Source: a plasmid
Sequence record: NZ_CP118102.1
DNA length: 64,000 bases
Strand: one strand, 5' to 3'
The position numbers and the translations under genes are program-made. Every line of letters starts with the position of its first letter. Positions within the stretch are counted from its first letter, which is position 1. A model generated the notes under the pieces. The model did not search any database. It saw only the letters and a program-made list of their open reading frames with translations, and was not told the DNA's origin. Below, in pieces: positions 1 through 64,000 of this stretch.

Positions 1-529
1 TGTCCGGCAGGGAGACTCGCTTGGCCAGCGTTTCGATCGGCTGCGCGGTTTCGGCGAAGCGATCGGGCAGCAGTCCGGCGACGAAGCCCGCACGGGTGGC
101 CCGGAAAGGGCCGAGGCGTCGAACGGCGTCGTAGGCTGCCTGCGGGTACAGGAAGCGCGAGGACGGGAAGTCCCGCGCGCCTCCGATATGGTCGGCGTGG
201 AAGTGCGAGAGAATGACACTGCGGACGTCCTCCGCGGCAATGCCGAGCCGGGCGAGCTGCCGGACGGCGGTGTTATCCTCATGCAAAATGACGGGCGTGA
301 GTCGGCGGTACAGCGAATAGGGAAAAGAACCGGTCAGCTCGCGAAATCGCGGAGAGTAGCCGGTATCGAACAAAATCCAGCCCTGCGAAGGGTGGCGAAT
401 GCAGGCGAAGCCGGCCGGATAGGCGGCCGAACGCAGCGAGCCGCCCCGCAGCGTCACGAATTCGGGATGCAGGCAATAACCGGCGGACAGGAGCAAAAGC
501 TCGACCTGGACGGGATGCTCTCGGTTCAT
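1..529 (-). CDS. MBL-fold metallo-hydrolase (partial; 3' end lies beyond window start)
   Basis: Minus-strand translation from ATG 529..527 reads MNREHPVQVELLLLSAGY...ILSHFHADHIGGARDF, carrying the HxHxDH metallo-beta-lactamase motif. The start overlaps the stop of the upstream epimerase gene (ATGA). The plus ORF 188..598 is its antisense shadow. Confidence 0.75.
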   Translation of the reverse strand, partial: MNREHPVQVELLLLSAGYCLHPEFVTLRGGSLRSAAYPAGFACIRHPSQGWILFDTGYSPRFRELTGSFPYSLYRRLTPVILHEDNTAVRQLARLGIAAEDVRSVILSHFHADHIGGARDFPSSRFLYPQAAYDAVRRLGPFRATRAGFVAGLLPDRFAETAQPIETLAKRVSLPD

Positions 530-1524
530 GACGGGTTGCTCCTCCACCAGTCCGCGAATCGGCGCAAGCCCTCGTCGAGCGGGATTCGCGGTTCGTAGTT
601 CAGCGCTTGGCGCGCTTGGGCCAGATCGAGCGTCTGGCTGTAGGCCAGCAGGCCGACCGTATACCGAGTAAAAGGCGGCTCCGCGCCAATCGCCGGGAAC
701 GCTCTGTACAGCCACTCCATTGCGCGTCCCGCGGCAAGCGCGGCAGGCCGGGAGACGCGCCGGGTGCGCAGCGGCAGCTCCAGCAGGGCGAACAGCCGCC
801 GCAGCAGGTCGATCAGCTTGACGGGCTCACCGTTCGACAGATTGTAGATCGCGCCCGCGGCGCTTTCCGGCGCGTTGCATGCCTGAACGAGCCCGTCGAC
901 CGCGTTGTCGACATAGGTCAGATCGAGCAGCGCCTCGCCTCCGCCGATAAGCGGAATGCCGCGCGAATCGTTCACCCGCAGCAGCCGAGGGAACAACGAC
1001 GTATCTCCAGGGCCGAATACGGCTCTTGGCCGCACGATGATCGAAGACAATCCGTTGCCGGCCGCATCCGCGACGACCCGTTCCGCCATCAGTTTGGTGG
1101 CGGCGTAGGCGTTCACAGGCTTGCGAGGCAGCTCCTCTTGCTCGGAAACGAGCAGCCGATCTCTGTAATTGAAGTAAACGCTTGGCGTGGACACATGGAC
1201 CAGTCTGCGCGCTCCGTGACGAAAGCAGCCGGAGACGACATGCTCCGTGCCGCCGACGTTGGTCTCATAGAAGTCTCGGTAGGCTCCCCACGGAGAAGAC
1301 AGCGCCGCGCAGTGAATGACGTAGTCGCGTCCGGCGCAGGCGTCTTCAATCTGCTGCCGGTTGCGCAAATCCGCCTGAAGGAAGGGGATACCCTGAGCGG
1401 CCAGCTGGCGGCCGATTTTCTCGTCGCGTCCTAGCCCCGTCACGTCCCATCCCAGATCGCGCAAGCGAACGGCCGTCGCTCGGCCCAGAAATCCCGTTGC
1501 TCCCGTTACCAATACTTTTGTCAT
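526..1524 (-). CDS. NAD-dependent epimerase/dehydratase family protein (SDR fold)
   Basis: 332 aa. N-terminal Rossmann motif VLVTGATGFLGRATAVRL and YxxxK-type active-site region (YAATK). Stop overlaps the MBL gene start. Confidence 0.85.
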   Translation of the reverse strand: MTKVLVTGATGFLGRATAVRLRDLGWDVTGLGRDEKIGRQLAAQGIPFLQADLRNRQQIEDACAGRDYVIHCAALSSPWGAYRDFYETNVGGTEHVVSGCFRHGARRLVHVSTPSVYFNYRDRLLVSEQEELPRKPVNAYAATKLMAERVVADAAGNGLSSIIVRPRAVFGPGDTSLFPRLLRVNDSRGIPLIGGGEALLDLTYVDNAVDGLVQACNAPESAAGAIYNLSNGEPVKLIDLLRRLFALLELPLRTRRVSRPAALAAGRAMEWLYRAFPAIGAEPPFTRYTVGLLAYSQTLDLAQARQALNYEPRIPLDEGLRRFADWWRSNPS

Positions 1525-2765
1525 CGTTCACCATTCCATTCGATATCCGAGGTAGACGCTTCTTGAAGCGTCAGGCGTTGCCGGGCGGCCGTTCGGCGCG
1601 TCCAGGCGAGCAGCCGAAACTGTTCCGCAAAAGGCTTCGGGTCTTCCCGGCGATACACGACGTCACGGCTGCCTCGCCAAGCGCGCAGCCATTCGCCGAG
1701 CGTTCGTTCGCGGACGGCCTGGACGAGCCCGTAGCTCAGCATCGCGGCCGAGAGCATCGCGCCTTGTCTTGATTGTGCGGCAGGAGAGGCGATTCGCCCG
1801 GCCGCCAGAAGAGCGGCAGGACACAGCAGCGCCTCCGCCAGCCGGCCGTCCGATCCGAACAGATGCACTCCGCTCGTCGCCCTCGGATTGCATTCCATCG
1901 GCAGGACGGCGCCTTCCGGCGAGATCATGAAATCGAAGGCGATCTGCCCGGTAAAGCCGATTCCCGCGACGAAGCGCCGGACCCAATCGAACAGCTGCGG
2001 CTGGCTGGCCGGCTCGTAATGGATGCTGGCGCCCCGGCCGGCGCGAAAACGGCTGCGGTATGCGGCGTGAGCCGCGATCCGGCCCTCGTGCGCTACGCTG
2101 TAGGTGCACCATTCTTCGCCGCGCAGCAGCTCCTGGACGATCCAGGGCCGACGGTCAGACACGCCGGCCTCGGCCAGCTTGCGCGCGATTTCCTTACGGC
2201 GGGAGTCCGGCAAGGGAGTGCGGCGCAAATCGAGCAGCAGCGTGCGCGAAGCGAATCGCGAATAGGCCGGCTTGAGCGCGATGCCTTCGGCGAAGCGGGG
2301 GCTGTCCAGCAGCAGCAGCTGCCAGCCGTCCGGCGTGTCCAGCGTCACCGTGTCCGGGACGGGAAGTCCGAGGCGCGCCGCGGTTTCTATAAATTTGCCT
2401 TTGTGGTGGAGAGAGTCCAGTTCCGCCAGAGGCGCCGCCAGTACGCGGCAAACGCCCTCGAATCGGTCGAGCTCCTTGGAAATGTGGAAAATCTCCTCGC
2501 AAGTTGGAATCAGCGCGTCGATGCGGTGTTGTTCGGCAATCGCGCACAGTGCCGCGGCGTATTTCTCCGAATTTTCGGAGGGCGGGGGGACATGGAAGCT
2601 TCGTTCGACGGAACGGGATACCCGGCACAGGTGATAGGGCGCGGATTCGGCCGCGTAAACCCGATGGCCGGCGGCGCGGAACAGGCGGGCCAGCTCCAAC
2701 GCTGCCGGAGAGCGGCCTCCTGTAAGGAGAACGCGCTGCGGCTCCGTTTCCGGCTCAATAGTCAA
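1521..2765 (-). CDS. ATP-grasp domain ligase
   Basis: 414 aa. N-terminal pre-ATP-grasp Rossmann-like region (RVLLTGGRSPAALELARLFRAAGHRV), central ATP-grasp-like core (KPAYSRFASR...WIVQELLRGEE). Start overlaps the KAS III stop, indicating translational coupling. Confidence 0.65.
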   Translation of the reverse strand: MTIEPETEPQRVLLTGGRSPAALELARLFRAAGHRVYAAESAPYHLCRVSRSVERSFHVPPPSENSEKYAAALCAIAEQHRIDALIPTCEEIFHISKELDRFEGVCRVLAAPLAELDSLHHKGKFIETAARLGLPVPDTVTLDTPDGWQLLLLDSPRFAEGIALKPAYSRFASRTLLLDLRRTPLPDSRRKEIARKLAEAGVSDRRPWIVQELLRGEEWCTYSVAHEGRIAAHAAYRSRFRAGRGASIHYEPASQPQLFDWVRRFVAGIGFTGQIAFDFMISPEGAVLPMECNPRATSGVHLFGSDGRLAEALLCPAALLAAGRIASPAAQSRQGAMLSAAMLSYGLVQAVRERTLGEWLRAWRGSRDVVYRREDPKPFAEQFRLLAWTRRTAARQRLTLQEASTSDIEWNGER

Positions 2766-3756
2766 GGATCAGCCCTCCCAGCGTCAGTCCCGCCGCCGTT
2801 CCGATCAGCAGCACGCGGTCCCCCCGCTCGATCCGTCCCGTCCGGATCGCTTCATGAAGGCCCATCGGGAGGGAGGCGGCGATCGTATTGCCGTGGTTCG
2901 GCGTAATATAGACAAGCTGGCGCTCGGCTATGCCCAGCTTCTTGCGCATGAGGCGAACGGCCATCGCGCTGCCTTGGTGGGGGATGACCGCTTTAAGGTC
3001 CGACATGACCGTTCCCGCCGATTGCAGCAGCTCCTCTGTGAAGTCGGGCAGCAGGCGAGAAGCCATCTTGTAGATGGCCGGACCGTCCATCGAGAACAGA
3101 TAGTCGTCCGCGGCGGCGGGACGATAGCCGTTCGGGTGACGCCTGGTGCCGCCCGCGCGAATCTCGGAGAAGGCGGCTCCGGCGCTGTAGGTGCGCATGG
3201 AGGCGCCGACGATGGCGGACGGCTCGCCGTCCTCCGCCGGACCGAGGACAACGGCGGCTGCTCCGTCCCCGAACAGCGCGGCGCTTTCCTTGTGCCGCCA
3301 ATCGAGGCCGACGGAAGCGATCTCGGACGTGACGATCAGCACGTAGCGGTATCTTCCGGCCGCGATCATGCAGGACATGGCGTCAAGCGCCGCCAGGAAG
3401 CTGAGACAGGTGGAATCAATATCAAAGGCGGGGACGCCGGACTGCTCCATCCCCAACTCGCGTTGAATGAATACGGCGGAGCAGGGGAGAGCTTGCTCCT
3501 TGGTGCCGCTTGCGCCGACGAGGCAATCCATGTCGGTGAACTTCAGGTTGGCGGCTTGAAGGGCGGCTTGGGCGGCTTTCGCGCCCATGGCGGATGCGGT
3601 GTCGTCTTCTCCGGCGTAGTGCCGGGAGACGATGTCCGTCACCCTGCGCGTCCAGCCCCGGGAAACGCCGAGGCGATCGTCCATCTCCAGATCGGAGATC
3701 GGGCGGCCGGGCAAGTATTTGCCCGTTCCGTATATTTTGACTTTGCGAATGTTCAT
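2755..3756 (-). CDS. 3-oxoacyl-ACP synthase III (FabH-like KAS III)
   Basis: 333 aa. Cys-His-Asn catalytic context (DSTCLSFLAALDA..., HQGSAMA..., NHGNTIAASLP) and the typical C-terminal GGLILDY tail. RBS GGAGATCTC precedes ATG 3756. Confidence 0.85.
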   Translation of the reverse strand: MNIRKVKIYGTGKYLPGRPISDLEMDDRLGVSRGWTRRVTDIVSRHYAGEDDTASAMGAKAAQAALQAANLKFTDMDCLVGASGTKEQALPCSAVFIQRELGMEQSGVPAFDIDSTCLSFLAALDAMSCMIAAGRYRYVLIVTSEIASVGLDWRHKESAALFGDGAAAVVLGPAEDGEPSAIVGASMRTYSAGAAFSEIRAGGTRRHPNGYRPAAADDYLFSMDGPAIYKMASRLLPDFTEELLQSAGTVMSDLKAVIPHQGSAMAVRLMRKKLGIAERQLVYITPNHGNTIAASLPMGLHEAIRTGRIERGDRVLLIGTAAGLTLGGLILDY

Positions 3757-4259
3757 AGAGAGATCTCCTTCCCGCGCATCGTTCCCGCAAGTTCATTGTG
3801 CCGGAAAGAGGACGGACCGAATAGTACCAATTTCGCCTGGTACCTCCGTTATTCGACTGCAAACATACATGTTCGACAGAAGTCGCGCAGGTTCCTGTCG
3901 CCGGATCGGGACACGCCAAATAACCCGAACCGATTGCGGTCCGGGCTAGGCACGCCCTAATGGATGCGACCTTATTGCTCCGCTTTGACGATGCTTTTGC
4001 CGAACAGATACAGAACGCCGACCCCTCCGAACATAAGAGCAAGCAGGAAATAGAAGTAAAACACGCGCGCCACCTCCCGGAATTGGATTAGGAAATCGAA
4101 CACCCCAACTGTAAGCCAGACTGGAGGAGCTGTGACCACCCAATTGCGAGAAAATGCGGCCAGCCAAAAAGCTTGGTAACGACTGGCGTTGGGGAACAGG
4201 GAAAGAGACAGAGGCAGGGCGGCGTAATGACAGGGGCACAGGCGAGCCTTGTGCGACGG

Positions 4260-4718
4260 GTCAGGAGGGCGGATGATAAGCTCGCGTGGCGGTACTGTTG
4301 GGGGAGGCGGGTCAGGCGGTCGGACAATAAGCTCGCGTGGCGGTACTGTTGGGGGAGGCGGGTCAGGCGGGCGGATGATAAGCTCGCGAGGCGGTACTGT
4401 GGAGGGCGACGGGACAGGCGGTCGGACAATAAGCTCGCGTGGCGGTACTGTTGGGGGAGGCGGGTCAGGCGGGCGGATGATAAGCACGCGTGGCGGTACT
4501 GTTGGGGGCGGCAGGTCAGGCAGTCAGACGATAAGCACGCGTGGCGGTACTGTGGAGGGCGGCGGGTCAGGCGGTCGGACGATAAGCACGCGTGGCGGTA
4601 CTGTTGGGGGCGGCGGGTCAGGCGGTCAGACGATAAGCACGCGTGGCGGTACTGTTGGGGGCGGCAGGTCAGGCAGTCAGACGATAAGCTCGCGTGGAGG
4701 TACTGTTGGGGGCGGCGG
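4260..4718. repeat. Nine tandem copies of a 51-bp (17-codon) unit
   Basis: Units begin at 4260, 4311, 4362, 4413, 4464, 4515, 4566, 4617 and 4668. Consensus gtcaggcggtcggacgataagctcgcgtggcggtactgttgggggcggcgg, with point variants. The unit length is a multiple of 3, and three reading frames stay open across the array. Confidence 0.9.
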
Positions 4719-4728
4719 TTTGTGTTGT

Positions 4729-4756
4729 GCAGGATGCTCCGTGTGGAGCATCCTGC
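4729..4756. other. Perfect 12-bp stem / 4-nt loop hairpin immediately after the repeat array (no T-tract)
   Basis: gcaggatgctcc gtgt ggagcatcctgc. Confidence 0.6.
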
Positions 4757-4829
4757 AGTGGAGTTGGAGCCATTAGTTGAGTGTCGGGAACGATCCGACG
4801 TTGCCGTCCAATGGGTTTCGGGGAGCGAA

Positions 4830-6221
4830 TCAGCCGCGGACGAACCGTTCGAAGAGGGAGCCGGCGGCCAGCACTAGTTCGTCGTCGCCGCGACGCCCTG
4901 TGAGCTGCAGGCCGATCGGCAGTCCTTCCGAGGAGAGGCCGGCAGGCAGCGACAGCGCCGGGAGCCCCCACAGGTTGGCAAGCGGAGTGAACTCGCCGTT
5001 GGCGGGTCCGCCCGGCTTGCCTGCCGGGATCGGGCCGGCGGTGACCGGACAGGTGGGGGAGACGAGTACGTCGATCTCTTCGAACAAACTGTCAACCAAC
5101 GAGCGATGGGAATCCCTCCAGCTCAGGCAGACGTCATAGTCGCTCGTCGTAATGGCGCGTCCCGCCTCCAAGCTGTTCCGCATCCGTTCGCTGTAACCTT
5201 TCGCCCAATCCGTCAGCTTTTCTGTATGTGTCCGATATGCCTCGTAATGCAAAATCGTCCACGTTTTTTCCTTCACCTCGGAGATTGGAAGCTCTGTGTT
5301 CAACCGCTTGACGCGGAAGCCGGCCTTCTCCATCGTCTGGACTACGCCAAGGATCGCATCGCGAATTTCGGGCTCTGCCTCCGCATCCAAATAGTCGGTC
5401 GCTACGCCGATTGTCAGCGGCTTCTCAGTCGCGCGAGCCCTGATGCCGGGTTGCTCCACTTCCACGTTCAGTCGCATCCGATTCTCCGCAGATTCCTCCA
5501 TAAGACGCGTTCCTTTTTCATCCGAACGCTCCGCAAGAACGTTAAACAGCAAGGAGACGTCTTCGCAAGTGCGTGCCAACACGCCTGCATGATCCAGCGA
5601 CGGCGCCAGCGGCGTAATGCCGTCCAGGCTGAGGCGCCCCGCGGACGGCTTGAATCCGGCGACACCGCAGAAGCTGGCCGGCACCCGGACGGAGCCGGCT
5701 GAGTCGGTGCCGATCGAGCCGAGGGCGAAACCGGCGGCGATCCCCGCGGCGGAGCCGGAGCTGGAGCCGCCGGGCAGTCGGCCGGGCCGCAGCGGATTAA
5801 GCGTCCAGCCGAAGGCCGGGTGAGGCCGGCCGTAAGCGAACTCGTACAAATGCGCCTTGCCGATGATGACTGAGCCGGCCTCCAACAGCTTGGCGACGAC
5901 GCGTGCATGCGCTTCTGGAACCGGCACGGGAGATCGGCCCGAGCCGTTCGTCAGCGGCACTCCCGCATAAGCGATCATATCTTTGACGGATACCGGGATG
6001 CCGTGCAGCGGTCCGCGGTCGCGGCCGTCCCGCAGCTCGCGCTCGGCCTGCGCGGCCTGTGCCCGAGCTTCGTCCTCCATCAGATGAAGGAAGGAGCGAT
6101 ACCGGTCGTCTTCGTTTCGTATTCGCTGCAGAAGCGATTCCAGCAGTTGGACGGGAGAGAGCTCTCCGCTGCGGAAGGCCCGTCCTGCCGCCGCGATCGT
6201 CCATTGGTCGTTTCGGGGCAT
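4830..6221 (-). CDS. Amidase (amidase-signature family; GatA-like)
   Basis: 463 aa. Contains GGSSSGSAAGIAAGFALGSIGTDSAGSVRVPASFCGVAGFKPS (amidase signature, Ser-cisSer-Lys triad region) and the KDMIAYAG lysine region. Confidence 0.85.
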   Translation of the reverse strand: MPRNDQWTIAAAGRAFRSGELSPVQLLESLLQRIRNEDDRYRSFLHLMEDEARAQAAQAERELRDGRDRGPLHGIPVSVKDMIAYAGVPLTNGSGRSPVPVPEAHARVVAKLLEAGSVIIGKAHLYEFAYGRPHPAFGWTLNPLRPGRLPGGSSSGSAAGIAAGFALGSIGTDSAGSVRVPASFCGVAGFKPSAGRLSLDGITPLAPSLDHAGVLARTCEDVSLLFNVLAERSDEKGTRLMEESAENRMRLNVEVEQPGIRARATEKPLTIGVATDYLDAEAEPEIRDAILGVVQTMEKAGFRVKRLNTELPISEVKEKTWTILHYEAYRTHTEKLTDWAKGYSERMRNSLEAGRAITTSDYDVCLSWRDSHRSLVDSLFEEIDVLVSPTCPVTAGPIPAGKPGGPANGEFTPLANLWGLPALSLPAGLSSEGLPIGLQLTGRRGDDELVLAAGSLFERFVRG

Positions 6222-6652
6222 GTCTCATTCCTCCATGTGTTAAGCATATACGAAATCAGAGTTGCGAGGTTGGGATAAAATTGGAGCAGATTGCGAAAAC
6301 GGCGTGTGCATTGGCGACGACTGACCGAAAGGGATGACGACCAACGGCATTGACAGCGGCCGACATACGGAAGGGCGACAGACCAAGGTGTTCGAGGCGG
6401 CGGACGTAAGCAACTGCCGGCGATTGCGGTGAAAAAGATAACGGCTTGCGAAGGTATATAACGAGATTGCGACGAACGTTTATCCGACTTTACAACTTGG
6501 ATAACTCATACTATGATAGCGTCAAGCGCCGGTTAGGTGCAAGGTTATCGCGTCTTCGCGCTTAGTCTTGAACAAGAGGAGCGAGACTTCAGAATCCCGA
6601 TATAACAAAATGAAGCGCAATTCAATACAAATCCCGATTCGGAGGCGGTCAT

Positions 6653-7620
6653 ATGGCGGCACACGGAACTGCAAACGAATTTATCGCCCGGCTGTACGAA
6701 GCGAAGCTGGCCCGGGCTGCGAAGCTCCCCGACCCGGCGGCGGATGGGGAGGAGCTGCTGCGCAGAAGGGAGCGGTTGGCCAGTCTGCTTCGCATCCCCC
6801 TTGCACAGGAAAATGCCGTCCCGCCGGATGCTGAGCTGCTGGAACGTACGGACCAAGGGGCTTACATTCGCGAACGGGTGGAGATCGGCACGAGGGACGG
6901 CCTGCGCATGCCGATGTACGTGCTGCTCCCCAAGACGGCGTCCGCCAGCAGCCCCGCACCTGCCGTACTGGCGCTGCACGGCCACGGCTACGGCAGCCGC
7001 GAGCTGGTCGGACTGACGCCGGACGGACGCGACGAGCCGGAGGGAACGGGCATTCACAAGCATTTCGCGCTGTCTCTCGTCAAGCGCGGTCTGGCCGTCA
7101 TTGTACCCGAACTGCTCGGCTTCGGCGAGCGCCGGCTGGAGGAGGATAGCCGGCTGGACGAAAATCCGGCGGATATGCGCAACTCCTCCTGCTACAAACT
7201 GTCCTCCTTTTTGACTCATCTGGGAGAGACGCTGGCGGAGCGTTCGTCGCGTATTTGGCGGCAGCGCTGGATGAACGCTTCCGTGCCGTCGTATTAAGCG
7301 GGTATACGAATACTTATGAGGACAGTTACTTTTTCTCCCGGCAGCACTGTCTGTGCGACTATATTCCCGGAATCGTCGAGTTGGGCGACATGCCCGATCT
7401 CGTCGGATTGATCGCTCCCCGTTCCCTGTACTTGGAGGTCGGGAAGAGCGACCATCTGTTTCCGGTGGAAGGGGCGGTCAGAGCAGCTGAGCGGATCGGA
7501 ATGTATTACGAGCGCTTGGGCGCGGCGGACCGGCTTGTGTTGGATATTTTTGACGGGGGACACGAAATCGGGGGAATCGGCTCGTTCGATTGGTTGAGGA
7601 AGGAGCTGGATGCGCTATGA
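6653..7620 (+). pseudogene. Alpha/beta-hydrolase fold esterase (dienelactone hydrolase / acetyl-xylan-esterase-like), broken by a frameshift near 7200-7255
   Basis: ORF 6653..7297 (ALHGHGYG...) and ORF 7255..7620 (...VVLSGYTNTYED...DGGHEIGG) are consecutive parts of one roughly 320-aa hydrolase in different frames. The second frame reads back to a stop at 7147 and encodes GGAFVAYLAAALDERFRAVV, which resembles the nucleophile-elbow region. Confidence 0.55.
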
Positions 7621-8489
7621 GCCGAACGATCAATCCGGTTCCGCAGCTGGTCGAGCGCAGCTTCCTGTTCTTCCACCGCCTCGAAACCCGGGAAGGCCAT
7701 CTGGAAATCGTCAACGCCCACCAAGGCATCGAAATCGTGCTCGTGAGGGAAGGACGCGGTCAGCTGATTCTCGACCGGACGGTGCACCCGATCGGGCCGG
7801 GAACGTTTGTCGTAATCCAGCCGTACCAGCTGCATCATTTTAAGATGGAGCCTCCTTACGTGCGCACGCCGCTCGTATTCGATCCTTATTTGTTCGACCG
7901 CTATGCCGCGTTGTTTCCGGCGCTGCAAGCCTTTTTTCATCGGCTGTGGAAAGGAAAGCACGGAGGGCGGCTGTTCGCGCTCAGCGAGGAGGAGTTGGAG
8001 CGGTTGGACGGGTTGGCCGGACAGTTCGAGCGCAGGCTCGGCGAGGTGCCGGAATACGGGAGACAGGAGGAATTGTTGCTGTTTCTGCTCGACTGGATGC
8101 GGGAGCTGCGCGTAATCTGCGAGCGGGACGACCGGCGCGAGCCGGATGCGGCCGGCAAGCGGGAAGGCAGACATATCGAGCAGATGATGAGCTGGATCGA
8201 GGAGCATTACCACGAAAGCTTCTCATTGGAAAAGCTGGCCGAAGCGCTTCATCTGTCGCCGTTCTACGCCTCGCATCTGTTCAGCGAAGAGACCGGCTGC
8301 ACGCTCAGTCAGTACATTATAGCCCGCAGATTGCGCGAGTCGTGTCTGCTGCTGACGATGACCGACCGGCCCGTAGCGCAGATCGGCAAGCAGATCGGTT
8401 TTAACAGCAGCGCCTACTTCTGCAAGACGTTCAAGAAAAAGATGGGCTTATCGCCGCAAGCTTTCCGCAAGCGCTCCGGACAGGCGTAA
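7617..8489 (+). CDS. AraC-family transcriptional regulator (cupin sensor domain plus AraC HTH)
   Basis: ATG 7617 overlaps the upstream stop (ATGA). C-terminal HTH region LAEALHLSPFYASHLFSEETGCTLSQYIIARRLRESCLLL...IGFNSSAYFCKTFKKKMGLSPQAFR. Confidence 0.85.
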   Translation: MSRTINPVPQLVERSFLFFHRLETREGHLEIVNAHQGIEIVLVREGRGQLILDRTVHPIGPGTFVVIQPYQLHHFKMEPPYVRTPLVFDPYLFDRYAALFPALQAFFHRLWKGKHGGRLFALSEEELERLDGLAGQFERRLGEVPEYGRQEELLLFLLDWMRELRVICERDDRREPDAAGKREGRHIEQMMSWIEEHYHESFSLEKLAEALHLSPFYASHLFSEETGCTLSQYIIARRLRESCLLLTMTDRPVAQIGKQIGFNSSAYFCKTFKKKMGLSPQAFRKRSGQA

Positions 8490-8733
8490 CGACGGGAGAA
8501 GGCGAACCAGCCGGAGCGCAGGAGGAGAACCGCCCCGCGCCGGTTGATTCGTCATGCCCGAAAACGGCCGTACGTCGCGTCCTGGAGGGGCGCTGTGCCA
8601 TCCGGCAAACGGATCAGACGCCGGGCTATCGGTCAGACGGAATGAACGACAGGAGGCTGCGCGATCCGGAGGAAAAGTCCGAAACGGCGGCAAGTCAGGC
8701 CTCATACCCGCTCTACAAGGAGGAATAAGTCAG

Positions 8734-9573
8734 ATGAAATACGCGTTCAATACGGCATCGGCCCCGACGCTGACGCTGCCGGAGCTGCTGGAAGCGGCTC
8801 GTCGCTACGGCTACGGTGGTCTGGAAGTACGAGCCGGAGTCGGACATCGTCACGGCATCGAAATCGACGCCGGCACGGAAGCGCGCCAAAGCTTGAGACG
8901 GCTGGCGGAGAAGGCAAAAGTCGCCCTGACGGCGCTCGGCGTATCCAGCCGGTTCTCGGCGGCGGAGGAGGAGGGCGAGGCGCAGATAGACGCTGCCGAG
9001 AAAGCCATTGAGTTGGCGGCGGATATGGGGATTCCGTATGTTCGGCTGTTTTGCGGCCGGATTGCGGCGGGAGACAGCCGGGACAAAGCGCGGGAACGCA
9101 TCGTGGAGGCGCTGCGCCGACTCGCGCCAAGCGGGACGGAGCATGGAGTCGTTCTGCTGCTGGAGACGCACGACGACTGGTCTGCCCCTGGCGAGCTGGC
9201 AGAGGTGCTGCGGCGGGTTGGTCATCCAAGCGTTGCGGCTCTCTGGGACGTGCTTCATACGCAGCACGAAGGAGAGGCATCGCCCGCGGAAACCGTCGCC
9301 GCGCTGGGGCCGTGGATCCGCCACGTCCATGTGCACGACGGCGTCCGCAAACCGCCCGGGAGCACCGGGCATCCGCATTACCGCGCCATCGGCAGCGGCG
9401 ATGTCGATCATGCCGAGGTCATCCGGGCGCTGAACGGCATCGGCTATACGGGCTGGCTGAGCGGGGAGTGGTACGAATGGGAGCCGCGCGAGACGCATCT
9501 GCCGCGCGAGCTGGAGGCGCTGCGGCGGGCCGAGCAAGCGGCCGGGAAAGGAGCGTCCGAAGATGGCCTTTAA
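8734..9573 (+). CDS. Sugar phosphate isomerase/epimerase (xylose-isomerase-like TIM barrel)
   Basis: Likely true start at ATG 8734 (MKYAFNTASAP) with RBS AAGGAGGA at 8717-8724. The ORF-track start at 8554 adds an improbable Arg/Gly-rich leader. AP-endonuclease-2 / xylose-isomerase TIM-barrel pattern (LLLETHDD..., HVHVHDG). Confidence 0.8.
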   Translation: MKYAFNTASAPTLTLPELLEAARRYGYGGLEVRAGVGHRHGIEIDAGTEARQSLRRLAEKAKVALTALGVSSRFSAAEEEGEAQIDAAEKAIELAADMGIPYVRLFCGRIAAGDSRDKARERIVEALRRLAPSGTEHGVVLLLETHDDWSAPGELAEVLRRVGHPSVAALWDVLHTQHEGEASPAETVAALGPWIRHVHVHDGVRKPPGSTGHPHYRAIGSGDVDHAEVIRALNGIGYTGWLSGEWYEWEPRETHLPRELEALRRAEQAAGKGASEDGL

Positions 9574-10561
9574 AATATGCGTGATCGGATGCGGCGGCAT
9601 CGCCTGGAGAGGGCATGGTCCGGCGTACCGGCGTTACCGGGAGGAACGGCCGGATACGGAGCTGGCTGCCTGCGTGGACGCCGATCCGGACAGGGCGGCC
9701 AAATTCGCCGAGGAGTTCGGCTTTCGCCGGGCGTACACGAGGGTGGAGGAAGCGCTGGAGACGGAGCGTCCAGACGCCGTCTGCCTGCTCGTGCCCGCTC
9801 CGTACATCGCGGAGCTGGCCGCATCGATTCTAGGCCAAGGCTACCCGCTGCTGCTGGAGAAACCTCCCGGCACGACGCGGGAAGAAGCGCTGCGCATCGC
9901 AGCAGCCGCGATTCGGCCGAACGGCGGCGAGATTCCGACACGGGTGGCGTTCAACCGCCGATATATGCCGCTGATCGGGCAGGCGGTCGACGCGCTGAAG
10001 GAGTGGCGTGAAGCCGGACGGCTGCATCATATCGCTTACGACATCAGCCGGGTTGGCCGAACCGACGACGAGGACGCGTCCGTCACCGCGATTCACGGCA
10101 TCGACGCGCTAAGAACGCTGGCAGGTTCGGATTACCGCGACATTCGCCTGAGCTATCGCCCGCTCCCGCATCTGGGTTCGCGCGTGACGAATGTCTCGCT
10201 GGAAGGCGAGTTTCAGTCCGGGGCGACGTTCCGGCTGAATTATTTTCCGGCGGCGGGGGCGGTATACGAGAGGGCGGCGATCAACTGTGAAGACGCCACG
10301 CTGCTGCTTCGGCTTCCGTTCTGGACGTCGAACGATTCGCCCGGAGGCGTTCTGCTGCAAGGCAACCGCGAGCTGAAGCATTGGGCGTCGGAAGCCGAGC
10401 CGTTCGTAACCAACGGCTTCTACGAGGAGAATGCCGGCTTCTTCGACGCCGTCCGCGCGGGCATGCAGCCGACTGGAGGAATCCGCACGGCGATTCAGTC
10501 GGTAGAGGTGGCGGAGGCGGTGCTGCGGAGAGAGACGCGTTATGCGTCGGACAACAGATAA
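9563..10561 (+). CDS. Gfo/Idh/MocA family oxidoreductase
   Basis: N-terminal Rossmann motif MAFKICVIGCGGIAWRGH and EKP motif (LLLEKPPG). Confidence 0.85.
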   Translation: MAFKICVIGCGGIAWRGHGPAYRRYREERPDTELAACVDADPDRAAKFAEEFGFRRAYTRVEEALETERPDAVCLLVPAPYIAELAASILGQGYPLLLEKPPGTTREEALRIAAAAIRPNGGEIPTRVAFNRRYMPLIGQAVDALKEWREAGRLHHIAYDISRVGRTDDEDASVTAIHGIDALRTLAGSDYRDIRLSYRPLPHLGSRVTNVSLEGEFQSGATFRLNYFPAAGAVYERAAINCEDATLLLRLPFWTSNDSPGGVLLQGNRELKHWASEAEPFVTNGFYEENAGFFDAVRAGMQPTGGIRTAIQSVEVAEAVLRRETRYASDNR

Positions 10562-10572
10562 GGAGGACAACG

Positions 10573-12804
10573 ATGAACAGCAAATCAGCGAGCTACGACG
10601 TCGTGGTCGCCGGAGGCGGACTGGCCGGCTTCAGCGCGGCGGTGGCAGCGGCCCGGGAAGGCGCGCGCACCGCGCTCGTGCAGGATCGACCCGTGCTGGG
10701 CGGCAACAGCTCGTCGGAAATTCGCGTGACGCCGCACGGCGCCGGACGGTTTCATGCCTACGCCAGAGAGACGGGAATCATTACCGAGGTGACGTGCGAG
10801 GATCGGGCGAACAACCATGAGCAGTTTCACAACAACGGCTGGACGAACAGCGTGTGGGATATGACGTTGTACGATCTGGCGATGAGAACGCCGAACTTGA
10901 CGGTGTACCTGAACACCTCCGTGCAGCAGGTCGAAAAGGATGGAGACCGGCGCATCGCCGCCGTTACCGCGAGAGTCGCGGGGGCGGAGACGGAGCTGCG
11001 GCTGCAAGGCCGCGTCTTCATCGATTGCACCGGGGACGGCACGGTCGCGGCGCTGGCGGGCAACGAGTGGCGGATGGGCAGCGAGAGCCGCGACGAATTC
11101 GGCGAGCCCCACGCTCCGGAGCGCGCAAGCGGCGACACGATGGGCAGCTCGATCCATTTCCGCGCCCGCGATACGGGGCGGCCGGCTCCGTTTCGCGCCC
11201 CCGAATGGGCCGTCGCGTATGACGATCCCGCCTTTTTCTACGCGCACAATCGCAGACCGTACGACATTCGCGCCGGTTACTGGTGGTTCGAGCTGGGTTC
11301 GCCTTGGGATACGATACACGACGCGGAGACGATCCGCCATGAGCTGACGCGCCATGTGCTGGGCGTATGGGACTGGATCAAGAACAAGGACCCGCTGACC
11401 CGGGACAAGGCGGTGAATTACGCGCTCGACTGGATCGGCCAGGTGCCGGGCAAAAGGGAAAGTCGGCGCATAATGGGCCGTTATCTGCTGACCGAGCATG
11501 ACGTGCTGGAAGGCAGAAAGTTTGCCGACGAGGTCGCCTATGGCGGGTGGTATTTGGACCTGCACATCCCCGGAGGGCTGCTCGCGCCGACAAGCGAGCT
11601 GCCGGGAGCGGCCGAGCTGGTCAGCCCCTACGGCATTCCGCTGCGCATTCTGATCGCCAAGGATATCGACAACCTGCTGATGGCGGGGCGCAACGTCAGC
11701 GTCACGCACGCGGCGCTCGGCACCGTCCGCGTCATGTCGACGACTGCCATTATGGGCCAGGCGGCAGGAACCGCCGCTGCCGTCGCGCTTAGGCGCGGCA
11801 TTCCCGTCCCGGACGTGCCGGGGACGGACGCCATTGCGGAGGTGCAGCAGACGCTGCTGCGGGCCGGCTGTTTCCTGCCGGGCGCAGCGAACGTCGATCC
11901 GCTCGACCTCGCCCGGCAGGCGGAGGTGACGGCCAGCAGCGAGGCGGAGCTTGCCGAGACGGAGCCGGGAGACGAGGGAGAGGCGCTGGACATCCGTCGC
12001 AGCCAGTGGGTGGCCGTCGCGGCGGGCGAACTGGAGCATCTGGACGTCTGGGTGGCGAATCGCGGCGACCATCCGCTCTCGTTCGAAGCCGAATTGCATC
12101 GCACCGGGCATATTTGGGATTACGACGTGCGGCAGCAAAACCGGCTGGCCGCAGCCATACTGGAAGTTCCGCCGGCCTGCGAAGGCTGGATTCGATGGCT
12201 GCCGCGGCTGGACGCGCGAAGCGGCCTTCCGGAAGAAGGCTATGTCCGGCTCGATCTGCTGAACGGCCGCGGGCTGATCTGGCGCCGCGCCAATGCCGTG
12301 CACCCCGGGCTTCCGTCGGCCAGCGAACTGGAGCCCGGCCGCCTGCGCAGCCACGACGACGGACGGACGATGAGCTTCCGCGTCAGTCCGCCCCAGCCGA
12401 TCTATTCGGCCGCGCAGACGGTCAGCGGCGTCACCCGGCCGCATCGGACCGTCAACCTGTGGCGTTCGGCGCCAGGCCTGCCGCTTCCGCAGACGCTGGA
12501 GCTGCGATGGCGCGAGACGCGGGAGATCGGGACGGTCGAGCTGACTTTTCCGGGACATCTGCTTCAGGATCACAACCGTTATCCCGCCTACTATCGCGAA
12601 CCCGACTGTCCGCGCGACTACAGAATTGAGGCTTGGACCGCCGGGGGCTGGGAGAGCGTCCACGAGACGTTCGGCAATTATCAGCGCCGCGTGTCTCATC
12701 GACTCTCCCGACCGGTACGGACGGAGCGCATCCGCATCGTCTTCCTGGCATCCAACGGAGGCGCGGAAGCGGCGGTCTACGAGATTCGCTGCTACGGGAT
12801 ATAA
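10573..12804 (+). CDS. FAD-dependent oxidoreductase (743 aa) with C-terminal discoidin/F5-8-type-C-like domain
   Basis: Likely true start ATG 10573 (MNSKSASYDVVVAGGGLAGFSAAVAAAREGARTALV) with RBS AAGGAGGA. GxGxxG FAD-binding motif. C-terminal ...RIRIVFLASNGGAEAAVYEIRCYGI is typical of a galactose-binding-like domain. The ORF-track start at 10381 sits inside the upstream gene. Confidence 0.7.
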   Translation: MNSKSASYDVVVAGGGLAGFSAAVAAAREGARTALVQDRPVLGGNSSSEIRVTPHGAGRFHAYARETGIITEVTCEDRANNHEQFHNNGWTNSVWDMTLYDLAMRTPNLTVYLNTSVQQVEKDGDRRIAAVTARVAGAETELRLQGRVFIDCTGDGTVAALAGNEWRMGSESRDEFGEPHAPERASGDTMGSSIHFRARDTGRPAPFRAPEWAVAYDDPAFFYAHNRRPYDIRAGYWWFELGSPWDTIHDAETIRHELTRHVLGVWDWIKNKDPLTRDKAVNYALDWIGQVPGKRESRRIMGRYLLTEHDVLEGRKFADEVAYGGWYLDLHIPGGLLAPTSELPGAAELVSPYGIPLRILIAKDIDNLLMAGRNVSVTHAALGTVRVMSTTAIMGQAAGTAAAVALRRGIPVPDVPGTDAIAEVQQTLLRAGCFLPGAANVDPLDLARQAEVTASSEAELAETEPGDEGEALDIRRSQWVAVAAGELEHLDVWVANRGDHPLSFEAELHRTGHIWDYDVRQQNRLAAAILEVPPACEGWIRWLPRLDARSGLPEEGYVRLDLLNGRGLIWRRANAVHPGLPSASELEPGRLRSHDDGRTMSFRVSPPQPIYSAAQTVSGVTRPHRTVNLWRSAPGLPLPQTLELRWRETREIGTVELTFPGHLLQDHNRYPAYYREPDCPRDYRIEAWTAGGWESVHETFGNYQRRVSHRLSRPVRTERIRIVFLASNGGAEAAVYEIRCYGI

Positions 12805-12944
12805 CGGGATTGCCTTTTCATAACACAAGCTTGGCATTCTCCAATAACCTACTTTACACCTCGGAAAACACTGTATTATGATGAGGCCATGCGAGAGGCC
12901 GCGCACAACGCAAGTCGAATCCATATTCAAGGAGACAATGACCG

Positions 12945-13760
12945 ATGAACGCTAAAACAAAAACGTTATTCGCCGTATTGACGCTGGTTGCGGCACTGAT
13001 CGCCGCAGGCTGCTCGAACGATAAAGGAAACGGCTCCGCACAGTCGGCCGCCGCGCAAACTTCGCTGGATAAGCTGAAGCAGAAAGGCGAGTTCGTCATC
13101 GCGACGACCGGCACGTATCCGCCGTACGCCTTCCACGAGGAGACCGGCGACCGACCGCTGACCGGCTTCGATATCGAGCTGCTGACCGAGGTGTTCGCGC
13201 GCATCGACGGCGTGAAGCTGTCGTTCAAGGAAGCGGAATGGGACGGCATGCTTGCAGGCCTGGACGCGGGACGGTTCGACTCGATCCACCAGATCGGAGT
13301 CACGGAGGAGCGCAAGGAGAAATACGATTTCGCCGACCCGTACCTGATCTCGTACCCGACGCTGATCGTGCTGGACGAGACGAAGGATATCAACAGCTTC
13401 GAGGATTTGAAGGGCAAGAAAGTGTACGGCTCCAATACGAGCATTTACGGCAAGCTGGCCGAGTCCTACGGCGCGGTGCTCGTGCCGGAGGGCGAAAGCC
13501 TGGAGCTGCTGAAGAACAAACGGGTGGACGCGATCATTTTCAACAATCTGTACTTCCTGGAGCTGAAGAAAAACCGTCCCGACCTGAACCTGAGAGCGGC
13601 CGATCAGGCCGATACGCAGGAGTTGGTGGCGCTGCCTCTCGTGAAGGGCGGAGACGGTACGGCGATCGCGGCGTTTAACGAGGCGCTGAAGAGCGTGAAG
13701 GAAGACGGCATATACGAGAAGCTGTCGCTCAAATGGTTCGGCGAAAACTTGCTGAAGTAA
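12945..13760 (+). CDS. Polar amino acid ABC transporter substrate-binding lipoprotein
   Basis: Signal peptide with lipobox LIAAGCS. Family-3 solute-binding-protein pattern (GEFVIATTGTYPPYAF..., ...WDGMLAGLDAGRFD). Confidence 0.85.
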   Translation: MNAKTKTLFAVLTLVAALIAAGCSNDKGNGSAQSAAAQTSLDKLKQKGEFVIATTGTYPPYAFHEETGDRPLTGFDIELLTEVFARIDGVKLSFKEAEWDGMLAGLDAGRFDSIHQIGVTEERKEKYDFADPYLISYPTLIVLDETKDINSFEDLKGKKVYGSNTSIYGKLAESYGAVLVPEGESLELLKNKRVDAIIFNNLYFLELKKNRPDLNLRAADQADTQELVALPLVKGGDGTAIAAFNEALKSVKEDGIYEKLSLKWFGENLLK

Positions 13761-13782
13761 GGCGGATAAAGGAGGGCTCGGC

Positions 13783-14460
13783 ATGAGCCAGGAGCGCGCG
13801 GAAAGACTGTGGGACATAGCCCTCCACTCGTTGTGGCCGCTGCTGCAGGGGATGCTGAAATACACGATTCCTCTGTCGCTCGTCTCGTTCGCGCTGGCGC
13901 TGATCTTCGCTCTGCTGATCGCGCTGGCCGGCCTGTCTCCCAGGCCGTACCTGCGGTTGCCCTCGCGGTTCTACGTCTGGATCGTCCGGGGCACGCCCAT
14001 TCTCGTTCAACTGTTCATCATTTTCTATGGACTTCCGAATGTCGGCATCGTGCTTCCCGCGTTCCCGACGGTCGTCATCGCGCTGACGGTGGCGGAAGCG
14101 GCGTACTGCTCGGAAATCATGCGCTCGACGATCAAATCTCTGCCGCAGGGGCAGTGGAAGGCGGGATATTCCCTCGGAATGTCCCCTTTCCAGGTGCTCA
14201 GACGCGTCATCTTGCCGCAGGCGGCGCGGATCAGCATTCCGCCGCTCGGCAACCAGTTCATCGGCCTGTTCAAGACGTCGTCGCTGGCCGCTCTCGTCAC
14301 CCTGCCGGACCTGTTCGGCGTGGCCAAGCAGATCGCCGCCTCGACGTTCGAGCCAATGCTGCTCTATATTATCGCGGCCGGCTACTATTTGCTGATCTGC
14401 TCCGCGCTGACGGTCGGCCAGCACCGGCTGGAGAAGAAGTTCGGCAACTATTCGCTGTAG
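13783..14460 (+). CDS. Polar amino acid ABC transporter permease (HisM/GlnP-type)
   Basis: 225 aa with multiple TM segments and EAA-like loop [42 protein letters not shown]. Confidence 0.85.
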
Positions 14461-14480
14461 CGGGAAAGGAGGGGATCGCC

Positions 14481-15275
14481 ATGTTGAACGTTACGCAGCT
14501 TCGCAAAAGCTTCGGCCGCACCGAGGTGCTTCGAGGCATCGACCTGCGCGTGGCCAAGGGGGAGACGACGATTGTGATCGGTCCTTCAGGTTCAGGCAAG
14601 TCGACGCTGCTGAGTTGCCTGAACCTGCTGGAAATTCCCGATTCCGGGGAGCTTGAGCTGGACGGCCATCGGATGAAGTTCGGGGACGGCGGCAAAAAGC
14701 GGACTCGCGAGCTGATCGGCTATCGGCAGAAAACGGGCATGGTGTTCCAAAGCCATCAGTTGTTCCCGCACCGGACGGCGCTGGAGAACGTAATCGAAGG
14801 GCTGATCGTCGTCAAGCGCTGGAATCGCAGCGACGCGCGCCGACGGGGCGAGGAGCTGCTCGCCAAAGTCGGTCTGCGCGAATTCGCCGACCGCTACCCG
14901 GCACAGCTGTCCGGCGGGCAGCAGCAGCGGGTCGGCATCGCCCGGGCGCTTGCGATGGACCCGGCGGTGCTGCTGTTCGACGAGCCGACGTCAGCGCTCG
15001 ATCCGGAGCTGGTCGGCGAAGTGCTGCGGGTGATGAAGGAACTGGCGCGCGAAGGGATGACGCTGATCGTGGCGACGCATGAAATGAACTTCGCCCGGGA
15101 GGTGGCCGACCGCGTCATCTTCATGGAAAAGGGCTTGATCGCGGACGAAGGCACGGCGGCCCATATTTTCGGCGCGAGCCGTAACGAGCGGGTGCGTCAG
15201 TTTCTCAGCCGGTTCGACGCGGCGGCGGAATTGCCGTCCGTTCCGGTTCAGGTTCAGGTTCAGGCAACTTTATAA
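14481..15275 (+). CDS. Polar amino acid ABC transporter ATP-binding protein
   Basis: Start ATG 14481 after RBS AAGGAGGGGA. Walker [10 protein letters not shown], signature [15 protein letters not shown], Walker [13 protein letters not shown]. The 488-aa ORF 13809..15275 is a frame artefact fused across the permease. Confidence 0.9.
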
Positions 15276-15299
15276 TAGAAGAAAGGCGGGTGGCAGCCG

Positions 15300-16652
15300 A
15301 TGACGGCAAACCGCAAACAATTGAAACTGGGCTTTATGGTGCACGGCGTCGGGTCGAGCGCGAGCGCATGGCGGCATCCGGCGGTCGAGTCGGACGCGAG
15401 CGTCGCGTTCGACTTTTACCGGCGGCAGGCGCAGATCGCGGAGGCCGGCAAGCTGGACCTCGTCTTTATCGCGGACGTGCTTTATATTAACGAGCGATCG
15501 ACGCCGCATTTCGTCAACCATCTGGAGCCGCTGACGCTTCTGGCCGCGCTGGGCGCCGTTACTTCGCGGATCGGCCTCGTCGGCACGCTGTCGACGACGT
15601 ACAGCGAACCCTACGCCGGAGCGCGCCAGCTCGCTTCGATCGACCGGATCAGCGGAGGACGGGCGGGCTGGAACGTCGTGACGACCGGCATGCGCGGAGC
15701 GGCGCTCAACTTCGGCAAAGCGGAGGACGCGCACCCGGATCACGATACGCGCTACCGGATCGCGGGCGAATATTTGGAGGCGGCGCGCGGACTGTGGGAT
15801 TCGTGGGAGGACGACGCGTTCGTAAGGGACAAGGAGAGCGGCGTCTTTTACGACCCGGACAAGCTGCATACGCTCGACTACCGGGGCGAGTTCTTCTCGG
15901 TTCGCGGTCCGCTGAACATCGCGCGCTCCAAGCAGGGGCATCCGGTCATCTTCCAGGCGGGCTCCTCGGAGGACGGTCAGAACTTCGCCGCCCGCCATGC
16001 CGACGCGGTCATGACCGGCATTACCGAGCCGGAGGAGGCGCGGCGTTATTATCGGGAGCTGAAGCGCAAAGCCGCTGCAGCGGGACGAAATCCGGACGAT
16101 CTGCTCGTTATGCCGAGCGCCGCCGTCGTCGTAGGCCGAACGAGGGAAGAGGCGGAGGAGAAGTACGAGGCGACCGCTTCGCTCCTGTCGATCGAGGAGG
16201 CGATGCGGTATTTCGCGCAGTTTTTCGACTTTCACGATTTTACGCAGTATCCGCTCGACGGTCCGTTTCCCGAGCTGGGCGACTTGGGGCGCAGCAGCTA
16301 TCAGAGCTTTACGGACAGGGTCAAGCGCGAGGCGCGGGACAAGGGGCTGACGCTGCGCCAGACGATTCGCAGGTTCGCCGCGCCGAAGCCGCGTTTTCTC
16401 GGTTCGGCAGCCGAAGTGGCGGACGGCTTGCAGGAATGGTTCGAGACGGGGTCGGCCGACGGATTTATATTGCACAGCGACGTGCCGGGCACGTTGTCCG
16501 ACTTCGCGGAGCTTGTCGTGCCGGTGCTGCAAGAGCGCGGTTTGTTCCGCCGCGAGTACGAGGCCGATACGCTGCGGGGCATGCTCGGCTTGCCCGTGCC
16601 GCGCAATCGCTATGAGGCCGCGCGGGCCGCACGCTTCAAGGACGGCGGGTGA
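15300..16652 (+). CDS. LLM-class flavin-dependent monooxygenase (NtaA/SnaA/DszA family)
   Basis: 450 aa. MTANRKQLKLGFMVHGVGSSASAWRHP... is a typical bacterial-luciferase-like N-terminus. Confidence 0.8.
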   Translation: MTANRKQLKLGFMVHGVGSSASAWRHPAVESDASVAFDFYRRQAQIAEAGKLDLVFIADVLYINERSTPHFVNHLEPLTLLAALGAVTSRIGLVGTLSTTYSEPYAGARQLASIDRISGGRAGWNVVTTGMRGAALNFGKAEDAHPDHDTRYRIAGEYLEAARGLWDSWEDDAFVRDKESGVFYDPDKLHTLDYRGEFFSVRGPLNIARSKQGHPVIFQAGSSEDGQNFAARHADAVMTGITEPEEARRYYRELKRKAAAAGRNPDDLLVMPSAAVVVGRTREEAEEKYEATASLLSIEEAMRYFAQFFDFHDFTQYPLDGPFPELGDLGRSSYQSFTDRVKREARDKGLTLRQTIRRFAAPKPRFLGSAAEVADGLQEWFETGSADGFILHSDVPGTLSDFAELVVPVLQERGLFRREYEADTLRGMLGLPVPRNRYEAARAARFKDGG

Positions 16653-17865
16653 ACAGCCAGAACAGCAGGGCGGCGGCGCTGACAGCCGCGCCGAGCAGAC
16701 AGACGCCGGTCCAGCCTGCGGCATGGTAGGTCATCGTGGAGGCGATCGAACCGGCCGCGCTGCCGAACGAGTAGAACATCATGTAGCCGGCGGTCAGCCT
16801 GCTCCGGGCTTCCGGCCGCACGGCCAAGATCAGGCTCTGGTTGGTCACATGCACCGCTTGCACGGCCGCGTCGAGCAGGACGATGCCGGCGAGCAGCGCG
16901 AACAGCGAATGCGGAGTCATTCCGATCGGCAGCCAGGAGCCGAGCAGCAGAAGCAGCGCCGCTCCGGTCGTTCGCTGTCCGAGGCCGCGATCGGCCCATC
17001 TGCCGGCGCGCGCGGCCGCCATCGCTCCGGCGGCTCCCGCCAGTCCGAATGCGCCGATCGCCGTATGCGACAGCGAGAACGGCGGAGCGCTGAGAGGCAG
17101 CGCCAGCGAAGTCCACAAAATGCTGAATGCGGCGAAAATCAGCATGGCAAGGACGGCGCGAACACGCAATATCCGCTCCTGCACGAACAGTGCAAGCATC
17201 GATCGAAGCAGTCCGAGGTAGGCGACGGATTCGCTCGCAGGCTCGCGAAGAGGCAGCGTCCGAAGCAGGGCGACGGCCATAACGGACGTCAGCGCCGCCG
17301 ATGCGAAGTACACGGCCCGCCAGCCGCCCATATCGGCCAATAAGCCCGCGAACGACCGGGCGAGTAAAATGCCGATGCCGATGCCGCTTGTCACCAAGCC
17401 TACGATGCGTCCCCTCTCGGCAGGGGAAGCCAAAGCGGCCGCGTATGCGACCAGCGTCTGCGTCACGACGGCGAGTCCTCCGACCGCAGCCATGCCGACG
17501 AGCAGCGTCGCGCTCGAAGATGAGAAGCCGACCGCCAGCAGCGCGGCGACGGACAGCAGCATCTGCGCCCCGATCAGCTTGCGGCGGTTGAGCAGATCGC
17601 CCAGCGGCACGAGCAGCAGCAGCCCGAGCGCATAGCAGATTTGCGTTACTGTAACGACGATGCCGATCGTGGAGCGGGCGATGCCGAATTCTCCCGCGAT
17701 CGAATCCAACAGCGGCTGAGCATAGTACACATTGGCGACTGCCAGCCCCGCGGCAGCGGCAAACAAATAGGCCGCACGCCGCGAAAGATAGGCCGGCTGC
17801 GCGGCTCCTGCTTCAAGATGACCGACTTCTGCCGTACTCCCCGAATGCGAAACGCTATTTTTCAT
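16636..17865 (-). CDS. MFS transporter
   Basis: 409 aa with about 12 predicted TM helices. Convergent 17-bp overlap with the monooxygenase gene. Divergent from the TetR gene. Confidence 0.8.
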   Translation of the reverse strand: MKNSVSHSGSTAEVGHLEAGAAQPAYLSRRAAYLFAAAAGLAVANVYYAQPLLDSIAGEFGIARSTIGIVVTVTQICYALGLLLLVPLGDLLNRRKLIGAQMLLSVAALLAVGFSSSSATLLVGMAAVGGLAVVTQTLVAYAAALASPAERGRIVGLVTSGIGIGILLARSFAGLLADMGGWRAVYFASAALTSVMAVALLRTLPLREPASESVAYLGLLRSMLALFVQERILRVRAVLAMLIFAAFSILWTSLALPLSAPPFSLSHTAIGAFGLAGAAGAMAAARAGRWADRGLGQRTTGAALLLLLGSWLPIGMTPHSLFALLAGIVLLDAAVQAVHVTNQSLILAVRPEARSRLTAGYMMFYSFGSAAGSIASTMTYHAAGWTGVCLLGAAVSAAALLFWLFTRRP

Positions 17866-17978
17866 ATCTCCATTCCTCCTGTTTCTTCTGCATTTCTATT
17901 CTGTACCGAACAGTAAATAATAGAGCGTCACAAATATAGCTTTAAAGAATCGAATCTGTCAACTCCTGCGGTAATCCT

Positions 17979-18007
17979 TTGACAATCAACTTTCCAAGGC
18001 GTATATT
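17979..18007 (+). promoter_or_regulatory. Sigma-A-type promoter for the TetR gene
   Basis: TTGACA (17979-17984), 17-nt spacer, TATATT (18002-18007); about 35 nt upstream of ATG 18043. Confidence 0.5.
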
Positions 18008-18042
18008 TTAATATACCGTTCGATACGAAATGAGGGAGAAGT

Positions 18043-18681
18043 ATGGCGCGTACGAGGGAGTTCGACGAGGAGCAGGCGCTCGATGCGGCGATGCGGCTGT
18101 TTTGGGAGAAGGGGTTCGAGGGGACGTCTTTAAGCGATCTGACGGCTGGCATGGGCATACAGCGCCCGAGCCTGTACGCGGCTTTCGGCGACAAGAAGGA
18201 GCTGTTCGAAGCCGCGCTCCGCAAGTATACGGGCGACCATGCCGCATACGTCCGCGCCTCTCTGCAAAATCGCCCTTCTATTATAGAAGCTTTCCGCAGC
18301 CTGTTTCGGAGCACGACGGCAACGGTGGACGAAGAGGGGGCGAGCCGGGGATGCTTCTGCATCAACTCGATGGTGGAGCTGGCGCCTCATGACGAGAAAT
18401 TCGCGGTTTTGACCAGGGAGCATCAGATGTATATCGCCGTTCTCTTCCAGGAAGCAATCGAGCGTGGGATTCGTTCCGGCGAGCTGGCCCCCGGCATTCA
18501 TGCCAAAGGTTTGGCCCAAGCGCTGGCCGTCTCGTGGATCGGACTGACGGTGCTGGCGAAGTCCCGTCCGCCCCGGTCGTTTCTCGATCAGTCGGTGGAG
18601 GAAACGGTCGCGCTGCTGCGGCGGGGCGAATCGGATCGTCCATCATTCGGAAATTGTGACGGGGCCGACATAAATTTATGA
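18043..18681 (+). CDS. TetR/AcrR-family transcriptional regulator
   Basis: N-terminal HTH EEQALDAAMRLFWEKGFEGTSLSDLTAGMGIQRPSLYAAFGDKKELF. Divergent from the MFS transporter (classic repressor/efflux pair). Confidence 0.85.
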   Translation: MARTREFDEEQALDAAMRLFWEKGFEGTSLSDLTAGMGIQRPSLYAAFGDKKELFEAALRKYTGDHAAYVRASLQNRPSIIEAFRSLFRSTTATVDEEGASRGCFCINSMVELAPHDEKFAVLTREHQMYIAVLFQEAIERGIRSGELAPGIHAKGLAQALAVSWIGLTVLAKSRPPRSFLDQSVEETVALLRRGESDRPSFGNCDGADINL

Positions 18682-18771
18682 CAAAATGATGGTGTCTCCG
18701 CGAAAGCCGCGAATGATCGCGCAAGTTATGTTAGCATAGGGGGAGGATAATCTGGAAGGAGCGGATAAGCC

Positions 18772-19191
18772 GTGCAGCGAGTTCAAAACAGTCGTCTGAG
18801 TCTTGAAATGCCCACCAAATCGTTTATCCATGTCTTATTCGATACGATAAAGATCGGAATTATCAAATCCAACTTGATCGCGATGTTCGCCGGCCTGTGC
18901 ATGGCTCTGTACGTAGAAGGAATCCCGTTCTTCGACAAGATCGGCACGATCGTCCTGGCCGGGATCGGATCTTTCCTCGTCATCGGTTCGGCGGGCGCGT
19001 TCAACAATTTGTACGACCGGGACATCGACGCCATTATGGACAGAACGAAGAAGCGGCCGACCGTGACCGGATACGTCGGCACGAGGAGCGGCCTGTTCAT
19101 CGCCATCTGGACCGCCGTATTCGGCCTGTTCGCCTTGTACGTTGCGTCTCCGTTGGCGGCGCTGTTCGGCTTTCTCGGCCTGTTCCTGTAG
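18772..19191 (+). pseudogene. ctaB: Protoheme IX farnesyltransferase (heme O synthase), N-terminal ~139 codons only, truncated at the GC-content break
   Basis: UbiA-family signature GSAGAFNNLYDRDIDAIMDRTKKRPTV. The ORF ends ...GFLGLFL then TAG at 19192, where a full-length CtaB would continue for roughly 160 more residues. GC content drops sharply just downstream. Confidence 0.6.
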
Positions 19192-19222
19192 GGGTACCGC
19201 CAACATTTTAACGATAATATAC

Positions 19223-19259
19223 GCTAAGCCTTCGGATGTACCTGGCTTAGCGTTTTTTC
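19223..19259 (+). terminator. Rho-independent terminator
   Basis: gctaagcc ttcggatgtacct ggcttagc followed by gttttttct. Confidence 0.5.
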
Positions 19260-19375
19260 TTACTCTAAGCCCAATAGTCCGGGCTACACCGCCCGGACTA
19301 CCGATCACTCACCTTCCTGTTGTTTCAGCGGTCGTAATGAGTTAGCGGACATCAAGTGTATGCTTTGAAAACACC

Positions 19376-19407
19376 AAATGACCGCTAATCTTAATTAGCG
19401 GTCATTT
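19376..19407. promoter_or_regulatory. Perfect 14-bp inverted repeat with 4-bp spacer (candidate operator or recombination site), plus a third half-site at 19341-19352
   Basis: aaatgaccgctaat ctta attagcggtcattt; upstream copy ttagcggacatc. Confidence 0.4.
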
Positions 19408-19429
19408 AATATTAGGAGATCATTCCTTC

Positions 19430-19606
19430 ATGATGGTTCGTAGAGACGATTTGCGCAACCGAGGAAACACTCGTGCAGCAAATGAATCGGCAACGAATCG
19501 CGCTATAGGAATCGTTTCTGCGCGATACTTCACGAAGCATATTTTTTATTTTAATATCAATTCGATGATGTTGCTTGTTTTGCCACCGGATGACGAACTT
19601 TTTTGA
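19430..19606 (+). CDS. Small hypothetical ORF (58 aa, Arg-rich); doubtful
   Basis: RBS AGGAGA 11 nt upstream of ATG. MMVRRDDLRNRGNTRAANESATNR... Its 3' end overlaps the converging gene 19546..19890 by 60 bp. Confidence 0.2.
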   Translation: MMVRRDDLRNRGNTRAANESATNRAIGIVSARYFTKHIFYFNINSMMLLVLPPDDELF

Positions 19607-19890
19607 CGCATTGTCATCCTCCCTGCACCTGCCATTTCCACGAGAATTTGCCCGATGGCGTTTGTGGTATCAATCACCATGTTTTTGATTGCTTTAGGTT
19701 CCAGCGTCACCCCGTTGTCGATGGCTGTGCCATCGATCACACTTGGCAATACATTGCCGTTTGCACTGTCTTTGACGACCATGTTAATATTTTTTTCTTC
19801 GTCGCTGCCATTGTTGATCGCCACCGAAAGTGTGGTTTCTCCGTTTTTGCGAGACATCGTGAACGTGGTTTTTGAACTGTTTTCAAGCAT
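19546..19890 (-). CDS. Hypothetical protein (114 aa, Asn/Ser/Thr-rich)
   Basis: ORF with coding-like composition. No family recognised from sequence alone. Confidence 0.45.
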   Translation of the reverse strand: MLENSSKTTFTMSRKNGETTLSVAINNGSDEEKNINMVVKDSANGNVLPSVIDGTAIDNGVTLEPKAIKNMVIDTTNAIGQILVEMAGAGRMTMRQKSSSSGGKTSNIIELILK

Positions 19891-19904
19891 GGGTAAACGC
19901 CTCC

Positions 19905-20273
19905 TTAAGCGATTGAATTATTTTGGTTTAACATATCAAAAATGCGCTGTTGTTTATTTTTTTCATCATCGAGCAGTTTGGAAATAATCCCTTCCAAATT
20001 CGTCGTCCCCGACGTGCCGCAGGTACAGCCGCTTGTTGATCCGCTAGAAGGCTGACAGTTACAGCAGGTACGGCATTTGCAAAACAAAAGCAATAAGGCT
20101 AAAAGCACGGAATTGTCGCTAATTTGAATTTGATTGCCAACGGTGAAGTTGTTGCCATTGGAGACGGTGTTTGCCGAGTTGTTTGCCGAGCTCGCTAACC
20201 CGTTTGCCGTGCTCACTAAGGCGCTGTTGTAGTCAAAGGTGTTGTTGGATTCACTGGTATTCGTGGATTCCAC
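19905..20273 (-). CDS. Hypothetical Asn/Ser-rich protein with Cys-rich core
   Basis: 122 aa. Core CKCRTCCNCQPSSGSTSGCTCGTSG. Divergent from the Ubl operon. Confidence 0.45.
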   Translation of the reverse strand: MESTNTSESNNTFDYNSALVSTANGLASSANNSANTVSNGNNFTVGNQIQISDNSVLLALLLLFCKCRTCCNCQPSSGSTSGCTCGTSGTTNLEGIISKLLDDEKNKQQRIFDMLNQNNSIA

Positions 20274-20407
20274 AACACATCGAAGAGCATATAAACCACC
20301 ATGGAGAGGAAGAGAACACTTTTAAACTCCCATTACCGGAACTCATTCAATTTGCAGAACTCCTTGGCAAAGAAGAAAGTGACCGGTACGTAGCCAATTT
20401 CAATAGG

Positions 20408-20812
20408 ATGTTGAATCGTAGTTGCGATTATCTAGATTTCAGTATGGAAGGGATAGTTGTAAACGCTAGTATTCAAATTACCTTGACTGGCTTCTATGGT
20501 ATTTTATCTCCCTTTCTTAAAGTGTTGTTAGAAATTAAACAAATGGTGCAGCAAGTTTTTCGTGATAGCAAGTCACAGATAACTAACAGCTCTCAGAATG
20601 TAGTTTTACTGAAGGAGCTTAATCAAAGGGTTGGATCCGTTCCTGAAGTATCCATCACTGACAGCACAACTGTTGTGTTTGCCCAGATCATGAAGTTCCT
20701 CGGTGGGAACTCATCTGAGAGCAGTGATAACTTAACCTTCAGTGATATGAGAAACATTTTAACCCATGTACTTGACCAGGTGACTATAAATAGGAAGGAT
20801 GATGTGGCATGA
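20408..20812 (+). CDS. Candidate ubiquitin-like protein precursor (first gene of the Ubl-E2-JAB-E1 operon); start uncertain
   Basis: 134 aa from the first in-frame ATG. No good RBS. The frame is open back to 20171 without a canonical start. Internal ...FAQIMKFLGG at residues 92-101, followed by a 33-aa tail. Stop overlaps the next start (ATGA). Confidence 0.4.
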   Translation: MLNRSCDYLDFSMEGIVVNASIQITLTGFYGILSPFLKVLLEIKQMVQQVFRDSKSQITNSSQNVVLLKELNQRVGSVPEVSITDSTTVVFAQIMKFLGGNSSESSDNLTFSDMRNILTHVLDQVTINRKDDVA

Positions 20813-21522
20813 GCCAGCAGCATTTAGTAGAGAAAAACAATACAGGAAATGAAATGGTTATTCGGATCCGCGACCATTATGCACTTCCCATTGTTGAGGA
20901 GTATATTGACGGTGTTAAAGTCGGTGAAGGTATTTATACACATGAAGCGGTTGCCAGTGCTATTCTTCAGTCTCTAGAAACTGGATTAGTACGAACACCT
21001 GTCATGCCAAGAGGTGCTCTCCATTTCGTTGAAATAACGAAGTCCCGTCAGTTTATCTTTATGGAGGTGTCTCCTCAAAACAGGAAGGCTTATTATCACG
21101 AAGCCGTAATTGAGGAAGTTCCTTTTCCAAGATTGGTATTCGGCTTTGAAATTCATGAGCGTGATAAAAATTGGGCAATCAGTCAAGTATACCTTGCAGC
21201 TTTGGAGGACCAAATCATTCCCAGTGAGGAATCGATGGTCTTTTTTTATCCCTACACCAACGTTAAGGAGAATTTTCAAGTTTGCTGGGGTAGTCAGCAG
21301 TTACCGGATATTGAACGGTTATCGCAGCTATCCACTTTTCCAGAACTGTTCTTTAACTCTCCAAATTCGGACTGTTACTACTATAGTTCTAATAACAGCG
21401 ACATGAATTATCGCGAGCTGGTGACCAAGATTAAGGGAGAAAGATTTCCGCAAGAGTATCTTAAGGCGACTAATCTTACACTGCAGGCATGGTTCAATCG
21501 GATCGTTGGTTTTGAAGTGTAG
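20809..21522 (+). CDS. E2-like (UBC-fold) protein candidate
   Basis: 237 aa. FFYPYTNVKENFQVCWGS resembles the E2 HPN...C catalytic loop, with a variant YPYTN and Cys 7 residues after the Asn. Translationally coupled on both sides. Confidence 0.5.
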   Translation: MSQQHLVEKNNTGNEMVIRIRDHYALPIVEEYIDGVKVGEGIYTHEAVASAILQSLETGLVRTPVMPRGALHFVEITKSRQFIFMEVSPQNRKAYYHEAVIEEVPFPRLVFGFEIHERDKNWAISQVYLAALEDQIIPSEESMVFFYPYTNVKENFQVCWGSQQLPDIERLSQLSTFPELFFNSPNSDCYYYSSNNSDMNYRELVTKIKGERFPQEYLKATNLTLQAWFNRIVGFEV

Positions 21523-21559
21523 AACGAGATAAATATTAGTTAAATTAGGAGGAATAAAA

Positions 21560-22960
21560 ATGTCTAACAACAATTATGGTCAAGGTGATCTATTCTCTTA
21601 TTTTGGTGATGATTTCGCTGAAGCATTAGAATATGAGGAGAAGAATAAACTACAGCATACTTCTGACCAATCTATTGAAGAAGATCATAAAGATAACCCT
21701 CCATCAGAGAGTCTTACTTCTGATCCAGCAGCTGAAAAAAGTCAAGGTGAAAGCCGTCCGACGAAGCTAATCTCACTGGAATCGCGCAGAAGAGTATCAG
21801 ATTCTTTCTCTAATGATGGTTGTCCTGATGCATGTTCTGATAAAGAATTAGATGACGATGAAAAAGATGCTTTAGAGGATAAGGCAAGCGATGAACAAGA
21901 AGCGGACAAGCGTGAGCTCAGTGGGGAAAGCGGAAACACTTCTGTGATCAAATCAGATGAAAAAACACCAGTTACCGCTAAGAAGGAAATAGAAAAACCA
22001 GAACTGAATCATGCTACCTTTATTTGCTACTCAGGGCTAAGCATTTCTATAACAAAATTCTTCTCTGAGGATAAGCTAGCTGGTCTTGAGCTTGAGGATG
22101 TTCGGAAACGCCTGGAAAAAGATTACCCAGAGCTTTCAAAACAGCGGACAAAAATGGATTGGGACAAGAAGAAAAATATAATTGTGCCTATGGTCACCGG
22201 TGGAAAAAAAGGGGCCCGTTTTACAAATGGCACTCGTGGTTTTTATTCATCTTCTCAAGAACTCATTGAGCATCAGGAGCCAATATCCTACCTTGCTGCA
22301 CAAGATGGGTACTATGAAATACGAGAGAACCTGATAGGAGTATTTATAGGGAGAACGGCTGCTGAAGAGCTGATTGAATGGGAAGGATTCTCTGTATTTA
22401 ATTCAGTCTTACCCAAACATCTAGATCGTGAGCCTTGCAGACCTGGATTTAAATACAAATTACCTAAGATACCCAAGCAACTCTTTGCTCAACTGGTCTC
22501 CTTTTTTATGGACTATACAGATTACGATGTGGAGGTTATGGGTGTTTTCTACTACGATATTGATCGCCAGCAGTTTATTTTGGATGTTCCTTATCAATCT
22601 GTCACCAAATATTCAGTTAACCCTTGGTACTCTGTTTATCCCGGACATGTAGTTAAGGTCGCTGAAATCCATTCACATAACACGATGCGTGCAGATTTTA
22701 GTTCGATTGATGATGAAGATGAAGTAGGGACCATGTTATACGGAGTAGTTGGTAAGATCAAAAAAGGACATGCAACAGACGTGTTTTTTGATGTCAGGAC
22801 TCGTGCAGGAATGGCAGGAAAGTTCATACCTATCGATCCCAAGGTATTTATCGAAGGAGAATTAACGAGTAACCGGCTAAATAATCATATCGATTATGTC
22901 GCCTATCCTAAAGACTGGGTTAAAAAGGTGACAATCATAGGAGGCAATAGAAATGATTAA
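21560..22960 (+). CDS. JAB/JAMM (MPN+) metalloprotease with long acidic low-complexity N-terminal region
   Basis: 466 aa. Strong RBS AGGAGGAATAAAA before ATG. Exact JAMM motif EIHSHNTMRADFSSIDD (HxHx7Sx2D). N-terminal ~150 residues are D/E/S/K-rich. Confidence 0.8.
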   Translation: MSNNNYGQGDLFSYFGDDFAEALEYEEKNKLQHTSDQSIEEDHKDNPPSESLTSDPAAEKSQGESRPTKLISLESRRRVSDSFSNDGCPDACSDKELDDDEKDALEDKASDEQEADKRELSGESGNTSVIKSDEKTPVTAKKEIEKPELNHATFICYSGLSISITKFFSEDKLAGLELEDVRKRLEKDYPELSKQRTKMDWDKKKNIIVPMVTGGKKGARFTNGTRGFYSSSQELIEHQEPISYLAAQDGYYEIRENLIGVFIGRTAAEELIEWEGFSVFNSVLPKHLDREPCRPGFKYKLPKIPKQLFAQLVSFFMDYTDYDVEVMGVFYYDIDRQQFILDVPYQSVTKYSVNPWYSVYPGHVVKVAEIHSHNTMRADFSSIDDEDEVGTMLYGVVGKIKKGHATDVFFDVRTRAGMAGKFIPIDPKVFIEGELTSNRLNNHIDYVAYPKDWVKKVTIIGGNRND

Positions 22961-23786
22961 TCTACTTTCACTCACTCCAAACTACACATCACTTTATTAT
23001 TATATAGTCTTGATTGGTGCAGGAGGGAATGGTGGATATACGGTGCAACGTCTAACTAAGATGATGAGTGCATTTAATAATGTTCCATCCTTTCTTATGA
23101 TTGCTGATCCGGATACTGTAGAGGAAAAGAACATTCTGCGGCAGCCTTTTATCCCGTCTGATATTGGGCTCAAGAAATCCGAGGTATTAGCTAAGCGATA
23201 TGGCGGTACATATGGATTAAAGATCGGTTCTTTCTCAGATTCATATATTGAGTCGGTAGAACAAATAGAAAAACTTTTTTCTCTGACGGATTACCGGCAT
23301 AAGCCTGGACAATACATTCAAAAGGTACTTATAGGTGCTGTAGATAATGATTTTTCAAGAAACATCATGAATGATTACTTCAATCGGACGGATGATATCA
23401 TTTATATTGATGCCGGCATCGAAGGGGTTTTCATGCCAAGTGAGCAGCCACAAGATCAGTGGTCTACCGAGGAACTAAAGGACCACATGGATAGTGGCTA
23501 TTCCGGTCAGATTGTTGTAGGACTAAAAAAAGACGGGAAGGAGATCTTACCGCCTCTAAATGTGGTTTACCCTATAAATGCGGAAGATGCTATCCCTCCG
23601 TCTCACAACTGTGGGTTAGAGCCTTATCAACCACAACGGATGATCGCCAATGAATATGCTGCCATGCATATATCTACAGTTCTTAATGAGCTTTTTAGCT
23701 CAAATTCGATTCATATTCATATATCGAACTTCTCAGCAAGGAATGGTAGCTGCCGTCCTATTTATTTTGAAGAGGTACAGGAATAG
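22953..23786 (+). CDS. E1-like (ThiF/MoeB/UBA family) adenylyltransferase
   Basis: 277 aa. IVLIGAGGNGGYTVQRL...IADPDTVEEKNILRQPF (glycine-rich nucleotide loop plus DxDxVexsNLnRQ motif), ...GLKKSEVLAKR, ...GAVDNDFSRN. Start overlaps the JAB gene stop. Confidence 0.85.
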   Translation: MINLLSLTPNYTSLYYYIVLIGAGGNGGYTVQRLTKMMSAFNNVPSFLMIADPDTVEEKNILRQPFIPSDIGLKKSEVLAKRYGGTYGLKIGSFSDSYIESVEQIEKLFSLTDYRHKPGQYIQKVLIGAVDNDFSRNIMNDYFNRTDDIIYIDAGIEGVFMPSEQPQDQWSTEELKDHMDSGYSGQIVVGLKKDGKEILPPLNVVYPINAEDAIPPSHNCGLEPYQPQRMIANEYAAMHISTVLNELFSSNSIHIHISNFSARNGSCRPIYFEEVQE

Positions 23787-23805
23787 CCGCCCAATTGTCA
23801 CATTT

Positions 23806-23838
23806 AAAAAGGGGGCATAATAATTACCCCCTTTTTTC
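23806..23838 (+). terminator. Rho-independent terminator after the E1 gene
   Basis: aaaaaggggg cataataatta ccccc tttttt. Confidence 0.7.
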
Positions 23839-23858
23839 TACAATGAAACACTAGGCAA

Positions 23859-24043
23859 TTGACGAATTTTGTCTTTTTTGCTATAACTAAAGTATTACAT
23901 GAGTTATAAATTTTTCTTTATCGTTGACTATTCGATAAAGAGAGAGTTAAACCGATAATCGGCTAATAAATATTTTGGGCTTAATTTGCCATGGAGAACA
24001 TAGACACCGGAGGTGTCTATTTGTGTTTCTATGGCTTTTTTTG
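23859..24043 (+). ncRNA. Candidate small RNA or structured leader: sigma-A-like promoter followed about 100 nt later by a strong intrinsic terminator
   Basis: TTGACG (23859-23864), 17 nt, TATAAC (23882-23887). Nested hairpin ccatggagaacatagacaccggaggtgtctatttgtgtttctatgg plus T7 at 23989-24043. No ORF of meaningful size between them. Confidence 0.3.
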
Positions 24044-24156
24044 TGCCTTACGGGAGGTCATACATAATTAACGAGTACAGAGATCCTTATCAAGTTAGTG
24101 ATGAATTGTTGATCCCTGCAGAAGACTAGGTTGAAACGCTATGTGCCGAGCAATTT

Positions 24157-24954
24157 GTGCTTCCCACACTTCCACCAGAGATGTACGCTGTGGACCAGTA
24201 TGACCACTATCATATTAACTTTTCAGGGGGTGCCGACTCACTTGCGCTCGCCTTGATTATGAAATATGGATACAAAATACCATCCGAAAAGATGGTTCTT
24301 GTCCATATGCGAGTTGATGGAAATCCGGAAGAGAAGCAGCAACTCTTTGATTGGCCGCAGACCGATGAATACTTGCGATACGCAAGTGAAAAGCTGGATA
24401 TTCCATTGGTCGTTATTTGGGGTGACAAGTCACTTGAAGAACGTATTCGAGATCGCAAAATGTTTCCGGATAAAAGCTGCAGATTCTGCACTTCTTATAC
24501 GAAGCGAGACGTTTACGCAAAGTGGGTTCGTCAGTTCGATGACTGTAAAATTCTAATGCTTACTGGGGAACGCTCAGAAGAATCATCTGATCGAGCGAAG
24601 GAGCCAATATTTGAGTATCATCCTGCCCATGCAACTAAAAGAAAGAATCGTGAAGTGCATTGGTTCCGACCGATCAAGAATATGCTTAAATCCCAGGTTA
24701 AGCAGCTGGCCGCCAATTACAGTATTGAACTACACCCTTGTTATCAATGGGTTTCACGTTGCAGCTGTCGTTTCTGTATCTTTAATACCGCTTCGGAAAT
24801 GGAGCGTGTCGCTCAGCTCTACCCTGATGATTGGGAGTACTTAAAACGTATGGAGTTACATCTTGGCCATACCATGAAAACCAAAAGGGGTAAACCAGTC
24901 CTTCTTTCTGAATTTGTGAATGAATCTCAAGTCACCATATCAGACTTCATCTGA
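24157..24954 (+). CDS. PAPS-reductase-family PP-loop ATPase (phosphoadenosine phosphosulfate reductase-like)
   Basis: PP-loop SGGADS near the N-terminus. C-terminal Cys cluster CYQWVSRCSCRFC. GTG 24157 or ATG 24181 as start. Confidence 0.7.
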   Translation: MLPTLPPEMYAVDQYDHYHINFSGGADSLALALIMKYGYKIPSEKMVLVHMRVDGNPEEKQQLFDWPQTDEYLRYASEKLDIPLVVIWGDKSLEERIRDRKMFPDKSCRFCTSYTKRDVYAKWVRQFDDCKILMLTGERSEESSDRAKEPIFEYHPAHATKRKNREVHWFRPIKNMLKSQVKQLAANYSIELHPCYQWVSRCSCRFCIFNTASEMERVAQLYPDDWEYLKRMELHLGHTMKTKRGKPVLLSEFVNESQVTISDFI

Positions 24955-24993
24955 AGAGAATCGATAGAACTAACTATAAAGGAGGCAATAAAC

Positions 24994-25374
24994 ATGCAGA
25001 CAATTTTCAAAGAAAATCATAAACAACGTATGAACCCGGAGCTTATTAACCAGATGGAATCTGTAGTTAAAAGCGTTATAGTTAACGAAAAATTTCATGC
25101 AGACTTTTATTTACATGACCTTAAAGTAATGGACTCTTCCAATGGAGGAATATTTGCCTGGTATGTCTATGATTGCGGTACTCATTTAATTCAACTGAGT
25201 AATTATGATGAAGTAATCGCATTTCAAAAGGAATGGATCCAAAGCATGCCTAGCATCCGTGATAAGCATTGGAGAGATTGTTTATATGTTTGTGATACCG
25301 CCAAAAGTGAACTCAAAATCGTTAAGAGTTTTAGCGAGGGTAACTTGGTAGAGCAGCTCAAATTAGTCGTCTGA
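24994..25374 (+). CDS. Hypothetical protein (126 aa)
   Basis: RBS AAGGAGG before ATG. No family recognised. Confidence 0.5.
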   Translation: MQTIFKENHKQRMNPELINQMESVVKSVIVNEKFHADFYLHDLKVMDSSNGGIFAWYVYDCGTHLIQLSNYDEVIAFQKEWIQSMPSIRDKHWRDCLYVCDTAKSELKIVKSFSEGNLVEQLKLVV

Positions 25375-25503
25375 CTTTGGAGGGCCTTGAGAAGAGTGGA
25401 GGGTTAGCTGTCTGCAGCTAACACTTTCACTCCTCAATTAGGCTGTCCAGAGTGACACCTTTTTTAATTCATAACCCCCATACCGGAAGGAGAAATTTCA
25501 AAA

Positions 25504-25749
25504 ATGTCGCAACAATTCCACAACCAAGGTTTTATTATTATGATTGAACAGGACGCAGCAGAAAAGGATTACACAGCATATATACCAGCACTTCGACTTG
25601 GAGCCAAAGGTCATACTCTTGAAGAAGTCCGTGACAATGCTCGAGACCTAATTCTTATGGAAGTCGAGGCAATGCAAAAAAGTGGAAAATCCATTCCATC
25701 TGACGACAACTGTATTGTAGAAACACTTTCAGTTTCCCTCACAGTGTAA
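25504..25749 (+). CDS. HicB-like / UPF0150-family antitoxin-fold protein (no HicA partner seen)
   Basis: 81 aa. ...YTAYIPALRLGAKGHTLEEVRDNARDLI... is a typical HicB N-domain pattern. RBS GGAAGGAG. Confidence 0.55.
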   Translation: MSQQFHNQGFIIMIEQDAAEKDYTAYIPALRLGAKGHTLEEVRDNARDLILMEVEAMQKSGKSIPSDDNCIVETLSVSLTV

Positions 25750-25762
25750 TTTTCGAAACAAT

Positions 25763-25801
25763 AAAAGGAACGCCTTCATTCGATTGGAAGCGTTCCTTTT
25801 C
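25763..25801 (+). terminator. Rho-independent terminator
   Basis: aaaaggaacgc cttcattcgattggaa gcgttcctttt. Confidence 0.7.
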
Positions 25802-25904
25802 AATGTTGAAATTCAAGAGTCTTGCTGCTGGTTCATCTGTGTTGTATTTCAACACAATAACTACTATACTATGGTTAAATTAAGTATAGAGGAGTAAGAC
25901 AAGT

Positions 25905-26192
25905 ATGTTATTCGGTGATTATATACGTGAACTACGAAAAGCAAGAGAACTTACACAAGACCAATTATCTAATTTAACAGGGATAAAAAAGCCTTATATT
26001 AGCCGTCTAGAAAATAATCACGATAATCCACCTAGCGAAGAGTTGTTGATTCGTCTTGCTGAAGCATTAGAAGTAGAAACGTATGAATTGATTCTTAAGG
26101 CCGGTAAAGTTCCAGAGGATTTCAAAAATCTTATAATTTATGATCCTGAGGTATATAGATTCCTGGTTAAAAAAATTAAACAAAGTAAATGA
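25905..26192 (+). CDS. XRE-family HTH transcriptional regulator
   Basis: LTQDQLSNLTGIKKPYISRLENNHDNPPSEELLIRLAEAL is a canonical HTH_3 pattern. Confidence 0.8.
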   Translation: MLFGDYIRELRKARELTQDQLSNLTGIKKPYISRLENNHDNPPSEELLIRLAEALEVETYELILKAGKVPEDFKNLIIYDPEVYRFLVKKIKQSK

Positions 26193-26258
26193 AAAAATAT
26201 ATAAAAAACAACCAGATAATAAGGTGCTTTTATCTGGTTGAAACATAAGGAGGCATTT

Positions 26259-26561
26259 ATGCTGAAAAAGATAAACTTCAGAGGCTCAGATTATTTCATA
26301 CATAAAATTAAATATCCGGACAATAAGAATACTTGTATCATCCTAGACCCTAATGAGCAGCTTATCAATAATGAAGATTTATACGTAGTCTCCGTTAACC
26401 TTGATTTAGGAGAACCATTTCTTGATTTTATCCCATTTGATGTTAATAAACTACCTATGTACTTGATGTCTGATCTTATTGAAATGGAAGTATTGGCAGC
26501 CCCAACTCACCAAGTGAAGTCCGGTTTTGTTACATACCCACTTTGTAAAGTATTAATTTAA
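26259..26561 (+). CDS. Hypothetical protein (101 aa)
   Basis: ORF followed by palindromic terminator-like element aaacagtgattgttacaatcactgttt (26566-26592). Confidence 0.45.
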   Translation: MLKKINFRGSDYFIHKIKYPDNKNTCIILDPNEQLINNEDLYVVSVNLDLGEPFLDFIPFDVNKLPMYLMSDLIEMEVLAAPTHQVKSGFVTYPLCKVLI

Positions 26562-26726
26562 TTCAAACAGTGATTGTTACAATCACTGTTTACATGCATG
26601 CAGCGATCACGATCAGCTGCTATTCCCCTATAAATTGATCCTTGAAATGATGAAATCTGCATTTACTTGCGAAAGAGTAATAGACTTTGAAGTGAGAGCA
26701 ACCTACTTATAGACCGGTTGCTCTTT

Positions 26727-27674
26727 CTAAACTTGCTTTTTTTCTTTTGATGTTATGATGGAAGGGATCGAAGGTTTTATTTTATGCATTGCTCTTTCCT
26801 TCACCTCATCCATAACGTGAGTATATATTTGAGTTGTAGAAATGGACTCATGACCAAGAAGATCCTGTACTGCACGAAGATCAGCCCCATTCCGTAAAAG
26901 ATCCGTCGCGAATGAATGTCTAAATTTATGGGCAGATAATGACATTCCGGAAAACTGAGGATATTCTGCTATAAGTGCATCAAAAGTTTTTTCTGCGATA
27001 GTCTGCACCATTCGCTTGCTAATACGCCTGCGAAATTGAGAAACAAAGAAAGCAGGCTCCTTGCTATTCCAGGGAGTTATTCGTTCCGTCAAGTATAACT
27101 CTAACAGTTGATTTAACTCAGCTGGAAGAGGGATATATCTCCATTTCCCCCCTTTACCTAAGACACCAATATTTGAGTTATCTTTATCATAATTAACTAT
27201 ATCTAATCTAACTATCTCGCTTACACGAAGTCCAGCGTACGCCATTAAAGCGACGATCGTAATATCCCTTAATTGATGTCTTCCTTTAATGAGCTCCAGG
27301 GAGGCATCTAAAAACTGTTTTTGGAGGTAGGTAGGTTGCCTTTTCTTTTCAACTTTTGCTTTTTCAATGTCCAATGTAGGATTATGATCTATTACTCGGA
27401 ATCTAACCATCACTTTATAAAATAATCGAATTGCTGACTGACACCGATTTCGGTAGCGTGCTCCTGCACCATTTTCTCTAACCTGGGTGAGATAGGTCAT
27501 AATTTCAATATCCGTAACATCATTGATGGGTTTATCATCTAAACTTAGGAGAAAATGCTTTAAATCATGAAGATAAGCATTTTGGGTATCTTTCGAATAT
27601 TCACGATCCTTCATATAGGAAACAAACAGCCTTACTTCTCGATCGTAACGCTCGAATATTTCTATATAACCCAT
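26727..27674 (-). CDS. Tyrosine site-specific recombinase (XerC/XerD-like phage integrase family)
   Basis: 315 aa. Catalytic region [40 protein letters not shown] (R..HxxR..Y). The interval between the GKGGK box and HxxRH is too short for an integron IntI-specific insertion. Confidence 0.85.
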
Positions 27675-27891
27675 TAACTCACATCCTAAAATTCGTTTTA
27701 AATCAAAATTGCATTAAATGCTTATTTAATGCAATTTTATTATAGCAAAAGTGCAGTCATTTACAAAGAAACAGAATAGCAGGAGCTATGGTGCTCTTAA
27801 TAATATTAAAGGCGAAATATGTTTATTCATCCAAAATAGAGACTTGCCGATATATATTAGAAACACGCTATAAAAAGGAGGTATTGGTATT

Positions 27892-28089
27892 ATGTCAATT
27901 CGTTTCATGAAGCCATTAAAATCTGATATTCAACTGCATACAGCAAAATTGGACCAGGAGCCAATATTAGTCTTTAATTCATATGAGCTTGTCGGTAGCG
28001 GCAGTATTGAAGAAATCACAGAGTATTCGGTCAAAGTTCGTGGAAATCGCTATTTTAAGGGAGTGCATACGTTCAAGTATGCTCAATAA
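27892..28089 (+). CDS. Hypothetical small protein (65 aa)
   Basis: RBS AAAAGGAGG before ATG. Confidence 0.4.
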   Translation: MSIRFMKPLKSDIQLHTAKLDQEPILVFNSYELVGSGSIEEITEYSVKVRGNRYFKGVHTFKYAQ

Positions 28090-28241
28090 CAGTTGAAATT
28101 TGAGTAAGTTTAGCGAAAAATCTTATTTTTTCAAACATTAAAAGAAGTAGTTCAAAATAATTAACATTTAAAAAGGATTTTATAGGTAAATAGTCGAATG
28201 GATATATGAGATAAAATAACTACACGAGAGAGGTTAGGAAC

Positions 28242-28970
28242 ATGAAGGATAAGCTTAAAGGCATGGTTTTAGGAGTTTTAATTAGTTCATTAGTATTGGG
28301 TGGTACTGTGACATATGCTGCTACTAATACAAAGTTGAGTGTTGTTTTAGAAAATATAAAGTATATGTTTGACGGTGTCCATAAACAAACGACTCAGTCC
28401 ATCATTTATAATGGGACATTGTATGTTCCAGCTAAGAAAGTAGCTCAAGGATTTGGAGAATCTTTTACATATGATGGAAAGAACAAGACAGCTTGGTACG
28501 GACAAAAGAACGGAACATTTAAATATCTAGATGAAATTAGTTATGCTAGAGTGGACGGGAAAAATCCAACTGGATCGATTAACTTTAAAAATTGGACGAA
28601 TCCTGCTAACTTAAAATTTACAATCGCTGACCAACAATATCTTCATGGTATAGGATCAGTACTTGATCAAAATTATAGTAGTGGCGATTACCAAAACTCA
28701 ATTGATTACAATTTAAATGGTAAATATAAAAAATTAACTGGCTTTATTGGAGTTGATGATTACACAAAAAATTCGGTTAATACAGGTACAATCACCATTA
28801 TAGGTGATGGACAAGAATTGTTTAGACAAGAAAATCTAAAGGGTGGAGATATGCCATCTAAAATTAACGTAGACGTAAGTGGTGTATTAAAGCTTCAAAT
28901 TAAATTTGAAAGTTCAGTTGATGAAGGTAAGCATATTGATTTAGTTATTGGAGATGCTAAATTGTATTGA
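28242..28970 (+). CDS. Secreted protein with copper-amine-oxidase-N-terminal-like domain and C-terminal beta-rich (NPCBM-like) domain
   Basis: Signal peptide MKDKLKGMVLGVLISSLVLGGTVTYAA. IYNGTLYVPAKKVAQGFGESFTYDGKNKTAWY matches the Cu_amine_oxidN1 pattern. Confidence 0.5.
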   Translation: MKDKLKGMVLGVLISSLVLGGTVTYAATNTKLSVVLENIKYMFDGVHKQTTQSIIYNGTLYVPAKKVAQGFGESFTYDGKNKTAWYGQKNGTFKYLDEISYARVDGKNPTGSINFKNWTNPANLKFTIADQQYLHGIGSVLDQNYSSGDYQNSIDYNLNGKYKKLTGFIGVDDYTKNSVNTGTITIIGDGQELFRQENLKGGDMPSKINVDVSGVLKLQIKFESSVDEGKHIDLVIGDAKLY

Positions 28971-29230
28971 TAGATGGCTGTAGGTAGAGTTTCATGAAAA
29001 TTAAGGTTAAATAGAAAGATTCTTTAATGAAAAAGCGGCAGTCGCTGAGACTGCCGTTATTTAATTTTTGATATGAACTTTGTAAAAGTAAATTTCTTAT
29101 AGCGGAATCATAGAAAGCGAAAAATAGCTGTATAGGGATGCTACATTTGGATGGGGATCCAAACTGATGCAAACGGCCATATTTAAATCACATTGGGTTA
29201 AGCTGATGGGAAACGTTAGTCGAAAATAAA

Positions 29231-29294
29231 TTGGAGCAATTTGCCGATTGGCAGCTGCTCCTTGCTCATTAAGCTAAGCTAGTTACGGGCAGGC
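29231..29294. repeat. Composite palindromic repeat family, copy (hairpin B plus half-site A, interrupted variant)
   Basis: ggagcaatttgccgattggcagctgctcc ... cattaagctaa gctagtta cgggcagg. Confidence 0.6.
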
Positions 29295-29324
29295 TAATAA
29301 AATAAAAAACCTCTTATGAGGTCT

Positions 29325-29567
29325 TTATTCCTTAATGTTGCTCTTATAATGTTGGTATCGACTAATTCCTAAAAATACTGAAGCAATAATAAACATCCAA
29401 GATTGAAACATATCTTGCCTTCTGATTATGTCTTGAATTAATGAAGAAGCGGCAAGAAGTATTAGAGTTAATATAACTACATCGGCAAACAAAGGTATTC
29501 TTTTGAAGTACCACCTTAGAACTAGCCAACTTAAAGCTCCTAGGCCTAACAACCAATAAAGAAACAT
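29325..29567 (-). CDS. Small two-TM membrane protein (80 aa), paralog A
   Basis: RBS GAGGTG before ATG. Terminator hairpin on the minus strand at 29306-29330. Confidence 0.55.
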   Translation of the reverse strand: MFLYWLLGLGALSWLVLRWYFKRIPLFADVVILTLILLAASSLIQDIIRRQDMFQSWMFIIASVFLGISRYQHYKSNIKE

Positions 29568-29650
29568 TGTTGCACCTCACAAAAATTAGATGTATTTTAA
29601 GGAAAACAAATAGCACCTTGTTGTTAGAAGGTCTGGCTTTGTAGATTGAT

Positions 29651-29911
29651 TTAAGATTGAACAATGATTTTCTTTATTTCCTTATAACGACGGAATGCAA
29701 GTATAAGTGAAGTGATAATAGTCATGAGAGCAACAAAAGGGTCTGATTGGTATTTAAATAAAACCTCAAAGAGATATCCAACTCCAAGTAAAAATAGGGT
29801 TAGGATCATGGTATCCGTAAATGTTGGTTTTATATTCAAAAATTTTTTGAATGACCAATTTAGAATTAAGGAACTGATAACCCCTAAGCCAATAACCCAA
29901 TATACGAACAT
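29651..29911 (-). CDS. Small two-TM membrane protein (86 aa), paralog B
   Basis: Start at MFVYWVIGLGV... with RBS GGAGGTG. Alignable with paralog A (MFLYWLLGLGA...). The longer ORF-track start at 30025 is unlikely. Confidence 0.55.
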   Translation of the reverse strand: MFVYWVIGLGVISSLILNWSFKKFLNIKPTFTDTMILTLFLLGVGYLFEVLFKYQSDPFVALMTIITSLILAFRRYKEIKKIIVQS

Positions 29912-30074
29912 GTCACACCTCCAGATTAAACTTAACACAATATACAGTATATGTAAATTACATCGAAAGACGATTTTTGTCGAGGGACAATAACTTGTAC
30001 CGATTACCGGAATGGACATGAGCATGGGCCTATTACCGATTAGATAAATATCTAACTGAAATTCACAGCTATTT

Positions 30075-30093
30075 CATTAAGCTAACGGGCAGG
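30075..30093. repeat. Half-site A copy (cattaagctaacgggcagg) at the end of a roughly 100-bp repeat shared with 32040-32140
   Basis: The 29990-30100 segment is alignable with 32040-32140 (cttgtaccgatt.ccg.aatggaca...attaccgattagataaatatctaactgaa...cattaagctaacggg). Confidence 0.7.
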
Positions 30094-30331
30094 TTAACGT
30101 CCGCCTACTCCACCAACTTTCTAATTAACTAACGCGCAGTCGCGAAAAAAAGAACCATTTGAATTTAATTGCAGCAGCAAAGCACAGAATAATTCATCCT
30201 TAATAAAAGACAATTTTCTTGTTTTAGTCAGAAGGGGGGGGTCTCAACTAACGCGTGAAGAATAATTGGAATGACTTTTGAAAGGAGATTCGAATTGAAA
30301 ATTTGTAAAAGAGGCTGCAATTGTTGCTGTA

Positions 30332-30523
30332 GTGATCTTTATCTTTAATTTAATTTTGGAACTACTATTTGATATGAGCGATTTCTTTGAGAGTTTTGAA
30401 AAGGGATTTGTACTGGGAGTAGGGTATTACTTAATACTTCTTATATCAGTATTTTTAATAGTATTGATAATAATGGCTATATCTAGGATTATCTCTAAAC
30501 TAAGGAGAACTAATAAAAAATGA
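30332..30523 (+). CDS. Small hydrophobic protein (63 aa)
   Basis: Single TM-like segment. Flanked by repeat copies. Confidence 0.35.
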   Translation: MIFIFNLILELLFDMSDFFESFEKGFVLGVGYYLILLISVFLIVLIIMAISRIISKLRRTNKK

Positions 30524-30602
30524 GTTATACGTATGCAGGCTAAATGATTAGATTTAAAACAAAAAGACAGGTAGAAATTCTCGTATTAATTTTAGATCGT
30601 AT

Positions 30603-30621
30603 CATTAAGCTAACGGGTAGG
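30603..30621. repeat. Half-site A copy (cattaagctaacgggtagg)
   Basis: Direct sequence match. Confidence 0.6.
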
Positions 30622-30887
30622 TTAGGTTAACATAACAAAGATGTAAAAATGCCCATAAATTCTACTACTTAAAAACGCGCTGATAAGCAATTTTCACGGG
30701 CTGTATTGATCTCGTCAGTGCCAGTACAGGGGAGTTGAGAAAAAGGTACGGGTTGATTTATGTGGATAAGGAGATGAAGGGAACGGAACATTGAAACGCA
30801 GCCGTAAGGACTCCTTTTACTGGTAAAAAAATGCATTGAATCAAACGGCCAGGAATTAAATTAGTATATATTTTAGACTCATTGAGT

Positions 30888-30931
30888 TTGTTAAAGGAAA
30901 AGACTGAGTCCATACGGAAACATGGACTCAG
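30888..30931. terminator. Perfect 15-bp stem hairpin, possibly a bidirectional terminator
   Basis: aaagactgagtccat acggaaac atggactcagtcttt plus tgc. Confidence 0.5.
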
Positions 30932-31269
30932 TCTTTTGCAATACCTTGCTTATTTTAAATAGTCAAGCATAAAGGGAATTTGACTTCTCTTCGGACCACC
31001 CCTTTATTTTCTTTGCCGTAAACGGAGCGCTAACCGGTCGATTAGAGTAATAGTTCCGCAATTGTTCAACGTACATTTCAATTCATTACTATCAATTGAA
31101 GTTGGATACTCATCTTCAAACATTACCAAGGATTGTGGCAGACGTGTACTGGGCACCGTTGGTTGCGATCGGATCATAAATTGTCGGGAGACAAGAACAT
31201 ATTCCCATTGAAGTCGCTAATTTAGCGGCTTTTTTGTTATGGCTTTAGCCAGTTGAGTGCGTGAAACGC

Positions 31270-32050
31270 GCGAAACAAAAAACCACCCGCTATGCGGGTG
31301 GAGGAATCAAAGGTTTGACCACCAAGACCATTCCGATAGAATTGAGATGTTCAGGCTCAAAGAAAGGAATGGTCTTAGATGGCAAACAAGAGCTACAGCC
31401 TAGCTCACACAAAGTGGATGTGCAAATACCACATTGTATTCACCCCGAAGTATAGACGGAAAGAGATCTATAATCAAGTAAGAAAAGATCTAATTGAAAT
31501 ATTCAAACGTTTATGTAAGTACAAAGGAGTAGAAATCATAGAAGGCCACATGATGCCAGATCACGTGCACATGTTGGTAGCAATCCCACCGAAAATTGCA
31601 GTCTCATCGTTCATGGGATATCTAAAAGGTAAAAGTTCTCTAATGATCTTTGAGAAACATGCCCAACTAAAATACAAATACGGAAATCGTAAATTCTGGG
31701 CAGAAGGATATTATGTAAGTACAGTGGGCTTAAATGAAGCGACGGTAAGAAAGTACATTCGTGAACAAGAAGCACATGACCAAGCAGTAGATAAACTGAG
31801 CGTAAAAGAATACGAAGATCCGTTCATCAGTAACAGGACCAAAAAGAAATAAACCAGTTTAACTGGTAAGTGAAAGTGACAAAAACACTGAGCCTGAACA
31901 GACTTGCTGTCAGGCTAGCGTCTTTAGGCGCAGTTTGGCAACAGGGGGTTATACCCCAAGAGCAAACCACCCGTTGGACGGGTGGTCCTGATTTTGATTT
32001 TATCGGTACAAGTTCTTGTCCCAAGCCAAGGACAAGAACTTGTACCGATT
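31270..32050 (+). mobile_element. IS200/IS605-family insertion sequence (tnpA only)
   Basis: Left-end hairpin ccacccgctatgcgggtgg (31283-31301), right-end hairpin ccacccgttggacgggtgg (31966-31984) and a 44-bp perfect palindrome at 32004-32047. Confidence 0.7.
31379..31852 (+). CDS. tnpA: IS200/IS605-family transposase TnpA (Y1 HUH)
   Basis: 157 aa. HUH motif region MPDHVHMLVAIPPKIAVSSFMGYLKGKSS and catalytic Tyr region YYVSTVG. Confidence 0.9.
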   Translation: MANKSYSLAHTKWMCKYHIVFTPKYRRKEIYNQVRKDLIEIFKRLCKYKGVEIIEGHMMPDHVHMLVAIPPKIAVSSFMGYLKGKSSLMIFEKHAQLKYKYGNRKFWAEGYYVSTVGLNEATVRKYIREQEAHDQAVDKLSVKEYEDPFISNRTKKK

Positions 32051-32119
32051 GCCGAAATGGACAAGAACATAGTCCGATTACCGATTAGATAAATATCTAA
32101 CTGAAGTTTACAGCTAGTT

Positions 32120-32137
32120 CATTAAGCTAACGGGCAT
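32120..32137. repeat. Half-site A copy (cattaagctaacgggcat)
   Basis: Direct sequence match. Confidence 0.6.
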
Positions 32138-32232
32138 ATTAGTTATAATTGTTTTCTACAGGCAATAGCGTGTTTTTATGGGTTATCATTGCTCATAGAA
32201 GATTAACCACAAATCTATAAAGGAGCCAAAAC

Positions 32233-32560
32233 ATGAGCAACGATACTCATTCATTATCTGAAGAAGATACTTTTACAATTGAGTGTAATGATATCATTCT
32301 AAGGGAATTTATTTGTGTGTACTGATTTAGATGAGTTTCATTCCTTGACATGGCAACCCGAAATACATGAATATTTGCCGGGTTGGAACGTAACTAAAGA
32401 GCAACGAAAAAATTGGCTTATTAATTATGAAATCCTTGAAAACAAACAGTTTTTAATTGCCGTATCACAAGGTGGTGTCATTGGTGAGCTTCGACTTCGG
32501 ATGGGAATCGAACTAAGGGAGTCAGGGGAGTTAATCGGTTGGTGCTGTACTGGAATCGAT
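32233..32560 (+). pseudogene. GNAT-family N-acetyltransferase (RimL-like), frameshifted near 32310 and 3'-truncated by an IS fragment
   Basis: MSNDTHSLSEEDTFTIECNDIILREFICVY then stop; it continues in another frame: CTDLDEFHSLTWQPEIHEYLPGW... Confidence 0.5.
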
Positions 32561-32748
32561 GCTTGGACAACCAACCGATTGAACGATTCTGGGGTACCTT
32601 TAAAGCAGAAAGCTATTATCTGGAGAAGTATGACACATACGATGATCTTCTAAAAAGTGTGAAAATCTACATGCGCTACTACAATAACAATCGGTATACC
32701 GAACGGCTCAACGGTTTATCTCCTAACGAATTTCGCCGAGCAGCTTAA
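32539..32748 (+). mobile_element. C-terminal fragment of an IS3-family transposase (integrase-core tail)
   Basis: ...IERFWGTFKAESYYLEKYDTYDDLLKSVKIYMRYYNNNRYTERLNGLSPNEFR is typical of the IS3 OrfB C-terminus. Confidence 0.6.
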
Positions 32749-32927
32749 CTAAGGGAAAATAATCACCTCACTTTATAGCCGAGGTATTGAAGAGTGATAA
32801 TCTTTTGTTTTTTAGACTGTCTACTTGACAGGGAGCACTTCACTTTTAGCCAGGCGCTTCTTTTTTCTTTCGCAAAGGGGCAACTGGCGGCCTTGACCGA
32901 CTGCCAATCGCCGCGCCGTGTAAAGTT

Positions 32928-33359
32928 TTACTCAAGTTGATTTTTCTCCTCGACACCTAGCGGTTCAAAAGCTTCTCTAAGCTTATGTGCCATTGTAGTG
33001 TTCCCATCGTAATAATAGACGAGTATTCTGCCCATACCATAAGATCCGTTTGGGGGGGCAGCAGAGGCTGTTGGAAATGGGTCGCGTTGTACTTCTCTCC
33101 TTTGTGCAACGTCTGCGAAAAGGTATATCGTTAAGTTCCCTTGTTCGAGTTGATATAAGTGAATCTCAGCGCCTTCTCTTTGAGAATCATATACATTTTG
33201 GCTTTCAATCCTTTCAACGTATTGAATACCAGCTTCATTAAGAACAGTCAACACGCCGTTTAAAGTCACTCCCGCAAACTGTTCCTGCGTACCTGATTTA
33301 CTGCCACAAGCACATAAAATAAAAACTATAACAATGAAGATAAATAAAGTCTTGTTCAT
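32928..33359 (-). CDS. Lipoprotein, hypothetical
   Basis: Signal peptide with lipobox FILCACGS. Confidence 0.55.
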   Translation of the reverse strand: MNKTLFIFIVIVFILCACGSKSGTQEQFAGVTLNGVLTVLNEAGIQYVERIESQNVYDSQREGAEIHLYQLEQGNLTIYLFADVAQRREVQRDPFPTASAAPPNGSYGMGRILVYYYDGNTTMAHKLREAFEPLGVEEKNQLE

Positions 33360-33779
33360 ACCCCTTCGCCTCCTTTTTAGTTAAGACGTAGAAAAAGTGT
33401 TAATGTTGCATTGCCCCATTAACTTGATATCTATTTCCCTTTTATAAACTATAATTTTTTTTTGCAGCTTTTTTGTAGTTAGAAATGCTACCTCTTTGTG
33501 TTTTAGCGTGTTCTACAAGTAAGTTCATTTTCTCGAATCCGGGGAGTCGTTTCCGCGCTCATTAAACAACGAAAAGCTGTATTGGCTTCGCTAACATCGG
33601 CGTTAGGCGGGAAACTGCGGTTTGATTAGGCCCAAGCAGTAACAGAAAAACGAATTATTAAATATAATTTTCTACAAATTACAACATGTTTTGGTATATA
33701 TTTGGTATTTTTGATCTATATAGTATTTTTATGAATGACAATATAATTTAGAAGAAATATTATGAATTGGAGGTACGAT

Positions 33780-34382
33780 ATGAAAAAGTATTTATTGGTA
33801 CTAAGTGCATTTCTTTGTTTGCTTTTGGTTAGTCAAGAAGTGGGTGCTTATGATTTCTACGGGAGCGGTTACAAGAACACCAACGCAACAACCGGAAGAC
33901 ATGCCAACCCAGCGTTGAACGGAGTTGTATACAACGGAACTACATACAACTTCAACACACATTATGTGAACGCTAGAAATCGATGGAATAATGCTACGGA
34001 TGTAAACGTATCTTCTGGGACGACTGGTACTATTGCAATCAGGTCATTCCACGGCGATTACGGGAATAATGACCTATTCGGATGGGCAAGAATGTACAAG
34101 AGTGACGGGACGACGGTACAATCGTGTGCAACATGCGAACCTACAGCTAACTGGGCCTATTCGGATGTTTATTTAAATCAATTTCATATCCACAATGATG
34201 GCGAAGGCGGCGATCCATGGTCACCTATGTATATCGATGGTCTAGCTACACATGAGTTTGGGCATGCATATGGCTTAGCACATGAGGATGACGTCGAGTC
34301 GGTAATGCATTCCGGAAATCTGTATGAAGGGTATTTAACGCCAAGGCCGGATGATATTAGCGGAATGAACGCTTTACATTAA
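33780..34382 (+). CDS. Secreted zinc metalloprotease, metzincin (matrixin/snapalysin-like)
   Basis: Signal peptide MKKYLLVLSAFLCLLLVSQEVGA. HEFGHAYGLAHEDD matches HExxHxxGxxH. RBS GGAGG. Confidence 0.8.
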   Translation: MKKYLLVLSAFLCLLLVSQEVGAYDFYGSGYKNTNATTGRHANPALNGVVYNGTTYNFNTHYVNARNRWNNATDVNVSSGTTGTIAIRSFHGDYGNNDLFGWARMYKSDGTTVQSCATCEPTANWAYSDVYLNQFHIHNDGEGGDPWSPMYIDGLATHEFGHAYGLAHEDDVESVMHSGNLYEGYLTPRPDDISGMNALH

Positions 34383-34398
34383 ATTTTGGAGGTGCAAA

Positions 34399-35022
34399 AT
34401 GAAGAAGACTATTATTATATTACTGTCATGTATAGCTATGGCGGCATGTTCGAATGTAGAAAAGCCATTAAATACTGCAACTGCTACTAATACTGCAACA
34501 TCAAATATTGCGACCACGCAAATTGTAGACCAAACAGCTGGCTCAACTGCAACAATTCGGCTATATGAATCTCTAGAAGAACTGACTAATAGTTCAGATG
34601 TAGTTGCAGAGATTATACCTGGAGATTCCAAGAAACTAATAGAATACGAAAATGCTAAGTTCACACTAATTGACGCAAAAATTAAAGATGTTTTCGTTGG
34701 AGATAATTCGCTAAAAAATTCAACAATAAAGGTGCTTGAATTGGGAGACTACCAAGTTGGTGATACGCAACTTGTAAAGAGCAAGGAACGTTATTTAATC
34801 TTCTTGAGGAAGTATCAGGGGTCCGTTACCTCTGAAGAAGCTTATGTACCGGTAGGGGTCTATCAAGGGAAGTTAAAAATTAAAGATGATCAAACATTAG
34901 TTTTTGAAGGGGGAGGGGATATTCACGCAAAACAGAAAAAGATTTCCTTCCAACAGGAATTAGCATCCGTTGAATTAACTGAAGCAGTGGAGAAAATTAA
35001 AGCTAGTAAATCTAAAGAATAA
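34399..35022 (+). CDS. Lipoprotein, hypothetical (co-transcribed with the metzincin)
   Basis: Lipobox LSCIAMAACS. 17-bp gap after the metzincin gene. Confidence 0.6.
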   Translation: MKKTIIILLSCIAMAACSNVEKPLNTATATNTATSNIATTQIVDQTAGSTATIRLYESLEELTNSSDVVAEIIPGDSKKLIEYENAKFTLIDAKIKDVFVGDNSLKNSTIKVLELGDYQVGDTQLVKSKERYLIFLRKYQGSVTSEEAYVPVGVYQGKLKIKDDQTLVFEGGGDIHAKQKKISFQQELASVELTEAVEKIKASKSKE

Positions 35023-35024
35023 AG

Positions 35025-35413
35025 CTCAGGCCAGTCCGGAATTGAAAGAGAAGCTCGAGAGGCTGGCGGCGGAAAGCGGCCTAGAGACGCAAGAGGTGTT
35101 CATCGAGCAACTGGCAGCGATCTACGAGCTGCAACAGCTCAAATAAGGCAATGGCAGCGGCTACGCGAAGCAGATCGAGGAACTGGAGCATCATTCGCGC
35201 CGGAACGTGGAGCTTTTCATCGGTCTGATCAACACGGAGGCGGCTGCGCGTCTCCAGCAGACGCAAGCGCATGATGACGTTCTCGCGGAACGGGCGCTGA
35301 CGATCATCGCGCAGGAGCAAGAGCTGGCGGAGCAGCTGGAGGCCAACAAGCTTCTGCGTCTTATTACGTATGCCCAATTGTTCCATGACTTCTTTTACCG
35401 GTATACCGGCTAA
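35025..35413 (+). pseudogene. GC-rich (about 58%) foreign fragment carrying a decayed ORF (one internal stop)
   Basis: Single frame reads ...KEKLERLAAESGLETQEVFIEQLAAIYELQQLK*GNGSGYAKQIEELEHHSRRNVELFIGLINTEAAARLQQTQAHDDVLAERALTIIAQEQELAEQLEAN... Composition is out of place in the low-GC island. Confidence 0.3.
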
Positions 35414-36343
35414 CCTCATCTCAATAGCTTTCATTTTGACTTCAACAGGATAACTAACTCTAGTTGCCAACGAAAAACACCTCCAAGATTGTCTCCATAT
35501 CTTACGACATGGTTGCATTTTCTTGAAGGTGTTTTAATTTGTCTCACGTTATGGGGTCAGTAAAAAATATGAAGGAAGTCGGTTGTCATAATATATATTA
35601 CGTAAACTATTTATTATACATTTAGTCAAAACTCGTATTTTGATCATATGTCTGGGACAAAAGAAAGAGCCATCCATACGGATGGCTCTCTTCTTCATAT
35701 AGCGTTTCTTCTATTATATGTAAATTCTCTCCAATAGTCAATTTCACTTAACCCTTTTGATAAATTTATTCTCGAAAGAAACAAATAACAATTCTTCTTT
35801 TTCTTGGTCATTCTTTTCTCTAATTGAACCTAAAGTTTTACGCAAACCGATTTTCCAAATCAGACAAATAATTAAGGTCTTTCATTGTCACACCTCAATT
35901 CCGACTAAAACCACTCGAATTTAAAACACCGCCCTCTTTGTAGGCGGCGATCTAATTCAGTAATTTCTCATGGTGTATTATTATGATACCCTTATCACAG
36001 TCATTAAATACATAGTATGGAATATAATTTGTCAAACGTTGGACTATTTTGTAGCTCTATAGAGAATATCTAATGGTTTGCGAGCTGCATCCACTGCTGT
36101 TGTTCTCCTTTAGTCAGCTTTTCCTCAAGTATTACCCCATTTTCATCAGTGCTCTTCAGCTTTAGTTGCATCAGCTGCTTGCTTAGTTCAATATATTCCT
36201 TTAATTCGTCTTCAATCAAAATATCTCCTTATTAAAACCCCTAGTATTTTATCGGTTGTCGTAAATTCTTTAGGAAGACATAAGATGATATTTGAGTTTA
36301 TTTAGTTCTGTTACATAATCCCGAAGTTAGTTTGAATTAAAAT

Positions 36344-36407
36344 GGAGCAGCTACCAACCGGCAACTGCTCCATTCTGTTTTAAACTTACGTTTCCCGTTA
36401 GCTTAAT
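36344..36407. repeat. Composite repeat copy: hairpin B plus T-run plus A' (tttcccgttagcttaat)
   Basis: ggagcagctaccaaccggcaactgctcc attctgtttt ... tttcccgttagcttaat. Confidence 0.7.
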
Positions 36408-36428
36408 CAATATCTGTAAAGTCCTTTA

Positions 36429-36974
36429 TCATTCTGTAATGTGCTTGAGCACCTTGGCCGGATTACCCGCGACTATCGTGTTTGCTGGCACATCTTTCGT
36501 TACAATTGAACCAGCTGCCACAATGGAATTATCACCTATTGAAACACCTGGAAGAATTGCACAGTGCCCTCCAATCCAAACATTATTTCCAATCGTTACA
36601 GGAATACCGTAACCAGATTTATTTCGGTCCTTTGGATTAACATTATGACCAGCCGTGTAAATGCCGACATTAGGTGCTATCATGCAATCATCACCGATAC
36701 GAACCTCTGCCATATCCAATATGGTGCAATTGTACCCTGCATAGAAGTAACGGCCAACATGAATGTTATAACCCAAATCACAGTGAAAATTATGATCGAT
36801 ACTAAAACCTTCACATACGCTGCCAAATAGTTCTCTAATCAATCGTTCTTTCTCTTGCTCATCTTCCGGATCGCAGTCATTATAAGCCTTCACAAGCTTT
36901 TGGGCTCTTATGCTTTTTTCTCGAAGTTCCACCGTTCCTCGTTCGTAATAGACCTTTTCTTTATTTTCTTTCAT
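36429..36974 (-). CDS. Maltose/galactoside O-acetyltransferase (left-handed beta-helix, hexapeptide repeat)
   Basis: 181 aa. Hexapeptide repeats IGDDCMIAPNVGIY...IGNNVWIGGHCAILPGVSIGDNSIVAAGSIV. Confidence 0.8.
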   Translation of the reverse strand: MKENKEKVYYERGTVELREKSIRAQKLVKAYNDCDPEDEQEKERLIRELFGSVCEGFSIDHNFHCDLGYNIHVGRYFYAGYNCTILDMAEVRIGDDCMIAPNVGIYTAGHNVNPKDRNKSGYGIPVTIGNNVWIGGHCAILPGVSIGDNSIVAAGSIVTKDVPANTIVAGNPAKVLKHITE

Positions 36975-37037
36975 TGTTTTCCTCCAGGCAAAAACGGTTT
37001 TACTTATTATATACTAGCCAGCATCTACGTTGAAACT

Positions 37038-37095
37038 ACCTGCCCGTTAGCTTAACGAAAAAGGAGCAACTGCCAACCGGCCAACTGCTCCATTG
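37038..37095. repeat. Composite repeat copy: A (cctgcccgttagcttaa), cgaaaaa, hairpin B, ttttttgg (bidirectional terminator-like)
   Basis: cctgcccgttagcttaacgaaaaaggagcaactgccaaccggccaactgctccattgcttttttgg. Confidence 0.75.
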
Positions 37096-37136
37096 CTTTT
37101 TTGGTCTTCAATTTACCCGTCACCTTAAACACTGAA

Positions 37137-37712
37137 TCATTTCATTGATATTGCTATCAAGATCATTTCCTCTTTAGTTAAATCTCCGCTTTGGATTTCA
37201 ATGAAAGTACCATCTTGTATCCATCGTAGGTATCCTCCTGATTTATGGTTAGCCCATTGTTCAAATCGCCCTTCTATTCCATTCATGTTAATTTTCTCTC
37301 CATGTCCATTAAACTTAAATTCCTCGACTATAGTTCTTGTTGTACTTGATTGGTTGCGAAGATCGATGTTAGTGACAACCCGGTTCATTTTATATCCAAC
37401 TGCCTTATGTTCTTCAATTCCAAACAGATATGTCTTTCCTGATTCATCAAAAAAATGAAGTCTAACTTTTGAGACTGATCGACTATGATCAAACGGATAT
37501 GGTTCCTTAATTTCTAATTTATAGCTTTGAACGGAGGAAGACGGTGTAAAAAGTTTGAAATCAGCAATAGTTTTTAACTTATACAATTCAAAATCCGAAA
37601 AAGTTAGCGTAGGTTTAGCTGATGCGATGAGTAAGTTATTGTTGATTCCAACAGAAATCCAACAAATAAAAATCAATGAAATAATCCATCTAGACAAAAA
37701 CATTCCCTCCAT
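37137..37712 (-). CDS. Hypothetical membrane-anchored/secreted protein (191 aa)
   Basis: N-terminal TM segment; no family recognised. Confidence 0.45.
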   Translation of the reverse strand: MEGMFLSRWIISLIFICWISVGINNNLLIASAKPTLTFSDFELYKLKTIADFKLFTPSSSVQSYKLEIKEPYPFDHSRSVSKVRLHFFDESGKTYLFGIEEHKAVGYKMNRVVTNIDLRNQSSTTRTIVEEFKFNGHGEKINMNGIEGRFEQWANHKSGGYLRWIQDGTFIEIQSGDLTKEEMILIAISMK

Positions 37713-37759
37713 ATTTTTTTGGGAATATTATGCCCTTGTTTAATTAAACTAACCTGCCC

Positions 37760-39699
37760 GTTACTAGAGTAAAGGGCTGGGTAAACCAGCCCCTCCTCAT
37801 CAAACCGTACGTGAGGTTTTCCCTCATACGGCTTTCCGATGTTCGTCATTCATGTGCATACAGATTACAAAAGCGTTTTGAGTCCACATTGACTCGCCAT
37901 GTTCCTCACTTCTTGGACTGCACTTTGCCACCGAGAACGTTGTCTTTTCTTTGCATACCACTTTGCCAAACGCAGCACAATGTACCAATCTAACTTCGCC
38001 ATTTTTCGTTGGCTGTAGGACGTGTGGTAGTAATTGCGCCACCCCTGAATCTTCGGATTCAGCCAACCTATGTGCTCCGCGAGTGACTTGTGTCTTTGGC
38101 TGGACGGAGCTAAGCGCTCTTTTACCACTTCCCGGATGCGTTCCTCCGCTTTACTGCACAGCCACTGCTGCGTGGTGTAGTACACTCTTCCGGAGGATGT
38201 CTCAGCTTTCGTCTTGCGATGATGCATGCCTAGAAAATCAAACCCTTCTTCTCCTGTCCATAATCCTACGATCCGCGTTTTCGTCGGATGCAAGGTCAGT
38301 TCCAGACGCTCCATAATCGCACGTATGAGTGCATACGCCCGATCTGCATCTTTCTTCGTTTTGCATACGACAACGAAGTCATCCGCGTAACGCGTAAGTT
38401 CCCCATTTTCACTGCCATGTCGTTCCCACAGAATATCAAAATAATTCAAATAGATATTCGCTAGCAGGGGGGATATCACACCACCTTGTGGTGTACCCAG
38501 ATCGGATCGCCTGATCTTTCCTTCCTCCATCACTCCCGCGTTCAGCCACTTCCTTACCAGCTTCAGGACGCGCCTGTCGCTGATTCGCATCTCTACCAGT
38601 TTCATCAGTTTCTCTTGGTTGATGTTGTCGAAGTAACCTTGGATGTCGACGTCGACCACCCAATTTCCTTTTCGGTTGCAGGCTTTTCGGATTCGGTCCA
38701 GTGCCCCTTTCGCACTTCGTTTTGGACGGAACCCAAATGAGGATTCCTGAAAGTCCGCTTCAAAGATCGGTTCCATGACCAGTTTCGCTGCCATCTGGAT
38801 GACGCGGTCTCGGACGGTTGGGATGCCCAGCGGTCTTTGCTTCCCGTCTTTCTTCGGAATGTAGTGCCGGCGGACGGGCTGTGGATGGTATTTGTTTTCC
38901 TTCAAGTGTCGTTGGCATTCGTACAGGAAAAACGCTTCTCCCTTTTCCTCAATATCCGAAAATGTTTCTCCATCGACGCCAGCCGATCCTTTGTTAGCTC
39001 GTACTCTCCGCCAGGCTTCCTCTAATACATCCATTCGATAGACCTTGTCGTACAACGCGTGGAATCTGCGCTTTTTGTTTTCCTTGGCCGCATGACCTAG
39101 TTTCTTCTGGAGTTGTTGAACGTTTTCCTTTGGTGTCGTTAGCCGTTTGGCATTCACTAATTCGTACCTCCTAAAAAAAAACATGAACAAAGCAGGGCTC
39201 CTTCCCTCCTGCAGGTTGTGTTGTCCTGCAGTTCCTCAGTACTACGAGCCCCTCGGACTCCCTTCCTGCAAGTAGATCATTTCATCTTTTGGACTTATAG
39301 ACCACTTTGTTACGGTTTCAAAAAAAAAAAAAAAAAAATCCGTGCAGGGGAGGGTCTCCCCAGTTCACTGCATCTTCTTTCATATCATGCCGATCCCCTT
39401 ACGCCGGAGGATTCTTCACTGCCGCTCCAAGTTCTTAGCAGTTTCCGTGGCCTTCACCCATTAAGCCGGGGTTCGGCTTCCCCTTGTCCCTCTTGCGAGG
39501 CCTCTTTGACGACGCGGCAGGATTCACTTGATGTTACGGCCTGAAATATTGCTCGCTCTGTCTCCGACAGATACTTTTGTCGATACGCTTCTACGCACAG
39601 TTTTCACCGTACATAGGTATCCTAGCTACACAGGGGCTTGGCCCCTCCTGTGACTGGACTTTCACCAGCTAGAAGATGCGTGCTTAGCTGGGCACGCGC
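37760..39699 (-). mobile_element. Bacterial group II intron (likely class C-like, terminator/hairpin-targeting), copy 1, about 1.94 kb
   Basis: Encodes the RT/maturase. Domain V-like agccgtatgagggaaaacctcacgtacggtt and domain VI-like gggctggtttacccagccc near the 3' end (minus strand). 3' boundary ...ctctagtaac|gggcagg. The 5' boundary is approximate (plus or minus 10 nt). Confidence 0.85.
37865..39190 (-). CDS. Group II intron reverse transcriptase/maturase
   Basis: 441 aa. RT domains with [18 protein letters not shown] and YADDFVVV (RT5/YADD), then the X/maturase domain. Confidence 0.9.
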
Positions 39700-39782
39700 T
39701 TAACGAAAAATGGAGCAGCTGCCAATCGGCAAACTGCTCCTTGTTTTTTTGGACTAACGTGTTTACCGTTAGTTCATTAAAC
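39700..39782. repeat. Composite repeat copy interrupted at its A half-site by group II intron copy 1
   Basis: ttaacgaaaaa tggagcagctgccaatcggcaaactgctcc ttgtttttttgg ... taccgttagttcattaa. Confidence 0.7.
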
Positions 39783-39819
39783 GTACCATGTCTGTATAGT
39801 GATTAAATCACTTTCTTCA

Positions 39820-40722
39820 CTAATCAGTGATTAAAGGCTTTCTTTGGTTAAGCTGATCTTTATTAAAGACTAACTCCCCACGTGTCCAAAATCCTTTTTG
39901 CACATATCCATCCCGATGAATTTTGGTCCCATAGCCATGTTCTAAATTATCTACCCAACCGCCTTCATAAACAGTACCATCATTCCATTTATATATTCCG
40001 TTTCCATCGTACAGCCCATCTTTCCATTCTCCACGATAAAAATCACCATTTGCGTATTCTTTAACACCAAAACCATATTCCTTATCATTAAACCATTGTC
40101 CTTCATATTTTGATCCATCTGACCAACGATACACCCCGGTTCCACATTTTAATCCGTTCATCATTTGCCCGAGGTAAGTTTCACCTGATTCATATTCAAT
40201 ACATATTTGATTCTCCTTTACACTTTCCCATACTCCTTCAACCCTTTTGTTGTCGATATGAATTACGGACTTTATCAAATTAGGTTTTGTCTCATGTTCA
40301 GATTGAGTAACTACTGTTCCTATTTGGGGTTCAAGCAACAAGGGGGGCGGTACAAATTGGTCGTTTACGAAGGTTTTGTAATACCAAGCTGTCAGATCGA
40401 AAATTTCTAAAATAAGTGTTCTCACTTTATTTTTTTCAATGAAAATAAAGCTTTCTCTAGTATCCAAGTATTCTAACTTCTTCAGCGTTGTCACCATGGA
40501 AAAAGGTAAAATTTCAATTTCCATTAGTGCAGATAAATTAATAAAAGGCTCAGAATCATCAATTTCTACATTCTCATTTAGTAGAATCTTTTTAACGATT
40601 AACCGTCCTATTTCTTTCAAATGATTTAAAGCTAAGATGTGGTCAAATTCTAATATATATTCAGCATGATATGCTAAAGAACAGACATCCGGCATTTCGT
40701 TTTCAAACACTTTAAAGCTCAT
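39820..40722 (-). CDS. MORN-repeat protein with uncharacterised N-terminal domain
   Basis: C-terminal repeats YEGQWFNDKEYGFGV, YRGEWKDGLYDGNGIY, YEGGWVDNLEHGYG. Confidence 0.65.
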   Translation of the reverse strand: MSFKVFENEMPDVCSLAYHAEYILEFDHILALNHLKEIGRLIVKKILLNENVEIDDSEPFINLSALMEIEILPFSMVTTLKKLEYLDTRESFIFIEKNKVRTLILEIFDLTAWYYKTFVNDQFVPPPLLLEPQIGTVVTQSEHETKPNLIKSVIHIDNKRVEGVWESVKENQICIEYESGETYLGQMMNGLKCGTGVYRWSDGSKYEGQWFNDKEYGFGVKEYANGDFYRGEWKDGLYDGNGIYKWNDGTVYEGGWVDNLEHGYGTKIHRDGYVQKGFWTRGELVFNKDQLNQRKPLITD

Positions 40723-40779
40723 TCTCCACCTCCATTTTTCCCGATACTATCCAAATAACTTCTACATATACTTTCAACT

Positions 40780-40872
40780 AACCTGCCCGTTAGCTTAACA
40801 AAAATGGAACAGCTGCCAACCGGCGAACTGCTCCATGCAGTTTTGATCTACCGTTTCCCGTTAGTTTAATCC
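40780..40872. repeat. Complete composite repeat: A, hairpin B, A'
   Basis: aacctgcccgttagcttaa caaaaat ggaacagctgccaaccggcgaactgctcc atgcagttttgatc taccgtttcccgttagtttaatcc. Confidence 0.75.
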
Positions 40873-41177
40873 TTAAGGGGCGACAGGTATAGGTTCTTTT
40901 CTACAGGTACTTTAAGAGGAGGCGAGGGGCGACAAACCCCATTTGGTACTTAAATATCCAGATCAAAAAAATTGGTTCAGTATTCCTTTCTCTGCATTCG
41001 AAGAAGTATCCAGAGTTCCTACAAGCGATAATGTCTTTTTGGCTTGTTGTCCTTTCCTTCTTTTCATCCTGTTTAAAAAAATAATTTTTATAAAAAAATA
41101 AAACGCATGCAACATTTTGTCTCTGAAAGTTGTTTGTAAATTTTAGCCTATTTTATCCAATATAAAAAGGAAACTAC

Positions 41178-41716
41178 ATGCCCAAGCTTTCTAAATTAAA
41201 TTACTAACAACAGCTCTATTATCTTTTTCGGCTGCTACTCTCGTTTCTGGTGCAGTTTTCGCAGCAGATGAATATGTCACAAAACATACTCTCTCAAGCA
41301 GTTCTGTAGACAACAAAGAAATTAGATGGGATGGTTACACAAGGTATGAAACCGCATGGTCATTTGCAGTTAAACTCTAAAAAGATCAGGGAAGAGTCAA
41401 CGTAGCTAAAGATACTTTAGCCCAAATTGAAGACCTCACACTCTTCGATTTTCATTATCCGTCAGAAACTTTCACTGCCATTTGGGTTCCTAGAACAGGT
41501 GCTGACGAAATTCATTTCAATATTGATAACATGGAGAAACCCGGAAGAACAGATAATCACAATAAGAAAACGGCATCTCACGAACTTGGCCACGCTTTAG
41601 GGGTTAGCGACCATTATGAAGACACGTACAGTACACAAATCATGTATGGGTTTGCTTCTAGTACAACAACACTTAAAACACACGAAATCAGCGATTACCG
41701 TTCTAAAAACCCTTAA
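41178..41716 (+). pseudogene. Metzincin metalloprotease pseudogene (multiple stops/frameshifts)
   Basis: Only a 61-aa ORF survives, carrying HELGHALGVSDH (HExxHxxGxxH). The upstream region encodes a signal-peptide-like sequence interrupted by stops. Confidence 0.5.
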
Positions 41717-42019
41717 ACAAGGAGGAGAATGATATGATGAAGAAAGTCATTATTGCAGGTTCTGTACTGGCAGGCGTTCTATTCTGTACCTTTCTAGTTA
41801 CTGAAATCATGCCAAAGCAGGAACCAGTGCATTTTAAGCTGCGACCTTTCTTCGTTACCTACCGTTATGATCCGTCTCGTTTACAGCGCTCACTGAACCA
41901 AACCGAATGAATTTATATCCTCAATAATCAGTCTAGCTTGCGGAGAAGATTATAATTCACATTTCTATCAATGATGACTTAAAGTCATTGATGTTACAAG
42001 CTTTCACTTAGATATATTT

Positions 42020-42892
42020 TTAGGTACAGTTGATAATCAGAATTATTATTCCCATAATTAATGGCGTGATCAAAGAGATAAGAATCGTATGTTTATCTAA
42101 AATAGGAATGATCAGCTTAGTATCAGGAGTGAGAATCTGTTGTAGACGATAATTTATAGCTACATGAGCAAGATGCACACCTTTAAATAGTGGTTCACTT
42201 TTATGCTCCTTGATCAAATTCAATAAAACGTTTCCTATCTGTCTTGTACTCTTCATCTGTTCTATTACATATTGATCTGCTTTTAATTCCATTTGGATTT
42301 CATAGTAGTTAACTAAACTTTTTATCACCGGTAGAAAAACATAACATTCAGAGAGTATTTTTAAAAGAACCGTATAAAAGGGATGTCGTTTAAAACAATG
42401 ATAGTATTCGTGATAAATGATTGCCCTGATTTCCTCATCATTAAACTGATCTAACAGACTTGTGGAAAGGATAATGTCGGATTTGAAGAATCCAGCTGAC
42501 ATTGCTATTTTGTTTTGATTTGATATCACTTTTATTTTTATATTTAATGACTTGTATCTTTCTGAGTACTCAGTAGATAAATCCAACTCCTCCATTTGGA
42601 AAAAGAGTTCCTTCATACCCTTATAGCGAAAATATTGATTAAATACTTGATAACCAAGCGTAAAAACTGAAAAGGTGATAAAAGCATTAATGATCATTTC
42701 GGCAGTTACATGATTAACAAATACATCTGTAAATGTAGCTTGAAGCAATAGAATTATATTATGGTTACTTGGCACATCTTGAAGTTGATGGTATATAACA
42801 TAGCCCATCTGAAAAAGAACCAAACTGCAAATAGCTATCCCTACTCCTACTGCCCGCTTTGGATCAAACAGTATTTTCGAATAACTATTCAT
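42020..42892 (-). CDS. M56-family (BlaR1-like) membrane metalloprotease lacking a C-terminal sensor domain
   Basis: 290 aa. Several TM segments. HExxH motif IIYHEYYHCFKRH. Gene start overlaps the BlaI-like gene stop. Confidence 0.6.
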   Translation of the reverse strand: MNSYSKILFDPKRAVGVGIAICSLVLFQMGYVIYHQLQDVPSNHNIILLLQATFTDVFVNHVTAEMIINAFITFSVFTLGYQVFNQYFRYKGMKELFFQMEELDLSTEYSERYKSLNIKIKVISNQNKIAMSAGFFKSDIILSTSLLDQFNDEEIRAIIYHEYYHCFKRHPFYTVLLKILSECYVFLPVIKSLVNYYEIQMELKADQYVIEQMKSTRQIGNVLLNLIKEHKSEPLFKGVHLAHVAINYRLQQILTPDTKLIIPILDKHTILISLITPLIMGIIILIINCT

Positions 42893-43307
42893 TTTTCAGT
42901 TCCTTCAATTTGTTCTCTAATTGTTGAATTAAATCAGGATCCGCTTTGTCTAGACTATCAATTAAATTACGAACCATATATGAGCCAAAATCAGCAATTA
43001 GTCCATTAGTAACCGCTTGGGTTTGCTCCTGGATAAATTCTTCTTTTGTTGTGGGGGCAGAAAAATAAGTTAATCTTGTTCTGCCCCTGCCACTTGATTC
43101 CTTTATTAAATATTCTTTATCAGTTAGTCTTGTCATAACTGTCATGACTGCGTTCAGTGAGATAGGGGATTCAGCGTTTATTAATTCATGAACTTGTTTA
43201 ATCGTCATTTTCCCGTTGCTCCACAATATCTCCATTATTTTAGCCTCTAACGAACCAAAAAATTTATTGATACCTTCTTCATCTAGATGGAATCTCTTTA
43301 CTCGCAT
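42885..43307 (-). CDS. BlaI/MecI/CopY-family transcriptional repressor
   Basis: 140 aa. Winged-helix penicillinase-repressor pattern ...EAKIMEILWSNGKMTIKQVHELIN...NAVMTVMTRLTDKEYL. Confidence 0.7.
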   Translation of the reverse strand: MRVKRFHLDEEGINKFFGSLEAKIMEILWSNGKMTIKQVHELINAESPISLNAVMTVMTRLTDKEYLIKESSGRGRTRLTYFSAPTTKEEFIQEQTQAVTNGLIADFGSYMVRNLIDSLDKADPDLIQQLENKLKELKNE

Positions 43308-43601
43308 ATTTTCGCTACCTCTTTCAGAAGAGTTTCATTTATTTCTAAATTAATGTTTCTAACTACAAACTATAGTTTAAACTATTTTAAGTCGTATGCC
43401 AATTTAACTTAGCAGCACAATACTATATAAGATCCATTTCCCAAATATAATAAAAGTGCGTTACAAGAGATCCCACTCTTGTAACGCACTTTATGACCTA
43501 TACTGAGTAAAATAATTCCTACCTTTGATCCTATTAATACGAATCATTATTATACCAAGAAACTTTTTTTGGATTAATTTACGCTACTATTCCAACCTGC
43601 T

Positions 43602-44894
43602 CTATAAATAACTCAATGGATTTTGTGGAGTTCCATTTACACGTACTTCAAAGTGCAAATGTGGACCTGTTGAATTCCCAGTTGAGCCCACTTCAGCGAT
43701 TTTTTGACCGCGGGATACAGATTCGCCTTCTTTTACTAGAGTACCATTCTCTCTGATGTGAGGATATAGTGTCCATAAACCATCTCCATGATCAACGATA
43801 ACTGTATTACCATATCCACCATACCACTCTGCCATAATGACCACACCTTCTTCTGCTGCATAAATACTCGTACCCTGAGGGGCAGCGAAATCTGTCCCAT
43901 TATGCATTTTCCCTACCTCACCTGTTATAGGGTGAACACGTGGACCAAAGTTAGAGGAAATGATTGCACCTTGAATCGGCATTCCTAGCACTCCACCTCC
44001 GTTGGAAGAACTGCTGGAGCTCGATTTAGTATTGGAGCTAGAAACCTTTTGCAGTGTTTTTTTTCTCTCTGCCTCTTCTGCAGCGGCTTTCGCCTTCGCA
44101 GCTCTTGCAGCCTGCTCTTCTTTCAACGCATTTTTTTCCTGAACCAGTTCCGACCGTTTTGACGCAATTTCAACCAACATTTGATCTTGCTTATCACTGA
44201 GTTCACTTTGTGTTTCAATCTCTTTCTCATATCCAGCAATCAGCTTCTGCTTTTCTTGCTCTTTACTAGCTAGCTCCGCTTTATGAGCTTTCTTCTCTGC
44301 GTATAGCCGTTTATGCTCTGTATACTGCTTATCAAGTTGCTGTTTCTTCTCTACAACAAGCTGCTTATCTTTCTTGTGTTCAACTAATAGATTTTGGTCT
44401 TGGTCTACTATCATTTTTAAAGAATCCATACGCTGTAGAAAATCGGTGAGGCTTGTAGATGATAACAATACATCCAAATAGGAAACTGTACCATCCGTGT
44501 ACATCAAACGTACTCGGGATTCTAGTAAGTCCTCACGAGCAGCAATCCTCTCTTCTGCAGCTTGTAATTCTTTTTTTGTATTGCGTAAGTTTTCTTCCGT
44601 TGTTTCAATATTGTAGGAGACAGTTGCAAGCTCATTGCTTACGTTATCTATTTGCTTCATGATGCTCTTCAAATATGTTTCTTGCTTTTGCTTATAGTAA
44701 ACGGCTTCCTGCTTTTTCTTTTCAGCTTTTTCCTGCTCTGATGTTGCCGAATTAGACTGTTGTTCGAGCTTTTCCAACTCATTATCAATATCACTGATGC
44801 TTGACGCTGCATGACTATAAGCAGGGCTAAGAATAGTGGCTGTAATCAAACTTATTGCAAGTGCAGTTGCTGTCTTTTTCAACTTAATTCCCAT
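43602..44894 (-). CDS. M23-family peptidoglycan metalloendopeptidase with N-terminal coiled-coil
   Basis: Signal peptide. Long coiled-coil. C-terminal LytM motifs HNGTDFAAPQGTSIYAAEEG and GSTGNSTGPHLHFEV. Confidence 0.8.
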   Translation of the reverse strand: MGIKLKKTATALAISLITATILSPAYSHAASSISDIDNELEKLEQQSNSATSEQEKAEKKKQEAVYYKQKQETYLKSIMKQIDNVSNELATVSYNIETTEENLRNTKKELQAAEERIAAREDLLESRVRLMYTDGTVSYLDVLLSSTSLTDFLQRMDSLKMIVDQDQNLLVEHKKDKQLVVEKKQQLDKQYTEHKRLYAEKKAHKAELASKEQEKQKLIAGYEKEIETQSELSDKQDQMLVEIASKRSELVQEKNALKEEQAARAAKAKAAAEEAERKKTLQKVSSSNTKSSSSSSSNGGGVLGMPIQGAIISSNFGPRVHPITGEVGKMHNGTDFAAPQGTSIYAAEEGVVIMAEWYGGYGNTVIVDHGDGLWTLYPHIRENGTLVKEGESVSRGQKIAEVGSTGNSTGPHLHFEVRVNGTPQNPLSYL

Positions 44895-45407
44895 CCTTGT
44901 ACATATTTTTAAATTCGAATTTTGTCTTTCATTGAGATAAATGGCCTTAAGATTAATAGAGAGATGACGCTACTTGTCCTAAATCGCCTCAAAGTTACTA
45001 AAACCCCTAAAATATTGCCATATATGTATTCGAGATATGGCGAATTATTAAAATTTTGTTACCTTACATAATGTAGTTTATTTCACTCTACCTTGTCAAC
45101 TCTTGGAGACGACAAATAAAGAGAGATTATCAATTTATCTGACAGCAAAGAAGACTAAGAACGTTAAATTTCTTATTAGAGGCTCTCTATGTAGCTTCAC
45201 TTTCAAAACCGCTCTTAGACACATTCCCTCCATTCAAAGGCGCCTTAAACACAAAAAAACCGTCGATCTTTTCATCAGATTAACGGCTTCAAAAATTCAA
45301 TTTTTTAACATATGTTTCGACTGCTTTTTGGAGCATCTTATGCTTATCACTTGGATTGTTCATAATAAGCATCGCAACTTTTTGTGGTGAGTCATCGATT
45401 GATTTCT

Positions 45408-45743
45408 TTATTCTTTTAATTTAAATATCTTCATTTCTTTAGATGATTCATACTCTATTCCTAACTCACTATTGTCTAATTCATATATCTTTGTGCCAAC
45501 ATCAAATTCATTTGAAGAAAGATTGGAAGTTACCGGGCCTTCAGGTTTAGTTTTTTGCTGAACACTAGCAACTATTTTTTTGTTAGGGAAATTGGCAGAA
45601 GATTCAACTCTAGTTCCAATGTATTGTTTATCATTATAAATGAGTAAAGAAGCATTAGAAGAAGACTCATCTGCTCGATTAGAACAACTTATCATTAAGA
45701 GGAGTATGAATGTTAAAGGGTATAATAGTTTAGCGATTCTCAT
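45408..45743 (-). CDS. Lipoprotein, hypothetical
   Basis: Lipobox LLMISCSN. Confidence 0.5.
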   Translation of the reverse strand: MRIAKLLYPLTFILLLMISCSNRADESSSNASLLIYNDKQYIGTRVESSANFPNKKIVASVQQKTKPEGPVTSNLSSNEFDVGTKIYELDNSELGIEYESSKEMKIFKLKE

Positions 45744-45766
45744 GAGGAACCCTCCCTTCTTATCAG

Positions 45767-46261
45767 TTAGTTATCTGATATTAAAACTTCAAGTACTTCA
45801 GTAATTAAATTATTTTGTGTTACAGAAGTGAAGCTCCTTGCACTCTCGTCGTACTCAAATTTTCCGCTAGGTCCTCCCACCATGATATAAGTATCCTCTA
45901 TAGGCTCATCAAGAAATAAGATGTATTCATTTCCAATTTCCATAAGAGGATGATTATAATAGGAGTCTTCTAAGCGCCCGTCTTGTAAGACTTTTATATA
46001 TTTCGCTGTAGAATCTTCATTACTCTTATAAACGTCTGTTACCTTAAATTGGAATTCAGTTATTGGTGTATCTTTGCCGTTCAGAAAAGTTCTGTTAACT
46101 TTATCAGGAACTCCTTTTACAATTAGAGAAGCCTTTTCTTCAACAGTATCTGTAGAAAAGGAAGGGAATGTAGCATGCTTTGTTACAGTTTCTTTTTCTA
46201 CATTTTGAGTTTGTTTATTTATAGACTGGCCTGGTTGTTCCACTAGGATGTAAGATGTCAA
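45767..46261 (-). CDS. Hypothetical secreted protein; N-terminus and signal peptide may extend to about 46300 and abut the IS30 left inverted repeat
   Basis: The frame stays open upstream, encoding ...KKLVLISTGLSFLLTSYILV (signal-peptide-like) with no ATG. Confidence 0.4.
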   Translation of the reverse strand: MTSYILVEQPGQSINKQTQNVEKETVTKHATFPSFSTDTVEEKASLIVKGVPDKVNRTFLNGKDTPITEFQFKVTDVYKSNEDSTAKYIKVLQDGRLEDSYYNHPLMEIGNEYILFLDEPIEDTYIMVGGPSGKFEYDESARSFTSVTQNNLITEVLEVLISDN

Positions 46262-46305
46262 TAAAAAGGATAAACCAGTAGATATAAGTACTAATTTTTT
46301 ATTGG

Positions 46306-47394
46306 TCGACAGATTGTAATATGAAGTGCGACACCTAGTTCAAAAAAAAATAAAAATGACCCATGGCCTGATTCGTGTAGAATAAAGTTACCACACCAAA
46401 TTCACACAGGAGAATCAGTCCATGAGCTACTCACATCTTACCATAATAGAACGAAGTAAACTAGAAGCACTCAAGCAACTAGGGATGTCTGCTCGAGCCA
46501 TTGCTCGTGAATTGGACCGACACCACTCTACGATCAGCCGAGAATTAAAACGAAATCAAAGTTCAGATGGTTATCAGGCGGTAGCTTCAGACGAGCGGTA
46601 TCAGTGTCTTCGCCAAACCCAAAGTTCACGAGGGAAGTGGACGGAGACGCTTGGTGAAGAGATAGAGAAGCGACTTCATGAAACCTGGTCTCCTGAGCAA
46701 ATTTCAATGAGCTATGCTCTAAAAGACAAGCCCATGGTTTCGTTCAAAACGATCTATCGGTGGCTCTATAAAGGTCGCTTGGCTCGTACGACAGTTCAAC
46801 AGCTAAGGCACAAAGGCAAGAGACAGAAGCCTCAAGAAAGACGAGGTCGGTTCCTCGTAGGGACTTCTATCAAACAACGTCCCAAAGAGATTCGTTCCCG
46901 AGAAACCTTTGGTCACTGGGAACTGGATACGGTCGTGTCTAGCCGAGGGAAAAGCAAGGCTTGTGTGGCCACCTTTATCGAGCGAGAAACACGGTTGTAC
47001 ACCGCGATTAAAATGCCAGATCGTACCGCACTATCTATGGAAATCGCTGTAGGCGTAGCTACTGCGCAGCACCCTTTGGGCACCTTCCAAACGGCTACCG
47101 TTGACCGTGGTAAGGAGTTCGCATGCTTTCATGATCTGGAAGACACTCACGCCATGAAGGTGTATTTTGCAGATCCTTATTCCTCATGGCAACGAGGATC
47201 CAATGAGAATGGAAACGGCCTCCTTCGAGAGTTCTTCTCTAAAGGAAAGGACTTCGCAGAGGTATCTGAAGACGAGTTAGAACATGCTCTCCATCTCATT
47301 AACAACAGACCAAGAAAATGTTTAGGTTGGAAGACAGCTCACGAATCTTTTGAGAATGAAGTGTCGCACTTGGATTGACAATCTGTCGTATAAA
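46306..47394 (+). mobile_element. IS30-family insertion sequence
   Basis: Imperfect terminal inverted repeats of about 28 bp: left cgacagattgtaatatgaagtgcgacac (46308-), right (reverse complement) cgacagattgtcaatccaagtgcgacac (-47393). Transposase gene inside. Confidence 0.8.
46422..47378 (+). CDS. IS30-family DDE transposase
   Basis: 318 aa. N-terminal HTH (LGMSARAIARELDRHHSTISRELKRN) and DDE core (HWELDTV..., ...DRGKEF..., ...NENGNGLLREF). Confidence 0.9.
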   Translation: MSYSHLTIIERSKLEALKQLGMSARAIARELDRHHSTISRELKRNQSSDGYQAVASDERYQCLRQTQSSRGKWTETLGEEIEKRLHETWSPEQISMSYALKDKPMVSFKTIYRWLYKGRLARTTVQQLRHKGKRQKPQERRGRFLVGTSIKQRPKEIRSRETFGHWELDTVVSSRGKSKACVATFIERETRLYTAIKMPDRTALSMEIAVGVATAQHPLGTFQTATVDRGKEFACFHDLEDTHAMKVYFADPYSSWQRGSNENGNGLLREFFSKGKDFAEVSEDELEHALHLINNRPRKCLGWKTAHESFENEVSHLD

Positions 47395-47754
47395 AAAATT
47401 TTATAACTTGTACATTTATTTTACGAGATAAAAGTAGTATTCTATATAGAAGAATCATGAAAATTGCTGAGACCCATAACCTACCGCCTCACCTCGCGTT
47501 AGCCCTGCGCTAAATCGAGTGTGAGGTGTTTTTATGTTTATTAGTCCGATGTTACTCGAAAAAGCGGACGCGCCATTCTCGGATTCGCGCTACATATTTG
47601 AACCGAATATCGACGGCCAGCCACCGCTTAATATTTTCGCAACTTAACGGAGAAGTCCGCTTATATACGCGTCATAATAACGATTGCACGCGCCAATATC
47701 CCGAAATAGCCTGCGAATCGCCAATCGGATTATGTTCTTGTCCATTACGGTAAT

Positions 47755-47798
47755 CGGTACAAGTTCTTGTCCTTGGCTTGGGACAAGAGCTTGTACCG
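47755..47798. repeat. 44-bp near-perfect palindrome, inverted copy of the one at 32004-32047 (solo IS200/IS605-end-like element)
   Basis: cggtacaagttcttgtccttggcttgggacaagagcttgtaccg. Confidence 0.7.
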
Positions 47799-47983
47799 AT
47801 AAAATAAAAAAGCCGCTAAAATAGCGACTTCAATGGGAATATGTTCTTGTCCCCCGACACTTTCGATATAACGTTAGTAATATAAATCGTCTTAGACAAA
47901 GTCCTGTATACAAATTAAACAACCTTAGTCCGGCCCATCGCCCTGATCTAAGGTTGTTTTGAGTGTGAACAAAAGATGAATCT

Positions 47984-49054
47984 TTAAGAAACTAGTGTTA
48001 ATGATCCAATAAAAGAAACAATAGCAAATATAAGCCCGCAGATAAGAGCAGCATACGCTGTATTGTTTTTTCTGAAAATAATATACATCCATACAATACT
48101 AACTAGAGCTATAACATAGAGAACTAAGGAAAATAGGCTTACATCAAAGTCAACGGGCACCTGTACCTCACCATCTGCTAACCAAAGGTACAATCTTGAT
48201 GCTGACAAAGCCATCATTTGAGGATCTAGATCATGTGGTGCAACTTGTTGATTCATAAACCCTGTTACAGTAAAAATAAGCAAAATAAATATCCCCTCAA
48301 CTGTTACCCACTTCCTCGGGTTGAAAGCAGAATTGTTCAATTTCTTTCTTATTAAAAAACCGTTAAAGAAAGCAATAAACAAAAGTGGAATGATCAAAAG
48401 ATGCTTTAACAATAAGGATTGACCATAAGAAGTTACCCATGAATTAAAATAATTCGGATCCGTTCTGATATTTAATAAGAGTCCAGATATTATTATAATT
48501 AGCATGATTACGATAGCAAGAGGATGATACCATGACAGAAATGACTTCCATTCTTCAGCTTTATTTGACATGTACATACCAGCAATAATGAGAATACCTG
48601 CCCAAACAGCAACCGAAAATAAATGGATAAATTGTGGCCAGAAACCAACCGGTCCAAAATATGAGGAAGCATGGCTGGACCAAGATAATGCTCCTACAAT
48701 AGATACTATTAATACAAATAGTAGTATATTGCTACTTGTACTGACTTTACCTTTCCTTGCTACCAATACACTGATTAACAGCACGGTTAATATCAAGGTC
48801 CATATATACGCTTTTCCTTCGGCAAAAGATAACATGACATTTTTAAAAATAAGGCCAAAACTTGCATCGTCTGAAAAAAAGAGAATGATCCTGAGTACGG
48901 GTAGAAATGAGAAAATAGCAACTCCTAAAGCTGCTAGGATAAACACTTTATTAGGTATTTTTACTGACTTATGAACTTGCGAAACAATGACTCCTCCAAA
49001 TAAGACAGACAAACAACTATAGAGAAAGGGCTCTCCTAACCAATACCAGCTCAT
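47984..49054 (-). CDS. copD: Copper resistance protein CopD (membrane)
   Basis: 356 aa, polytopic membrane protein. Immediately downstream of copC, with a 4-bp overlap. Confidence 0.7.
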   Translation of the reverse strand: MSWYWLGEPFLYSCLSVLFGGVIVSQVHKSVKIPNKVFILAALGVAIFSFLPVLRIILFFSDDASFGLIFKNVMLSFAEGKAYIWTLILTVLLISVLVARKGKVSTSSNILLFVLIVSIVGALSWSSHASSYFGPVGFWPQFIHLFSVAVWAGILIIAGMYMSNKAEEWKSFLSWYHPLAIVIMLIIIISGLLLNIRTDPNYFNSWVTSYGQSLLLKHLLIIPLLFIAFFNGFLIRKKLNNSAFNPRKWVTVEGIFILLIFTVTGFMNQQVAPHDLDPQMMALSASRLYLWLADGEVQVPVDFDVSLFSLVLYVIALVSIVWMYIIFRKNNTAYAALICGLIFAIVSFIGSLTLVS

Positions 49055-49653
49055 TGTTTCCTCCGTTTTATTTGTCTCATTAATGCTGCTATAACGATAA
49101 TGAGGATAATCCCTGCCCCAACAAAATACCAGGTATTATTGTTACTCTCTTCTCCAGGGAGAGCCTCAATAGAGGCTGAGACTTCCTCCGTGTTTGGTGT
49201 AGTTTCGACATTTCCAGTGGTTTCAGTGGTATCAATATTCTCAGTTATTTTGGTTTCTGAGCTTGTCGCTGTTTGCTCTTCGGGCAGGTCCACTGTAAAG
49301 TTATAATCGCCTTCAATCGGGTGACCGTCCTTCCCGACTATTTTCCATTCAACCGTGTATTCACCGTTTTTAAGATCAGTTCCATCCGATATATGTCTCT
49401 CCATCTTATTCATATCCAGGGTTATATCATTTAAAGGGACCTCTTGGTTATTTTGATCAAATAACTTAAAGGAGCTTAACACTTCTATACTCGTATTAAA
49501 CGTCAAAGTGATCTCACTAAATTCTGTGGTAACAACCTCACCATCTTTAGGAAAGGACTCCTCAATTTGAGTATGAGCAAGAGCAATTGATGGGAAGTAG
49601 AATAATAAAATACATACCAAAGCAATAATCACGAGTTGATAACTTTTTTTCAT
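49051..49653 (-). CDS. copC: Copper resistance protein CopC (periplasmic/extracytoplasmic Cu-binding), C-terminal TM anchor
   Basis: Signal peptide, then mature N-terminus HTQIEESFP (Cu-binding His1). Greek-key CopC pattern ...GEYTVEWKIVGKDGHPIEG. Confidence 0.75.
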   Translation of the reverse strand: MKKSYQLVIIALVCILLFYFPSIALAHTQIEESFPKDGEVVTTEFSEITLTFNTSIEVLSSFKLFDQNNQEVPLNDITLDMNKMERHISDGTDLKNGEYTVEWKIVGKDGHPIEGDYNFTVDLPEEQTATSSETKITENIDTTETTGNVETTPNTEEVSASIEALPGEESNNNTWYFVGAGIILIIVIAALMRQIKRRKQ

Positions 49654-49891
49654 TTAGAACATTCCTTTCTAATCGAAATTAAATCTAGTTCAGACTAACA
49701 CATGAAGATATGTTCATTCAATAATGTAAGCGATGTAATATTGTATTCTTTTAGAACTTTTGAAGGTGGAAGTAAAGAATGACTAAGAGTTGTTGTTCTA
49801 AAAATAACTCATAAAAAAACACCTTAAGTAAGAGACAAGTTCTAACCCTTGTCTGTTTACTTAAAGGTGTTTGATGAAAGCTTATGATGCC

Positions 49892-52066
49892 TTATGAGCT
49901 TTTCATTACTCGTACTGCATTTAATACAGCCAACAAAGTAACCCCAACGTCTGAGAATACCGCTTCCCACATCGTTGCAATGCCGAATGCACCTAGCAGT
50001 AAGAAAACTGCCTTCACTCCGAGAGCAAAAATGATATTTTGCCACACTATTTTTCTTGTCCTCTTCGCTATCCGAATAGCCGTTGTGATCTTTGATGGCT
50101 CATCGGTCATGATGACAATATCCGCTGCTTCAATGGCAGCATCAGAGCCAAGTCCGCCCATTGCAATTCCTACATCTGCCCTCGCCAATACCGGTGTATC
50201 ATTAATTCCATCACCAACAAATACAATTTTCTCTTTAGATGTCTTTTCTTGATCTAATTTTTCTATTTCTTCTACTTTGTTCTGTGGGAGTAACTCTGCG
50301 TACACCTGGTCTAATCCAAGTTGGCGCCCAACCGCTTCTCCTACCGTTTTAGAATCTCCGGTGAGCATGACTGTCTTTTTGATTCCAAGCTCCTTCAATG
50401 ATTGAATGGCTTCTAAGGAATCTTCTTTCACTTCATCAGAAATGACGATATACCCTGCATATTCCTTATTAATGCTCAGATGTACTATTGTTCCAAAGTC
50501 AGCTGGTTGATCATAACGAATATGTTCTTGATTCATTAGTTTTGCATTACCAGCAAGTACTTCTTTTCCATCAATCTTTACCTTGATACCATGCCCTGAA
50601 ATCTCATTATAATCCTCTAACTCATTCTCATTTATACTTTCACCATAGGCAGTTCGAATAGATTCGGCGATGGGATGAGTTGAGTGAGCTTCTGCATAAG
50701 CAGCATACCTTAAAAGCTGCTCTTTAGAAATCTCCCCTTTAGGTTGAATGTTTGTAACGGTAAATGCTCCCTTTGTCAGTGTTCCGGTCTTATCAAAGAC
50801 GACATATTTCACATCATTAAGGGCCTCCAGATAGTTACTTCCTTTAACCAACACTCCATTTTTTGAGGCTGCTCCAATCCCTCCAAAGAAGCCAAGTGGA
50901 ATAGAGACCACTAATGCACACGGACAAGAGATAACTAAAAATATAAGTGCACGGTATATCCATTCTGAGAAAGTAGCTCCAGTTATAATAAGAGGAGGAA
51001 CCACAGCAAGAAGCACAGCAATGATCACTACTACTGGAGTATAATAGCGGGCAAATTTTGTGATGAAATTCTCTGTTGGAGCTTTTTTACTGCTCGCATT
51101 CTGAACCAAATCCAGAATTTTTGATACAGTAGATTCACTAAATTCCTTAGCTACCTCCACGGTTAATACACCATTTTTATTTATAAAGCCACTGAGCACA
51201 TCATGACCTGGCTCCACTTCTCTTGGAACAGATTCTCCGGTTAGAGCAGAGGTATCCATAGCAGATACACCGTCAATGACTTTGCCATCTAAAGGAACCC
51301 TTTCACCAGGCTTTACCAAAATGATATCTCCGATCTTCACTTCTTCAGGAGATACACGTTCTATCTCGTTACCTATTTTTAAATTTGCATAGTCTGGGCG
51401 AATATCCAGGAGTGAGCTGATCGATTTTCTAGAACGATTTACGGCGATGCTTTGGAACATCTCACCAACTTGATAAAATAACATGACGGCTACACCCTCG
51501 GGATACTCTTGAATTGCAAAAGCGCCCACCGTTGCAATGGTCATCAAAAAGTTTTCATCAAAAACTTGACCCCTAAAAAGATTTTTGACTGCTCTGAATA
51601 CAATGTCGCCACCGATAATGATATAAGCTAATGCAAACAGCGAGAACTCTATATAGCCCGAAAAAGAAGAGAACCAAGCACCAGCAGCAATAAGGGCACC
51701 AATAATTAACCGGATTAACATACGTTTTGTGTTCTCATTTCCATGGTCGTGGGAATGATGGTGAGCATCTTCATGATTTTGATGTTCTTCTGTATCTTTG
51801 GAGCTACTTCTTGATGAAGATTTACCTTTTTCAATTACGCGTATATGAGGCTCTAATGTCTTCACCTTTTCTTTTGCTTTTGATACAATACTTTCTTCTC
51901 TTCCCTCTTCAGTCTCTAAAGTTAAAGTTTTAGTTACGAAATTTACTGAACAGGTACTAACTCCATCAATTTTCTTAACGCCGTTCTCAATCTTCATAGC
52001 ACAGTTCGCGCAGTCTAATCCATCTAATATTAACTCTTTTCTAACCTTCTGTAGCTGTGCTTCCAT
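49892..52066 (-). CDS. Heavy-metal-translocating P1B-type ATPase (Cd/Zn/Co-type; CadA/ZntA-like) with His-rich N-terminus
   Basis: Start MEAQLQKV after RBS GAGGAGTGAGGGG. HMA domain GLDCANCAM. His-rich HQNHEDAHHHSHDHG. TM6 CPC (VISCPCALVVSIP). DKTGTLT. GDGINDTP. Confidence 0.85.
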   Translation of the reverse strand: MEAQLQKVRKELILDGLDCANCAMKIENGVKKIDGVSTCSVNFVTKTLTLETEEGREESIVSKAKEKVKTLEPHIRVIEKGKSSSRSSSKDTEEHQNHEDAHHHSHDHGNENTKRMLIRLIIGALIAAGAWFSSFSGYIEFSLFALAYIIIGGDIVFRAVKNLFRGQVFDENFLMTIATVGAFAIQEYPEGVAVMLFYQVGEMFQSIAVNRSRKSISSLLDIRPDYANLKIGNEIERVSPEEVKIGDIILVKPGERVPLDGKVIDGVSAMDTSALTGESVPREVEPGHDVLSGFINKNGVLTVEVAKEFSESTVSKILDLVQNASSKKAPTENFITKFARYYTPVVVIIAVLLAVVPPLIITGATFSEWIYRALIFLVISCPCALVVSIPLGFFGGIGAASKNGVLVKGSNYLEALNDVKYVVFDKTGTLTKGAFTVTNIQPKGEISKEQLLRYAAYAEAHSTHPIAESIRTAYGESINENELEDYNEISGHGIKVKIDGKEVLAGNAKLMNQEHIRYDQPADFGTIVHLSINKEYAGYIVISDEVKEDSLEAIQSLKELGIKKTVMLTGDSKTVGEAVGRQLGLDQVYAELLPQNKVEEIEKLDQEKTSKEKIVFVGDGINDTPVLARADVGIAMGGLGSDAAIEAADIVIMTDEPSKITTAIRIAKRTRKIVWQNIIFALGVKAVFLLLGAFGIATMWEAVFSDVGVTLLAVLNAVRVMKSS

Positions 52067-52223
52067 GTAACCCCTCACTCCTCTCAAAAAGCTAAATTCA
52101 ATATATGAACAAATACTCATATGTTTGTTTAAACACATTATACGCAAATGAAAATTTAATTGTCAATAATTTGTATGAGATCAAAATAAAAAAGCACCTG
52201 CCATAAGCAGATGCTTTTAATGT

Positions 52224-52598
52224 TTAATTTTCATGCATAGTATGCTGAAGGGTTTGCGTGAAAATTTGTTCAATATGAGTATCATCTAATGAATAAAAAA
52301 CAGTCTTTCCCTCTTTCCGACGCTTAACGATTCTCATATTTCGTAAATAACGCAGCTGGTGAGAAATCGCGGACTGTCCCATTTCAAGAAGAACAGTAAG
52401 ATCATGAACACATAGTTCTCTCTGTAATAAAGCATGAATTATTTTAACTCGAGTAGGGTCACTAAATGCCTTAAACCAGTCTGCTACTTGAACTGCCACA
52501 TGTTCTTCAATCATTTCAGTCTTTACTTGTTTATAATCATCCTGAGAGCCAAGACATGTAGTATCACAATCTTCAATAAGGGGGGCTTTCTGCTCCAT
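52224..52598 (-). CDS. ArsR/SmtB-family metalloregulator (CadC-like)
   Basis: HTH ELCVHDLTVLLEMGQSAISHQLRYLRNMRIV. N-terminal Cys pair (EDCDTTC). Directly upstream of the ATPase. Confidence 0.75.
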   Translation of the reverse strand: MEQKAPLIEDCDTTCLGSQDDYKQVKTEMIEEHVAVQVADWFKAFSDPTRVKIIHALLQRELCVHDLTVLLEMGQSAISHQLRYLRNMRIVKRRKEGKTVFYSLDDTHIEQIFTQTLQHTMHEN

Positions 52599-52709
52599 CT
52601 TATAAATCACCTTCCTATTCACCAATACTACTTATTTTATAGTAAAGGTCAAAAAAACGAAAGGATTACGATTAAGAGATATTACCTGATATCATATTAA
52701 TGAATATAG

Positions 52710-53756
52710 TTAACTATTCTTATGATTAACAATATGATCAACAATTCTCTGAGCATCATATTTACCCCATCCAACAAGTGCAGATCCTCTACAGGTCTGC
52801 CATGGTAAACCAACGAAATATAGCCCCTCGACTACGGATACCCCCTCCGAGTGTTCAATCTCCCCTTCTTTAAACGCCTCAATAATATCTATCCATTGAT
52901 CATCACGTTTAAAACCAGTAGCCCAAATAACATTATCAATATGTATTGGAGATTCTTCGTTCTCAAAGTAAACCTGATCTTTATATATCTTATTAGTTCT
53001 CAAATGTAGTTTAATTTTCTCTTGCCTTATTAGTAACTCTAATTCTTTCCCATAGATCTGTTCAGGTTGTTTGTATAACCATTTACCTAGCGTACTCTTT
53101 CGATGAGCTGTTAAGAAACCTAATTTGTTAAAATACCAGAAGATACTCTTCCCTAGTATATGTAAAGGTTTGTAATTTATTTTTCCACTTGCAGAGAGAT
53201 GCACTTCATAGTTTGAAGCTAATTCGCATGCTATTTGAGCTCCGGAGTTTCCTGCACCTACAACTAGTACAACACCTTTCTTAAGTTGCTTCTCGTTTTT
53301 ATATTGTGAGGAATGCAATTGTATTACTGAATTGCTAAGAGCTTTGCTGAATAACGGAATATGTGGCTTCTGGAAAGGGCCTGTAGCTACAATTACATTT
53401 TTAGTAACGAATTCTCCTTGAGTTGTAATGAGCTTGAATGTGCCCCCCTCCTTAGTTAAAGATAAAACTTGTGTATTTCCTTGAATAGGGAACTCTAAAT
53501 GTTTAGCATAATCATTTAGATAATCTGCAAGTTCATCCTTATGCGGCAACCCCTGAGGATCACCTGCTAAATCCATACCTGGTAAGCTACTGTACATTCT
53601 AGGTGTGAACAGATGCAAGGAGTCATAACGACTTCTCCAAGTATCCCCAATCGACTTTTGACTATCTAAAATTAAGAAATTGATTGAATTTTGTTTTAGA
53701 TAGTAAGCTGATACTAGTCCTGCTTGTCCTCCACCAATAATAATAACATCATACAT
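52710..53756 (-). CDS. CzcO-like FAD/NAD(P)-binding oxidoreductase (flavin monooxygenase-like)
   Basis: MYDVIIIGGGQAGLVSAYYL (FAD GxGxxG) and second dinucleotide motif VLVVGAGNSGAQIACEL. Confidence 0.75.
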   Translation of the reverse strand: MYDVIIIGGGQAGLVSAYYLKQNSINFLILDSQKSIGDTWRSRYDSLHLFTPRMYSSLPGMDLAGDPQGLPHKDELADYLNDYAKHLEFPIQGNTQVLSLTKEGGTFKLITTQGEFVTKNVIVATGPFQKPHIPLFSKALSNSVIQLHSSQYKNEKQLKKGVVLVVGAGNSGAQIACELASNYEVHLSASGKINYKPLHILGKSIFWYFNKLGFLTAHRKSTLGKWLYKQPEQIYGKELELLIRQEKIKLHLRTNKIYKDQVYFENEESPIHIDNVIWATGFKRDDQWIDIIEAFKEGEIEHSEGVSVVEGLYFVGLPWQTCRGSALVGWGKYDAQRIVDHIVNHKNS

Positions 53757-53900
53757 TTTGGGAATTTCCTCCTAAACTAGTGATGTATTTAAATTATCAT
53801 ATGAGCAAGTATTCATCAATTGTCGGCATATAAATTTCCTCATAAAAAAAACAAGTTCAGATAACTTGTTTTTGCTTTACTATGACTGTATTAAAACACC

Positions 53901-54311
53901 TTACTTTGCCTTGGTTAGTATTAATAATAATGAAATGAAGGTAAAGGCGGTTAGCGCTAGGAAAGGGATTGTAATAAAGTTAAGCCAGTTGATGTACTGA
54001 ATATTACATGGTACACCACTAGTACACGGTTTAATAGATGCAAAGCCAGGTAGCTTCTGCTGCAAATAGTGAAACAAGGATAGACAGGCACCAAAGATGG
54101 ATAAGGGAAGTACATATTTTTTTATATTTTTGTCGCTGTAAAAAGCGGCAATTCCTAAAAGGATACTTAAAGGATACATAAGTATTCTTTGATACCAACA
54201 CAATTCACAAGGAATAAATCCTCTTATTTCACTAAAATATAGACTCCCTAACGTAGCAGTCACTGCAACAATCCAAGCCAAGTATAATGTTTGGTCTCGT
54301 AAAACCACCAT
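53901..54311 (-). CDS. Disulfide bond formation protein B (DsbB/BdbC family)
   Basis: 136 aa, 4 TM segments. CELCWYQR and a second Cys pair (CTSGVPC). Confidence 0.75.
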   Translation of the reverse strand: MVVLRDQTLYLAWIVAVTATLGSLYFSEIRGFIPCELCWYQRILMYPLSILLGIAAFYSDKNIKKYVLPLSIFGACLSLFHYLQQKLPGFASIKPCTSGVPCNIQYINWLNFITIPFLALTAFTFISLLLILTKAK

Positions 54312-54325
54312 TTTCCCCTCCCAGT

Positions 54326-55009
54326 TTACTCCTTAAGTTGAGCGTTTATTAAGCTAGAAATCTCATCATAATCAAATGGGTTAGATACCATTACATTATT
54401 TATCATAATTGTAGGTGTTTGCTGTACGTTATATTTAAGTACTAGTTCATTATCTATATTAACTTGCTCCTGGATTTGCATACTTTTCATATCATTCTCC
54501 AGTTTCTGAAGATAAATTGTTGGCGTGAACTGCTTAGCAATTTCCAAAACTTTCTCTGATGTTAACCAAAGTTCATCATGCTGCTCTGTTTGTGGTTGTG
54601 CATTGAATAGCTCTTTATGAAATGTCCAATACGCTTCAGGATCTTGTATCCAAATAGCTTCTGCCGCAAGCGCTCCAGTCCTCGACTCTTCTTCATGAAA
54701 AAGAACATTTATGTATGAGAATGAAGCTTTACCTGTTTCGATAAAGTCCTTCGTAATTCTTGGCTTCATTTCCTCTTCCCATGCCTTGCAGGACGGACAT
54801 TTAAAATCTCCAAACTCTACAATAGATACTTTAGATTCCTTACTCCCCAAAGTTGGTTGGTTCTCTGTCACAGGTGCGTCTTCGAATACCATTGCTGGAT
54901 TTTCTGATTTTTGATTCATTTGGTTTATCAAAAATAATGAAAGTAATAAAATAATGATTAGTGAAGTGAAGATAACTAATTTTTTTGACAATTGACGTGT
55001 GTTATTCAT
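54326..55009 (-). CDS. Thioredoxin-fold thiol-disulfide oxidoreductase (DsbA/BdbD-like)
   Basis: N-terminal TM anchor. CxxC active site FGDFKCPSCKAW. Confidence 0.75.
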   Translation of the reverse strand: MNNTRQLSKKLVIFTSLIIILLLSLFLINQMNQKSENPAMVFEDAPVTENQPTLGSKESKVSIVEFGDFKCPSCKAWEEEMKPRITKDFIETGKASFSYINVLFHEEESRTGALAAEAIWIQDPEAYWTFHKELFNAQPQTEQHDELWLTSEKVLEIAKQFTPTIYLQKLENDMKSMQIQEQVNIDNELVLKYNVQQTPTIMINNVMVSNPFDYDEISSLINAQLKE

Positions 55010-55079
55010 TGTTCACCTCGAAATTTTGTTTGTTTTTTTGATTCTACGTATAGATTCTTGCATCATTTGAAAATGTCCT

Positions 55080-55916
55080 TTAAGTATTATGTTTAAATTC
55101 AGAAATCTCTAATGGGTCATCATGCTTCTCCTTTCGATACCATTTAGCTGTAATAATCCCAAGCACTGCAACAAAAGCTGCCTCTTGCGTCATCTTCATA
55201 ATAATCCCACCTAATTGTTGATCATCTAATGGGCTCAAAATTGAAAATAGCTGAGGTGCATTTACATACGGTTCATAGAGTACTTTGTCAGAAAAAATAA
55301 TAACAACACATGCTGGATAAAGGAGAACTGCGTTAGCTGCAATATAACCTAGCTTTTTGACATTGGATAGCCGATCTAGTTCCGGAATAGGACAGATAAG
55401 AGGCCACCACATTTGAAATGAGGTAATGACTAGAAATGTATGATATAGGATTCCAAGCAGAGGGTTCTCCATCAATATATTAAATATGACTGGAAAGTGG
55501 TATACGGAGAATCCGAAATTAAATAAAAGCATAGCTAGTATAGGTTGATTCCAAAATTTTCCCAGATTCCTAAAAAACTTTGTCTCTAATAAAGGACGTA
55601 ACAACCAAGCTGGGGTCCCTAAGTAAATTAACAATGGCATTATGAAATATAATAAAGCTTGCTTCAGCATGTGAGCGCTAAACAAAACGTGATGACTAAG
55701 CGCATTAATTGGACTTCCAACAGCTAGATAGAGTGTTGCTAATCCGGATAAAAACAATATAATTTGTCTCAATTCCACTGGTTCACTTTGATTAAAACGA
55801 TTACGAAATTTCTTAATAGATAGAATGTAAGCTATTGATAATAAAACTGCTATTACAATTACAATCGGTCTCCACATTTCTAAAAAATCAAAATGTTCTA
55901 GTACCATTTCGTTCAT
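55080..55916 (-). CDS. ctaG: Cytochrome c oxidase (caa3-type) assembly factor CtaG
   Basis: 278 aa polytopic membrane protein with the Caa3_CtaG family pattern (multiple conserved His/Trp in TM helices). Confidence 0.6.
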   Translation of the reverse strand: MNEMVLEHFDFLEMWRPIVIVIAVLLSIAYILSIKKFRNRFNQSEPVELRQIILFLSGLATLYLAVGSPINALSHHVLFSAHMLKQALLYFIMPLLIYLGTPAWLLRPLLETKFFRNLGKFWNQPILAMLLFNFGFSVYHFPVIFNILMENPLLGILYHTFLVITSFQMWWPLICPIPELDRLSNVKKLGYIAANAVLLYPACVVIIFSDKVLYEPYVNAPQLFSILSPLDDQQLGGIIMKMTQEAAFVAVLGIITAKWYRKEKHDDPLEISEFKHNT

Positions 55917-56080
55917 CGCTAATAACCCCTCTACTACCCATTATAGAATAAATACTACAATGAGTAGTATAATATAAAATTGAAGAATCTGGTAACAAAA
56001 ATATTTATATACTCATGTTCAACTGAAAAATATCGAGAGGTGCTATTTCCCATACAGTAGGCACTTTGCTCAACTGTTAA

Positions 56081-56458
56081 TTAGCTTTGAGGAATGTATT
56101 TTTTTGAAAAATGAATTCCGCTACCAGCATAAAAATGTCCAAATAATTCATAGGATCCTTGTTCTAAGTTTGCGGAATTAACTTTTGCAGCATAAACTCC
56201 ATTGCCCTCATATTCACCTGGTATCCAGGTGGGACCTCCACCCTTACGAATTTCAAACATAAACCACGATTCCTGCGTAGTCGTCATGGCGTCATTTAAA
56301 GTTGCTGTTACTCGCACATTCTGTTCTTCATCTGTTTGAGCTTCAGATATAGCGATACTAATAGTTGATGCTTTATTATTAGAACCCTCTGAGCTGCAGC
56401 CTGTGAAAATATAAGTAGTCAACACTAAACCGACGATATATATTATTGCTTTCTTCAT
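56081..56458 (-). CDS. Lipoprotein, hypothetical (possibly a FixH/YtkA-like copper-handling domain)
   Basis: Lipobox IFTGCSS. Confidence 0.4.
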   Translation of the reverse strand: MKKAIIYIVGLVLTTYIFTGCSSEGSNNKASTISIAISEAQTDEEQNVRVTATLNDAMTTTQESWFMFEIRKGGGPTWIPGEYEGNGVYAAKVNSANLEQGSYELFGHFYAGSGIHFSKKYIPQS

Positions 56459-56900
56459 TTTTACCTCCGCAATCTGAATGCAAGACCGATTTCCACGATA
56501 CTAAATTTTCAAATTTTCTAAACATACACCTTCTTTTTTCATTTCCATCTAACATAATCTTGTTTGGGTTACGATTACAGATGTGGTCTAGGTTAATAAG
56601 CATCACAATTATATACTACAATTTGTAGTTTTAATTAAAAAACTATAATTGTTCAAAATATTGACCAAACCTTATAGCTAAAGGATCGTAGCTAACTCCA
56701 CTTTCATTAATATAAATCTCAGAGTATATAATCCCTTTGTTTCAAAGGAAGAATACTAAACACCAACACCTTTACATGCTGGAACTAGCATCAGACTCCA
56801 TAACTAAAATACAGCCGGTCCTACTGACCGACTGTACTTCTTGAAATATAAAATTGGCTTTCGAATTGAGACATTGTAAATATGGGTTAGTGAGGATGTG

Positions 56901-57824
56901 CTAATTTTCTTTTACTTCACAAAAAATCGAGTTATCATGCTGATGTACCCGTGTCTCAAGTTGAATCGTGATGTGCATGATTCCTTTATTTTCAAGCAAA
57001 TGTTCAATCTCACGTAATATTCGCTCACTTTCTCCGACGGTTAGCTGATCATCCACAACAGCATGGCAGGAAAGTGCATTTAGTCCACTAGTTATGGTCC
57101 ATATGTGCAAATCATGTATGCTTTGAATTCCTTCTGTTTTTTCAATTGTCCGAGCCACATCCTCAACATGAACATTACTCGGTGTTCCTTCCATTAAAAT
57201 ATGAACCGCATCTTTAGTAACGTAAAAGCCACTTCTTAAAACAAGTATTGCAACAATAACACTTGCAAGTGGATCTGCCCACCCCCAACCAAAGAACATA
57301 ATGAGTAAAGCAGCAACAATAGCACCAACAGATCCGAGCATATCACTTAGTACATGTAAAAAAGCTCCTCTCATGTTCAGATTTTCTTTTGTATCACCGC
57401 CACGCATCATTATCCATGCAACCAGAATATTAACCAACAATCCAATCGAACTGATAATGAGCATTCCGGTTGTAGCAACTTGAGGGGGATTTGCAAAGCG
57501 ATCAATTGCTTCATAGAAAATAAACAACGCAATTAGAATGAGTGTAGCACCATTCAACACTGCTGCTAAAATTTCAAAGCGTCTATACCCGTAGGTCTTA
57601 CTTCGACTCGCTACTTTTTGACCAAAAATAAAGGCAAGTAATGCAATTGCTAAGGAGATCGAATCGCTCAACATATGTCCTGCATCCGACAAAAGTGCAA
57701 GACTATTTGTAATAAAACCTCCAATAGCTTCAATAATCATGTAACATGTTATCAAAAGAAATGATATCCATAACACCTTTTTATTTGCACCATGTGTATG
57801 GTTGTGATCGTGGTTATGTGACAA
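56901..57824 (-). CDS. czcD: Cation diffusion facilitator (CzcD-type Zn/Co/Cd efflux)
   Basis: His-rich N-terminus MSHNHDHNHTH. CDF signature LSDAGHMLSD...; HVLSDMLGS. Confidence 0.85.
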   Translation of the reverse strand: MSHNHDHNHTHGANKKVLWISFLLITCYMIIEAIGGFITNSLALLSDAGHMLSDSISLAIALLAFIFGQKVASRSKTYGYRRFEILAAVLNGATLILIALFIFYEAIDRFANPPQVATTGMLIISSIGLLVNILVAWIMMRGGDTKENLNMRGAFLHVLSDMLGSVGAIVAALLIMFFGWGWADPLASVIVAILVLRSGFYVTKDAVHILMEGTPSNVHVEDVARTIEKTEGIQSIHDLHIWTITSGLNALSCHAVVDDQLTVGESERILREIEHLLENKGIMHITIQLETRVHQHDNSIFCEVKEN

Positions 57825-58153
57825 TTCAAATCCCTCCTCCTTGTTATGTATTCCGCTCAGATTAAAAAACTATTATGTGCATACTCAATTACTGTTGGCC
57901 ATATTCGTTACGTATTCATGATTGATATTATGCCCTTTCTTTTGTAGAAGAAATATGGTTTTTGATCTACATTATAACTTCTGCAATCGCCTCCCTCTTT
58001 TTTTGATTATCTAACTTTTTCTTTTGTATACCTTTTACTCCACGTTTACATAATGCTTGGTGCTTTTTTACAGTCGAATGATAATCTTCATATTATTGAA
58101 CAAATGAACAAAGATTCATGCATTCATCTGTAAGATTAAGAGGAGGAATTATC

Positions 58154-59512
58154 GTGAAATTATCAAAGAAAGCAATTCCTGCAGCAGCACTTAGCCTGGT
58201 CTTTGCCGCTTCTACAGTCTTGTCTGCCGGACAAGCAAATGCCGTACAGGCTGTCAGTGTAGAGAAAAAACAAATCAAGAATATTATCTTCCTCATAGGT
58301 GACGGCATGGGAACTTCTTATACTTCCGCTTACCGTTATATGAAGAATGATCCTTCTACGAAAGTGATGGAGAGAACCGTATTTGATCCCTACCTTGTCG
58401 GAACTCAAATGACATATCCGGATGACGACACGCAAAACGTGACGGATTCCGCTTCTGCGGCTACCGCAATGTCTGCTGGTGTTAAGACTTATAACGCTGC
58501 CATCGCTGTCGATAATGACGAATCGGAAGTCAAAACCGTATTGGAGCAGGCAAAGGAAAACGGGAAATCCACTGGGCTTGTTGCTACCTCGGAGATTACC
58601 CATGCCACACCGGCTGCATTCGGCGCTCATGACATCAGCCGGAGAAATATGGACGCGATCGCAGATGATTACTATGATGAATTGATCAATGGTGAGCACA
58701 AAGTTGATGTCTTATTAGGTGGAGGTAAATCTAATTTTGTACGTGAGGATCGTGACCTGACAAATGAGTTCCTAGAAGCTGGATTCAGTTATGTGACTGA
58801 TCGCAGCGCCCTGCTCGCAGATACTAATGAGCAGATTCTCGGACTTTTTGCTGACGGAGGAATGGACAAGTTGATCGATCGTACTAGCGAAACACCTTCT
58901 CTAGCCGAAATGACTAATACAGCGATTGATCGTCTGAGCACAAACGAAAATGGTTTTTTCCTAATGGTTGAAGGCAGCCAGATTGACTGGGCAGGCCATG
59001 ATAATGACATCGTTGGCTCTATGAGCGAAATGGAGGATTTTGCGGCAGCATTCCAGGCAGCTATTGATTTTGCTACAGAGAACGGCGAAACCCTTGTCGT
59101 AGCAACTGCAGACCATTCAACTGGCGGACTTACACTCGGAAAAGACGGAGAATATAACTTCTTCGTGGATCCGATCAAAGCTGCAGTACGGACTCCAGAC
59201 TTCATGGCAGCTCGAATTGCGGAAGGTGCTTCCGTAGAAGAAACGCTTAAGAACTATCTAAAGCTTGAGCTAACAGCTGAGGAAATTCAATCTGTAAAAG
59301 ACGTAGCTAAAGACGCAGATGTAACGACAATTGACAATGCCATCGAAACTATTATCGATAACCGTTCGTTCACTGGCTGGACTACAGGCGGACATACGGG
59401 TGAAGACGTGCCAGTCTATGCTTACGGTCCAGGAAGCCATCGCTTCTCCGGCCTGATCGACAATACAAATAACGCAGAGATCATCTTTGATATTTTAAAG
59501 AAACATAAATAA
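58154..59512 (+). CDS. Alkaline phosphatase (PhoA/PhoB family), secreted
   Basis: GTG start after RBS AGGAGGA. Signal peptide. Active-site region FLIGDGMGTSYTSAY and the metal-site His/Asp clusters. Confidence 0.85.
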   Translation: MKLSKKAIPAAALSLVFAASTVLSAGQANAVQAVSVEKKQIKNIIFLIGDGMGTSYTSAYRYMKNDPSTKVMERTVFDPYLVGTQMTYPDDDTQNVTDSASAATAMSAGVKTYNAAIAVDNDESEVKTVLEQAKENGKSTGLVATSEITHATPAAFGAHDISRRNMDAIADDYYDELINGEHKVDVLLGGGKSNFVREDRDLTNEFLEAGFSYVTDRSALLADTNEQILGLFADGGMDKLIDRTSETPSLAEMTNTAIDRLSTNENGFFLMVEGSQIDWAGHDNDIVGSMSEMEDFAAAFQAAIDFATENGETLVVATADHSTGGLTLGKDGEYNFFVDPIKAAVRTPDFMAARIAEGASVEETLKNYLKLELTAEEIQSVKDVAKDADVTTIDNAIETIIDNRSFTGWTTGGHTGEDVPVYAYGPGSHRFSGLIDNTNNAEIIFDILKKHK

Positions 59513-59525
59513 TTAAATACTCATC

Positions 59526-59580
59526 AGAAGCCCATTCTCTTCTATCCATCAGGAATCAGAGAATGGGCTTCTTTTCATTT
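59526..59580 (+). terminator. Rho-independent terminator after the phosphatase gene
   Basis: agaagcccattctct ... agagaatgggcttct then tttcattt. Confidence 0.7.
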
Positions 59581-59742
59581 GCATCATAAAAAGATGCCAC
59601 CTCGTGTCTTTTTATACAAAACATCCTCTCTCTAAGAGTTTATCCTGAAAATAAATTCATTCTCTCTTTGCATGTATTGTACCTGATCTCTAGATTCACC
59701 GACATTGGCCCTTGTGTTGCACTAAAGCCTTCGCTAAGGTCT

Positions 59743-60012
59743 TCAAACAAGGTCTTCAGCTGTTTGGGAAGCAAATCGTAGCCGTCTACATGTTTTTCCT
59801 TTCATGTAGTCCAGTACATAATACTCGAGAAAATTATTGATAGTAATTTCGGAGCGATCTTCCACGAATAGAATCATGAACAATGTACAGCCCGTTAGAG
59901 GAAAGGAAAAAATTTCGTCTGCCGCATCCATAATTAAGAAGCTTAAACCAGTCTGTTTAAGATAATACCCAGTAGCAAAACCAGCTTGTCCCGCTCCTAT
60001 CACTAAAATACA
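59743..60012 (-). pseudogene. Remnant of a czcO-like oxidoreductase (N-terminal ~35 aa recognisable, rest decayed)
   Basis: ...VRCILVIGAGQAGFATGYYLKQTGLSFLIMDAADE matches the N-terminus of the intact czcO-like gene at 52710-53756; similarity is lost after that. Confidence 0.5.
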
Positions 60013-60126
60013 TCGTACATGCGTTAGCCCCTTCACTAAACAATCAAATAATGGTTTGATTGAATAATTATAATATGATATTCTGATAATAATCAAACGG
60101 TTATTTGAGTGAATGGAGGGTATAAC

Positions 60127-60495
60127 ATGAAAGATAGCTGTGAAATTTATTGTTATGACGAACCGAAAGTGCGTAAAGTACAAAATGATTTACAAAAACA
60201 AGACATTCCTACAATGGCGAAGATGTTTAAAGCTCTCGCAGATGAAACACGATTGAAGATTGCCTATGCTTTATGCGAAGAACAGGAACTTTGTGTATGT
60301 GATGTGGCAAATATTACTGGGTCCTCGTTAGCTACTGCATCCCATCATCTGCGCACACTAAAACAACTTGGTTTAGCAAAATATCGAAAAGAAGGAAAGC
60401 TTGCGTTCTATTCATTGGAAGATGATCATGTACGTCAATTAGTTCAACTAGCCTCGATGCATAGCAAGGAGTTGATGAGTCATGCAACAACATGA
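60127..60495 (+). CDS. cadC: Cadmium efflux system accessory/regulatory protein CadC (ArsR family)
   Basis: [12 protein letters not shown] (N-terminal Cys pair) and CVCD metal site. HTH ...[27 protein letters not shown]. Overlaps the cadA start by 14 bp, as in plasmid pI258. Confidence 0.85.
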
Positions 60496-62611
60496 AGAGG
60501 AAAACAGTGAAAAACAAGTTTTCCGTATACAGGGTTTTACTTGCACTAATTGTGCAGGTAAATTTGAGAATAATGTAAGAAGTCTTCCCGGTGTATCGGA
60601 TGCAAAGGTTAACTTCGGAGCAGCCAAAATAACCGTTTATGGAAATGCTACCGTGGAAGAGTTGGAAAAGGCCGGGTCTTTTGAAAACTTAAAGGTATCA
60701 CCTGAAAAACAAAGAACCGTTGAAAAAAAGGAACCCTTCTGGAAAGAGAATTGGAATGTTATTCTTTCTATAATACTTATGGCTGCCGGCTACTTTTTTT
60801 CCTCTCGCTATGGAGAAGAAGGATTAATTCCTGCTTTAACATTTGGCGCTGCAATAATTATCGGCGGTTATGATCTATTTATAAAAGGAATTAAGAATCT
60901 ATTTCGGTTTCAGTTTGACATGAATACACTTATGACAGTCGCTATTATTGGGGCTGCTGCTATCGGAGAATGGGGCGAAGGTGCTGTAGTTGTAGTCCTT
61001 TTTGCAATAAGTGAGGCGCTTGAGCGCTACTCAATGCAAAAGGCACGCCAATCTATTCGGTCCCTTATGGACATTGCCCCTAAAGAAGCTTTAATTCGAC
61101 GCGGTTCTTCTGAAATAACGGTGAATGTAGATGATATTCAGGTTGGAGATGTAATGATCGTCAAGCCAGGACAAAAGCTTGCTATGGATGGTACTGTCAT
61201 TAAAGGTACTTCGACGCTGAATCAAGCTGCAATTACGGGAGAATCAGTCCCTGTTACAAAAACTATTAATGATGAAGTATTTGCAGGTACGCTAAACGAA
61301 GAAGGCTTACTTGAAGTTAGAGTTACCAAACGAGTTGAAGATACAACTATTTCTAAAATAATTCACCTTGTTGAAGAAGCTCAAGCCGAACGAGCTCCTT
61401 CACAAGCGTTTGTGGACCGTTTCGCTAAATATTATACACCTGCGATAATGGCAATAGCTATTGGTATCGCCATCGTCCCACCTCTGTTTGGTGCTGATTG
61501 GGGAGATTGGATATATCGTGGTTTATCGCTCCTTGTAGTAGGTTGTCCTTGTGCTTTGGTTATTTCCACTCCGATTTCAATTGTCACCGCTATCGGCAAT
61601 GCTGCCAAGAATGGAGTTTTGATCAAGGGTGGTATTCACCTAGAAGAAGTCGGGCGCATTTCAGCTGTAGCCTTTGACAAAACTGGCACCTTGACAAAAG
61701 GATTCCCAGAAGTAACAGATATCGCCCTATTTAACAGGAATGTTGAGAGCGAAGTTCTTTCGATTGCTGCATTAATTGAGAAAGGCTCACAACATCCGCT
61801 TGCCTCTGCTATTGTTCGGAAAGCGGAACAATTGGGTGCTGACCTTTCGCATTCCGTTGATGACTTTCAATCAATTACAGGTAAGGGTGTAAAAGCTTCG
61901 ATTAATGGCCAGCTATACTTTATTGGGAGCCCTAATCTGTTTGAAGAACTTCACTCAAATATTATAGATACGGTACGCAAGCAAATTAGCACGCTGCAGA
62001 CTCAAGGTAAAACTGTTATGGTACTGGGTACAAAGCAAGAAGTGATTGCCTTGATTGCAGTGGCCGATGCCGTTCGTGATTCCAGTAAATCAGTTATAGA
62101 AGAACTGCATTCTATCGGGGTTAAAAAGACGATTATGCTTACTGGGGATAACCAAGCCACAGCTAGAGCAATTGGAAGCCAGTTGGGCGTAGCCGAGGTC
62201 AAGGCAGAACTGTTACCCCAAGACAAGCTTAATTACATTAAAGAACTTCGGAAAAGCTATTCTCATGTAGCGATGGTTGGTGACGGAGTAAATGATGCAC
62301 CTGCACTTGCTGCTTCCACCGTAGGCATTGCCATGGGCGGCGCAGGTACTGATACAGCTCTGGAAACAGCCGACATTGCTTTAATGGCAGATGATTTAAG
62401 AAAACTCCCGTACACAATTCGTCTAAGTAAAAAAACTCTTATGATTATTAAACAAAACGTAGCATTTTCTTTAGGAATCAAGTTGTTAGCATTAGTGCTT
62501 ATTGTACCAGGATGGCTCACCCTATGGCTTGCTATTCTTGCGGATATGGGAGCAACACTGATTGTAACCCTAAACAGTCTAAGACTTCTAAAAGTAAAAA
62601 AAGAAAAATAG
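60482..62611 (+). CDS. cadA: Cadmium-translocating P1B-type ATPase CadA
   Basis: 709 aa. Closely resembles S. aureus pI258 CadA as remembered ([18 protein letters not shown]...[40 protein letters not shown]...[18 protein letters not shown]...[11 protein letters not shown]...[10 protein letters not shown]...[36 protein letters not shown]...). Confidence 0.95.
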
Positions 62612-62618
62612 TATGAAC

Positions 62619-62646
62619 AGACCGTCATGAAAGGCGGTCTTTTTTG
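62619..62646 (+). terminator. Rho-independent terminator of cadA
   Basis: agaccg tcatgaaag cggtct tttttg. Confidence 0.75.
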
Positions 62647-62666
62647 TTTCTACTATACTTCTTTCA

Positions 62667-62684
62667 CATTAAGCTAACCTGCCC
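62667..62684. repeat. Half-site A copy (cattaagctaa + cctgccc) interrupted by group II intron copy 2
   Basis: cattaagctaa|cctgcccgttactag... The intron lies between the two arms of the palindromic A motif. Confidence 0.6.
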
Positions 62685-64000
62685 GTTACTAGAGTAAAGG
62701 GCTGGGTAAACCAGCCCCTCCTCATCAAACCGTACGTGAGGTTTTCCCTCATACGGCTTTCCGATGTTCGTCATTCATGTGCATACAGATTACAAAAGCG
62801 TTTTGAGTCCACATTGACTCGCCATGTTCCTCACTTCTTGGACTGCACTTTGCCACCGAGAACGTTGTCTTTTCTTTGCATACCACTTTGCCAAACGCAG
62901 CACAATGTACCAATCTAACTTCGCCATTTTTCGTTGGCTGTAGGACGTGTGGTAGTAATTGCGCCACCCCTGAATCTTCGGATTCAGCCAACCTATGTGC
63001 TCCGCGAGTGACTTGTGTCTTTGGCTGGACGGAGCTAAGCGCTCTTTTACCACTTCCCGGATGCGTTCCTCCGCTTTACTGCACAGCCACTGCTGCGTGG
63101 TGTAGTACACTCTTCCGGAGGATGTCTCAGCTTTCGTCTTGCGATGATGCATGCCTAGAAAATCAAACCCTTCTTCTCCTGTCCATAATCCTACGATCCG
63201 CGTTTTCGTCGGATGCAAGGTCAGTTCCAGACGCTCCATAATCGCACGTATGAGTGCATACGCCCGATCTGCATCTTTCTTCGTTTTGCATACGACAACG
63301 AAGTCATCCGCGTAACGCGTAAGTTCCCCATTTTCACTGCCATGTCGTTCCCACAGAATATCAAAATAATTCAAATAGATATTCGCTAGCAGGGGGGATA
63401 TCACACCACCTTGTGGTGTACCCAGATCGGATCGCCTGATCTTTCCTTCCTCCATCACTCCCGCGTTCAGCCACTTCCTTACCAGCTTCAGGACGCGCCT
63501 GTCGCTGATTCGCATCTCTACCAGTTTCATCAGTTTCTCTTGGTTGATGTTGTCGAAGTAACCTTGGATGTCGACGTCGACCACCCAATTTCCTTTTCGG
63601 TTGCAGGCTTTTCGGATTCGGTCCAGTGCCCCTTTCGCACTTCGTTTTGGACGGAACCCAAATGAGGATTCCTGAAAGTCCGCTTCAAAGATCGGTTCCA
63701 TGACCAGTTTCGCTGCCATCTGGATGACGCGGTCTCGGACGGTTGGGATGCCCAGCGGTCTTTGCTTCCCGTCTTTCTTCGGAATGTAGTGCCGGCGGAC
63801 GGGCTGTGGATGGTATTTGTTTTCCTTCAAGTGTCGTTGGCATTCGTACAGGAAAAACGCTTCTCCCTTTTCCTCAATATCCGAAAATGTTTCTCCATCG
63901 ACGCCAGCCGATCCTTTGTTAGCTCGTACTCTCCGCCAGGCTTCCTCTAATACATCCATTCGATAGACCTTGTCGTACAACGCGTGGAATCTGCGCTTTT
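62685..64000 (-). mobile_element. Group II intron copy 2 (identical to copy 1 over about 1.3 kb; 5' part lies beyond window end)
   Basis: ORF translations are identical to copy 1 at an offset of 24925 nt. 3' boundary ...tagtaac|gggcaggttagcttaatg, inserted about 40 nt after the cadA terminator. Confidence 0.85.
62790..64000 (-). CDS. Group II intron reverse transcriptase/maturase (partial; N-terminus beyond window end)
   Basis: Identical to residues 46-441 of the copy-1 RT. Confidence 0.9.

Follow-up and report, generated by a model that had tools for sequence, protein, structure and literature searches.

Dyad sites flanking gene cassettes in a Paenibacillus megaplasmid: a probable integron-like system with Xer-type tyrosine recombinases

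Organization of the locus

The stretch of DNA analysed here (the window) comprises 64,000 nt of a megaplasmid of Paenibacillus urinalis (NZ_CP118102.1). It contains repeats at the positions given in a preliminary description of this DNA, five of them composite units and four of them solo sites, together with a tyrosine recombinase gene, further ORFs and mobile elements, as follows.

26727–27674, minus strand: 315-aa Xer-like tyrosine recombinase, candidate catalyst, beside the array (Pfam Phage_integrase and SAM-like domains)
27705–27738, no strand assigned: palindrome AAAATTGCATTAAAT-GCTT-ATTTAATGCAATTTT, upstream of the recombinase gene
27892–28970, plus: two recombinase-proximal ORFs (65 aa; 242-aa NPCBM-domain protein)
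29196–29300, plus: unit U1 (A 29196–29225, hairpin 29233–29261, B 29266–29300 with an 8-nt insertion)
29325–30025, minus: two paralogous small membrane-protein ORFs
30075–30103, plus: solo B site; a remnant of an IS200/IS605 right end (29985–30073) precedes it
30603–30631, plus: solo B site, after a 63-aa ORF cassette (30332–30523)
32120–32148, plus: solo B site; an IS200 copy (31178–32118) abuts it with its right end
36312–36408, minus: unit U2 (A 36379–36408, hairpin 36344–36371, degenerate B ~36312–36340)
36429–36974, minus: cassette ORF between U3 and U2, sugar O-acetyltransferase, 181 aa
37029–37130, minus: unit U3 (degenerate A ~37100–37130, hairpin 37063–37091, B 37029–37057)
37137–37712, minus: cassette ORF, DUF4367 protein, 191 aa
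37741–37763, minus: U4 B site, right-hand part (TAACGGGCAGGTTAGTTTAATTA), located downstream of the intron
37764–39699, minus: group II intron in the U4 B site (Rfam RF02003, RF00029), with its reverse transcriptase at 37865–39190 (Pfam RVT_1, GIIM)
39700–39779, minus: upstream part of unit U4 (A ~39745–39779, hairpin 39712–39740, left B part 39700–39706)
39820–40722, minus: cassette ORF, MORN-repeat protein, 300 aa
40772–40871, minus: unit U5, the most complete copy (A 40842–40871, hairpin 40806–40834, B 40772–40800)
62666–62688, minus: another B site, right-hand part; a second intron copy (62689 to past the window end) splits it

On the 190-kb plasmid as a whole, all but three of the sites are clustered at 129,990–141,658, next to the recombinase gene.

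Anatomy and census of the sites

Each site is a 26–27-bp dyad in which the arms ATTAAGCTAAC and GATAGTTNAA are separated by a spacer of 6–7 nt. Two classes are told apart by this spacer, type A (ATTAAGCTAAC-GGGAAAC-GATAGTTNAA) and type B (ATTAAGCTAAC-GGGCAG-GATAGTTNAA), and a full unit runs from an A site through a terminator-like hairpin to a B site. The preliminary description had drawn the unit as a hairpin between two copies of one arm; this layout holds, but the two arms are the left halves of dyads of distinct classes and are direct, not inverted, repeats. Five of the nine positions named for the arm match its 19-mer with up to three mismatches (30075+, 30603+, 32120+, 37039− and 40782−; 0.01 expected in shuffles), and those at 29266, 36391, 39766 and 40849 are copies of the second site type or degenerate copies, which share the core TTAAGCTAACGGG. 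The 29-nt hairpin is found four times at the same tolerance (29233, 37063, 39712 and 40806) and never in shuffles; a fifth copy lies at 36344. An independent census, using weight matrices trained only on other genomes, returned B-type sites at 30075+, 30603+, 32120+, 37057−, 37771−, 40800− and 62696− (those at 37771− and 62696− each split by an intron) and A-type sites at 29196+, 36408− and 40871−, scoring 24–44 bits against a shuffle maximum of 8.3, and no sites at 1–19 kb or 41–62 kb of the window. The repeat family is thus real and lies where it was first described. The likeness of the arms to the integron attC core, also proposed there, is approximate, a single position being at variance with RYYYAAC in one arm and with GTTRRRY in the other.

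The unit hairpins lie at gene ends and are flanked by runs of A and T. They were not listed by a simple terminator scan because their stems are interrupted, and each probably also serves as a transcription terminator insulating its cassette. When the full unit is folded, an attC-like arrangement (R-box, internal loop, L-box, hairpin) is obtained in some copies only (U5, z = −3.2; L106, z = −4.4).

Arrays in other Bacillales

A scan of species genomes with the exact 17-mer returned at least 118 stretches, nearly all of them from Paenibacillus or other Bacillales. Most of the listed 8-kb blocks carry several co-oriented sites each, and shuffles of these blocks gave one B and no A site in 793 kb. 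Loci L056, L038 and L106 have one ORF per interval between sites. Among the matches listed, the site-to-site interval has a median of 818 bp (n = 237), the longest ORF points the same way as the sites in 207 of these intervals (87%), and A and B lie 64–67 nt apart in 56 of 69 units, around hairpins of visibly different sequence types. The B site precedes the ORF start by ~100 nt (measured from where the site starts, the median offset is 124 nt) and the A-hairpin is found directly past the stop codon; solo A and solo B sites bound cassettes too, and cassette functions are diverse. The preliminary description held that simple REP-like terminators would be spread evenly around the chromosome at operon ends, with no cassette variation between strains. 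Copies are indeed dispersed over chromosomes, but they form arrays with clear cassette variation.

Cassette-sized segments (300–1200 bp) are common to different species at 90–97% identity, with differing neighbours. Where the junctions of shared segments can be read, they fall in the site core: the L021/L069 junction follows ...CTAACGGGCAG, that of L025/L069 follows ...CTAACGGGAAACG, and that of L084/L112 lies inside the left arm. L036 and L107 part after CTAACGGG, with an A-type continuation in the former and a B-type one in the latter; crossovers are found at A as well as at B. This polymorphism between A-hairpin-B and solo B could alternatively have originated by simple deletion between direct repeats. 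Taken with the co-oriented one-ORF arrays and the layout of two simple sites as in attC, these junctions strengthen the earlier suggestion that the repeats are recombination sites organizing a cassette array.

Cassette content also differs between plasmid lineages, a comparison that the preliminary description had proposed: the P. urinalis and P. provencensis plasmids have an identical recombinase, a backbone that is 97.8% identical, and different cassettes. A breakpoint separates the window from the L001 plasmid lineage at the left edge of the U1 A site (29197), and other genes replace the ORFs at 27892–28970 in the L001/L093 lineage. U1 and the ORFs at 29325–30025 together form a 0.86-kb segment whose orientation to the recombinase is reversed in the other plasmid lineage. 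Where the two plasmid lineages diverge beside the recombinase gene, no attI-like site was found. One strain difference, that of L005 (window 35666), is not at a site and counts against the cassette-system reading.

IS, intron and Tn7-like insertions adjoin the sites. The group II intron is inserted between TTAAGC and TAACGGG of the U4 B site, and the 5' junction of its second copy, read in the plasmid record, is ATTAAGC followed directly by the intron, after a different hairpin. The IS200 ends, on the other hand, are separate repeats that merely abut sites. This, together with the lack of a target-site duplication and a hairpin that varies while the flanking sites are conserved, led us to reject the other proposal of the preliminary description, in which the units were PATE- or MITE-like derivatives of IS200/IS605.

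Candidate recombinases

The 315-aa recombinase belongs to a Paenibacillus-specific family, and the solved structure closest to it is XerD (1a0p). It scores 210 bits against the NCBIfam XerC model, under the model's cutoff, and 132 bits, in two stretches, against the integron-integrase model (cutoff 265). A second Xer-like family, of 280 aa, reaches 89.5 bits with the latter, and the matches of both families skip the IntI-specific insertion. Being Xer-like, without this insertion and below the cutoff, the 315-aa protein was rejected as an IntI. The palindrome upstream of its gene is kept upstream of every homologue examined and differs from the array sites. An array is adjacent in two of seven homologue contexts, and the other five have no sites within 10 kb; in Paenibacillus sp. 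OV219 a divergent array begins 288 nt upstream of the homologue. The link of this candidate enzyme to the arrays is thus moderate only. The 280-aa family is absent from the window and its plasmid; in four species (L036, L122, L139 and L140) it is found inside arrays, ~85 nt downstream of an A site, and there are short partial matches in four more site-bearing loci. A tyrosine recombinase gene of any kind is present in only 5 of the ~118 listed Bacillales 8-kb blocks.

Discussion

We consider it probable that the repeats are the recombination sites of an integron-like gene-cassette system, served by Xer-type tyrosine recombinases, in Paenibacillaceae and related Bacillales. The system is apparently undescribed, no description having been found in the open-access literature, and it would be widespread in Paenibacillus and related Gram-positives, a group thought to be almost without integrons.

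Some of the data would also suit terminator repeats of REP or MITE type, in which a small hairpin element transposed into a preferred intergenic target and the cassette appearance is a by-product. Hairpins with A and T runs stand at gene ends, copies are dispersed over chromosomes, and the cassette followed by A-hairpin in L036 and by a bare B-type site in L107 resembles a filled and an empty target with CTAACGGG duplicated. The left arms of A and B, however, are no more alike within units than between them (4.47 versus 4.57 of 8; permutation p 0.79), so that a target-duplication signal is absent. The hairpin, which would be the interior of the element, differs wholly from copy to copy, whereas what would be its flanks is conserved; cassettes are bounded by solo A and solo B sites as well, and ORFs are co-oriented with the sites in 87% of the listed intervals. 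Entire cassettes, moreover, pass between species with junctions in the core, and the units have no associated transposase. We regard this explanation as unlikely.

The direct orientation of the array sites bears on a further alternative, to which we give only a small probability: that they are dif-like and acted on by the host's housekeeping enzymes XerC/XerD (CodV/RipX), like the sites of pdif modules in Acinetobacter plasmids, with the neighbouring and embedded recombinases irrelevant. Such modules are defined by alternating inverted pairs, and a chromosome with dozens of active dif sites in direct repeat should be unstable. The layout of ~10-bp inverted arms around a 6–7-bp spacer is nevertheless that of an Xer site, and every candidate recombinase is Xer-like. 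The array site is not known to resemble the Firmicutes dif consensus, which counts against this reading. Most listed arrays lack a dedicated recombinase gene inside the 8-kb block, as housekeeping enzymes would allow, but a specific 280-aa recombinase is repeatedly embedded directly after an A site. Insertion sequences are known to target pdif sites (PMC10132070, PMC6449649), which the insertions adjoining the present sites recall.

A shared regulatory signal of accessory genes, with an operator upstream, a terminator downstream and no role in DNA rearrangement, would account for the placement of B before the ORF start and of the A-hairpin just past the stop codon; it is very unlikely given that mosaic junctions lie inside sites, the genes are functionally unrelated, the same sites recur in several genera and on plasmids, they are targets of mobile elements, and promoter-like enrichment was not found in the window region. 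A genuine integron, with attC sites acting as folded single strands and IntI encoded elsewhere, can be set aside as extremely improbable despite the two simple sites around a variable stem-loop (~95 nt in total, within the attC range), the folds of U5 and L106 and the same 17-mer in a Pseudomonas attC family, because both recombinase families fall under the integrase cutoff, the arms depart from the attC core, sequence including spacers is strongly conserved, solo simple sites bound cassettes with crossovers at A and at B, and Firmicutes are nearly integron-free in IntegronFinder surveys (PMC9024848).

In the integron-like system that we favour, a typical cassette would open with the right arm of a B site, followed after ~100 nt by a single ORF and then by an A site and the hairpin with its A and T runs; the B site that comes next would supply its left arm and spacer as the cassette end. 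An Xer-type tyrosine recombinase would bind the arms, on double- or single-stranded DNA, and exchange strands at the spacer edges; in this way cassettes would be excised, integrated or inverted, and would be exchanged among the arrays of chromosomes, plasmids and transposons. The candidate enzymes are the 315-aa recombinase beside the window array and the 280-aa family embedded as a cassette in the arrays of other species. The sites also provide landing pads for the group II intron, IS200/IS605 elements and Tn7-like ends. Cassette recombination itself is what we infer, a direct product (a circle, or a single-cassette empty site in a sister strain) not being among the observations.

Comparison with known systems

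First of all, the arrays resemble integrons (IntI and attC, such as the chromosomal ones of Vibrio and Xanthomonas) in their co-oriented single-ORF cassettes of diverse function, each ending in a composite imperfect palindrome of ~95 nt, in which a variable stem-loop is enclosed by two simple sites. The last simple site leaves its right arm with the cassette that follows, cassettes are common to several species, and arrays adjoin transposon ends, as does the class 2 integron in Tn7. In contrast to integrons, the hosts here are Bacillota, and the recombinases, being Xer-like, have no IntI insertion; one family of them is itself a cassette within the array. The site is highly conserved including its spacers, which form two classes, solo simple sites also bound cassettes, and no attI was found at the point of plasmid-lineage divergence beside the recombinase gene. 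The central stem-loop resembles an intrinsic terminator, and cassette transcription therefore probably does not depend on one Pc promoter.

Second, the dif modules of Acinetobacter plasmids (XerC/XerD) likewise have short Xer-type dyad sites flanking discrete accessory-gene modules that are shuffled among replicons. They use inverted pairs of dif-like sequences and the host XerCD, whereas the present sites are direct repeats in long arrays on chromosomes and plasmids, combined with terminators and associated with dedicated Xer-like paralogues.

Third, the shufflons of IncI plasmids (Rci, sfx) likewise combine a tyrosine recombinase with many short sites, each made of a 7-bp spacer and arms of which one is well conserved, in a cluster beside the recombinase gene. 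Segments inverted between lineages are a further shared feature. Shufflons, on the other hand, are confined to inverting segments of the gene for a single protein (PilV), while the present system would swap whole unrelated genes, and most of its sites are direct repeats.

Finally, REP/BIME- or bcr-type repeats are similarly palindromic, terminator-like, intergenic and dispersed in many copies; the present family differs from them in having a variable hairpin enclosed by two conserved dyad sites, and in its strict polarity with ORFs, its cassette mosaicism and its embedded recombinase genes.

Two classes of dyad site and the units that they form

The repeats in the window belong to two classes of 26-27 bp dyad, which we call A and B sites. 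Both elements from which the preliminary description set out are real: the 19-mer arm occurs in five copies at three or fewer mismatches, and the hairpin in four copies at the same tolerance with a fifth at 36344, each far above the expectation from shuffled sequences. The layout proposed for the unit stands in part only. The arms do lie around the hairpin, but the second is not inverted; they are direct copies of TTAAGCTAACGGG (all copies read in one orientation), and each forms the left half of a separate dyad. The A site, upstream in the unit, reads ATTAAGCTAAC-GGGAAAC-GATAGTTNAA, and the B site, downstream, reads ATTAAGCTAAC-GGGCAG-GATAGTTNAA, a structure confirmed by logos of 188 A sites and 134 non-exact B sites from other genomes. 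Five units, each consisting of an A site, a terminator-like hairpin and a B site, are present, together with solo sites, which are dyads without partner and hairpin.

Features of the window (coordinates, strand, description)
29196-29300, plus: unit U1
between 36312 and 40871, minus: units U2 to U5
30075, 30603 and 32120, plus: solo B sites
62666-62688: B site split by an intron
37764-39699 and 62689-64000, minus: group II intron copies
29985-30073: IS200/IS605 right-end remnant
31178-32118: IS200 copy
47716-47863: tnpA-less miniature, right end and left end
26727-27674, minus: gene for the 315-aa recombinase
27705-27738: 15-bp perfect inverted repeat with 4-nt spacer, upstream of the recombinase gene

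When a weight matrix was trained without the window's lineage, U1 to U5 and the solo and intron-split sites were the only ones that it found in the window; they score 24-44 bits, and shuffled sequence reaches 8.3 at most. On the complete plasmid (190 kb), the sites occupy 129,990-141,658, next to the recombinase gene; three outliers fall in the metal-resistance region. The group II intron was the sole Rfam family matched in the window, and none was matched in the array loci of other genomes.

We think it probable, judging from sequence comparison, that these are recombination sites. An Xer-type tyrosine recombinase would bind the dyad arms and exchange strands at the spacer edges, with excision, insertion and inversion of cassettes (the intervals from site to site, usually with one ORF) as the possible outcomes; the A-hairpin-B unit would be an analogue of attC, its stem-loop doubling as a terminator.

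Comparative evidence for a probable movement of cassettes

We infer recombination from comparative data. Segments of 300-1200 bp are common to different species at 90-97% identity and have different neighbours, and wherever the shared segments are readable by sequence comparison, the cassette junctions fall within CTAACGGG(CAG / AAACG). Four pairs of genome blocks are informative: L021 and L069 have common sequence through ...CTAACGGGCAG and diverge in the right arm; L025 and L069 agree through ...CTAACGGGAAACG; one cassette, present in L036 and L107, runs on past CTAACGGG as an A site with its hairpin in the former and as a bare B-type site in the latter; and the outer part of the left arm varies with the upstream neighbour (L084 and L112). 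These junctions indicate that the left arm moves with upstream DNA and the right arm with the downstream cassette, and thus that exchange takes place within the spacer or at its edges. The cassettes accordingly appear mobile as units, with the predicted crossover in the site. For a cassette common to the window and L057, only the ORF is conserved in the alignment, which thus carries no junction information.

The plasmid lineages agree with the earlier proposal that the repeats are recombination sites, since cassette sets differ between lineages that have an identical recombinase. The P. provencensis-type plasmid, known from two loci (L001 and L093) that are 99.8% identical to each other, has (as L001) the same recombinase as the window and a backbone 97.8% identical to it, and different cassettes between the recombinase gene and a blaR1-like gene. 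Furthermore, the plasmid lineages have a 0.86-kb segment, comprising U1 and two small ORFs, in opposite orientations with respect to the recombinase gene; one breakpoint coincides with the left edge of the U1 A site. The two versions have unlike left arms.

A variable hairpin between constant sites

Across genomes, the A and B sites are constant and the hairpin between them has visibly different, apparently unrelated sequences; despite this complete difference, 56 of the 69 units in L017-L106 have their A and B sites 64-67 nt apart. A and T runs flank the hairpins, and the A site commonly has a stop codon no more than about 20 nt away. The units thus have the GC-rich stem-loop and T run at gene ends that are expected of terminator-like or REP-like repeats; a simple terminator scan misses the hairpins because their stems are interrupted. 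In single-strand folding, U5 and L106 adopt an attC-like fold of the whole unit, and U1, U3 and L056 form separate small hairpins with no whole-unit fold, so that the recombinase might act on either double-stranded or single-stranded sites. Inspected by eye, the right arm of A and the left arm of B showed no obvious covariation.

Stem-loops with A and T runs at gene ends could also belong to terminator-carrying MITEs. This is unlikely, as the hairpin varies between constant A and B sites and a permutation test finds no target-site duplication signature at the units; the more specific case of a MITE with a 13-bp duplication is ruled out by that test and by the hairpin diversity. Derivation from IS200/IS605 as PATEs, which had been suggested earlier, does not hold: the IS ends are separate repeat families that abut B sites and have no sequence in common with them, and the IS copy, remnant and miniature in the window have distinct repeats that do not overlap the sites. 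What a genuine miniature derived from the IS ends looks like is seen at 47716-47863. Within one unit, the left arms of A and B are no more alike than arms from different units. The separate IS ends, this arm comparison and the variable hairpins together argue that the units are neither IS-derived PATEs nor recently transposed MITEs.

Distribution and array organisation

The exact B 17-mer occurs in at least 118 stretches of species-representative genomes. Among the matches listed, nearly all are from Paenibacillus, the other hosts being Bacillus, Neobacillus, Lederbergia, Cohnella, Halalkalibacter, Anaerobacillus and Fictibacillus; the stretches lie on Mb-sized chromosomal contigs as well as on small contigs. 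At relaxed matching, most 8-kb blocks show several A and B sites in the same orientation, compared with one B and no A site in 793 kb of shuffled sequence, and in three blocks (L056, L038 and L106) the order B, ORF, A, hairpin, B is repeated up to ten times in 8 kb. The site-to-site intervals (n=237) have a median of 818 bp; in 207 of them the longest ORF points the same way as the sites, in 27 it points the other way, and 3 have no ORF. Stop codons commonly lie 20 nt or less from the next site. The cassettes encode small enzymes and proteins of unknown function that are unrelated to one another. A scan of viral contigs gave six matches.

Outside this group, eight loci from Aquipseudomonas, Atopomonas and related genomes (L014, L037, L058, L075, L087, L091, L116 and L124) have a classical attC that contains the Paenibacillus B 17-mer, of the form YCTAAC GA TTAAGCTAAC GGGCAGG ... 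GATAGTTGAG CGCATT GTTAGGY, together with a matching right-arm-like box; either convergence or shared ancestry could explain this. Three Zetaproteobacteria contigs (L051, L065 and L121) have in common a conserved element of about 250 nt that includes the B 17-mer and has no Rfam match.

Two candidate recombinases

The 315-aa recombinase of the window is Xer-like, with the XerC and XerD models scoring highest, below their own cutoffs. On the integron-integrase model TIGR02249 it reaches 132 bits against a cutoff of 265, the match falling into two stretches with the IntI insertion left out, and XerC scores higher; in comparison with solved structures, it matches IntI4 (2a3v) in two stretches and XerD, the closest, in one (107 bits). 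The family is Paenibacillus-specific, at 40-80% identity. The palindrome just upstream of the gene, AAATTGCATTAAAT-N4-ATTTAATGCAATTT, is kept in all seven homologue contexts examined and may be an operator or the enzyme's own site. Arrays adjoin the gene, divergently, in two of the seven contexts, the window lineage and Paenibacillus sp. OV219, and there are none beside it in the five other genomes; the OV219 homologue has a core-like site 288 nt upstream. Genes for a Prok-E2_D protein, a ThiF-like E1 and a PAPS-reductase-family protein form a cluster (20171-24954) next to the recombinase backbone; in other copies of the plasmid, a Tn3-family transposon interrupts it.

A second Xer-like family, of 280 aa, is absent from the window and its plasmid. 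The homologues listed, 74-100% identical to one another, span dozens of named Paenibacillus species, with one Bacillus and one Cohnella besides; many copies are truncated, and the family scores 89.5 bits on the integron-integrase model. In P. pabuli, Candidatus Pristimantibacillus, Bacillus sp. FJAT-28004 and P. spongiae, co-oriented arrays enclose its gene, which follows an A site at a distance of about 85 nt, and four other site-bearing loci have short partial matches; a 54%-identical homologue is found in a prophage without sites, which sets a limit to the family. The leader between the A site and the gene is conserved (L036, 6389-6475; L139, 8801-8889; L140, 9909-10000) and has a hairpin, CTTAGAAGC...GCTTCTAAG, beside the ribosome-binding site, so that translational control is possible. 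The 315-aa gene adjoins arrays in few genomes and the 280-aa family is absent here, so that neither is more than a candidate for the enzyme acting on the window's array.

Insertion elements at the sites

Three kinds of element meet the sites. First, two independent group II intron copies split two different B sites at the same bond, TTAAGC|TAACGGG (TTAAGC|TAACGGGCAGG), with a hairpin and T run six to seven bases before it. The intron reverse transcriptase has RVT_1, GIIM and RVT_N domains, and no endonuclease domain was detected in it; a 20-nt homopolymer stands at 39318-39337. Second, IS200/IS605 right ends adjoin TCA|TTAAGC of the B site in about 22 loci from many species, which suggests that they target B sites specifically. 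Third, two or three direct repeats of GAAAATAAAGTATTAGACTGA, which we take to match the TnsB-binding sites of Tn7, lie 8-10 nt to the left of B sites and, inverted, to the right of A or B' sites (L015, L020, L028 at 1387-2097, L031, L032, L044, L083, L086, L096, L114 and L129); in two species (L044 and L083) they are directly downstream of glmS. L028 itself resembles a 0.7-kb mini element with one cassette. All three kinds of insertion would fit a target that frequently lies open in structured or single-stranded form.

Source of the window

From 26.5 to 41 kb, the window is 100% identical to NZ_CP118110.1, a 190-kb plasmid of a Paenibacillus urinalis blood isolate. GC content is about 63% in the first 19 kb and about 38% from there onward. 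Positions 1-19190 (59-67% GC) match none of the plasmid relatives and have only weak matches (73-80%), to proteobacterial plasmids. Over 19191-20270, identity is 100% with the end of a Tn3-family transposon in Paenibacillus sp. Cedars and Brevibacillus plasmids, and the alignment of all plasmid relatives ends at 20271. The stretch 1-20271 is a junction of unrelated DNA, whether a contig join, a chimera or transposon cargo.

Wider significance

We consider it an even call whether the arrays amount to a widespread, previously unrecognised counterpart of integrons in Paenibacillaceae and neighbouring Bacillales, present on chromosomes, plasmids and Tn7-like transposons, with a conserved 27-bp dyad in two spacer classes plus a terminator, an Xer-derived recombinase carried as a cassette, and sites that serve as landing pads for group II introns, IS200/IS605 and Tn7-like elements. 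If the arrays are active, Gram-positive spore-formers would have built an integron equivalent independently, from an Xer-type enzyme and a simple, highly conserved site. Such a system would explain part of the accessory-gene turnover in Paenibacillus, clinical isolates such as the blood-derived P. urinalis plasmid included; CTAACGGG and the arms would provide a sequence tag for harvesting cassettes from genomes and metagenomes; and the pair of recombinase and site would be compact and new for genome engineering, as well as a natural case for the origin of integron-like systems from Xer recombinases.

Comparison with integrons and dif modules

The site type is similar to that of Acinetobacter dif modules. 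Site orientation differs: pdif/dif modules are bounded by oppositely oriented XerC/XerD sites, and the array sites here are direct repeats, which makes dif-like modules worked by the host XerCD an improbable explanation. To our knowledge, the Firmicutes dif consensus is unrelated to the A and B sites. A purely regulatory signal has very little probability.

Integrons are the textbook gene-capturing device. IntegronFinder surveys have found one complete integron and a few CALIN (attC clusters without integrase) in Firmicutes (PMC9024848). The attC layout, with simple sites R''-L'' and L'-R' on either side of a variable centre, is present in the A-hairpin-B unit and would speak for a true integron, as would the imperfect-hairpin fold of the whole unit in those copies that adopt it (U5 and L106, but not U1, U3 and L056). 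Against this, neither the 315-aa nor the 280-aa recombinase is an IntI with its specific insertion, and a true IntI is ruled out by the NCBIfam and PDB comparisons. The arm resembles the attC core without matching it, as first described, since AGCTAAC and GATAGTT / GTTAGTT each miss RYYYAAC ... GTTRRRY at one or two positions. The integron arrangement of attI and Pc beside a divergent integrase gene is not seen at the window recombinase, with no attI-like site found within 200 nt upstream of its gene or at the lineage divergence point, and the terminator-like hairpins argue against one Pc promoter for all cassettes. A true integron is thus scarcely credible, and three features go beyond what the integron model explains alone: the existence of two spacer classes, the fixed distance from A to B, and cassettes with solo sites as borders.

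A separate, Xer-type system that works like an integron is the probable reading; no description of the site or the arrays was found in the open-access literature on integrons, attC, Paenibacillus or Bacillota. Integrons partner with Tn7 and Tn402, and the Tn7-like ends at the sites echo these partnerships. Common to integrons and the Bacillales arrays are co-oriented single-ORF cassettes that end in a site and, as the shared segments suggest, the movement of cassettes as units by crossover within it.
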